A DNA stretch of 60,638 bases from contig NIVC01002584.1 in NCBI GenBank assembly GCA_002269645.1, positions 1 through 60,638 on the forward strand, written 5' to 3'. Below the pieces are notes generated by a model. It was not told where the DNA came from. It worked only from the letters and a program-made list of their open reading frames with translations, and made no database searches. Origin of the DNA: Macrostomum lignano. Lineage: Eukaryota. The position numbers and the translations under genes are program-made. This document shows positions 1 to 60,638 of this stretch, piece by piece (position 1 is the stretch's first letter; every line of letters begins with the position of its first letter).

Positions 1-170
1 TTGAATCAGTAATATACTATAAATATATCTCATTTTAGTATTTTAGTATTTTAGTTTAGGAATTTATGCACCCCTCGCAATTAAACATGACAATTGATAA
101 TTGAAAAAGTGATAATTTACGATATCTACGCTCGTAGCAAAAATATTTTATCTTCTGATTTCCTTCACAG

Positions 171-3100
171 AAACATCTTGGTGGTGCGTCCGGCGGAACT
201 CTTGCCAAAGCACCATCGGCAAGATGGACCGCTGCTTAGTCCGCGTGATGGACGCGACAGGATCGCAACCTTCAACGAACTCATCCGACAGGACGCTCGT
301 GAAAAAGTGAGCAGCATACCGATTCAATATGCAAATTTCCTCCATATTTATTTTGCAATCTTCGTCACTGTTCACTCATTCACACAATTCATTCACTGTC
401 CCAGTCACCTGTTCACTCATTCACCAATTCATTCACTGTCCCAGTCACCTGTTCACTCATTCACCAATTCATTCACTGTCCCAGTCACCTGTTCACTCAT
501 TCACCAATTCATTCACTGTCCCAGTCACCTGTTCACTCATTCACCAATTCATTCACTGTCCCAGTCACCTGTTCACTCATTCTGCAATTCATTCACTGTC
601 CCAGTCACCAGTTCACTCATTCTGCAATTCATTCACTGTCCCAGTCACCAGTTCACTCATTCTGCAATTCATTCACTGTCCCAGTCACCTGTTCACTCAT
701 TCACCAATTCATTCACTGTCCCAGTCACCTGTTCACTCATTCACCAATTCATTCACTGTCCCAGTCACCTGTTCACTCATTCACCAATTCATTCACTGTC
801 CCAGTCACCAGTTCACTCATTCTGCAATTCATTCACTGTCCCAGTCACCAGTTCACTCATTCACCAATTCATTCACTGTCCCAGTCACCTGTTCACTCAT
901 TCACCAATTCATTCACTGTCCCAGTCACCAGTTCACTCATTCTGCAATTCATTCACTGTCCCAGTCACCAGTTCACTCATTCTGCAATTCATTCACTGTC
1001 CCAGTCACCTGTTCACTCATTCACCAATTCATTCACTGTCCCAGTCACCTGTTCTTGACTTACTTGACTTAGCTGCAGGGTGGTCCGTAGACACAGCGGG
1101 GAGGCGAGGGTCGCCCATTCCGCCAGCCCCTGAAGGCCCGCAGACAGGCAGAGGCGTGGGGCCGGTCAGGGTGGTCCGCCGGTCCGTCCTGCAGCGTGAT
1201 CTTCCGTGGGGAAGAAACTGGCTCGTCTAGTCGCCCGAAGGAACTGGATGAGCCGTGGGATGCTGTCGGGCTGGCAGACCTCGTCAATGGACGGGTTCGG
1301 CCCGAGGTAGCGTAGCCGGTCTCTGTTAAAGAAGGGGCAGTGACAAACAAAGTGCTGAGCATCTTCATTGTCGCACTCGCAAAAGGGGCAAATTTCGCTC
1401 TCGAGGTCGCCTCGGAGGAAGCAGTGCCTGGCGAGGTAGCCATGGCCGGTAAGGGTCATGACAAGGGCTCGAATATCCTTCCGATTCTGGTTCAGAAGGA
1501 TGTTTCTGAGCCTGCGAGACGGGCAAGGAACCGCGGCACGAGATTGCCGGCAGTTTTGGGTGCCCGCCCATCTGTCCCTGTGGAGGGAGTCAGCCCAGTC
1601 GTCGATCTGACGATTGATGACTGTCAAGGGCATAGGGACCAGGGGGGCAGGGCCGAAGAAAGAGCCAGAGCCGCCCCTCTTGGCGAGGGTGTCTGCCAGC
1701 TCGTTCCCCGGAAACCCTGCGTGCCCTGGGATCCACTTCAGCCTGACAGTATTGCTTCTGGCCAGGAGGTTGAGCTGCCGGGCGCAGTCGGCGACTGTCC
1801 GGGAGTTCGTTGTGGTGTGGCAAAGGGCCTGTAAGGCCGCTTGGCTGTCGGAGTGGATGACAATAGTCTTTCCTCTCGTAACCTTGGCGTTCAGCTCTGC
1901 AGCTCAGGAGCTGATGGCCAGGACTTCGTTCTGGAAGACTGTGGAGAGTCTACCAGTGTGCTGGGCATGCGTGGCAATTACGCGGCCGTTGATGATGATG
2001 CAGACCCCAAAGCCGGCGCGACCGTCTTTGATGGATCCGTCCGTGTAGCAATGGACCTCCTGGAAATTCCAGTGGTCATTGGCAGCATCCCTAGAGGGGA
2101 TGGTGACCTTGTAGCGCTGAAAGAGATTGAGAGTGCGGGGTTCGCCGTCAGATAGGACGTGGAGCCCGCTGCTGTCTCTCAAGTCCTTGAGGCAGAGGTC
2201 AGCGTGGGGCAGAAGCTTGCGCTTAGCCATGGCCCTATGGGGCTGGATTCGAGTGCCAGCGTCAGCTAGACGGCGGGCAGTCTTAGCCGCTTCCCTGCGG
2301 ACAAAGATGTCCAGCGGAGGAATGTTAAGGAAGGCGTTGAGGCCATCGTAAGGAGCAGACGGAGGGGCGCTCATGATCGTGCGACATGCGCGCCCTTGCG
2401 CTCTCCTGAGAGCCTCTAGACAGGTCTTTATCTGCAGGGCGCTAGCCCAGATCAGGCCGCCATACGAGATAGCGGGCCTAACCATTGCAGTGTAGATCCA
2501 CCAGAGGCGCTTGGGGGTGAGCCCCCAGGTGGTGCCGACAGCCCTGCGCAATTGCGCGAGGACTGCGAAGGCCTTTTTGGCTTTTGTTTGAACGTGGGGT
2601 GACCAGTTCAGCCTGTGGTCCAGGGTAATACCCAGACATTTAGTCTACTTGCAGAAGGGGATTTCCCTTCCGTAAAGCGTGAGCGGCCGAATCCGCCACT
2701 TGGTCCTGCTGGTGAACATGATCGCTGCGGTCTTAGTCTCAGAGAGCCTTAAACCACAGCGCTCCGCCCATTGCTCAGCGGCGTAGATAAAGTTCTGAAG
2801 AAGGTCCCTGAGGGTATCAGGGGACGGACCAGATGCCACCGCGGTGACATCGTCCGCATATCCAACTTTCAGAATGGGGTCAGGCCGAACATCCCGGAGG
2901 AGCTCATTGATGACCATATTCCAGAGAACTGGAGACAGCACCCCACCTTGCGGGCTACCTTTGCAGACGGGACCGTCCTCTGGTAGCCCAGCAGACTGGC
3001 GGTGGCCGTGCGATGGCTGATCATGTACATGATCCATCTGGTGAGATGTGAGTGCGTTTGCCTCTCACAAAGAGCTCTTCGGAACGCCTCAAAGAGGACG

Positions 3101-6100
3101 TTATCGAAGGCGCCAATGATGTCCAGGAAGATCCCCAGAGCAAAGCCATTACCAAGCACGGCCTTCTCGAGTTTATCGACCAGGACGTGCAGCGCGCTTT
3201 CAGTGGAGCGACCCGCCCGAAAAGCGTGCTGGTTCTCGCTGAGAGGTTTGTTCTTCAGCTCAACAGAGAGAAGGCGCCAAAGCACCAGTCTCTCCATCAG
3301 CTTGACCAGGGAGGAGGTCAAGCTGATCGGTCTGAAGGATTTGATAGAATGGTAGTCCGGGCGGCCTGGCTTAGGGATTAAGATCACCTTTGCCTCGGTC
3401 CATGCCTGTGGGACATAACCAAGCGTGATGCATGCCCGAAGAAGGCTGCAAAGTTTGCGCAGGAAGCCTGGGCATTCAACCGCCTCTCTTAGGAGGGCCG
3501 GTACAATGCCGTCGGGTCCTGGGGCTTTGAAAGGCTTGAAGGAATTTGCCGCTCTCACGATGCGGTCCTCCGTGATGATAGAGGCAGCCAGCGCGTGACC
3601 TCCCTCCGAGTGATCCGGAGTGGTCTGGTTAGCTGGCTCGTTGGGGGAAAAACGCAGTGAGCATTACATCAAGCGTTTCCTCTGGGTTGTCCGTGGACGT
3701 ACCGTCGGTGCGTTTGACCGAGGAGAGCTTAGACATTTTGTCCAGCGTGAGCGCTTTCACAACTCTGGAGGTGGGGCGTGAGCCCTCTAGCTCCTCACAG
3801 TATTGTCGCCATTTTTGAGCCTTTGCATTCCTAACCTGCCTTTTAAACTCATGGATTGCTTCATGATAGGCGGTTTGGTCTGCAGGGCTCTTAGTTTTAG
3901 TTGCTCTGCGGTGGAGTCTCTTAGCCCTGCGACGGAGGTTGCCGAGCTCGGGATTCCACCACGGCGCCGATTTTTTCCCTTTCTAGGCTTTTAAAGGCAG
4001 GACGCCTCAAAGGCGGCGGTTAGCGTCTCTTTCAAAACAGTCGCGCACTCATCCGCCTCTCGGCACGACGTGATCGTGGATGGTTGGCCAGGAGACCGAT
4101 GGAATTAATTCAGGGCGAGCCCGAAGGTTTCCCAATCAGTATTTCTGGCGTTCCGTCTCCACGTAGCACGAGTTGCGCTACGCGCGGCCATTAGGTTGAA
4201 GGAGATGAACTTGTGATCCGAGAGTGAGGACACTGGAAGCACCCGCCACGCCCCAATACTCTGGTAGAGTCTGGGCGTTGCGAGCGTAGCGTCGATCACC
4301 TCCGACCACCGTCCGTTGTCAAAGGTAGGGGTGGACCCAGAGTTGCAGAACTCGAGGGTCGTAGAGGCAACGTAGGCTAGGAGGTCTTCGCCTCTCTGAT
4401 TAATGCCAGTGCTGCCCCAGTGAGTGTGGTGGGCGTTGATGTCGCCGGCAACCATTAGCTCGTAGTTTTTGGCAGAGCAAAGCTCTACCAGCGTAGCGAG
4501 GGCTCTGGGGACGACCGCAGCATCGCCTGGTAGGTAAACCGAGGCAATGAGGGTGGTCTTCCCAGGAAGAAGGTCCTCGGATTGGATGACGCAGATGTCC
4601 CTGTTGGACAGGTCCGATCTGAGCCACCACTGAGCGTTTTGCTCGCAAAGATGCAAGCTCTGGGAGGCTGGTTGGCCTCGCGAGGGTAAGTAAAAAAAAA
4701 CAATTGTAGCCAGCAGGGGCGTTTTGAGGCTTACCTCTGAGAGTCCAGGGTTCCTGGACGAGGATGAGCCCCGGCTTGTCGAGCTCGGCGTAACGCATAA
4801 GGTTGACCGAGGCTGCGACGCAGTGCTGCAGATTAATCTGCAGGCAATGGATTCCCTGGTTGCTGATCATTATCACGCAGTTGGGGAATCGTTGAGCAGG
4901 TCATCCTCCTCCTTTTCAGTGGTGGGTGACCCGCAGACCTCCATGGGAGTTTCAGCGTCCTCAGCAGTTAGGGTGGCTGTGGAGTCCTCCGCGGACGTGA
5001 GCCCAGCGTGGACGTTACCGTCGCCTCCCCTGCGTGCTTCGGTGCTGTCACTGCCCGTCCCCTTTGCCTCGTCGGTCAGGTCGATGCGGGTGGCGCCAGC
5101 CTCCTGGTGAGTCACAGACTCGAACCAGTCGGTCGGAGCCTCCCCGCTTAGAGTCTGGCCTTCTGGCTGTTGGGGTGGAGCGCGAGAAGCGCGGGCCCGC
5201 TCACGATGCGCACGAAGGTTCTTGGCCTGGTCCAGCGCGCGCTGGATCAGGCCGGACCTCCGGGTGCTCCTGGCGGGTCTGCGATTGCGATTTCCGGTTT
5301 CAGCAGCGCGAACTGCCTTACCGGGCATAGGATCGGCCGTTTGCCTCGGCTTCTTTGCCGGAGGAGCCCGGGCCCCAGTTCCGGTTTCGGAAGCCTTGGC
5401 ATTCTTGGCTTCATCAGCTTTCCGCTCCTCGCAGCGGAGGATGGTCAGCTGAGTCAGACCAATATGAATTGTGGGCTTAGGCGGAAAGCGCTTAGCCCAG
5501 TCATCAGAGAGCCCTAGGATCACCGTAGCCCCCTTCTCCTTGCGGGAAGTGGCGTGGTGTAGGAGCCCGTTGACCTCAAGGTGGGGTGCAGCTTTAGCAA
5601 TTTTTGCCTAAGCTGATCTCCGGACTTAATGGCACTGCCGGCCGGGATCCAGACGCGAAAGCGCTGGGTCTTTTGTCGTTCGCCCTCGCTAGCGAAGACG
5701 AGCTTGCCGAGCTTCTTGGGCCAGTTCAGCTTTGGCAGAAGCTCGCGTAGATTGCGGCTGCTCTCCTCCGAGCTGCACCAGATGAAGATGCAGCCGTCGG
5801 TCTTGGCAGACTTGACCACGCTCACAGGGCGGCCCGCCAGGAGCTGGTCGATGAGCGCAGCATCGATGGTGCACCAGGCACTGTCGAGCTCGTCGGCCGT
5901 GAGGTCCTGCTCTTCCCCGAAGACGATGACCGCCGGTTGGAGCTTGACCTTTGAGGCGTAGTTGGTGGCGGCGGTTCCCGAAGGCCCGGCCGCGCTTGTA
6001 GCAGGTATACTGGGTGGCTCACCAGCGGGGGTTGTATCCTGGGGGGCAGGGGTTGCTGTGGTTCCTTTCGGCCCAACAGCAGCCTCGCCCTCCCTAGGTT

Positions 6101-8320
6101 CCCCCTCCGCCGGTGGCCGGCCCGCAGTACCCCGTAGTCACCTGTTCACTCATTCACCAATTCATTCACTGTCCCAGTCACCTGTTCACTCATTCACCAA
6201 TTCATTCACTGTCCCAGTCACCTGTTCATATATTTTGTCATAACTAGCCAGCTATCACGGTTATGTGGTTTTTCAGCAGTGCATTTTTGTTTTGTGATTC
6301 AAATAGTTATTTTTATTACCTAATTGTTGTTAGATCAACGAATATTTGCCGGCTCAGAGCTTCGGTCCGCTGAAGGAAACAGTCAGCGTCCTGCAGAAGG
6401 TGGCTACGTTTCTGCGAGCCTATAGGTTGCAAGACGTTGCTGCTTCTGGGCTCCAACTTGATTTAGAAAGTTTCGGCGCGTGCTGCACCCTGTGGATGAA
6501 ATACTACCTTCGAAGAAAGAAAGTTTACGAGGCTCGCCGCAGGGTAAGCAAATTTAACATGTTACAATCACTCGCATTAAAGTGCAAAAAATTATTTTTA
6601 AAGAAGTACACTACACTGGAGCTAGCGATGTCCTCGTAGGGTTTCACTAAAGTATTTATTAAACATTTTTAGACTTTTAAGAGCAAACTTAAAGACGTTG
6701 TTAATTGTACGGTCGCGGACGGCATCAGATGGCTCGAGGATCCCGACAAGGAACTAAAGGTGAGTGGAAATAATGACCAGAATTTTTATCAAGTGCTAAA
6801 CTTCCGTTAGGAATGACCAGAAAACCAATTAGCATCCTGCCGCCATCTTCCCACTGACTTTATTCAGGCCTACTGTCTTTACCTCTAACCGTGTACTCAG
6901 TCATCAACCTAACTAATAAAAAACCATTCATTGTTAATGACGACAAACTGTTCTATATCAGTAACAAACCTAATTAAGTTACATTATTTCGAAATTGTAA
7001 CGACAGCAAAACGTCCCTTTCTTCAGGTGGAAAGCCACAAGACGGACTCCGAATACGGCTCCGCCAAGATAAACGTGAGCGAGTGTCGCCAGCTGCTCCA
7101 GCGGGTCGTTGAAGAACGTGTCAAAGAAGGCCCTACGGAGCCTCTGCTTCGAATTCCCTATGGCGATTTCGGCAGACTATTTGCGGCTTACAGAGAAAAG
7201 TTCAACCCGATTCTCAGTGGCGTCACACACACAGACTTCCGCAAATTTGTCGAGACTAGGGTAAGTTTCTACACTTTCGTCTAAACGACAATATAATTTT
7301 GCCTATTCTCTGACTTAGTCACATTCTTAGGCAATAAGGGTTCACTCATTCAACAATGCATTCACTTTCCCAGTCATCTATTCACTCATTTAGCAATGCA
7401 CTCACTCTCCCGATCACCTGTTCACTCTCCCGATCACCTATTCACTCATTCAGCAATGCACTCACTCTCCCGATCACCTGTTCACTCTCCCGATCACCTA
7501 TTCACTCATTCAGCAATGCACTCACTCTCCCGATCACCTGTTCACTCATTCAGCAATGCACTCACTCTCCCGATCACCTGTTCACTCATTCAGCAATGCA
7601 CTCACTCTCCCGATCACCTGTTCACTCTACCGATCACCTGTTCACTCATTCAGCAATGCGTTCACTCTCCCGATCACCTGTTCACTCATTCAGCAAAGCG
7701 TTCACTCTCCCGATCACCTGTTCACTCATTCAGCAATGCGTTCACTCTCCCGATCACCTGTTCACTCATTCAGCAAAGCGTTCACTCTACCGATCACCTG
7801 TTCACTCATTCAGCAATGCGTTCACTCTCCCGATCACCTGTTCACTCATTCAGCAATGCACTCACTCTCCCGATCACCTGTTCACTCATTCAGCAATGCA
7901 CTCACTCTCCCGATCACCTGTTCACTCATTCAGCAATGCACTCACTCTCCCGATCACCTGTTCACTCATTCAGCAATGCACTCACTCTCCCGATCACCTG
8001 TTCACTCTCCCGATCACCTGTTCACTCATTCAGCAATGCGTTCACTCTGCCGATCCCCCTGTTCACTCATTCAGCAATTCAGTCACATTTAGCGTCATCA
8101 GGTCACTTATTTATCTTGAAGAAAAAAGGCGACAGTTTATAAGTTTCTTTAATGAAACAATAAAAAATTATAGGGTCTACTGGAAGGACACGACCTGAAA
8201 GTCCTTGGTAACCGCCTGAACCACAGCACCGAGGTTGCCATGGCACACTACCAGGTTCACACGGATGCGTATCGGCGTGCCGGGCCCGTATCGTTGATAA
8301 AATCGTTTCGGCCGCTATAA
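171..8320 (+). CDS. Intron-containing tyrosine recombinase (DNA breaking-rejoining, Crypton-like) gene, 5'-incomplete; exons 171-306, 6334-6543, 6673-6759, 7027-7260, 8174-8320
   Basis: Each exon is bounded by AG/GT and all four junctions join in phase 0. The spliced product contains VESHKT..YGSAKINV (catalytic Lys hairpin), VTHTDFRKFVET (box II Arg) and LGNRLNHSTEVAMAHYQ, with His and Tyr 9 residues apart as in lambda Int H333/Y342. The first catalytic Arg was not found, so the gene may be defective or an exon may be missed. Confidence 0.72.
365..1054 (+). repeat. 40-bp minisatellite (GTTCACTCATTCACCAATTCATTCACTGTCCCAGTCACCT), about 17 copies, in intron 1 of the recombinase gene
   Basis: Direct reading of tandem units. 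It explains the repetitive ORFs 94..1230 and 329..1072. Confidence 0.97.
1043..1054 (+). repeat. Left target-site duplication AGTCACCTGTTC of the LINE (right copy 6136-6147)
   Basis: An identical 12-mer lies immediately on both sides of the element, and the minisatellite phase resumes at 6136. Confidence 0.9.
1166..4876 (-). pseudogene. LINE ORF2 (APE-RT-RNase H-zinc finger), disrupted
   Basis: ORF pieces 4400-4876, 4105-4656, 2869-3558, 2645-3037, 1904-2551 and 1166-1633 form one pol protein. It is broken by frameshifts (poly-A run near 4695, near 4650, near 2965) and in-frame stops (TAG at 2645, TGA at 1904). Confidence 0.92.
4873..6135 (-). pseudogene. LINE ORF1 (gag-like), open to the 5' boundary without a start codon, one frameshift near 5560
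   Basis: ORFs 5520-5825 and 4873-5523 lie directly upstream of, and abut, ORF2. The frame reads open back to the insertion boundary. Confidence 0.75.
6136..6228 (+). repeat. Continuation of the 40-bp minisatellite on the right of the LINE
   Basis: Same unit as 365-1054, about 2.3 copies. Confidence 0.95.
7341..8085 (+). repeat. 40-bp minisatellite (TTCACTCATTCAGCAATGCACTCACTCTCCCGATCACCTG) with 20-bp half-unit slips, in intron 4 of the recombinase gene
   Basis: Direct reading. The unit aligns without gaps to the intron-1 unit. Confidence 0.96.
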
Positions 8321-8942
8321 AAAGAGTAAGTTTTTCAGTTTTTAAGACTCTTCGGGTTATAATGATATAATAATATACGTGTGCGTATAATAGTTTTACA
8401 TACCATAGTCACATAAAGTACGTATAATAGCTTTTAAAAATTTGTATTTTAAATAATCTAACTATTTAGATTACTACTTAACTAATGAACCTTTTCGAAT
8501 TTTCTATAAACTTTTCAATTGTCCGTTTAATTTTTAGCTCACTGTAAATAACTAAATTTTACCTGCCCCTGATCACTAAATTTTGCTTCAGTGTTTGCAA
8601 AGCATTGTAAAATTTTCTTCCTACAAACGGTCTATCCTTTTGCTCTCTTTCTTACTTAGTTTTTGCATTTTTGCTTTTCTGTTTGCTTGCTTTTGCTCTT
8701 TCCAATTTTTTGTTTTTCATTTATCTTTCTGCCTATCTCTATTGCTTTTCGCTATGTAAATATTTGAAACTTTTATTTTTTATTATTTGTACTGTACAGC
8801 TTCGATACAAACACATTAAAAGAATGAAAAAACTCTTATGTCAAATAAGAATAAAATCTCTTACAATACATGCGAAATAGAAAGCCCAGAATGAATAGTT
8901 CAAATACGACCTGTTCATAGTTCTTATCATTTAACAAATATT

Positions 8943-9660
8943 AAGTGCATGTAATAGTGTCCGAATAGATGGGCCAGCTATATTGGAGCAAAGTGCATGT
9001 AATAGTGTCTGAATAGATGGGCCAGCTATATTGGAGCAAAGTGCATGTAATAGTGTCCGAATAGATGGGCCAGCTATATTGGAGCAAAGTGCATGTAATA
9101 GTGTCCGAATAGATGGGCCAGCTATATTGGAGCAAAGTGCATGTAATAGTGTCCGAATAGATGGGCCAGCTATATTGGAGCAAAGTGCATGTAATAGTGT
9201 CTGAATAGATGGGCCAGCTATATTGGAGCAAAGTGCATGTAATAGTGTCCGAATAGATGGGCCAGCTATATTGGAGCAAAGTGCATGTAATAGTGTCTGA
9301 ATAGATGGGCCAGCTATATTGGAGCAAAGTGCATGTAATAGTGTCCGAATAGATGGGCCAGCTATATTGGAGCAAAGTGCATGTAATAGTGTCCGAATAG
9401 ATGGGCCAGCTATATTGGAGCAAAGTGCATGTAATAGTGTCTGAATAGATGGGCCAGCTATATTGGAGCAAAGTGCATGTAATAGTGTCCGAATAGATGG
9501 GCCAGCTATATTGGAGCAAAGTGCATGTAATAGTGTCTGAATAGATGGGCCAGCTATATTGGAGCAAAGTGCATGTAATAGTGTCCGAATAGATGGGCCA
9601 GCTATATTGGAGCAAAGTGCATGTAATAGTGTACGACTAGATGGGCAGGCTGTAGTAATA
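8943..9660 (+). repeat. 48-bp minisatellite (AAGTGCATGTAATAGTGTC(C/T)GAATAGATGGGCCAGCTATATTGGAGCA), about 14.5 near-identical copies
   Basis: Direct reading. It produces the 16-aa repeating ORFs 8931..9701 and 8941..9615. Confidence 0.97.
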
Positions 9661-12344
9661 GTGTCCAGATTAAGTGGTATCTTTTTCCAGGATACACTCA
9701 AGTTTCAGTATCCCTTGATGACATGGATGTCAACCTTCAAATTTGTACTTTAAAGGTGTAGCAAGTTAGCAACAATGCAATGTATTTAAAAAGTGAAATG
9801 GACATTAGTGATTAGTTTACATGTAAGATCAGTGAGGTAGACCCTAATATAAGCTCTGTTATTTAGCAAGTTCTTCGTAAGCAAGTTTGAATTTTAATGA
9901 TCAAATTTTGAGCACCCTGCCTCCCCTTTGTCTAGTGTCCATTGAATAAATTTTGAAGTCTCAGATGTCTGACTCAGTTAAAACATACCGGTATTTAAAG
10001 ATCCCAGATGAAATTTAATAGCTTATAATAACATGCCCGAGTTTGTTACACCGCACAGAGCCCACCAGGTCAAGTTTGAACCAGCCAGCTGTTCAGAAGT
10101 TATCGAGCAAACGAGCACTCCAACAGACACAGTCCTCTAAATTTTTAGTAATTTTGTTGACTACAAAAAACGTGTAAAAATAACGTGTACGGTCGGGGCA
10201 AGGCTCTCGGGTTTTTATTTCTTGAGCTGTTTCCAAATCATAGGGAATGTGTAAGCAGTACTGTGAGCAATTTGTATGCAATTCTCACCTGCTGTGTGTT
10301 TAGCCGAATCAGAAAATTTTAAACACGATGCATAATACTACTAGTAGTTTTTTGGCATATCAAATATCAACCGAGAAATTCTGAATTATTTTTGCATGTA
10401 GTTTTGTCCGCATCATGCATTCTGGTGCTCCCGAAGCTGCTCCCTATTTCCATGCAATTTTATCCCAACCCTGCAATTGCCTGCTCGAGAGGGACCAGAC
10501 AGCCGCAGAAGACACCGATAATGCTGGAGACTGCGCAGGCTACCGAGCTGTTCGGCCCGTTGCTCAAGCATTTCAGCTGCAGCAGGGAAACCAGCCTCTC
10601 ATAGAATGCGTACTGCGGAAGCGGCGACACCGGAGTTGAGTTCAACATCGCGCTGCTCTCCAACCCGTCCGAGCCGAGAGCTCAGGGGTTTGAAGGGAGC
10701 GGTAGGTCGTTTTATAAACCATCGCAATTCGCACCTTTTGCCCGCAGGCGCTGTTAATACAACCAAGCAGCTCATTTCACTGCCAGCCTGTCTGGGACTG
10801 TGACGCGGTAAAAGAGAGATGAATGCAAGTAATGACGAAAATTTGCTTCAACAAGGCAGCCAAATTTGAGATAAACAAAATTTATACAGAGAGCCACTTC
10901 AATCTTCTTGATTTTCCGTAATTAGGAGTAGTTAAAAGACTAGTTAAAAGAGGCCAGTTAATGAAATAATAGTCTTTAGACAACCGATTGTCTCGTCATA
11001 AAATTGCCTTCCAAATTAGGATCAGATTACCGCCCCCAATGGTCAGATCGAAGTTGTCGGAAGTCTAGAAGATGTTTTGAACTTAATCTTCTTATTCTCC
11101 TACTTAAAAGTAGTGAGCGCAGTCATAGCGGAGCAAGTAGAAGAAATTCGAAAGAATCGCAGTGAATTCCATTAGTACAATAGCTTTGCCAACATCTCGC
11201 GTACGTTAAAATCGCTGTAATTGACAGCTCAAACGAATACAAGTTATAAAAGTGTGGACTTCTGTTTATCGCTACAAGTCAACCTGCAAACAAAAATGCG
11301 TAGCTTGAAAACTACCGTTGGTGCTAGGTAGTAGCTATGGTGAAGACTCGCAGACGCGACAGCCATAAGGCCGCTGTACAACCCTAACCCACCAATTGCA
11401 CGGCTTTTCCGTGGATTTACCTATACAAGGTACAACCACGTGGACCGACTTGGTCAGGCAGGAGATACAAAACAACTTTAATTTTTATTCGGGAGTTTCG
11501 TTTTAGGCAAAAAAAGTCACTATTCTTTCACCTGCACTCTAACCAAGTAGTAGCAATTTTTTTTTCTAAATGAAAGTCAGATTAAGAGTAATGATAATTT
11601 TTTAAGACACTTATTCTGCATAGTTTCAGCAATTTTCAACTCTTAATGATCCTAGAGGGTAAGGAATTAACTGGTTAATTAAATACGTATCACATGTAAG
11701 CTCAGGTGCTTTACACTGAGTCTTTCACGTGCAGCATTAGTCACGTTTATACAGTGCAATTATTCGACAGGGGCCTATAGAAAAAAAAATGATTGCAATC
11801 CTGAATGTGATAGAATTGGAACATTTACTATAGTATATTTTGGCTAATCCATGGAATTGCCATGGAATTTCCACAGAAATTATATTTAAAAAATCATGAG
11901 CTTACATAAATCCGTCTGGAGTCCGTCTAAATGCACATTGAACTCTGCAGAATCTCAGAGGTTAATAGGTGGATAGTCTAATTCCCAAATGGAATAACTT
12001 AACTTACTCTAACTAGCTATAATCTGTTGAGAATAAGAGCATTCGTTCATGTATAAAAGGATTGAATAAGCGGAAATTGTGCTTCTTATGAACTCAGTAA
12101 GCTTTTAAATGTAACTTTCATCATTTGTAGCAAACCACAGTTGCAAAACAATTGATAAAAGTTTTTTTCGCTGCCAATTATGGTCTGACACAGCACTGTT
12201 GTATTTGTATTGTCCTCCAGGAATACCCGAGGAATTGCCGCGGATTTGCCTCCATACTAACCACAAATTGAATAAATAGAACCAACTTCGCCCGCAATGT
12301 TTTTTCCCTTTTTTCTTCCGCCTAATTAAAGTAATTTGTCTTGA

Positions 12345-12447
12345 ACTCCCAATGTAGCTGTCAAATGCTGTCATCAAAAGCGCCATCAAATCAAAAGTTA
12401 CGTCCGCAGCTTCTCAGCCTTATCGTCCGCCGCCTCAGCAGTAGCGC
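12345..12447 (+). pseudogene. Isolated fragment of the 5' tip of ACSF3 exon 1 (MLSSKAPSNQKLRPQLLSLIVRRLSSS)
   Basis: Matches the reverse complement of 39310-39420. ATG at 12365; homology stops at about 12447. Confidence 0.8.
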
Positions 12448-12643
12448 TTTACTTAGTAATTCTTAGTAAAGAGATCCGGGCTCGTCTTACGAGGCTCGTA
12501 AAGAGATGCAATTTACTATCGAAATGTTTTGATTGGGTAAATCTCTTTATGAAGACTTCTAAGCAGTGAGGTCATGTAGAGACTGTCTCGCGCTGCAGGA
12601 ATGCGCTGCAGGAAAAAGCATTGCGGGCAAAACTCGGCGGGCA

Positions 12644-13400
12644 CCTCTCACCCGAGCTCATCATAGACCTCGTAAAGAAGGCAATTCCACGGAAATTCCA
12701 TGGCTATTCAACACATCAACACTGTATAAAAACTGTGACCTAAAATTGCTAATACAAAACAACAGAAATGCAGAATGCCCGAATTATACACACACCTCTC
12801 ACCCGAGCTCATCACAGGCCTTGTAAAGAAGGCAATTCCACGGAAATTCCACGGAAATTCCATGGCTATCTAACAACTCCAACATACTTTAATATAAAAA
12901 TTGTGATTATACATTTGCTTATGCAAAACAGCAGAAATACAGAACGCCCGAACCCTACGCACTTCTCATCCGAGGTAATCTCCGACCTTTGTAAGAAGGC
13001 GTACCCGAGAAATTCCAAAGCAATCTAACACTCCGACACTGAATAATAACTGATTTAAAACTACCAATGCAAAACATCAGAAATGCAGAATGCCAGAACC
13101 ATACACGCACTTCTCACCCGAACTCATCTAACCTGACTAACACCACCTCCACCTCAGCCTAACAGCAATTTTATTTATGCAAAACATCAGAAATGAGAAT
13201 GCTTGAACCATCAACGCACTTGTTACCTCAGCTAATCTTAGACTTGTAAAGAAGGCAATTCCACGGAAATTCATAGCTATTCACACACTGTGAATAATAA
13301 CTGTGACTTAAAACTACTATGCTACACACCAGAAATGCAGAATGCTTAAACCGTACACGCACCCTGAGCCCTCGTCTCAGACACTACTAACTTCACCTCC
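12644..13400 (+). repeat. Degenerate tandem repeat of about 150 bp (CTCACCCGAGCTCATC...AAGAAGGCAATTCCACGGAAATTCCATGGCTA...CAGAAATGCAGAATGC), 5-6 copies
   Basis: Units start near 12644, 12795, 12961, 13109, 13218 and 13360. The same repeat occurs in ACSF3 intron 2 at 37140-37480. Confidence 0.8.
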
Positions 13401-13437
13401 ACCTCAGCCTCACACAGCGATCTCACATGCAGCTCAC

Positions 13438-13745
13438 CGAACTCCGGTCTCGCAGACCCGCCTCACGGCTGCCCGCTGCGAGTCCGGCCGCTTCTCCAGG
13501 TGGTCCAGCAGCCTGCCGTACATGGTGGGCACCGCCATGAACACTGAGACCCGGGGCCAGGCGCGGGCCAGGCGCCAGCACCAGTCAGCTGCTGCCACAC
13601 CTGCTCAGGCTGGAAGCTGCGGTTGATGAGCACACTGCCTCCGGCCTGCAGCGGTGCCAGCAGGCAGTTCTCCAGCCCGTGCACGTGGTGCAGCCGCAGG
13701 CAGTTCGGCGTCAGGCAGCCGCATTGCCATGGGTTACCACGACTC
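13438..13745 (-). pseudogene. Internally deleted copy of ACSF3 exon 2 ([36 protein letters not shown])
   Basis: Near-identical to 37512-37850 apart from deletions. The flanking intron 13255-13437 matches 37330-37511. Confidence 0.9.
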
Positions 13746-14421
13746 ACTTGGGGCAGCCTGCGGGGCTTATGGGAGTGGTGGCTACTGTGAACTGCCACTT
13801 GTAATTTGTTAAACAATACTATTAGACTTAAAGAGTAAATGCCAACAAACACTGGACTGCTCTTTCATTTGATTTCCATGGGGCGTCATCCCACTAAAGA
13901 GATATACCACTAAAGTACCAAAGCCGAAAAGCATATCAAGAGCATATTTTAGTTTTCGAACCAATGGGAAACAGAAAGTCACTAGCAATTCTACCATGGA
14001 ACTGTCATATATTAAACCTCACTAGGTAAAGGCCATAATAAAATGATCGCATTGTCTGTCTGCTTTTTCTTCTAATTCTTTCCATTTTTTTCGCTGCATT
14101 CGAAAGTTCCACTAAAATAAGAAAATATGATTTATTATACTAAATTAAACTTCAATTTTCCTTCAATCAGACCGAAATAAAATCTGTGAGATTCCTGTCT
14201 CCGAACCAGAGCGATCTTTCTTGCACAGATTGGTCAGAATTTGTACTAGCTAATTCTAAATATAGAATTAGGGAGACCCTAGCTGGTGGGGTTTTCAGGA
14301 TTGGACTAAAAATAGAACAAGAAAACTGTCTGCAAATGCCTGAGACATGCTCTGCACACACGCAAAGAAGTTTTACGCAACATAAGCGTATAGTTTTTAC
14401 GAAGGATATAGTTGAAACTTA

Positions 14422-14712
14422 CGAATTCTAATTTTTGGTTGGTCAGCTCCAATTAAGGAGAACCAAAGTTCTTCCACTACCTTCTCTACCATACTTAAGT
14501 ACACATGCCATGCCAGCTTCTCCAAAATCGCTGCTCACGCGGGCTGGGATTCCGGCTTCCAGTCCGGAAGCGGCCGCCCGTCTCCAGCGACCGCACGAAG
14601 CTCGCCGATGGCTCCGTCAGGATGGCCAGCGGCTGCGGCGACTTCGCCAACCGGCCCGCTGGCGGCACCAGCGGCGAAACGTCGGGAAGCGACTGCTCCG
14701 ACAGGCGGCAGC
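14422..14712 (-). pseudogene. Internally deleted copy of ACSF3 exon 1 and its donor site
   Basis: Matches 38742-38906 joined to 39131-39260, with the deletion at a CCAG microhomology. Confidence 0.88.
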
Positions 14713-15861
14713 CCAAAGTACTACCTTGTTCTGCTAATGTTCTGATTATTAGAGGGGAACATATGACACGTGTTCTTATTTTCAGTGTCGCTAAGCAGCC
14801 ATGTTAATAATAAAAAAATTCAGAACAAGTTGACCATCCGCAGAATATTTGCAGAAATAAATAAATTACAAAATCCAAAGTTCGTGTCATCGCAACACAG
14901 TTTCTGTTGTTGTTTGAGCGCATTTTCGACTCTACTTATCAGACCAAGTTAAAACGTAAATTTCTGGCACTTTTATGTGCAAAAATGGGCTATATTCATG
15001 GTTTAAAATTAGGTCGCAACGCATAGTCATGGAATTGCTGCGGGTTTTCTGTTTCGTGATTATAGGCTAAAGTACCGCGTATAAGATACCGTCCTGTTTA
15101 CTCTCTCATACATGTACTATTATTGTAGAGTGCACTCGTTCTAGGGCCTCGGTATAATATAAAAATGTAAAGTTTTAGTGGGACTAGAAAGCGAAATAAT
15201 TCATTCTGCAGAAGTATCTCAATTCTGCTATTTCTGTACTTTATAAATGTACTTTTAATTCATAGCTTTGACCTCTGAGTCTAATTATTCTACATCAGCG
15301 CTACGATAAGTTCGTTAAGACATTTCAGGCCAAAAACTTTGCTTATCAACCATAAAATTCAGTAGAGATCGAGTGCATTTAATGATCCCTAGAAAGCTTC
15401 TCTCTGTCCGTGTAGGATTGACATCCAGTTTTGAGGGCGTATAAAATGTCTTGGCCACGAGTGCACGAAGCCAGTGAAAGGAAAGTGAGAACTTAAGCGA
15501 TAGTTTCTTTGCTCGAACGCCCGACAATCAAATACTTTCAAGGCTGAACCCCCAACATTATCCTACTCAGTCCTTTCGTTGTCCAATCCTACGTACTCTG
15601 CTCCTTTCCGTAAATTGTAATGGAAAGGGTTATGGAAAGCAATGAGTTAATTGTAGTACTCTCGAAAATCGGTATTTCCACGGAATTTCCTTGGCTTCGA
15701 GGTACTACCTACCTGCATGAAGCTAGAGCATAAGTCTTGTACCGCATATTTGTTAGTGAGTAGATGAGCATTCCTGCAACCCTACTAGTCTCAGTGGCCA
15801 GTATAGTATTTTCAGGAATGTAAAAAAACATACGAGATTCTCGATACTCGTATGCAGAATT

Positions 15862-15950
15862 TATATCCAGATTGTTTTCCTCCCTTGCTTTCAGGTTTTG
15901 GACAGCCTGCTAAGAAATGCCCAGCTGAAACTGATGGCGCTGTCACAGAC
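15862..15950 (+). pseudogene. Degenerate remnant of the ACSF3 last exon (TTTCAG/GTTTTGGACAGCCTGCTAAGAAATGCC...AAACTGATGG)
   Basis: Aligns with 23215-23320, with a deletion of the GKVNKK codons. Confidence 0.7.
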
Positions 15951-16039
15951 TCCACACTTTGATGTGTTCCTTATTACCCGACTTCGGTAATCAAAGAACA
16001 ATCACTTCTAGCTCTTTAGCTAGGCAACCCAGTAATTCA

Positions 16040-16885
16040 AACGAAAGTATTCAATTACCTTGACTTCTTATGAGATATCTCTCCTTTTAGTCCTTCGTAG
16101 ATCTCGTGTAGATCTCGATCTGTAGTTCAGGCCTGAATTCGACTCGACTTGTAGTCCTGGTCCGAGTTTCTCTTTTCTTCTTTTGCCGGCCGGTATCTGT
16201 CGTTCGGACCAATAAGAAGCTTCCAAATTAACAATGGGTACCCTGCGCCAAACTGCGGTTTAATATAAGCCTACTCCTTCTAGCAGTGCCTCTATGCACT
16301 CTAGGTATAGCTCCGGAAACCACTGATAGTCTTCTAAGATCTATCAGGGGCAGTCCTTCTGGAGACTGCAACCAGTAGAGTCTAAACAGACTCAGGAGTC
16401 TCAACAGACTCAAACTAAACTCCAACGAGACGTCTCAAAACACAGGCGCAAATGAGTAAGGCTTACCGCAAGAACTCGACGAGTCTTCAGTAGGAAGTCC
16501 TGTAGTGGCTTCCTCTTCGGAGCTCTTCTCCTTCCGGAGGAATTGTGGCTCCGGGTCCGTTCCGGACCACTTGTATTTATAGGCGTTCAGACCTCTCTCG
16601 AGGTCGTACATCACTGTCTTCGCAAATGTCAAAGGGTCACGATTCGGTGGCTGTCAAGCATGACAGGGTAGAAAGTTGCGCAACTAGTCTACTGTAAAAG
16701 CGCATGATTGGTTACCGTAGCTGGTAGACTTTGATTGGTTCATCCGGGTGCAACCCGAGTGCAAACCAAATGATGACTTGAAGGTGGGGTTTGAATTGAC
16801 AGTTGTTGGTCGCACGTGATTGGGTGATTTCTAAAATTAGCATGCTCGAGGTCTCTCTCTTCCTATTGGTTAGTCCGAATATACT
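16040..16885 (-). mobile_element. Probable LTR-retrotransposon remnant: LTR about 16251-16885, then primer-binding site and leader
   Basis: On the minus strand there is a TATA box (CCTATAAATA near 16580) and an ATTAAA near the LTR end, immediately followed by TGGCGCAG at 16250-16243, a typical Ty3/gypsy PBS start. No second LTR or pol was seen. Confidence 0.45.
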
Positions 16886-17501
16886 TTAGTTCAAAGCATA
16901 CCTTCATTCATGCTCTTCAATTTACTACTAAATAAAATGTGTGAGTAGTACATTAACACTTTTATGTCTTCTTACGGGAGGTAGAACACTCTACAACTTT
17001 TGTGGAAAATCTCTGATTTTGTTGAGTACACTTGGCATATAAAATGCCTGAGGCATGTTAAGAAACAGCCCTAATTATAAAGTATCCCAAGCGCAGCCCA
17101 TGGGCTTCTATTTATGAAATAATTTTGGAAAACTTTCTTTGCATTCGTCTAGCTCATACTCGCTTTCTTAGATTTTGGTTTGCTGATTCTTACTTAGCTT
17201 TACTTGCAAGTGACAGGCGTTTTATTCATTTTTGTATAATCAATTAAATAGCACTACCCAATGTCCCATATTTTTAAGTGTTGTTTTAGTATGGTTGTGG
17301 ATTTGTATTTTTTTTTGTTTACTTATTTGGGTTTTAAGCCTAAAAATATTGAAATTTTGCAAAAAAATGCCAGATGAAACTAGTATCATTTTTGCTAACC
17401 CATTCTAAGCTAGAAAATAAATGATGCAGACGCCGCTTCTTAGACTGATATATTCTCTGCATTTTCTAGATTTATTCTCGTACAGTACGAACTCAACTAC
17501 A

Positions 17502-19168
17502 ATGTTCATCATCCAGGCTGATCACCAACAGTCGCTCTGTTTAGCACTCGATGCCGTGTCCACCACCCTGTCCAGACGCCTGTCCCCGCTCGCTCGCTCC
17601 GACTCGGTGATGGACATCTACGAGGCGCTGACGGCGGCCGTGTACCTCATGTCCAGCGCCTCCAACCCGTTGAAAGTCAGCCGCGAGTCGCGACGACTGT
17701 CGTTCGAGCAGGGCGCCTGGGTACACATTGGCAGGACGCAGACGGTTGAGGACATGGTCGAGAGCGGCTTCTTCTACCTTCAGGTGAGCTAAAGGTGATA
17801 GTTAAGAAGCAAACGTTTAGGAGCTAAATAGATCATCCTCAGCGCCTGGTCTGAGGTCTATGATCTATTATATGGAGGGCTTAAGCAGTCGACTCCGCAG
17901 TTTACAAAGTACGAGCGTATTCACAATCAGACTCAGACCCACTAGGCTTCACTACTGAGCAGGATCTAACGGTGTATCATTTATTCTGCTGTCTTGTCAA
18001 AGTGCAACTGATATGTGGTAGTAACCATAGGAAGTGTTTTCTAAGGCCAACACGGAAGCTGCATTCTGCAGACAATCATCGATTGGCAGGACAGCACAAA
18101 GACCTAAAGATCAGTGAGACAGCCACCCGCAAAGCTAAGAGACATGGCTATTGCATGGAATCAATTCAGCAGTGTCTTCTTAGTGTTATAATAATTAGTT
18201 GATGGATTTATGTTTTGGATGATGTTCACTGTCTGGTTTAAGCTATCACCTTTATTAGTACGAGTTATTGAATTAAACCCGAATGTCTCTTGAGATCACG
18301 GGGTTTTGACGAAGAAGTTGATTTACAGCATGCATTCATCGTTACAGCATGTATTTAACTACAGGAGGACGACCACGTGAAATGCTTCTTCTGCGACCTC
18401 GGCCTCAAAGACTGGGACGCTGGCGACGTCCCCGAGATGGAGCACGCCAAGTTCAGCCCGCTCTGCTTCTTCCTCAAGAGCTCGCGCGGTCTGGAATGGC
18501 TGCGCAGGTCGAGTCCCCGACCTCCTAACTACCCGACGTCCTCCACCCGACAGGACCACAACCAGCTGCTGCGGATTCTGTCGGACGAGCTGCTCAGCGA
18601 GCCGGTGGACATTGTGTGCAAGCTGGGATTCTGCGACACCAAAGTGCTGCTCTGCATCGCCAGGAAGTTCATCCGGTTCAGGCAGAAGTTCACCAGACAA
18701 GAGCTGCTGCAAGAGATGCACAAGGAGTGGGACCGCGAGATGGCGGGCGAGCCCGAGCACTTCATCGGCAAGTTCGACCTCGCAGCCGTGCTCAGACAGT
18801 TCCGCGACTCCATGGCCTCCGTTCCCGGACCTCCGCCCGGCTCCCAGCGACAGCCGCTGACCCAGCAGCAGCAGCTGCAGCAGCAGGGCGGCTCTGTCGG
18901 TAACCGCTGCCGGAACTGCAACATCCGGGATGTGGAGATCGTGTGTCTCCCCTGCGGTCACCTGAGCCTCTGCTTGCAGTGCAGCCGAACCGTCCGAGTG
19001 TGTCCCGCCATCGGCTGCGGACAGCAGGTGGACAACGTCCAGGGAACTGGCGTTCTTTCGGTTGAGCGGAATGACATCCGTAATCGAGTGCACAGCACAC
19101 CTCGCTACAACGGATTTTCATTTGGCCGAATGCGCGTTTTACGTTTAGGCGAGAGTGGGCTGTTTTAA
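17502..19168 (+). CDS. Inhibitor of apoptosis protein (BIR-UBA-like-RING), copy 1; exons 17502-17783, 18365-19168; 361 aa
   Basis: The spliced BIR reads RRLSFEQGAW..DMVESGFFYLQ/EDDHVKCFFCDLGLKDWDAGDVPEMEHAKFSPLCFFL. It is followed by UBA-like VCKLGFCDTKV and RING CRNC..CLPCGHLSLCLQC..VCP. The GT-AG join is phase 0. Confidence 0.9.
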
Positions 19169-22100
19169 ACGCAGTTCGTAAAAAATTACCTGCTGAATAT
19201 ATATTCGATGGTTGTTTGATTGACACTGTAGGGTAAGATAAGACTAAAAACAGTTATAGATGATGTCCTCTAGTTTTGTGATTCCCTGTGCTCCCTGAGC
19301 AAGTGACCTGAGTCATCTTATGAGTTACAGCTGTCACCTTTCCTCACCTTCGAGTTTCGTAAGTAAATGGGACTATGCGTTGTGCTTTTCTTGTGCACAA
19401 GGGCAGTTTGGTTAGACCCTCGAGTGTGTTTGAGTTCTCTTCAGTAATGTACATGTGATCCGGCCGTTACATAGCTGGTTGCATCTGTTAAGTTACGTGC
19501 GGAGTTGCTCTTGGGAATATGATTTTAAAACTTTAGGTATTCATTTTTACGCTTAAATTATCGTAAAACTCTCCTGATTTCATCACATTTTTGTAACAAG
19601 TTGGCTTTTTGAGGAGCGTGTGTTCAGGAATTTTCAGACGTTTTGTTTTCCATCGAGTTTTCAATTGAAATCTTTTTCTGCTAGCCTACCATTGCCATAG
19701 CTAGTTTAAAGTGTTCGAACAATCTAGAAAACATGCAGCTCAAATTAATCCAGCTGGTTGCTCAAATTTTCTGAAAGGAACTCAAAATGTATACCCTATT
19801 CTGTTTTATTCAATTCAAATCATTTTCTGTACGGAGGCGCTGAGCCGACGACTCTAATATAAAATAATTTCGGACTGTTATAGCTTTATCTTTCTGGAAT
19901 TTCCGCGGAATTACCACGAGATGGCCTTGGAGTTGCCGTAAAGTTGTAAAAAATTTCGGTTTGAGTGTATTTTCCATATTTGTATAATACAATTGTGCGT
20001 GCCATGCAATTATATTGTCCGATTGTCCTTTACAGCCCTTTGTTTCTATAACGAGATGCTACCGCGGAGTTGCCCCGGAAATGCCACCGAATTGCCGTGG
20101 AATTGCCGCGGGAATTTCGTAAAAGCATATTTATTGTGGTACTCTCACATCTGTGAAGTTTTTCCCCTCCTCCGCCATTTCGCTTACTTCACATTTTTGT
20201 GTCCTTGTTTACATGTACTTAAAATTGATTGGTGTACCTGTAAATATTTACTTTATCAACTAATGACATTTATCGTATTTTGGAATATCTCGAAAAATGC
20301 TTACTCTTCTAGCTGATGATTGCCGATTGGTTCGTGAAAGTCCTTTCTGGCAGCTGATTCGAATGCCTACGAGCGTACATGTACATTCGCCAGGGGAAGC
20401 TGCACTGCATGATGGAGTCACGCACTTCAACCGTAAGCGGTGCCTTGACTACTACTGCTGTACTTGCTTATATAACTACAATTTGGTTCAGGATCGTTAG
20501 GCTTCGTTTTGCCTATTGTGTGCTTCTATATTCAATGGTACATGCAAATATATATAGAAATTCTTTTGAATTTTAGACTATAGCAACATTTAACATATGT
20601 ATGCTTGTGTACTATTACAGTGCACGTTCGCAGACAGAAGGGAGACAACCGCTGCTGAACACAGCTGTTTGGCGGCAGATCCTGCACATGGCGTCGAGCC
20701 GCTGCATCAGCCGGACGATGTTGCAAGAAGCTGCAGCAGCACCAGAGCTGGGGATTTCTGCGCGAGGCAACCAGCAGGTAAGGGGGCTTAAAAAACCATA
20801 AGCAAAACTCTATCTTATAAGCAAAACAGATCCAACGCAAATGCCTTAAATATCCATGGCGTCAGTTCACCAAATTACATGCACATTCACGTAACTGCTT
20901 TTTTCTCGATTTGGTTAGCGGCTATTCCATGGAAAAGCCGTGGAAAGTCCTTGTCCTTGTCTGACTCTCGGGTAAACGGGGTTCGATTCCATCGCGCGTG
21001 CCTGGCAACACTTTAATTGAGGGTTATTCATCTATTGGGTATGCCACAGCAGTACTGAATAGAATATCCCAGCATAGAAAAAGTTTTCGTATAATAGGTC
21101 ATTCAAAAAATTAGATTGATGAGAATGAATTTGGTATTAAGTATACAGACATGAGGGTCGTACTATAAAGCTGTCGTAGCGTAAGTTCGATCGTACGTCG
21201 GAACTTTTACACTGCGGAGATAGGAGCTAAGAACGATCTTATCTTACGATGGCTTTATAGAACGGGTCCATGGTATACAGCTCTGTTGGATATTCACGCT
21301 GGTGTAAATAAAAAAGAGTCGAGTTAAGAAAAAAAATCTTTGCTTTACGAGTATATAGAAAATATCTGGCCTGGTAGGTACTGCAATTTGCGCAGCTAGC
21401 TGCATATGTCTTCTGTTTACTCAACAGTAAGCGTTAATATTCAGCACCATGTGATGTTTTTTGCAGTCCTAACAGAAGGAACAATAATGATTAAATTTGC
21501 ATCCAGCGTCAGTGCTATTTTTAGACTTGCAGCAAAACCTCCGACGTTTAACAACTCAGCTGACTACTGTATAGGAACTAGCAATCAGCGCCTCGGTTGG
21601 GGAGGCAACAAAAAATTGAATAAACTACATGTACATGTAGCTTCTGACCTCTCAGCTTTGACAACTTCTAGCAATCCCCCCGTAAGTTTGACAACTCAGC
21701 ATCTCAGCAAAACCCGATGATTGTAGATAAACCTCTCTATTGGCAAACAGAACGGTTGACTTCAGCTCACTACTCTACGCTGCAATGACGCAATGTTGTT
21801 CAACTTTTGTTCAGGGTGGCAGTTTTCAATTTTACTGAGTGCTCATACGAGCTATATGCCTTAGCAAATAGCCCCCCCCTAACCTATTTAAAGTAGTTCT
21901 TTTTAAAAATGATTATTCATCTTTTTATAGTGGACACTCCTTAGCTACTGTCCTAACAATTAGTTAATAGTAACTAATGCTTGCAAACGGAGAGTAGAGT
22001 ACATGTATTACAGTCTTGCCATGGGCTTGCCACGGTAGTGTCACAGACTGTCCATGGCCGAACCGCAAGAGTTCAATATAAGACTTGACTAGCTAGAGAG

Positions 22101-22230
22101 CCACGACAATGCAAAAGAATTCAGTGTAAAACTAAATCAGATAAAAGAGGTGTGATGTGCAACGACGATGCATCGGTAAGTAGATGTTCATTGGTTTGAT
22201 TTTTTTAATATTTAAACAAATAGAAAAAAT
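17508..22230 (+). repeat. Direct segmental duplication, copy A (partner 24600-29220, offset about 7.09 kb)
   Basis: Near-identical from 17508 to about 21080 (ORF-track pairs 18377/25469, 19993/27086, 20532/27625), then more diverged to about 22230. Confidence 0.92.
20955..21000 (+). mobile_element. tRNA-like SINE fragment, family 2 (CTGACTCTCG...GGTTCGATTCC); related pieces at 28045-28090 (+), 34770-34845 (-) and 43285-43350 (-)
   Basis: B-box GGTTCGATTCC and a shared (GTAT)CTGACTC motif. The 34.8-kb copy has an A-box-like CAGCTCAGCG. No complete cloverleaf is present. Confidence 0.45.
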
Positions 22231-22435
22231 AGCAAAAACGACTCTATATTCTTTAGACAATTACAAAAATTATTCATAGTCACATTCAAAAACGTTCAAA
22301 TAACGGGAATAGCTTTACGAATTTTCTGTGTACATAATGTAAGTATGAAGCTATAGGTAATCGAGTACACCCAAAAACCTGAGATTTTTATGCGGACTAA
22401 AATATATTTAAAGCAAGGTAATAAACAAAAAATTT

Positions 22436-25400
22436 GCTTTTTACTTGGCAAGTTATCTACTGTAATTAGTTTTACGGAAAATACCTTTTAAGAATTTAAA
22501 AGTATTGGACTAACGTATGTTGCGATTTCAAACCTTATAATATGCACCTTGCCTCCAGACAGCAGTTCCGAAGTGTCGGGCATCCTGGAGGTCAGCGGTC
22601 CCCTCGTGTTCAAAGAGTACTTCGGCCGGCCGGAGGACACAGCTAAGGAGTTCACCGAGGACGGCTGGTTTCGCACCGGCGACTCGGCCGCCTGTGACCT
22701 CGGCGGCAGCTTCCGCATACTCGGCCGGACCTCGGTGGACATCATAAAATCCGGTGGCTACAAAATCAGCGCCCTGGAGGTCGAGGCCGCGTTCTTTGGC
22801 CATCCGGCATTGGCCGAATGCGCGGTGGTGGCCGTCCCGGATGACACCTGGGGCGAGCGGCTGGTTCTGGTGGCGGTGCCGGCGCCTGGGCAGCCGCAGG
22901 CGGATCTGGCCGGCCTGCAGGCGTGGGCGGCGCAGCGCTTAGCCAAGTACAAGTGGCCTAGGGAGCTGCGGGTGAGAGCGTTTTACCCCCAGAGATTTTT
23001 GGTTGGTCGGTTGGTCGGTTGGTTGGTTCTGACTAGCAGCTATTAGAGAGGCTATTTTTGGAATTTTTGGTGGTTCATATCTTGATAGTCAGGTAAGTTC
23101 CTAGATGGATTAGCTAAAATCGAAGTGATAAATAGACCCGCAGTCATCCAGAAGGCAAGCACTGACCATTTTTATGCTTATAATTTCATAATTTAGTTAT
23201 CATCCTGCGCCACTTTTTATCCAGTTTGCATTGCTTCTGCGCTTCCAGATTTTGGACAGCCTGCCCAGAAATGCCATGGGCAAAGTTAACAAGAAGCAGC
23301 TCAAACTGATGGTGCAGTCTGCGACTGACGGCTCTTGACTGATTTGTATTTGATTTGTCTTTGCCATTATTTGTCTTTGATTAATGAGAAATCCGACTAG
23401 CTGAATTTATTGCCTCGGTGATTGTCTATAAAATCGTTATTTAAATTGTCTTTACTTATTTTGCTTGTTATTATCATCAGTTTGCAGTGTCTCAGATCGT
23501 AGCCAAGTCGCCAGCTGTTAGTTTGGTGTAGGAAAGTCCAACAGTCAAATAAATAGTTCGTAGATTCGTAGAATGAAGGTGAATTTCAAAGGACTCAGGC
23601 CAGCTTCACAGACCCGATATATTATAAAACCAACATCTCCAAGCACTCCTGTTGTTGAAGGTCCCATAGGTCCCATTGTAATTGATGTAGACAGCTCTCC
23701 TGTAAGTTTTAGACATCATACTCGTAGGTGTTTGTGGATTTTTCGGCACTGCAAAATGGCGTTGATTTCGGAATGCATAGCAACTGAATGATTTATTGCA
23801 CCCCTCCTCAATGCAATTTCTGCACTGCTGTTGCCGCAGCTGTTCTCACTGGAGGCTTTGGAGTTAATTTTTGTCAAGCGTAAATTGGTCAGAAAAGAAG
23901 CAGCGAATCACCACAGGCTCAACGCATTCATTTTATGCCTTGTATCATCATTCCTGTCAGAGCTTCAGTTTTCTTTGTCTTCTTCCCTACTGTCAGCATG
24001 TGCTGCTAAAGCGCCAACTGCGCGGCGGACTAGTGCCACTATTTTGTGGGCAAATTTGGCTAACATTTTTTTTAGTTTCACAATTGTCATGTGTCCGTGG
24101 CCTGTCTGTCAGTGCCAGAGAGTAATGAAGCCTTCTGCCAGTTATCAAAGTGCCGCCTACCGTTCGCTAAAGATTCCTTCATTAAAATTGCCAGCCATCC
24201 CTCAAACCGCAGTACAAATGGCATCCCTGATGATCCTAACAGAAGATTCCTGCAAAGCCGCTAAAGTTTCGAAAATCCCTGAAACTCTCCAGCTGAGGTC
24301 CCTTAGAAGTGACGTCGTTTACCCAAACTACCGATTTTGCTCTGTCGCCTTAAATTGTTGCTTCGAATCGAATCGAAAGGAAAGTGAAAGCACTTATATT
24401 GCGTATCATCTAACACCGATATCAACAATGAGGAAGCTGCTCCTTTGGCAGGTTTATCCGCAATTAGTGGGTACTAGTCCGCCGTGCAGTTTTTCTCTCC
24501 TATTTTGTGCCGCTTTCTGCAGTGTTATTGATTCACAACAAATCATATACTTGAATTATATTCTTCTACTCCAAAAACGTCTTAAAAAACACGATGGCAG
24601 TCATCCAGGCTGCTCATCAACAGTCGCTCTGTTTAGCCCTCGATGCCGTGTCCACCACCCTGTCCAGACGCCTGTCCCCGCTCGCCCGCTCCGACTCGGT
24701 GATGGACATCTACGAGGCGCTGACGGCGGCCGTGTACCTCATGTCCAGCGCCTCCAACCCGTTGAAAGTCAGCCGCGAGTCGCGCCGACTGTCATTCGAG
24801 CAGGGCGCCTGGGTACACATGGGCAGGACGCAGACGGTTGAGGACATGGTCGAGAGCGGCTTCTTCTACCTTCAGGTGAGCTAAAGGTGATAGTTAAGAA
24901 GCAAACGTTTAGGAGCTAAATAGATTATCTTCAGCGCCTGGTCAGAGGTCTATGATCTATTATATGGAGGGCTTAAGCAGTCGACTCTGCAGTTTACAAA
25001 GTACGAGCGTATTCACAATCAGACTCAGACCCACTAGGCTTCACTACTGAGCAGGATCTAACGGTGTATCATTTATTCTGCTGTCTTGTCAAAGTGCAAC
25101 TGATATGTGGTAGTAACCATAGGAAGTGTTTTGTAAGGCCAACACGGAAGCTGCATTCTGCAGACAATAATCGATTGGCAGGACAGCACAAAGACCTAAA
25201 GATCAGTGAGACAGCCACCCGCAAAGCTAAGAGACATGGCTATTGCATAGAATCAATTCAGCAGTGTCTTCTTAGTATTATAATAATTAGTTGATGGATT
25301 TATGTTTTGGCTGATGTTCACTGTCTGGTTTAAGCTATCACCTTTATTAGTACGAGTTATTGAATTAAACCCGAATGTCTCTTTAGATCACGGGGTTTTG

Positions 25401-26130
25401 ACGAAGAAGTTGATTTACAGCATGCATTCATCGTTACAGCATGTATTTAACTACAGGAGGACGACCACGTGAAATGCTTCTTCTGCGACCTCGGCCTCAA
25501 AGACTGGGACGCTGGCGACGTCCCCGAGATGGAGCACGCCAAGTTCAGCCCGCTCTGCTTCTTCCTCAAGAGCTCGCGCGGTCTGGAATGGCTGCGCAGG
25601 TCGAGTCCCCGACCTCCTAACTACCCGACGTCCTACACCCGACAGGACCACAACCAGCTGCTGCGGATTCTGTCGGACGAGCTGCTCAGCGAGCCGGTGG
25701 ACATTGTGTGCAAGCTGGGATTCTGCGACACCAAAGTGCTGCTCTGCATCGCCAGGAAGTTCATCCGGTTCAGGCAGAAGTTCACCAGACAAGAGCTGCT
25801 GCAAGAGATGCACAAGGAGTGGGACCGCGAGATGGCGGGCGAGCCCGAGCACTTCATCGGCAAGTTCGACCTCGCAGCCGTGCTCAGACAGTTCCGCGAC
25901 TCCATGGCCTCCGTTCCCGGACCTCCGCCCGGCTCCCAGCGACAGCCGCTGACCCAGCAGCAGCAGCTGCAGCAGCAGGGCGGCTCTGTCGGTAACCGCT
26001 GCCGGAACTGCAACATCCGGGATGTGGAGATCGTGTGTCTCCCCTGCGGTCACCTGAGTCTCTGCTTGCTGTGCAGCCGGTCCGTCCGAGTCTGTCCGGC
26101 CATCGGCTGCGGACAGCAGGTGGCCAATAT
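22436..26130 (+). repeat. Left arm of an inverted duplication of about 3.7 kb (right arm 30280-33996)
   Basis: ACSF3 exons 4-5, the intergenic region and both IAP exons are mirrored; coordinate sums stay constant at about 56.4 kb. Homology starts inside ACSF3 intron 3 and ends in the last RING codons. Confidence 0.93.
22559..23338 (+). pseudogene. ACSF3 3' fragment (exon 4 22559-22971, exon 5 23249-23338) lacking exons 1-3
   Basis: Both exons are open with intact splice sites ([33 protein letters not shown]). Homology to the full gene ends at 22436 and no upstream exons are in the same orientation. Confidence 0.88.
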
Positions 26131-26260
26131 CCAGGGAACTGGCGTTCTCTCGGTTGAGCAGAACGACATCCGTAATCGAGTGCACAGCACACCTCGCTTC
26201 AACGGATTTTCATTTGGCCGAATGCGCGTTTTACGTTTAGGCGAGAGTGGGCTCTTTTAA
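24594..26260 (+). CDS. Inhibitor of apoptosis protein (BIR-UBA-like-RING), copy 2; exons 24594-24875, 25457-26260; 361 aa
   Basis: Same motifs and splice phase as copy 1. Confidence 0.9.
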
Positions 26261-29220
26261 ACGCAGTTCGTAAAAAATTACCTGCTGAATATATATTCGA
26301 TGGTTGTTTGATTGACACTGTAGGGTAAGATAAGACTAAAGACAGTATAGATGATGTCCTCCAGTCCTGCTGTGATCCCCTGTGGTCCCTAAGCAAGTGA
26401 CCTGAGTCATCTTATGAGTTACAGCTGTCACCTTTCCTCACCTTCGAGTTTCGTAAGTTAATGGGACTATGCGTTGTGCTTTTCTTGTGCACAAGGGCAG
26501 TTTGGTTAGACCCTCGAGTGTGTTTGAGTTCTCTTCAGTAATGTACATGTGATCCGGCCGTTACATAGCTGGTTGCATCTGTTAAGTTACATGTGGAGTT
26601 GCTCTTGGGAATATGATTTTAAAATTTTAGGTATTCATTTTTACGCTTTAATTATCGTAAAAACTCTCATCACATTTTTGTAACAATTATGTTGGCTTTT
26701 TGAGGAGCGTGTGTTCAGGAATTTTCAGACGTTTTGTTTTCCATCGAGTTTTCAATTGAAATCTTTTTCTGCTAGCCTACCATTGCCATAGCTAGTTTAA
26801 AGTGTTCGAACAATCTAGAAAACATGCAGCTCAAATTAATCCAGCTGGTTGCTCAAATTTTCTGAAAGGAACTCAAAATGTATACCCTATTCTGTTTTAT
26901 TCAATTCAAATCATTTTCTGTACGGAGGCGCTGAGCCGACGACTCTAATATAAAATAATTTCGGACTGTTATAGCTTTATCTTTTTCTGGAATTTCCGCG
27001 GAATTACCACGGGATGGCCTTGGAGTTGCCCTAAAGTTGTAAAAAATTTCGGTTTGAGTGTATTTTCCATATTTGTATAATACAATTGTGCGTGCCATGC
27101 AATTATATTGTCCGATTGTCCTTTACAGCCCTTTGTTTCTATAACGAGATGCTACCGCGGAGTTGCCCCGGAAATGCCACCGAATTGCCGTGGAATTGCC
27201 GCGGGAATTTCGTAAAAGCATATTTATTGTGGTACTCTCACATCTGTGAAGTTTTCCCCTCCTCCGCCATTTCGCATACTTCACATTTTTGTGTCCTTGT
27301 TTACATGTACTTAAAATTAATTGGTGTACCTGTAAATATTTACTTTATCAACTAATGACATTTATCGCATTTTGGAATATATCGAAAAATGCTTACTCTT
27401 CTAGCTGAATGATTGCCGATTGGTTCGTGAAATTCCTTTCTGGCAGCTGATTCGAATGCCTACGAGCGTACATGTACATTCGCCAGGGGAAGCTGCACTG
27501 CATGATGAAGCCACGCACTTCAACCGTAAGCGGTGCCTTGACTACTACTGCTGTACTTGCTTATATAACTACAATTTGGTTCAGGATCGTTAGGCTTCGT
27601 TTTGCCTATTGTGTGCTTCTATATTCAATGGTACATGCAAATATATATAGAAATTCTTTTGAATTTTAGACTATAGCAACATTTAACATATGTATGCTTG
27701 TGTACTATTACAGTGCACGTTCGCAGACAGAAGGGAGACAACCGCTGCTGAACACAGCTGTTTGGCGGCAGATCCTGCACATGGCGTCGAGCCGCTGCAT
27801 CAGCCGGACGATGTTGCAAGAAGCTGCAGCAGCACCAGAGCTGGGGATTTCTGCGCGAGGCAACCAGCAGGTAAGGGGGCTTAAAAAACCATAAGCAAAA
27901 CTCTATCTTATAAGCAAAACAGATCCAACGCAAATGCCTTAAATATCCATGGCGTCAGTTCACCAAATTACATGCACATTCACGTAACTGTTTTTTTCTC
28001 GATTTGGTTAGCGGCTATTCCATGGAAAAGCCGCGGAAAGTCCTTGCCCTTGTCCGACTCTCGGGTAAACGGGGTTCGATTCCATCGCGCGTGCCTGACA
28101 ACACTTTAATTGAGGGTTCCTCATATATTAGGTATGCCACAGCATTACTGAATAGAATACCCCACCATAGAGGAAAACGATTTTTCATAATAGTTTCATC
28201 CAAAAATATTAATGAATGAGAATGGATTAGTAGGTATTAAGTATACACAGACATGATATTCAGCTGTGTTGGATAACCACGCTGGCGTGAATAAACAAGA
28301 ATCGAGTTGAGTTAAGAGAAAATAATATCTTTGCTTCTATATAGAAAATATCTGGCTCGGTAGGTACTGCAATTTGCGCAGCTAGCTGCATAGTCTTCTG
28401 TTTACTCAACAGTAAGCGTTAATATTCAGCACCATGTGATGTTTTTTGCAGTCCTAACAGAAGGAACAATAATGATTATATTTGCATCAGGCGTCAGTGC
28501 TATTTTTAGACTTGCAGCAAAGCCTCCGACGTTTAACAACTTTGACTACTGTGGGAACTAGCAATCAGCGCCTCGGTTGGGGAGGCAACAAAAAATTGAA
28601 TAAACTACATGTAGCTTCTGACCTCTCAGCCTTGACAACTCAGCAATTCCCCCGTGAGCCTTGAAAATTTAGCAAATTCCCTGAAAGCCTTGATAACTGA
28701 GCAAGTGACCTTGTTAGTTTTTGCAAAACCCGATGATTGTAGATATATTATTCAGCAATTTTGAAAACAGCCACCCAAAGCATTGACAGGCAGTGCGATT
28801 GACTTCAACTCACTAACACTGCAATGACGCAAGGTTGTCCAACTTTCGGTCAGGGTAGCAGCATGCCTTAGTAAAAAGTCACCCTACCTTAAAAATAGTT
28901 CATCTTGTAATAGTAGACACCTGTTTTGTTCGCCAAAATTAACAGTTGTAGCTAACAGTAACTAATGCTTGCAAAGGGAGAGTAGAGTACATGTACTACA
29001 TACAGTCTTGCCATGGACTTGCCACGGTAGTGCCACAGACTGTCCGGGGTTGAACCGCAGGAGTGCAATATAAAGATTTGACTAGAGAGCCACCTGCATA
29101 CATAATAGTAAAGAATCCAGTGTGAAACAAAATAAGACAGAGATGCGACGCGCAACGATTTATTGGTGAGTATATTGATGTGGATTTATTCAAATTTAAC
29201 CATACAAAATTAGCGACAAC
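24600..29220 (+). repeat. Direct segmental duplication, copy B (partner 17508-22230)
   Basis: See copy A. Confidence 0.92.
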
Positions 29221-30258
29221 TAACAACCCAGCCCGTTAGGGGAGTTGCCTGTAATAAGCAATCTACTACGTACTCTACGTGACTCAATCCAGTTTTTTAA
29301 GTCAAATTTAAGCAATTTCTAGGCCTGTCACCTTGTGACACTTTGATGTGACTTACACAATGTAGAAACTGCAGGTATGTGGGCGAGAAGACAATACGCT
29401 CGTAACGATCAGTTTATTTCGCACAACCAATGCTAGAAAAAAGTTTTATGTACAAAGATGTAGGCTTTAGACTAAAAAATATGAGGCGAAGGGGTGCTTT
29501 TACGAGGTCGAAATTTCACATCGAAAAGCAAATTTTTCACAATGTCGAAAACTTAATATAACAAAACTATGGAGTAGTTTTTGACGTTGTGAAATTTCGA
29601 GTTTGCTTATAAAGCATATATTACTTGAATTCAAATTAGTAATATAAGCTCTCACTGGTTTGGGTGTACACTTTGAATTCAAGGCCTCTAATGTCTATCA
29701 AGATGTGCATTTCGATATAGAATTCTAATTCAGTGAGCCAAAATGAAAATTAATGCATTGGCATACAGGGTGTTGGCTTAAAAGTGAGTGAGACAGTTGG
29801 GCATTGCACAACAAGTTATGAGACAAGAAGGTTTGACCCTAAAAAAGGGCAAAAACTTTTTCTTTGAATAAATCCCTTTAAAATAGAGAAACATCTTAAC
29901 CAAGAGACGTGTATCGATTTGAGAAAATTTGCAGCAGAATGGTGCCAATCGTTTTTCTATTATCGATCGCACAGATAGACAGGCATGGCTCAAATTTAGA
30001 ATTTCAGATTAGAACTCATTTTTAGTACATAGGACTATAGAAGCGAAGAGAATAGAATAGAAGAGAAGAGGCGAGAAGAGATGCATATTCTATACAGAGC
30101 AAAAACTTGAGAGGAAATTTTAAACGGAACAAGGAAGGGAATCATAAAACAGTAGTAAGCTCTTTTGAACGAGTAGAGGAAAATATAGCAACTGAACTAA
30201 ACACCAAAAATCAATACAGTCGTTTGCAATCTGAAATTCACGTATAATGCGACAAATC

Positions 30259-31824
30259 TTAGGACACGAACGCGCGGACAAAGTTGTCTACCTGCTGATC
30301 ACAGCCGATCGCGGGGCACACTCGGACAGACCGGCTGCACTGCAAGCAGAGACTCAGGTGACCGCAGGGGAGACACACGATCTCCACATCCCGGATGTTG
30401 CAGTTCCGGCAGCGGTTACCGACAGAGCCGCCCTGCTGCTGCAGCTGCTGCTGCTGGGTCAGCGGCTGTCGCTGGGAGCCGGGCGGAGGTCCGGGAACCG
30501 AGGCCATGGAGTTGCGGAACTGTCTGAGCACGGCTGCGAGGTCGAACTTGCCGATGAAGTGCTCGGGCTCGCTCGCCATCTCGCGGTCCCACTCCTTGTG
30601 CATCTCTTGCAGCAGCTCTTGTCTGGTGAACTTCTGCCTGAACCGGATGAACTTCCTGGCGATGCAGAGCAGCACTTTGGTGTCGCAGAATCCCAGCTTG
30701 CACACAATGTCCACCGGCTCGCTGAGCAGCTCGTCCGACAGAATCCGCAGCAGCTGGTTGTGGTCCTGTCGGGTGTAGGACGTCGGGTAGTTGGGCGGTC
30801 GGGGACTCGACCTGCGCAGCCATTCCAGGCCGCGCGAGCTCTTGAGGAAGAAGCACAGCGGGCTGAACTTGGCGTGCTCCATCTCGGGGACGTCGCCAGC
30901 GTCCCAGTCTTTGAGGCCGAGGTCGCAGAAGAAGCATTTCACGTGGTCGTCCTCCTGCGGTTAAATACATGCTGTAACGATGAATGCATGCTGTAAATCA
31001 ACTTAGTCAATATCCCGTGATCTAAAGAGACATTCGGCCTTAATTCAATAACTCGTACTAATAAAGGTGATAGCTCAAACCAGATAGTGAACATCAGTGC
31101 CAAAAGAGAAACCCATCAGCTAATTATTATAATGCTAAGAAGACATTGCTGAATTGATTTCATGCAATAGTCATGTTCCTTCCTTAGCTCTGCGGCTGGC
31201 TGTCTCTTGGAAATAATCCTTAGGTCTCTGTGCTGTCTTGCCAATCGATGATTGTCTGCAGAATGCAGCTTCCGTGTTGGCCTTACAAAACACTTCCTAT
31301 GGTTACTACAAAATATCAGTTGCACTTTGACAGACAGCAGAACAAACGATACACCGTTAGATCCTGCTCAGTAGAGAAGCCTAGTGGGTCTGAGTCTGAT
31401 TGTGAATACGCTCGTACATTGTAAACTGCGGAGTCGGCTGCTTAAGTCCTCTATACAATAGATCATAGACCTCAGACCAGGTGTTGAGGATAATCTATTT
31501 AGCCCCTAAAAGTTTGCTTCTTAACTATCACATCTAGTTCACCTGAAGGTAAAAGAAACCACTCTCGACCATGTCCTCAACCGTCTGCGTCCTGCCCATG
31601 TGCACCCACGCGCCCAGCTCGAACGACAGTCGGCGCGACTCGCGGCTGACTTTCAACGGGTTGGAAGCGCTGGACATGAGGTACACGGCCGCCGTCAGCG
31701 CCTCGTAGATGTCCATCACCGAGTCGGAGCGGGCGAGCGGGGACAGGCGGCTGGACAGGGTGGTGGACACGGCATCGAGGGCTAAACAGAGCGACTGTTG
31801 GTGAGCAGCCTGGATGACTGCCAT
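30259..31824 (-). CDS. Inhibitor of apoptosis protein (BIR-UBA-like-RING), copy 3 with the canonical C-terminus; exons 31824-31543, 30954-30259; 325 aa
   Basis: BIR and RING as above. It ends CPAIGCDQQVDNFVRAFVS*, like known IAP RING termini. Confidence 0.93.
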
Positions 31825-33996
31825 CGGATTTTTCAAGACGTTTTTTGAGTAGAAGAATATAATTCAAGTATATGATTATTTGAGAATCAATAACACTGCA
31901 GAAAGCGGCACAAAATAGGAGAGCAAAACTGCACGGCGGATTAGTACCCACTAATTGCGGATAAACTTGCCTAAGCAGCAGCTTCCTCATGGTTGATCTC
32001 GATGTTAGATGATACGCAATATAAGTGCTTTCGATTTCTTTTCGATTCGATTCGAAGCAACAATTTAAGGCGACAGAGCAAAATCGATAGTTTTGGTAAA
32101 CGACGTCACTTCTAAGGGACCTCAGCTGGAGAGTTTCAGGGATTTTCGAAACTTTAGCCGCTCTGCATGAATATTCTGTCAGGGCCATCAGGGATGCCAT
32201 TTGTGCTGCGGTTTGAGGGAGGGCTGGCAATTTTAATGAAGGAATGTTTGGCGAACGGTAGGCGGCACTTTGATAACTGGAAGAAGGCTTCATTACTCTC
32301 TGGCACTGACAGACAGGCCATGGACACATGACAATTGTGAAACTGAAAAAATGTTAGACAAATTTGCCCACAAAATAGTGGCACTAGTCCGCCGCGCAGT
32401 TGACGCTTTAGCAGCACATGTTGACAGTAGGGAAGAAGACAAAGAAAACTGAAGCTCTGACGGGAATGATGATACAAGGCATAAAATGAATGCGTTGAGC
32501 CTGTGGTGATTCGCTGCTTCTTTTCTGACCAATTTACGTTTGACAAAAATTAGTTCCAAAGCCTCCAGTAAGAACAGTTGCGGCAACAGCAGTGCTGAAA
32601 TTGCATCGAGGAGGGGGGGGGTACAATAAATCATTCAGTTGCTATGCATTCTGAATTTAACGCCATTTTGCAGTACAAAAAAAGTCCACAAACATCTACG
32701 TGTATGATGTCTAAAACTTACAGGAGACTTGTCTGCATCAATTACAATGGGACCTATGGGACCTTTAACAACAGGAGTGCTTGGAGATGTTGGTTCTATA
32801 ATATATTGAGTCTCTGAAGCTGGCCTAAGTCCTTTGAAATTCACCTTCATTCTACGAATCTACGTACTATTTATATGACCGTTGGACTTTCCTACACCAA
32901 AATAACAGCTTGCGACTTGGCTACGATCTGAGACACTGCAAACTGATAATAATAACAAGCAAAATAAGTAAAGACAATTTAAACAACGATGTTATAGACA
33001 ATCACCGAGGCAATAAATTCAGCTAGTCGGATTTCTCATTAATCAAAGACAAATAATGGCAAAGACAAATCAAATACAAATCAGTCAAGAGCCGTCAGTC
33101 GCAGACTGCACCATCAGTTGGAGCTGCTTCTTGTTAACTTTGCCCATGGCATTTCTGGGCAGGCTGTCCAAAATCTGGAAGCGCAGAAGCAATGCAAACT
33201 GGATAAAAAGTGGCGCAGGATGATAACTAAATTATGAAATTATAAGCATAAAATTTCTAAGTGTGTGTGTGCTGGGGGGTCAGTGCTTGCATTCTGGATG
33301 ACTGCGGGTCTATTTATCACTTCGATTTTTAGCTGATCCACCTAGGAACTTACCTGACTATTAAGATATGAACCACCAAAAATTCCAATAATGGCCTCTC
33401 TCTAACAGCTGTTAGTCAGACCAAATCAATTAAAATATCTGGCGGTAAAACGCTCTCACCCGCAGCTCCCTGGGCCACTTGTACTTGGCCAAGCGCTGCG
33501 CCGCCCACGTCTGCAGGACGGCCAGATCCGCCTGTGGCTGTCCAGGCGCCGGCACCACCACCAGCACCAGCCGCTCGCCCCAGGTGTCATCCGGGACGGC
33601 CACAACCGCGCACTCGGCCAATGCCGGATGGCCAACGAACGCGGCCTCGACCTCCAGGGCGCTGATTTTGTAACCGCCAGATTTGATTATGTCCACCGAG
33701 GTCCGGCCGAGTATGCGGAAGCTGCCGCCGAGGTCACAGGCGGCCGAGTCGCCGGTGCGAAACCAGCCGTCCTCGGTGAACTCCTTAGCTGTGTCCTCCG
33801 GCCGGCCGAAGTACTCTTTGAACACGAGGGGACCGCTGACCTCCAGGATGCCCGACACTTCGGAACTGCTGTCTGGAGGCAAGGTGCTTATTATAAGGTT
33901 TGACATCGCAACAGAAATTAGTCCAGTACTTTTAAATTCTTAAAGGGATTGTCCGTCAAACAAATTACAGTAGATAACTTGCCAAGTAAAAAGCTT
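30280..33996 (-). repeat. Right arm of the inverted duplication (partner 22436-26130)
   Basis: Reverse-complement match across exons, introns and intergenic DNA. Confidence 0.93.
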
Positions 33997-36900
33997 GAGT
34001 GCACACAAAGGGAACAGTGGGGGGATGAGATGTCTCACTATTTTCATTCCACTGGTCCCAACAGTCACGGGATAAGCTGTAAAAAATTGCTGAGACTACT
34101 TGGAGCTCTCACCTTCGGCAGCTTCATCACAAGCGACCAGCCTCTGAACTGGTTCGCCGTGGCCGGCGGTCAGCAGCAACCGGCCACTGTCCGGGTCTCG
34201 CAGACGCACCCGGACATCCGGGAACGGTTGGCCAACCCGGCCGGGTAGTCGCGGCCCATCAAGCAGGTTGCCCAGCGCCATGCCGATCTCCGTCATGCCG
34301 TAGCGCTCCAGCAGCCAGTGGCCGGTGGCCTCGTGCCAGCGCCGCATCACCGACTCCGACAGGGAGGCGGACCCGCTCACCATCAGCCTGCGCGGAGTTG
34401 TTGCGAGTTTTTTTTACCGTTTTAGGTATGTTCGATCTGGGTGTTCATCGATCTGGGTGTCTGGGTGTTGTATATGCAAGAGGGTTGTGGGAATCCTGGC
34501 ACAACGCCTTAGGTGACGTTGTCCCGCAACAAACGATGACTCAATTTTGATCATTCCTGACTCCTGAGCACATAGGAGCGCATTAGATGCTGTTCGCAAG
34601 CACGAACCCATACAAGCAGGTCCACACGCTGAAACAGGGTATAAAACGACCCCGAGTTTCTAATCGTCAGGCATCTAAAGTACACTCTCTGTACCTTGGG
34701 GGCTAGTCATAAGTGTGAGAACCGCACGACAAACCCGAGCCAATTTTCGTGCACAAGCTCCAGATTAATTGTGGCCACGCGCAGAGTCAAACCAGGAGTC
34801 GTGGCGCGAGAGTCAGATACGTTTATCGCTGAGCTGCTGTGCCTTTTTTGCCCCCACCCAAAAAACCTGACCGATTCGGATGAACTCGGGTGAAAACCAG
34901 ACGAAATAAACGGGCACCCTTAATTAAACCTATTAAAAAAGCTCTCAGTACACCACAGCCATCAGAAAAGCTAAAAGTGCACACTAGTAGCCATAGCGCC
35001 TGGAACAATGTTTTGGATAGTAATGTCTTGTAATTCTTGCAATTCCGTCCAATTTCTGATTGCTTTATAAGTGAACTAAGGGGAAATATGAACGGATAGC
35101 GGTACTGACGATGAACTACGGACAAATGTGTGGTGATAGGCTCTGCTTCTGTCTCATAAGATGGTGTTGTACTATGCTGTGTCTCTCTCCCTCTCTCCTT
35201 TTGTTCCAGTTGAGCCGGTAGGTCAGGCCGGGTTCGGGGTTTTAGCCTCACCCTGGCCTGGCCAATATGTACGCTCTGCCCACGTCAGTTTCTCTGCCCT
35301 TTGCCCCTCCCCCTGGCGGCTTGTAATTGGCTGGCTGGCAGTGTGTGGTGTCGTGGCTGCCCGCTGACTGCCGGTCCCATGTCCTTCACCCCTCTTTCCC
35401 CTATGCCCACTACTATTTAAAGCGCACCGTTCAATAAGTCGGGATTTCCATCTCGCTACTTGGGCGTCTCCCAGCTAGGCGGTCCCCTACCCCAGCTGGT
35501 TGCGCAGCTCCCTTGGGCTGACCCGTTGGATCCATACAATGTAATCCACTTTGCCTGTGCGCCTCGTCTATTCCCCCAGTGTTAAATGAGCGGAGATAAT
35601 CAGTAGCGTAACTCCGCTACCATAGACCATAGACATCCGGCTAGACCATAGACATGGCTAGCGGAGATAACTCATTATCGCCGGCGGAGATAAGGCGCTA
35701 TATTCGGGTCGCACATGCCGTGGATTACATACAAAGAATCGCCTGATACTAGGAGATGAGCCATAGACAGAATCTCCTCGTATCAGGCGATTCTTGCTTA
35801 TAGAAAGGAAGAACGCAACTAAGTATCTGTATTAAAGTTAAGTTTAGCTGTAAATTGTATGAATTTATGCATTACAGGTCTATCAAAACTTTTTCTCCAT
35901 CAAAAAATTCATTAAGGCGGTAAATGCGCCTGACTGCAGCGTCAAATTATCTGGATGTAGATTTCACTACATGGACGGCCACATTACTTTGGGTTTACCT
36001 AAAAAAACGTCATTTAAATTTTGGCCACACTCATCGTTCAGATAGTCGAATATCTAAATATACTAAATCTCTATCTTTCTTCTATCTTCTATCTTCTTCT
36101 ATCTTCTATCTTCTATCTATCTTCTAATCTAATCTTCTAATCTAATTCTAATCTTCTTTCTATCTTCTTCTAATCTTCTAATCTTCTAATCTAATCTTCT
36201 ATCTAAATATACTAAATCTCTAAGGTTTGTTTGTATGTTTGTCCATAACGCTCTAGAGACTGCAATTCTTCACCGATTTTGATCGCGTTTTCGCCAAAAG
36301 ATTTGTGAACAGCCTGGGATTGTATGGTTAAAATTTCTTGTATCTGCTTCAATGCTAAAGGGATTAAATATTCGAAAAACTGTTTTAAATGGCCTTTTTC
36401 AATGCAAATTTTATCAGCCAGAAACTTCACTGCCAATTTTAATTGATTGCGCCAGAGCCAACTGATAAGAAAACTCACTCCGCTCCACTTAAAGGGGGGC
36501 AATAAAAAATTATTCTGGCTGCTGGCAGCCAGCTCTAATTAGCTAGTTGATTTGCTAAATTTAATAATGCACAACTAGTAGCCAGAAGTCCAAGAACAAG
36601 TGCACTCTAATAGCATAGGAGTATAGAATTCAACGCACACCAACCAGACAGGATAGTACCTCATAGCTCGTAGTTCAGTCTATAGTCACAAAACAGAAAA
36701 CCCGTGGCAATTCCATGATTACGTTGCGGCCTAATTTTAAACTCAGAAAATCAGCCCATAGCTCATAGCTCGTAATCATAAATTTTGCACCCAAAAGTGC
36801 AAGAAGTTAATGTAAATCAAGTTTCGTCCAGAAAACTTAGTCTGATAAGTAGAGTATAGACAGCATCAACAGAAACTGTGTGCAATGACACGAACTTTGG

Positions 36901-39383
36901 GCTTTGTAATTTAAATTTTTACCGCAAAGATTCTAAAACTGTAAGCTTATTGTTGGTAGCCAAGGCTGCTGCAGTGTCTTATATTACTGAGGATTGAGCA
37001 TAGCCGTAAAAATGGGAGGGACAAATTTTTCTGAACATTTAGTTATTCTCAATATAGCTATATAGCGACATTGGAAATCATGTCATATTTTCCTTTTGTA
37101 ATGATCGGCAGATTAGCAGAACTATTCATAAGGTAGTACCTTGTAAAGAAAGGCAACTCCACGGAAATTCCATGGCTATTTTCAAAACTAAAACACATTC
37201 TATAAGACCTCATATTACTTTAACATAAAAGTTTTGATTTATTTTTGTTTATGAGAAACATCAGAAATGAGAATTCTTGAACCATAAACGCACTTTTCAC
37301 CTGAGCTAATCTTAGACATGATAAAGAAACAATTCCACGGAAATTCATAGCTATTCACACACTGTGAATAATAACTGTGACTTAAAACTACTATGCTACA
37401 CACCAGAAATGCAGAATGCTTAAACCGTACACGCACCCTGAGCCCTCGTCTCAGACACTACTAACTTCACCTCCACCTCAGCCTCACACAGCGATCTCAC
37501 ATGCAGCTCACCGAACTCCGGTCTCGCAGGCTCGCCTCACGGCTGCCCGCTGCGAGTCCGGCCGCTTCTCCAGGTGGTCCAGCAGCCTGCCGTACATGGT
37601 GGGCACCGCCATGAACACCGAGACCCGGGGCCAGGCGCCAGCGCCAGTCAGCTGCTGCCACACCTGCTCAGGCTGGAAGCTGCGGTTGATGAGCACACTG
37701 CCTCCGGCCTGCAGCGGTGCCAGCAGGCAGTTCTCCAGCCCGTGCACGTGGTGCAGCGGCAGGCAGTTCAGCGTCAGGTCCGACAGGCCCAGCCGCCAGG
37801 CCGAGGCCACCGCCCGGCACCGGGCTCGCGCGTTGCCATGGGTTACCACGACTCCTTTGGGGCGGCCTGTTGTGCCGCTGGTGTAAACGATGTAGCTGCA
37901 TTGGGGTGGGGCAGTCAGCTGCAAATATTTACTTTATGCGTAATAGATATAAATAATTGAGAATTCCACATCCGTCATACAGTGTACAAGGAGTAAAAAA
38001 TCCCGGTTGTACCATAAGCAACCAGAAGACAATAACTGGTAGCAGATGACTCACTCTAGTCTTGACGTAAAAGTCAACAATCACCAAATCAACAATCTGA
38101 ATAACATACAAGTACATATTGTGTATCGATTTATGCTTTGGGCCACAGACCAGTGGTCTGGTGCGGCGCTCTGAGTTCCAGCGGCCCAGGCTCGATTCCA
38201 AGTGCAGTCACATTAATTTGGGGCTAAATTTGAATTTCGGCTTGGCTCTGCTCATGCAATAACGTCCTTGAGGGCCAACGCCTAAGGCAAAGTGAAGTGT
38301 ACATGCCTAACGATGAATAAAGTTAGGGCCGCTGTACACTCCTGTGTGAGTGTGTGCCTGTGCGTATAACTGCGTACGTATCCGCGCGCTTGTGCGCCTA
38401 CTCAGGGGAGTCGGCGGAATGGGCAGTAATGCCCCTCGCCAGTTGTGTGAAAATGTCGCTTAAAGTGCGCCTCTGCGTTTAGTACAAAACCCCGGTTATG
38501 CATTAGAGTGGTCACATATTTCTACCGACTCTTAAGCAACAGGCTTCTCCTAAGCAGGTACATACGCTCGTAATAACATCTACATGTTCAGTACTTGACA
38601 CCGCGTCACCATGTTCTCTCACCTCGCAGGACAGTACAACGGCTATTTACATAGTAGGATTTATTACATGTACAGGTGTCTATAAATAAACTCTAAATCT
38701 TATTGTTATACATGTACATCGAAAAATTTCGTCACTTCAAGGAATTCTAATTTTTGATTGGTCAGCTCCAATTAAGGAGAACCAAAGTTCTTCCACTACC
38801 TTCTCTACCATACTTAAGTACACATGCCATGCCAGCTTCTCCAAAATCGCTGCTCACGCGGGCTGGGATTCCGGCTTCCTGTCCGGAAGCGGCCGCCCGT
38901 CTCCAGAGGCCGACGGCAGCAGCGGCAGGTCGCCGACTCGGCACAGCGGCAGGCTGGCGGCGTCAGCGAGCTCCCCGGCTTTGCGCAGGACGTCGCCGCT
39001 CGAGTCGCCGTCGGCCAGCACAGCCCGGGCGCCGGAGTCCCGCACGGCGTGCAGCAGCTCCGGCAGCGAGTGCGCGGGGCTCAGCGGCACCGCCAGGCAC
39101 GGAGGTCCGTCCTTAAAGGCCCAGCAGGCGGCCAGCGACCGCACGAAGCTCGCCGACGGCTCCGTCAGGATGGCCAGCGGTTGCGGCGACTTCGCCGACC
39201 GGCCTACTGGCGACAGCAGCGGCGAAACGTCGGGGAGCGGCTGCTCCGACAGGCGGCAGACCGCGGTTGGCGCCTCCAGAATGCGTCCGCCGACGCCACC
39301 GCCGCTGCTGCTGAGGCGACGGATGATGAGGCTGAGAAGCTGCGGACATCGAAGATAAGTTTTGCCGCTTTTGATGACAGCAT
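33085..39383 (-). CDS. ACSF3: Acyl-CoA synthetase family member 3 (malonyl-CoA synthetase-like); exons 39383-38858, 37895-37512, 34387-34113, 33872-33460, 33174-33085; apparent 1-nt frameshift near 39355
   Basis: AMP-binding motifs [58 protein letters not shown] and [12 protein letters not shown] are typical of ACSF3/MatB. All splice phases are consistent except exon 1, which is 1 nt short. Confidence 0.87.
36053..36546 (+). mobile_element. Non-autonomous Helitron-like element with a duplicated 5' end and a (TCTTCTA)n expansion, in ACSF3 intron 2
   Basis: A|TC start (TCTAAATATACTAAATC at 36053 and 36202) and a GTTTGTTTGTATGTTTGT tract. The 3' hairpin CTGGCTGC-tg-GCAGCCAG (36515-36532) is followed by CTAG|T at 36543-36547. 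Confidence 0.62.
37140..37480 (+). repeat. About 150-bp degenerate tandem repeat in ACSF3 intron 2 (same family as 12644-13400)
   Basis: Shared AAGAAGGCAA(C/T)TCCACGGAAATTC and CAGAAATG motifs. Confidence 0.75.
38140..38470 (+). mobile_element. tRNA-derived SINE, family 1 (tRNA-Glu-like head)
   Basis: The head GTGGTCTGGTGCGGCGCTCTG..GCGGCCCAGGCTCGATTCC is followed by a body AAGTGCAGTCACATTAATTTGGGGCTAAA...GAGGGCCAAC...AATAAAGTTAGGGCCGCTGT shared with 54668-54955 and 46127-46300. Confidence 0.75.
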
Positions 39384-40597
39384 TTTACAGCTACATGTAC
39401 ATTGGGAGTTCAAGACGAAGTACTTTGAGAAATTAGGCAGGAGAAAAAAAGACACTGCGGGCGAAGTTGATCCCATTTATGTGGTTAGCATGGGAGGGCA
39501 ATCCGCGGCAATTCCTAGGATATTCCGGGAGGACAATACAAAAAGCTAAGCCTAACACACTAATATATGCAGTAGTACTCGTAGTAGTCAGATCAGTGTG
39601 GCAGTGAAACTAACTGTAGCTTGCCTAAAAATAATGGAATTTACATTTACAAGCTTAAGCTAATATATAAATCACATTTCGACTCAATTAACCTTTTTAT
39701 ACACGAATAAATGCTCAATTGTTTTCGACGGATTATAGTAGTAACGAGTTCGAGTAAACATGAGTAATCATCACAAGGAAATAACAAAAAACAAGGTCTC
39801 GCTAACGCGTAAAAATATTAATTGCTCAAGAGGACGCATTTACTTTGATAAAATTAAGTATTTTTTGGTAAATGGTGTCATTTGTTTCCTATAAATAGAC
39901 GCACAGATAAACTAGCTTAACCGGTGTTCTCTGAAGCTCGAGCAGCAGGTTTAAAAATAGCTCAACTTGGCAGCTGTTTAAGACTTGACAATCATAAATC
40001 AATATAGGGAATTGACCTTCACCTAAGATGCCCAGAGCTTATCCCTACTCAATTAGATTTCTGCTGCTTTGAAAATACCGCTATCCACTGCTGCTAAGAC
40101 TTGGTTTAAAAATTTCCTAAATGATTACAAAACAAGAAAAGATATACTAAATAGATATCTATATGAGATGATGTATTATTTTAAAAAGTCGATTAAATGT
40201 AGTTGCGTCCAATTTTAAAAGTGATAGGGCAAATCAGGTGCAAAATATATATTATAAATGTCACATTTTAATAAGTCTAAAAAACACGAACATTGAAATT
40301 TGGGTTTCTGTTTTTGAAAACAAATTGACATGATTTTCTGACTGACTTAGGCAAGTCGGAGTTGATAAAATGTTCGCAAAACAGTATAATAAATGATTTT
40401 TCAAATCGTAGAGCTAGCTTAAATTGAATAAAGTTTTATGAATCTACGTGAAAAAAAGCAAAACAACTAAGGAATGAAAGTGAAAAAAGGCTAAAAAGAT
40501 ATTTGCTTGTTATAATTTGTTTTTAATAAAGAGAAAATCTAGGCACACAGAGTCGCTCTAGTGGGGAAACTGTAAAGCTCTGATGCAGCTCGGGCTG

Positions 40598-45522
<4,925 letters not shown>

Positions 45523-46126
45523 GTTGCTGGGTGCGGCTGAAGGGTGTTTAAAAAATATGACAAGAAAAGTTATAAACAATAGCTGTTGCTAATAACTGCA
45601 GTTTAACTACAACAAAGTTTTTTTTCTTTAAAAGTGCATTGATTTTTTCATGGATACTGAGATAACTAGCTTGGAAATGGGGTATATGCTTAGTAAAACA
45701 GTCTCACTACTTTCAGTTTAGTAGCAAGGGGGAATACATAAGCTTAGAACTGAGTTTGTAGACATACATGTAAATAACTTGCTACTAAAATGTATGGTAG
45801 CTTGAGCTAAAGCATATAGTGAGAGTGATAAATAAGAACTAGGCGGTGATATAAGAGTAAGGATTTTAATCTAAGTAGCCCATCTATTTATTCTAATATC
45901 AATGAAGATTTTTATATTAAAAATTTCTGCAATTTTTTGCTCCAGAGCTAGTAATGACAACAAAAATTTAATATTGCGGTGAGAATATACAATATTTTAA
46001 TGTCAAACATTTTTAAATGTTATTATAAGTAAAATTTCACTAAATTTTTATAAAAAGTATTCTATCCTTCCAAAAAAGTCTGAGAAATCCAAAAACTGCA
46101 ATGCAAAAATAGTTATTTGCTATTAA

Positions 46127-46300
46127 GGTGGCTGTAGCCTAGTGGTCTAATGTGGTAATCTTATATGATAATGGCCCTAGGCTCAATTGTAAGTGTGCAG
46201 TCACATTAATTTGGGGCTAGATTAAAATCTTTGCTTGGGTCTACTTGTGCAATTAAAACCCCTGAAAGCCAAACCCTAGGGTACAATGATGTGTACTTTT
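46127..46300 (+). mobile_element. Degenerate copy of the family-1 tRNA-derived SINE
   Basis: A-box TAGCCTAGTGGTC and GTGCAGTCACATTAATTTGGGGCTA shared with the other two copies. Confidence 0.6.
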
Positions 46301-47593
46301 ATATTAAGAATGTGCTTATGCTTATGCATATGATATTTATATGCCTGTGTGTCTATTTATTTAGCCATAGAGGAGCTAGCAGAATAGACAGAATGTCTCT
46401 TGCCAAAGTGCAAAGTCACACCAAAGTGCACAGTCCCTGCCTCTAATAACAAACAATAGAAATTGCTATCGCAAGAACTTATGCTTATACTAAAGTAGAC
46501 CTTTTAGCTTTTGCAAATCATTTTAATTGGTTTTTGCAAAAATTTGATTTTTAGGAAAATTAAAGAATACGTTTTTAATAATTTCTATGAACCTATAGAA
46601 GTTAGACTCTTACACGAAAAATATATAACTATATAAATGAAATATTAATGTATTTATATGTGCGAAACATTTTTACAGAAAAAATGATACTAAGTCTAAG
46701 ACAGGTTAAGCAGAGCAGTGGGCTTTTTGCTTTGCTTATGGTTCAGTAAGATTTTGTATTTTAATATTCAATCGATTTTTTAAACTTTGTAATAATCCAT
46801 CAAACGCAATGAGTCATGTTCGCCATGAGAAAGATTGTGTTCTGAAAGGACGAAATTTTTAAGCTATCTAGAGTGTAGACTATAGTCCCTACAAATGATA
46901 ATAGCGATAGTAAAATTTTTACTATTCTTTCCTTAAATACTTTTTTCTACGATACTTAAGTAAGGCATTAAAAGAAGAAGTTAACGGGGCACTTTCTTTT
47001 TGCATCAAGATTTTGCCTGCGCCTGTGTATGTGTATACCCAGTGACCATGGTGGTGGATCCAGGGTGGTGGCGGTGTATGCCCCATCCCGATGAGTACTG
47101 ATGCCAATTTTTTGCCATGTCTTTTGTCGTGTTTCATTTGGACCTATATGATACTGATTTTGAAAATGCTTAATATAGGTTCCCCTGCCCACGAAAGATT
47201 TCTCAATCCGGAAGTATACTTTGGACCCTGGACCCTCAAATCTCAATTGTAAACAGTTTATAAGATCGGATTTAAAATAATATTATTTGGCAACAAAACT
47301 TGATGATAAAATTGGAAGGCTTTGAAGTTCATTTATTTTAGCGAAAATCTCCTAACTTTCAAATTTTACTACACTCATCGATTCTGCTATTTGATAATAA
47401 CGTATTTCTATAGTATTTGTTAAAAAATGTTCAAATATTTTTGTTATCGCGACATGCGTAAAAATAAAATTCACCCAGATAAAATTACCGCGTTATACTC
47501 TGAAACACGAAACACGGTACAAAATCTTATGACTCGATAAAAATCAGGAGTTTTTAGGGTTATATTCCTGAATTTTTCAAAACAGGCCTGAAT

Positions 47594-47765
47594 CAGGGGC
47601 GCGGATCCAGAGAGGGGCCAAGGGAGCCATACTCCCCCTCACCCGCGGCCAATAAAATTTAGGCCATACTTTTTGGCCTGCAACTATGCCAGGTCTATTT
47701 TCCAATATTAGGTTGTAGTGCTTGGTAAAGCTTGCCCTCAAAAAAATTTTCTGGATCTGCGCCTG
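47594..47765. mobile_element. 172-bp MITE, hAT-type
   Basis: Imperfect TIRs CAGG(GG)CGCGGATCCAGA / TCTGGATCTGCGCCTG and a perfect 8-bp TSD GCCTGAAT (47586-47593, 47766-47773). Confidence 0.85.
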
Positions 47766-50047
47766 GCCTGAATTGACAGATCTATAGAGAAAGAGAGTAG
47801 ACGCATTAGTGGCATCCCCATTTGAATCTTATCTACATTGTAGCACTACTACGCGGCTTCAACATAGTGCAAATTGCTGCCGAAAAAAGCCGTCATCATG
47901 CATATAGTTTATTTATAAGTGAATTGCTAAATTCTATGATAAACATACTTAGCATAAATCGTTTTTTAAAAGAATGCCACAATCATACATCAAACAAGAA
48001 CAGGTACGACTTCAGTGTATGTTACCTTTGGGGAATCATTTTAAGTAAAGTACATGTTCTTAATTCTAAACAATATACTTATACAAAGGATCTAAAAATT
48101 TCCCGACACCATTGTATCAATTAATAATTATGCGCACTCGGTCTGTGCATGGTTTAGAGCAAATTATTCGATACTATATTATTGATCTTGTATTTTTTAC
48201 GATTGTTATGAAACTCGGCACCCTGTTGCTAAACGTGTACGCTTTTCAAGAAAGTTCTGTTTAATGATTTATTCGCTTCGACAGAATCATACAAACGTGC
48301 TTTATAGAGCTCCTACTGAAAAACACAAATTGCGCATGTAAGTATGGATCTGGCTCTGCCTATACATGTAGCTAAATGTACGTGATATTTTTTATTTAGA
48401 ATCTCTGCCGAAGACAAATAAGAAAAGTGTATCAAGTACACGTAATGTATTTGAAAATCAAAGCTCGGAAAAGTACATAAGAGTATTACACATATATGCT
48501 CAACTCAAGAGCCAGTTACGGCGAAATGAATATTTCAAAAAGATGTAGTATCAGCTAAAAAATCGGAACCTCGTGAACCCACAGGGCCACTTTCAAAGAC
48601 ATTTAGCCAAAAAGCACTTCTTTTGCTTCAAGGAGCCCTCTTTGACTGTCGGCCTCCCTTTAAGTCTTCCTTTGGAGCCTGTCTGTCAGTCACTAGCAAC
48701 AATTGCAACTTTGTGGGGAATGAGTTCTGAGCAGGCGGACAAGTAAGGAAATATGGGATGAGCCGGGGGAATGAAAGAGCAAAGCTCCCATGCAGCGACT
48801 CTCTACAGCAAATGAGTGAGCAGTTCTTCAACCTTTCCGTCCGCTCAACCTCTTCATTATTATCAGCTATGGTCTCTCCATCCGCCTGAAGGATGCTTCT
48901 TGCTTAGGCCTAGTTTTCCTGTCACGTCTTTTGTTGTTGCTTTCATTTGAGGGTTCGCTGCTTCATTTCGGCTGCGGGGGTAACTTTGCTTATTTCACTC
49001 GGTGCAGAACCGCAGACACAGGAATATTTTATTGAATAATCAAAATAAACTGGCTTAGGAGTCCAATGACTGTGAATTCGGTTAAGCCTCTGAAGCTGAG
49101 AGACTTGATTGGTTATCCCTAGTAGATAGAGCGTGCCCACCTAGTAGATAGGGGTGCCCATCTAGGAGATGGGGGTGCTCACCTATAGGAGATAAGGGGC
49201 GCCCATCAAGACACCAAATACCGGCGCCCCCCCCTCAGAGTTGCTGCCACCTCCAAATGAATTTGCTGCGTGTGCCTCTGCCCTACAAGAAATTTCCACA
49301 TGTTGAGCATCCACCTATCTCAATCTGTTTCAATTCCCCGCCACGCATTAGAAACCACAGTATTCAAGACACAGTTCAGTCTGCATTAATAGTCCTACCA
49401 GAGCTTTGAAAACGAGAAATTTCATACCGGACGGGTTGAGATGCAAGATCCGGTTTCTTCAATAAAGAGGATGGAGACTGGATTTTTACTGGATTGGCAG
49501 ATTTATGATCTTGGTGGCTCCTGCTCACTCCGGCTGCCACCCCCATGGGAGCCGCGGATTCGCCATCAGAGCCGCGTGCAGCTCATTTTTTCGCTTGCTT
49601 TTTCCACTTTACAGCAAGCTGGGTTGCGCATCAGAGAGTGTTGCAGATCTCTTGAGCTCAAGATAAGATGCGAGTTTTTCAACTTCATGCTGGAATATCG
49701 GATGGGGATATTCGGGACTTGCTGAGCTCCAATTTGACAACAGCAGCGGCAACAATTTTCGGCTAAGGGAAGCCGCAGCGCTCACCCTCGGGGATCGAAT
49801 CCTAAACACTCTGACTTCTGTCGGCTAAAAGCAAGCCTACAAGCAGGATTACTAATTAAGCTCCTGTAAGTGAGAAGGCTTAGGCTAACTAAAGGGAATC
49901 TCCTGTGGGATTTCAGCCCGAATAGCCATAAAAAGTGATTGAAATACTCGAATTCTAGGCGCTGCACAAAGCAAACAGATCGCTTTGAGCTGAGCTCTGA
50001 CCACAATCTGCTCTGGTCTACTGCCGGTTAGACTCTATTGCCGGCTC

Positions 50048-50970
50048 ACCCTCCCTCTCCTTCCCTCTACTCCTGGTCTGTCTCATTCTCCCTCTCCTTC
50101 CCTCTACTCCTGGTCTGTCTCATTCTCCCTCTCCTTCCCTCTACTCTTGATCTGTCTCACCCTCTCTCTCCTCTCTACCCCTGATCTGCTTCACCCTCTC
50201 TCTCTCCTCTCTACCCCTCATCTGCTTCACCCTCTCTCTCCTCTCTACCCCTGATCTGCTTCACCCTCTCTCTCTCCTCTCTACCCCTGATCTACTTCAC
50301 CCTCTCTCTCTCCTCTCTACCCCTCATCTGCTTCACCCTCTCTCTCCTCTCTACCCCTGATCTGCTTCACCCTCTCTCTCTCCTCTCTACCCCTGATCTA
50401 CTTCACCCTCTCTCTCTCCTCTCTACCCCTCATCTGCTTCACCCTCTCTCTCCTCTCTACCCCTGATCTACTTCACCCTCTCTCTCTCCTCTCTACCCCT
50501 CATCTGCTTCACCCTCTCTCTCCTCTCTACCCCTGATCTGCTTCACCCTCTCTCTCTCCTCTCTACCCCTCATCTGCTTCACCCTCTCTCTCTCCTCTCT
50601 ACCCCTGATCTACTTCACCCTCTCTCTCTCCTCTCTACCCCTGATCTACTTCACCCTCTCTCTCTCCTCTCTACCCCTCATCTGCTTCACCCTCTCTCTC
50701 CTCTCTACCCCTGATCTACTTCACCCTCTCTCTCTCCTCTCTACCCCTCATCTGCTTCACCCTCTCTCTCCTCTCTACCCCTCATCTGCTTCACCCTCTC
50801 TCTCTCCTCTCTACCCCTCATCTACTTCACCCTCTCTCTCCTCTCTACCCTCATCTGCTTTACCCTCTCTCTCCTCTATACCCCTCATCTGTCTCACCCT
50901 CCCTCTCCCCTCTACCCCTGATCTGTCTTACCCTCCCTCTCCTCTATACCCCTGATCTGTCTCATCTGAG
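50048..50970 (+). repeat. Pyrimidine-rich 35-37-bp minisatellite (CCTCTCTACCCCT(G/C)ATCT(G/A)CTTCACCCTCTCTCT)
   Basis: Direct reading, roughly 25 units. Confidence 0.93.
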
Positions 50971-51243
50971 ATATCTTCGTCTTTATCCTTGATTAATCTC
51001 CCCCTTTTCCTGTCTCCCCGCTCCCAGCCCCTTAGCCCAAGTGTAAGGTCGCTATCTCCTATCTCCTATACTCTCCTATGAATTTCTGTGCCCAAGACTA
51101 TCACAAACAGAAAACAAGCATCAGCTTATATCAAATGATAGAAATCCTCACGTTACTCTGTGTGGGCAAAAAAGCAGTTTAGTTTTGTGTCTATCGAACA
51201 AATTATCCAAAAATCCATTTAAAAGTGTCAACTTGACATGAGT

Positions 51244-51771
51244 TCACTTTTCCTGATCGCCCGCTGCTGCCCGATCAGCAATCTCGACGGACTCAGCGGC
51301 GTCCTCCTCTGAGGCTCGGGCAGCGGCCTGCAGGAGCGCCGCGGCCTGGTACTGGTGGCAGTGCCGCCTCCGCTTCTCCAGGAACTCCCGCCTGCGCTGC
51401 CGCTCCTCCTCGGTGAGTCCGGCCGCTTCCTCGTCGATGTCGGCGTCGTGCTGCGGATCGTCCATCCGCTGCCGCTGAAGAACCACCGGCGCGGGGAGCG
51501 GGTCGCCGCCGCTGCTGCTGCTGCTGCCGCCGTCTGCAGGGTCGGCATCGGCAGCGTCCGTGACGGCAACCACGGCGATATCGCTGAAGCTGGTGCGCCG
51601 GTGTTGCTGCGATGTCGGACCCGGCCAGTCCGGGTCCGGAGCCTGGAGCGTGGCTGGCGACTGGCCGCCCTGAAGTGCGGCGGCGGTTTCTCCGACAAAC
51701 TGCGTCTTCAAGATGCCCTTCTTGTGCCTGCTGGCGTTCCAGGCAGAGTTTCCAGGTGCTTCGGAAGACAT
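51244..51771 (-). CDS. Divergent protein phosphatase 1 inhibitor-2-like protein, single ORF, 175 aa
   Basis: N-terminal KKGILK (SILK motif) and C-terminal GLTEEERQRRREFLEKRRRHCHQ, resembling I-2 LSPEEREKKRQFEMKRKLHYNE. The GC-rich, exon-like codon usage starts at an ATG. Confidence 0.65.
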   Translation of the reverse strand: MSSEAPGNSAWNASRHKKGILKTQFVGETAAALQGGQSPATLQAPDPDWPGPTSQQHRRTSFSDIAVVAVTDAADADPADGGSSSSSGGDPLPAPVVLQRQRMDDPQHDADIDEEAAGLTEEERQRRREFLEKRRRHCHQYQAAALLQAAARASEEDAAESVEIADRAAAGDQEK

Positions 51772-52831
51772 TGGGTTGGGAGAGCTGCTGAAGGGAGCAT
51801 GAAAGACGCGGCATTAATGTAGGCCTTCAGAGATCGTAGTCCTAAAGTTTTATACTCAGCAATTTAAAACCACAAAAGCTGGCACGGCGTCGGTAGACAA
51901 AAGCGTCAAATTCCAACCCGCAGTGCAAATAATGCATGTGTATGAATGTTTCTCACTAAATTTAAAAAACGACTTTCAGGAAAATTTTTTGTCTTTTCAA
52001 ATAATCAACTGTCTTATAGTAAGTTGCCAGTCAACGTAGATAAACAAACCATGAGCAAGCAACAAAGTGTAAAAATTTCATTAAAAATTGGTTTTTCAAC
52101 TATCATAATTTCTTAGCTCGTATTGTCAGTTGAGATTGCTTGAGAAAAAGTCTTAAATACTCGTATAAAAAATTGCTTTTTTATACAAAGTATATAGCAT
52201 ACAAATCAAGTCTCCGTCAATTAACCTACATGTGTAAAATGATCGAAGAACATTTATTACATATGAACGGGACACAGACCTGTTTGACTGATCCGAAGGC
52301 AGAAGTAATTTGCTTGATTGCTATATTAAAGCTTTTTTGCAATTATTTAAGAGATTTTTACGGAATTATTTAAACAACTGCAAAGTTTTTTTTCAGAAAT
52401 CTCGAGTGTGAGCACCTTGAAGTAGATATTTAAATTTCGAAAAATAATTTAGTCACATTTGTCGAGCATTCACAAAAAATTTTTTAATATTTTTTATTCT
52501 AAATAATTATTGGATCGCTTTTTACATATTTTTGTCACCACGCTGTATAATGCAGCGGTTTGTTTGTTTAAGTGACCTATTCGTATAGTTTTTTTTCGGA
52601 TTTATGCAATCATTTCAAATGGCTAATATTAAATTGTAGAAGGCGATGAAGCCATCATTTCATGTATGATTTCACAATGACAGGAGAAAATTTTAATTTT
52701 TCCACAAAAGCGACTAGCATACTCAGTGACACCGATTCCAAAGAGATGAAATGCGACCAAGATATTACTATCAAATAGGGTCTAATATTTTAATTTTTTC
52801 ACAACAGCAATTATAGCACAGCCAAACAGAT

Positions 52832-52840
52832 AGATCGATC

Positions 52841-52929
<89 letters not shown>

Positions 52930-52950
52930 GATAGATAGATAGATAGATAA
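52832..52950 (+). repeat. (GATA)n microsatellite
   Basis: Direct reading. Confidence 0.97.
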
Positions 52951-54111
52951 AAATATGTATACATGGATAAATGATTTCGCGTAGTTTAATATATTTTTAT
53001 TGATTTTCGAGAAATAATTAGAAATTTTGGGCTTACAATTTATAGATCATTGTGTAAATAAGTGTACTAGTTGAGTAGTATAACGAATTTATTACGATAT
53101 TAAGCTTTATACTCAAGTGGAAGTGAAAGTTTTAATAAAAAACTGGTCATTTTCACGAAATATTTCCGATCGAGCGGTGCAAATTTCCCGAAAAACGGTT
53201 GAGCCGCATTAATTCTGAAAATCAATCATATCGCATACCCCTAGATACCGACAATTCATTTTAGTATAGTGGACTAGCCATTTTCGGCCTCTGTTAAGGA
53301 AGTAAGCAACAAAAAAGAAATTTAAAATTTTGAATAGACTACCTGTAGGTTTTGACTAACTACACCAAGAATAGGAACAACTAAAGCTTTTCTTGGAATT
53401 GCCGGTCATCATATACTTACATTAAACTGACTTTGCAACTCTTGCACTCTTTTATATCTGCAGTGTTTCAATTAGCCACAATTTAGGAATAATTGTAACC
53501 CAGCTACCAACGAAATAATAGTCTTAGCTCGCTTTTCTCTCTTTAAAAAATGCTTTTGATGCGTTATTTTAAGCGTTTAAGGACTCCGAAAAGCAACGAC
53601 AACCCTGGATGAAGCGATACCCACGTACACAATAAACGTCTTTTAGGGCGATGAGAAACCCAGCCGCTGTTGACGCCGCCTGCGAAAAGCTCTCTTACTC
53701 CCATTAGTCGGCTGCATTTCTAATGCATTCGGCACGCGTCAGTCAAACTCTCGATTTGCCTGGCAACTGCCTTCTTTCAGCGCGTCAATGCGAGAAAGCA
53801 GAGTTTGCCAGCAGAGATCGATATACCAAAGTAAAAGCAAACCATTGAGGCAAAAGACAACTTTTTTAGGGGAAGAGAAAAAGTTCCGGTTTGAAAGGTG
53901 GCTTGAGAGACAGTCAATTACTTCCATCCAACCCCTGTTTATTCGCCTCCATCTTCCATGGCAACATGCCAACAACAAGAGAAGCTTTTCTCGGTCCAAG
54001 CAAGGCAGGAAAAGGTTCTGAAACGGATAAAAAAGAGCTACCCAAAAGTAATATATACTTTCTTGCTTGCATGCTCAATACTTGCTTTTTGTTAGAAATT
54101 CACTCTGCAGC

Positions 54112-56412
54112 ATGTCTGCCATTCTTCTGAGCATTGCCGTTGCTAGCCTTTGCTCCGGGTCTCTGCTTTGGACGCCAGTGGTCTCCGAAACTGGTCTGTA
54201 ATATTTCACACACGCGGCTCAGTCAAAGCCACTCCTTAGTGAATCAGACTGATCTAGCTCTTACATCTATTTTCAGTTTTTTCAATCGACGAACCTCAGC
54301 GAACGACAACTGCTTCGATGGCATCAGCGGCTGGTGGCAGCGGCGCGGAGTGCGCACTGAAATGCGAGCTGCAGTTTGTCCGGTGCTGCTCCGCTGCCGC
54401 CTTCGTGTCCGAGACAAAGACTTGCCTCTTCTCGGCCGTGGGCAATGCTGACTTTTCTAGCCTCGTTCCTGGAGGCTCTGTCAATCGGAAGGACAAGCGA
54501 CGCCCCGATGCAGGCACGTGTAAGTGCGCTGGTGAAGTCACTGACCAATATGGCTAATTTTATCCGACACCGCTTATTGCCTCGTGTTGGTCCAACGCAA
54601 TTTAAAAATCCTTGCATTTCTGCGACTCTTGACAACATCGTTGTTGTAGTCAAGATTCGTTGGGGGGGGGGCGTAGCCTAGTAGTCCAGATGGCGCTCTG
54701 ATGTACCCGCGGTCCGGGCTCGATTCCAAGTGCAGTCACATTAAGTTGGGGCTAAATTGGAATCTCGGCTTGGCTCTGCTCGTGAAATTACGCCTTTGAG
54801 GGCCAACCCCCCAAGGCACAGTGAAGTGTACTCGTACATGATTAATAAAGTTAGGGCCGCTGTGGGAGTGTGTGCCTAGATGCGTATGACTGCGAACGTA
54901 TCCAGGAATAGTAATGCCTCTCGCCCGTTGTGTGACAATGTCTTTTAAGTGCACCAAGGTGCACATAGCCCCTGCCTCTAAAGAATAAAAAGCATCGCTG
55001 TGGTCACTGCTTCTCTTGAAATGCTTCTCGAACTCACGTTCATTCACTGTAGTGTAGACGAGCATTCTTTCAAAAACAAAGAATTTAAAAGTGCGGTGTA
55101 AGAATCTAATTTATTTCAGCGTACTTCAGCGTACTATTCCAACTCAAAGTGGAAACCCTGAAGCAGAATAATTCAGATTACAGAAACAGAAGAAACGGGT
55201 AGGGATATGTAAAGGCCATCTTTTGATTTAATGATTCCTAGTGAGAAGATCGGCACCTGTTAAATCCATAACAACTTCGTTGCAGCTTTCCTTAACAACG
55301 CATAAGCAGAATCACAGAAGAACAAAAATAAAAAGTTCGAAACCGACTGGATCAGATGGTTTGGAATCCGCAATATGAACCCTCTATAATTCCGAAATTG
55401 TATTTTCGGAAAGCGTATTTAGTTAATTAAAGGCAAGCATCGCATACGAGAGTAGCGTCATATTCAATTCCTTTAATTAAAATGCTGAGTTTCAAGACGC
55501 CCCTGTCTGAAAGCTTGTGGTCAATCTTGTGCTTCTTTCCAGTCCGACTTGTCCAGGCTGACGGCCGAACTTTCCAAGTCATCCAGCACCGATCGAAGGG
55601 CTGCCTGAGCTTTGCCCGGGGCTGGGTCGAGTATGTGCGCGGCTTCAGTGACGACACCGACTTCTGGACTGGTGAGACATGCATGGACAGTTGCTAACGA
55701 ACGGGACTCAAACCAGGAGCCAGGATTTTCCGTGTCTTTAGGGTGAGGGTTCACACAGATTAAGCACACGTACAAAGTTAAAAAATCAAATACATATTAA
55801 TAAACGACAGAGTCTGGGCTAACTTAGATTTTGACGTTTATTACAACTTACATAAATCGTTTGGGTACTAAATTTCTCATTGAGAATACGAATGCATATC
55901 TCAGATGTCTGTAAATCAAGGAGAGATCACATACGGATGAAAAGAACGGTTGGAAGTATGTTAAAAAGTATCTGGACATTTCAGGTCTGCACAAAATCCA
56001 CCAGCTCACTGGAAGCTCTCCAAAGACTCTGCGAGTTGAGGCCACGACCTGGTCGGATGTCCTGTACGTGGGCGAGTACTCTGGATTTAGTGTGGGCAGT
56101 GCCATCAACAGCTACACAATGAATTACGGTTCTTACCTGAGCAGCAGCTCCAACATGACAAGCGACTCACTCGCTCATAACAATGGAATGCAATTCTCGA
56201 CAATGGATCGCGACAATGACGGCCATTCCGCTTCATGCTCTGTTAGCCGTGGCAACGCTGGCTGGTGGTTCAAAGCCTGCTCCAGGTCGAACCCGAACGG
56301 ACTCTACCGCGACACCGCTTCAACTGACATGCATTCAGTTTACTGGACTGGCGCCACATCTGGGTCCAATGAGGCACTGAAGAGCATTCGGCTCATGCTC
56401 CAGCTGGCCTGA
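54112..56412 (+). CDS. Secreted PAN/apple + fibrinogen C-terminal (FReD) protein; exons 54112-54193, 54277-54519, 55543-55671, 55985-56412; 293 aa
   Basis: Signal-like MSAILLSIAVASLCSGSLLW and PAN-like ECALKC..CSAAAF..TKTCLF. FReD motifs are FQVIQHRSKG..F.RGWVEYVRGF...FWTGLHKIHQLT, NGMQFSTMDRDND and GWWFKACSRSNPNG. All three introns are phase 1 and the exons total 882 nt. Confidence 0.88.
54668..54955 (+). mobile_element. tRNA-derived SINE, family 1, in intron 2 of the FReD gene
   Basis: A-box TAGCCTAGTAG and B-box GGCTCGATTCC; the body aligns with 38140-38470. Confidence 0.78.
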
Positions 56413-57968
56413 ACTATTTTGGCCTAGCTACAGAGCGATGAATTGTTTGAAACTTTCATTGTAAATCGAGAGTAGGAATCCATGTTTTTTCTTTGAATCT
56501 GGACTTTTAGTTCCTGGACTATGTTTCACACAGTTTCTGTGTGCGTATTTTACAACTGTTTGTTAATCGCTCTTGGATACAAAACTACCCAAAATGTCCA
56601 AATACCCAAAATACTCGTGACACACTACATTTTTTGTCATTATTGTTGTTTTTTGGTTTGTTGATCACTAAACTAACAAACTAAACTTAAGTTTCCTACC
56701 TTACTGAAGCTTTCCATGCAATATAAACTCTTCTAGAGCCTGACTGCGTTTCTTACGATTCTTGGATGTCTATTGTACTCTCGTCACACTACAGCTTCTC
56801 ACTGCAGTTTATGTTGACTTTGCAACTTTTGATAATCCCCCTCATTCCGTCCACCCCCAGCTAAATATAGTGTCGTAAATGTGCCTAGCGGGTTGACAAT
56901 CTGAGCACGAATCAGTGCCAGCCTCATAACCAAAATAAAACTCGACAAGATTTCACTAACGAGTGTTTTCTGTTTCCAAATCATTAAATGTGATGTGCAT
57001 TTGACTATCAATCAACGTCAGGTGATTCCTTAAGCCTCAGAGAGCAGGCACAAAGGGCCTGAACCACAGATACTATATACACTAGATAGGCCAGTCCCCA
57101 TTCAGCCAGTTCATAGAAAATGGCACCCAAAAATGAATCGGGGACGAAAAAATGCTCGCTTGCACTACTGAAAACTAATCGTCAGTAGTGTATGGATGCA
57201 TAAAGGAAAATTATTTTCATTTGCATACCCACTGCATCTTTGAAAGCTTCCCGTAGACTCATAGTTTGGCTGGGTGCCACTGAGTGGCCTATCTGGTGTA
57301 TGTAAGATCCATGGGGTGAACTCAGTTAAAAAGCAGCTCAACAATGCATGTGGGCTTCCAAAGACTGCTGAAATTTTATAATACGCTGGCTTTGATATAT
57401 TTTTCCCGATAGGCGGTGGCAACAACGTCAGCTCTCTCTGAGGTCCTCTGCACAACCAGGAGCTCTGTCCTCTTGAGTAATTCCAGTATAATAGACATCT
57501 CCAAGCGCTCTTGTCGAGAGCTGCAAGTGAAAGCCATTCTAACCCATCATTTTTCATAAAAATATTTTATGACTAGCGTTTCTTGTTTTCTTCCATTTTC
57601 GCACGCTTCTGCTGGATTTTGGGATCCTGAAATGACAGTGGCATTGTCCCAGTCAAAAAATATTAAGGTAATAAAATTAAATGCGTCATTCATTACTTTG
57701 ATTGCCATCGAGTTCGACAATGCCGCGGAAAACTCAAATTAAATTGCTCGGAAATTTTATCGATAAACAATTTTTTTAATTTCTGCCGAAATGCACCAGA
57801 AGCGGTGGAAAACTAATTATTCAAATTAAATTCACCGCCGGCCTCACTGCTGAGCAGCAGACGCATAAAAATAGGAAGCCTGCAGGCGACAACCGTCTCT
57901 CAGAGCCGAGTCCAATCTTTTTATGGATCAAAACTGAAAAGTCCGTCTCCATCAACCTGCCCTCTGAG

Positions 57969-59839
57969 ATGCTGCTGCTGCTGCTTCTGCTGCCGCTGGT
58001 CCTGCAGGCTGCAGCCAGCGACTCCCCGCCGCGGCAGCCGCAGTGCGAGCAGTTCGAGCAGCTCAGCGGCACCTGCATCGCGAACGAGAGCGCCGAGCTG
58101 CTGCAGACGACTCTGAGCGAAGCGAAGCTTCCTGCGCCTTCGAGTGCTCAAAGTCACCGAGCTGCCTGGCATGCAGCGCGGCAAGCAGCGGCTGGCGAGG
58201 GCAGCTGGTGCTGACTGGGAGCAGCTCAGCTGCGCTGACTGCGGGAAACTGCAACACCGCTGTGAGAAGCGGCCGGGTGTTCGAGCTGCTACAAGGTGAG
58301 CAGCCACTTCGTGGCCATGCAATGCGTTGCTGTTCCTTTTGACAGGTGTTTAAACTCTCTACGATAGCTGGATGATGTACTCACCCTCAGTAATGTACTC
58401 CACTTACCAACGAAATGAAGTAACCCACATTGATGTACTCGCTCATGCACACACATGGTGCTGATTAGAATGCATTGCAAGCTACCAAATAAAGCTTAGA
58501 AATGCGCAAACTGATCGCACACCCCCAATCGTTCCCTTCACTTTGCAGAGACCTGCCCGATGAACGACACGCTCAATGCACCGCTTCTAGTGATGCCAAA
58601 CTCAACTGGAGCAGCGGTCAGTCTGGCCGAGCTCCTCTGCTCCCGCTGGTGCACGCGGCTGGCGGCGGACGGCTCAATGTTCGCGCCGATTCTCGACGCG
58701 GCCGCCGCTCCCGAAGCCGCCGGATCCGCCGTCCGCTGCCTGCCGCTCAACGCCTCCGCCTACTTCGCCCACATCGCTGCCGCCGACTACCCAGCCGACG
58801 ACTTCTCGCCTCTCGCCGTGTCGGTCCGTTGGCGAAGCCACTTCTCCAGCGAGACCTGGTGCACCCACACTGCGGCCGCCAATGTTCCGCCTGTGCTCCG
58901 CCTCGCTTGGTCGCAGCCGCATCACCTGGACGTTTGCGCCCACGCCTGCGCGTCGCGTCCGACCTGCGAGTTCTTCGTCTTCAACGCGTCCGGCTGCTTC
59001 GAGGGATCGCTCAGCCTCTACCTGAACATCCGCCTCCACGGCGTCCAAGGCTGCAGCATGTGGCACAAAGCGCGCACCTGGGCCTCATCAATGCTCGCCT
59101 TCTACACCTTCAACTCGAGCATGCTGAACCTCGCCAACCCGACCGTCATGCCGGCCCTCAACAACACACCGATCGACATCGGACCCGACGGCGTCCAGAT
59201 TCCGACAATTGAGACGCAGTTCGTGAGGCTCAACCTGTCGCACATCGGCTTCAACTCGCTCGTCAGGTGAGTAGCATTCAGTTGGCAGTTTTTTATTCAA
59301 GCCGCGTTACAAACTGATGCAGACGGTTGGCCATCCGAAATCGTCCGATTCCCTCCACCTACTGCTGCAGGTCGAACGCCTCCTTTACTTTCTTTGTATC
59401 GTTCAGCCGCACCACCCTGAAAGCTCGCTCGGAGCTGGCGATGCTGGCCAGCTGCTCGGACTCGCACAGACACAACGGCGCAATCAATGAGCAGTCGGTT
59501 GGAAACACGGGCTGGTACCTGAACTCCCTGACAGGAAACTGGCATGTGGTGACGTCGATACCTGAGAACTCTTCGTATAACTACTCCCGCAGCTCAGTGA
59601 ACCATCTCGCTCTGTCCATCGGACCAAATTCTGGTCAGATCATTGTGAACGGCCTGGAGGTTAACAGCACGTTCTCGAAGTATCCGAGCAGTTATGGCGT
59701 TGACCCCGAATCCATCGGCTGCTTGTACCTGGGGTACAATTATATAGCTACTTACAACCGGTATCTGATTGGCCGCATCAAGGTTTTCGGCATATTCGAC
59801 AAGTTTCTCACACGCGACGAAATCATGGAGCTTGTTTGA
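57969..59839 (+). CDS. Secreted multi-PAN/apple + LamG/pentraxin-like (concanavalin fold) protein; exons 57969-58295, 58549-59266, 59371-59839; apparent 1-nt frameshift near 58120
   Basis: Signal peptide MLLLLLLLPLVLQAAAS and PAN-like SCAFECSKSPSCLAC and LDVCAHACASRPTCEFFVFNASGC. The C-terminus NHLALS..IIVNG..LYLGY..YLIGRIKVFGIFDKFLTRDEIMEL is LamG3-like. Splice phases fit only with a frame change in exon 1. Confidence 0.75.
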
Positions 59840-60638
59840 ATATTGAGCGTTAAAGCTGAACGCTGCTTGCAAATCGCAGGATTGATAAAAAAAATATCGA
59901 CAAATACACTGAAGATCATTTATGCTAAAATAAATGTTCGTGCCGGCATTGCAAATTAATTTGACGTATTCAAATTTATTGTCTTAGGAAACCAGCACGA
60001 AATGAAGCAAGCCATGGGAATTTTGCTGATTGAGTTACAGAAATTTACATTATTGCGTTAAAGAACAACATTAGGTTAGTCAATCTTGTTGACAAATTCG
60101 GTCTGCTTGTTTTAACTGTTGACGAGTTCGATTTCCTCCAATTTCTGACATTTTAGGTCTGTTGACGAATTCGATGGTAACCCACCATACTTAATAGAAA
60201 GGTTTCGCTGTCCCTATATGCAATAATGAGTATTGATAACATTTAGATTTACACGTAGGTAGGTGCAGTGCATTGTGCAACTGTAACTGCGTCATTTTGC
60301 ACTCCGTGTTCAAATTTAGTTGTCCATCAGATTATAAAAGTCGTTTTGCACTCCGCATTCACTGGTCTTCAAATCCGCCAATGAATCCCCGGTGGTGATT
60401 CTCTGCTATTGGAAATAACTGGCCACGTGGCAGCCGTTAACTTTGCAGCAAAAAAGTTATCTATCCACCAAATTAACCCTAACTAATGGCTATTCAACGA
60501 ACTTCCAATCAGACAGCCAGTCCCATCAGATAGAAGTCAATAGCACTCCACACTTTCGCAGCTGGTCTTGGTCTTTCGGTAGTCATTCCCAGGATCTTTG
60601 TCGCAAGGCTGCTCCCGAAGCAGCTTTCTTAAAAGTTG

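Follow-up and report, generated by a model that had tools for sequence, protein, structure and literature searches.

A spliced recombinase-like gene in Macrostomum lignano whose predicted product lacks the segment of the first catalytic arginine

Gene structure and intron contents

The window analyzed here is a 60,638-nucleotide stretch of Macrostomum lignano DNA (contig NIVC01002584.1). At its left end, five GT-AG exons can be joined in phase to give 270 codons and a terminal stop codon, with 810 nt free of stops and frameshifts (Table 1); a single copy of the gene is present in the window. An AG precedes each of the five exons, a GT follows exons 1 to 4 (donors AAA/gtgagc, AGG/gtaagc, AAG/gtgagt, and AGG/gtaagt), and exon 5 closes at a TAA codon. 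All eight splice sites are canonical, with pyrimidine tracts at the acceptors. Base composition changes sharply at the exon borders, including those of intron 2, from 46-56% G+C in exons to 27-37% in flanking intron sequence; exon 1 has 56% G+C between flanks of 27-35%. In the spliced frame, base 171 completes a split codon; the segment is the 3' part of a gene whose true 5' exons lie to the left of the window.

Table 1. Positions of exons, intron 2, and intron-borne repeats at the left end of the window
Feature	Positions	Strand	Description
Exon 1 (in window)	171-306	+	NILVV...QDAREK; portion of SAM-like N-terminal domain; AG at 169-170, GT donor at 307
40-bp minisatellite, intron 1	364-1054	.	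17.3 copies, 96% matches (Tandem Repeats Finder)
Degraded non-LTR retrotransposon (LINE), intron 1	1055-6135	-	Inserted into the minisatellite; separate from the gene
Rest of intron 1 40-bp minisatellite, right of the LINE	6136-6228	.	Tandem Repeats Finder
Exon 2	6334-6543	+	Remaining SAM-like (core-binding-like) domain; C-terminal end ...KKVYEARRR
Intron 2	6544-6672	+	129 nt, 31% G+C, in frame, two stops
Exon 3	6673-6759	+	TFKSKLKDVVNCTVADGIRWLEDPDKELK; retained catalytic domain begins; no arginine at the Arg I position
Exon 4	7027-7260	+	Beta-hairpin Lys K149 (7039-7041) and Arg II R216 (7240-7242)
Second minisatellite, intron 4	7340-8078	.	Related 40-bp unit (Tandem Repeats Finder)
Exon 5	8174-8320	+	His H239 (8222-8224), candidate nucleophile Tyr Y248 (8249-8251), stop TAA (8318-8320)

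Homology supports the splicing. A hidden Markov model (HMM) built from seven homologues, with the window protein left out, matches that protein at 109 bits (E = 1.3e-35), and the alignment runs unbroken over junctions 1/2, 3/4, and 4/5, exons 1 and 2 together covering HMM positions 36-122. Homologue alignments from a HMMER scan likewise span junctions 3/4 and 4/5. The predicted junction 2/3 keeps the phase and is bordered by strong splice sites; it is the sole junction without alignment continuity and coincides with a gap of 57 profile positions. The five-exon gene model is far beyond chance. The in-phase join had been proposed in a preliminary description of this locus, and it is borne out by the open frames, the canonical sites, and the homologue alignments over the junctions.

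The same description placed a LINE and minisatellites in the introns, and both were found, the LINE in intron 1 and minisatellites in introns 1 and 4. On its minus strand, the LINE encodes a reverse transcriptase (RT) domain split over two open reading frames (RVT_1, E = 6e-14 and 2e-14) and an endonuclease (Exo_endo_phos_2, E = 6e-20), and it is bordered by a 12-bp target-site duplication (AGTCACCTGTTC, at 1043-1054 and 6136-6147). This degraded antisense element, with a duplication of its own, carries the sole RT, so that the gene was rightly said to have none in cis; neither RT nor RNase H was found on the gene's strand. The LINE and minisatellites would be later passengers in the introns. 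The repeats downstream begin more than 5 kb past the stop codon; they represent ordinary segmental duplications of BIR-RING and AMP-binding gene fragments. No link between the recombinase-like gene and these duplications was seen, in keeping with the earlier caution that no causal connection to the downstream rearrangement field was shown.

The protein family, its catalytic residues, and the missing segment

HMMER, run in full over 1.84 billion representative sequences, returned five homologues (E = 7e-14 to 3e-8). The homologues are Macrostomum lignano hypothetical proteins and sequences on eukaryotic contigs. Full-length members carry one or two zinc fingers at the N-terminus, followed by a SAM-like domain and then a catalytic domain with an R-K-R-H-Y set. 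A word-index homologue search queried with alignments retrieved only P0004, P0006, and the distant P0007, and none when queried with the single protein. Scans of JGI metagenomes and IMG/VR with the family alignment yielded no relatives, and no literature was found on the family or on the Macrostomum gene name. This is a small, unnamed, and rare animal protein family. The label "uncharacterised lineage" given to it earlier is correct because it has neither a sequence match in Pfam, NCBIfam, or the PDB nor any name other than "hypothetical protein." The Macrostomum relatives comprise three named copies on three large contigs; the one locus examined lies near a Miff gene and has an upstream exon. 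Most homologues stand alone as intronless reading frames on contigs of 2-4.5 kb, which would also fit repeats, and the flanks of homologue contigs share no similarity.

All three motifs named in the preliminary description were recovered in the spliced protein, namely HKT..YG, here ESHKTDSEYGSAKINV with K149, THTDFRKFVET with R216, and NHSTEVAMAHY with H239 and Y248, as were the spacings of 23 residues from R216 to H239 and 9 from H239 to Y248. These spacings are 23 and 9 in XerD and Cre and 22 and 9 in lambda Int. The four residues occur in order and at canonical spacing, and all are invariant in the family: the Lys and Arg II columns of exon 4 in 8 of 8 family sequences, and the H, V, A, and Y of exon 5 throughout the family alignment. 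Full-length members carry the set GNASRP (Arg I), HKT (Lys), T[NH]TxYRKYIET (Arg II), H[RK]PxVA (His), and QSY (Tyr), and Arg I lies in GNA[SCH]RP in each of the six close homologues and in KGSRP in P0007. The parallel drawn with lambda integrase extends to Arg II, His, and Tyr only.

Arg I is absent from the window protein. HMM positions 123-179, the 57 positions missing at exactly the exon 2/3 junction, comprise two helices and the GNASRP motif and include nine family-invariant columns, a loss that the preliminary description overlooked. When the homologues were searched by tblastn, no exon for this segment, hidden or decayed, was found in the window. Translated read-through of intron 2 showed no residual homology, with 96 of 200 shuffles scoring at least equally. 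An origin of intron 2 as an intronised exon was dropped, and exon loss is preferred because both of these searches were negative; the absence of the Arg I segment is most simply the loss of one exon. With two helices and Arg I lost, the window copy is unlikely to work as a recombinase on its own, although it may still bind DNA, and its catalytic competence is doubtful.

If the exon with Arg I and the two helices was lost recently, the window copy could be a pseudogene, unexpressed or non-functional, whose exons are still open. The missing profile positions with their invariant columns would fit such a history, as would a second deletion of about 14 residues in the N-terminal domain, the alteration of 10 of the 33 family-invariant residues, the poor AF2 model of the window protein, and the lack of homology support for junction 2/3. 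We nevertheless regard a dead copy as rather unlikely, since five exons remain free of stops and frameshifts, the eight splice sites and the exon-intron contrast in G+C (intron 2 included) are intact, and the window copy keeps K, Arg II, His, and Tyr.

Fold evidence and the Crypton comparison

Neither the window protein nor its homologues gave a relevant match to Pfam (including Phage_integrase), NCBIfam, or PDB sequences; P0006 matches Phage_int_SAM_5 at E = 9e-4, just under the cut-off. The profile check against integrase families came out divided, with nothing from Pfam Phage_integrase and a match of residues 162-257 of the window protein to the PHROG integrase profile phrog_1 (E = 1.8e-4). 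As controls, the reversed sequence and six shuffles reached 0.05 at best, with no integrase among their matches. Because spurious HMMER matches at E ~0.002 occur in these searches, the phrog_1 match alone is not decisive.

AF2 gave a poor model for the window protein (pLDDT 52), one too unreliable for a meaningful fold search, and the fold result rests on the domain of P0004, modeled from a shallow alignment of eight sequences at pLDDT 79.8 and pTM 0.61. Searched with Foldseek against BFVD, this model finds integrases first (E = 3.8e-3 to 1.8e-2, prob 0.99-1.0), together with a nudivirus VLF-1 and integrase, Mx8 Int, and a "DNA_BRE_C" protein; members of the tyrosine-recombinase (YR) superfamily, integrases among them, make up almost all of the top 19 matches. 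In the PDB, the top five matches are vaccinia/variola topoisomerase IB, XerH, and Tn1549 Int, at weak values (E = 0.6-1, TM 0.31-0.44). In weak hhalign alignments with Crypton and YR profiles, Arg I, Lys, Arg II, His/Trp, and Tyr also line up in the same order. Together, the model and profile matches point with moderate strength to a tyrosine-recombinase fold for the family. The gene's earlier designation as a tyrosine recombinase stands for fold and motif layout; from the window copy's active site, Arg I is gone.

It is very unlikely that the family has no recombinase kinship and is instead some other helical DNA- or RNA-binding family, its R/K/R/H/Y residues and fold matches being coincidence or model artefact. 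Such a view would account for the want of a significant sequence-profile link to curated YR families, the weak PDB values, and the shallow alignment behind the P0004 model. It sits poorly with the dominance of the YR superfamily among the BFVD matches and the top five PDB matches, with the independent phrog_1 match in the expected C-terminal region, with Arg II-His-Tyr spacings that match XerD, Cre, and lambda Int, and with the invariance of the five motif residues in the family.

The designation "Crypton-like" fared less well. In hhalign comparisons, with reference sequences taken by machine reading from a PDF supplement and possibly containing small errors, the family profile gave P = 0.19 for CryptonA, 0.63 for CryptonF, 0.015 for CryptonI, 0.44 for CryptonS, and 0.08 for DIRS. 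Matches to the Crypton, DIRS, and bacterial recombinase groups were not significant (P = 0.015-0.63) and were no better than a reversed control (P = 0.05-0.83), whereas comparisons among those groups themselves reached P = 1e-7 to 1e-17. Pfam DUF3504 matched neither the window protein nor any homologue at E up to 10. Neither this locus nor its Macrostomum relatives give a sign of mobility, with one copy in the window and the three Macrostomum copies at single loci beside ordinary genes.

We judge improbable the preliminary view that the gene is an old, intron-carrying copy of a Crypton-type DNA transposon, now immobile. That view is in harmony with a YR-fold protein lacking a same-strand RT, with the likeness of the KT...YG hairpin to the CryptonF motif GKTNQHGRxEYG, and with homologues that are mostly single intronless reading frames on short contigs; a YR is the sole protein that Cryptons encode, and these elements have been recorded in six animal phyla and leave molecular fossils behind (PMC3212892). 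Besides the failed profile and Pfam comparisons (DUF3504 and Phage_integrase), it must contend with the single copy in 60 kb, the dissimilar flanks of the homologue contigs, the presence of three copies in Macrostomum, the examined one having an upstream exon, and a zinc-finger N-terminus that is not among the Crypton domains described (PMC3212892).

Interpretation and comparison with known systems

On balance, this is probably a resident gene with introns, from a recombinase-like lineage not previously described, the copy in the window being domesticated or decaying and not an active or recently active Crypton transposon. We read it as a host gene rather than a mobile element because there is one copy in the window and three Macrostomum copies lie on large contigs, because the window protein has preferentially kept family-invariant residues (23/33, vs 44/214 in other columns), and because its introns have existed long enough for a LINE, with its own target-site duplication, to decay inside them. 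That a YR gene can be domesticated while losing part of its catalytic residues has precedent in Crypton-derived genes (PMC3212892). In full-length members, Arg I, Lys, Arg II, His, and Tyr would form a complete candidate active site. By analogy with integrases, such proteins would clamp DNA between two domains, the tyrosine attacking a phosphodiester to give a covalent 3'-phosphotyrosyl intermediate that is then religated.

To our knowledge, animal tyrosine recombinases come almost only from Crypton/DIRS-type mobile elements and their catalytically dead DUF3504 descendants. The present family combines a recombinase fold with a conserved full catalytic set, has neither annotation nor detectable Crypton/DIRS link, and is gene-like in its behavior: introns in the window copy, three flatworm copies, and an upstream exon at the locus examined. 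Tentatively, the family might be an undescribed recombinase- or topoisomerase-like lineage of host genes in several invertebrates, separate from Crypton/DIRS, whose full-length members are still catalytically active. If so, some animals keep a cellular DNA breaking-rejoining enzyme, with the window gene an Arg I-less paralogue or regulator. The family would then represent a new source of host genes derived from recombinases and possibly a new genome-engineering enzyme. At the locus itself, the practical outcome is a corrected gene model and a warning of the missing Arg I.

Crypton/DUF3504 genes (KCTD1, ZMYM2-4, QRICH1, KIAA1958, and WOC) are likewise eukaryotic and YR-type without a linked RT, but their N-terminal domains are different and neither profile similarity to CryptonA/F/I/S nor a DUF3504 match connects them to the family. 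The losses also differ: DUF3504 genes have lost Tyr and Arg II, both of which the window copy keeps, whereas it has lost Arg I. The DIRS, Ngaro, PAT, and VIPER retrotransposons are animal sources of YR genes as well; unlike them, the window gene has no RT/RNase H on its strand.

Poxvirus type IB topoisomerases (1a41, 2h7g, and 3igc) are the top PDB fold matches of P0004, and topoisomerase IB and baculovirus/nudivirus VLF-1 occur among its BFVD matches. This group uses R-K-R-H-Y chemistry, as in the family, but the topoisomerase matches are weak, at 12-13% identity, and the N-terminal domain is another one. The best structural matches of P0004 are phage and bacterial tyrosine integrases, whose phrog_1 profile matches the window protein. 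With lambda Int, XerC/D/H, Cre, and the Tn1549/Tn916 integrases, the family shares a predicted SAM-like domain followed by a catalytic domain, the order R...K...R...H...Y, and Arg II-His and His-Tyr spacings of 23 and 9. In the integrase "HxxR" box, the family replaces His by Thr and has His or Asn four residues before Arg. The family differs from integrases in being eukaryotic, with introns in some members, N-terminal zinc fingers, and no Pfam Phage_integrase match, and the window copy differs further in lacking Arg I.

A spliced gene with five exons in the window, and its homologues

Segments read from positions 1-9000 and translated join five exons (see table) in phase into 270 codons, closed by the TAA of exon 5. 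Base 171 finishes a codon begun further left, and the 5' end of the gene therefore lies outside the window, where the gene occurs once. Exon G+C is 46-56%, against 27-37% in neighboring intron sequence. The translation places K149 within ESHKTDSEYGSAKINV, R216 within THTDFRKFVET, and both H239 and Y248 within NHSTEVAMAHY. All motifs claimed in the preliminary description (HKT..YG and the latter two) are present in the spliced product, and its spacings of 23 (R216-H239) and 9 (H239-Y248) were reproduced on recount.

The window protein alone, used as the query of a word-index search, retrieved no homologue; when all 1.84 billion cluster representatives were scanned with HMMER, five proteins emerged (P0001-P0005, E = 7e-14 to 3e-8), and a later alignment-based search added P0006 and the distant P0007. 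Against a family HMM built from seven homologues, itself left out, the window protein scored 109 bits (E = 1.3e-35). The alignment is unbroken over junctions 1/2, 3/4, and 4/5, so homology and splice signals agree on these three. The five-exon model is borne out by its AG/GT sites and in-phase codons, and by homologue alignment over three of its four junctions.

Homologues are 464-776 amino acids long. Three of them, P0002, P0008, and P0009, map to three large contigs of Macrostomum lignano, where they are annotated as "hypothetical proteins" (Mlig028483g1-g3). In Macrostomum, a single 726-codon exon encodes the recombinase-like part; at least one further exon lies upstream, and the neighboring gene is Miff. 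On M. lignano contig NIVC01000073.1 (10743-13628), a ~450-bp unit in six to seven tandem copies lies upstream of the large coding exon and includes approximately the first 60 codons of that exon. Non-Macrostomum homologues, from ENA metagenome and Logan assemblies, are lone intronless ORFs on AT-rich contigs of 1.9-4.5 kb. A single metagenome sample (ENA ERZ23491819; contigs L006 and L007) carries two clearly different members, P0005 and P0001; more than one paralogue is therefore present in at least one sampled community or organism.

Family members share one or two N-terminal C2H2/CHHC-like zinc fingers and a C-terminal domain conserving GNA[SCH]RPD, HKT..YG, T[NH]TxYRKYIET, and Hxx.VA.xxY (family alignments A1-A3). 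The helical domain that follows the fingers matches Pfam Phage_int_SAM_5 weakly in P0006 (E = 9e-4, just under the cut-off). For the C-terminal domain, no member had a match in Pfam, NCBIfam, or PDB sequences. The distant relative P0007/P0010, from two ENA metagenome assemblies (L004, 133-1824; L005, 109-1800), shares the layout of zinc finger, SAM-like domain, and R/K/R/H/Y residues, which suggests a wider superfamily, still unmapped. Its C terminus adds a Myb/telobox-like domain (Pfam Myb_DNA-binding, E = 4e-6), with weak PDB matches to TRF1, TRF2, and TBF1.

Fold assignment and the missing Arg I segment

Three independent lines, each moderate, support the tyrosine-recombinase fold: structure, sequence profile, and motif colinearity. 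Taken together, they make the assignment probable. An AlphaFold2 model of the domain of homologue P0004, built from an 8-sequence alignment, reached a pLDDT of 79.8 and a pTM of 0.61. Against BFVD, phage integrases came out on top (E = 3.8e-3 to 1.8e-2, probability 0.99-1.0), alongside nudivirus VLF-1 and integrase, Mx8 integrase, and a "DNA_BRE_C" protein; integrases and other superfamily proteins made up nearly all of the first 19 matches. The first five PDB matches comprised vaccinia and variola topoisomerase IB, XerH, and Tn1549 integrase (E = 0.6-1, TM 0.31-0.44). The window protein itself matched PHROG phrog_1 (integrase) at E = 1.8e-4, a value to be read against the plainly spurious matches at E ~0.002 that arise in such scans. 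Residues 162-257, the part bearing Arg II, His, and Tyr, aligned to profile positions 344-441 of 611, and reversed and six shuffled controls gave a best E of 0.05 and zero integrase families. Comparison with recombinase profiles by hhalign was non-significant, with colinear pairings (Arg I-Arg I, Lys-Lys, Arg II-Arg II, His-His/Trp, and Tyr-Tyr). The proposed recombinase identity thus stands as a fold moderately supported by the model, phrog_1, and motif order, but without significance in hhalign.

Family HMM positions 123-179 are absent from the window protein. In the P0004 domain model, this stretch corresponds to two helices (H132-151 and H157-169) and terminates in the Arg I motif. The break coincides exactly with the junction of exons 2 and 3; exon 3 opens with TFKSKLKDVV in place of the homologues' FSFxxGNASRPDV, leaving the Arg I position without an arginine. 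Together with a shorter N-terminal deletion, the gaps cover nine family-invariant columns. Intron 2 (129 nt, in frame) has two stops and an intron-like composition, and its read-through translation gave no signal against the family HMM, shuffles scoring equal or higher in 96 of 200 cases. Elsewhere in the window, no coding sequence for the segment was found. Exon loss is the simplest history of this copy.

The window protein retains 23 of the 33 columns invariant in six close homologues, compared with the majority residue in 44 of 214 other columns, and shows no stops or frameshifts across the joined exons. This pattern argues that, for most of its history, the lineage evolved under constraint at the protein level.

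The chemistry of the superfamily is established for lambda Int, Cre, XerD, and vaccinia topoisomerase. By analogy, full-length members would contact DNA through their zinc fingers and grip it with the SAM-like domain on one side and the catalytic domain on the other; the conserved tyrosine would cleave the DNA and become joined to it through a 3'-phosphotyrosyl link. Both arginines, the hairpin lysine, and the histidine would stabilize the transition state. In well-studied recombinases, absence of Arg I abolishes or strongly lowers cleavage. Because the window protein lacks both Arg I and two core helices, an autonomous recombinase is less likely than a decaying gene or a derivative that binds DNA or acts in regulation.

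Intron repeats and downstream duplications

Features of the recombinase-like gene and its surroundings
Feature	Positions	Strand	Details
Exon 1 (in window)	171-306	+	AG and pyrimidine tract before; donor gtgagc
Exon 2	6334-6543	+	AG and pyrimidine tract before; donor gtaagc
Exon 3	6673-6759	+	AG and pyrimidine tract before; donor gtgagt
Exon 4	7027-7260	+	AG and pyrimidine tract before; donor gtaagt
Exon 5	8174-8320	+	AG and pyrimidine tract before; TAA 8318-8320
40-bp minisatellite, intron 1	364-1054 and 6136-6228		Split by LINE
Non-LTR retrotransposon (LINE), intron 1	1055-6135	-	~5.1 kb
Related 40-bp minisatellite, intron 4	7340-8078		
48-bp minisatellite	8943-9646		14.7 copies, 98% identity; ~600 bp downstream of stop codon
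Outer direct pair	13169-13468 vs 37243-37542		94% identity
Direct segmental duplication	17509-20615 vs 24601-27708		7.09 kb, 98-99% identity
Inverted copies	30283-33947		94-97% identity

Related 40-bp units, GTTCACTCATTCA[C/G]CAAT[T/G]CA.TCACT.TCCC..TCACCT, make up both intron arrays. Uniformity reaches 96-100% in the intron 1 array, whereas that of intron 4 is more diverged and shows higher-order periods of 80-140 bp. A repeat-carrying mobile element or local duplication could account for a shared origin. The LINE sits inside the minisatellite, flanked by a 12-bp target-site duplication (AGTCACCTGTTC), and is nearly full-length yet frameshifted; it encodes RVT_1, split over two ORFs, and an EEP endonuclease, and has a short tandem tail of the TTGACTTAC type. 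Its G+C is 57-60%; the rest of the intron is AT-rich.

The duplication field begins more than 5 kb past the stop codon, and no tie between it and the recombinase-like gene was seen in the window (1-60,638). Its segmental copies contain BIR and RING (IAP-like) ORFs and C-terminal fragments of AMP-binding enzymes. Further on, strong GC skew of +0.35 to +0.53 and then -0.43 (42000-46000 and 50000-52000) overlaps a low-complexity array of 10/15-nt period (43961 to ~45000) encoding SPLLS repeats on the minus strand. Its long ORF includes a stretch that by eye we take to be histone H2A-like; Pfam detected no histone domain there.

Comparison with Crypton and DIRS recombinases

Overall, the initial interpretation is partly supported: the spliced gene in the window is genuine, and its product, a protein with a probable tyrosine-recombinase fold, belongs to an undescribed lineage, but the gene is not demonstrably a Crypton or mobile, and this copy lacks Arg I. 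The absence of a reverse transcriptase in cis held up, the sole one nearby belonging to the opposite-strand LINE inside intron 1; as that LINE has an EEP endonuclease and its own target-site duplication, a DIRS-type arrangement is excluded.

Reference catalytic segments of Crypton A/F/I/S, DIRS, and bacterial/viral recombinases (Additional file 4 of Kojima and Jurka 2011, PMC3212892) were realigned by group and compared by hhalign with each other and with the family. Most pairs of known groups detected each other at P = 1e-7 to 1e-17. The family gave P = 0.015-0.63 throughout, at the level of the reversed-sequence control (P = 0.02-0.83), and DUF3504 was not matched; the family is therefore not detectably a member of either Cryptons or DIRS, and the label "Crypton-like" is not sustained. 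The family differs from Cryptons in architecture as well: its N-terminal zinc fingers are not included among the Crypton domains described in PMC3212892.
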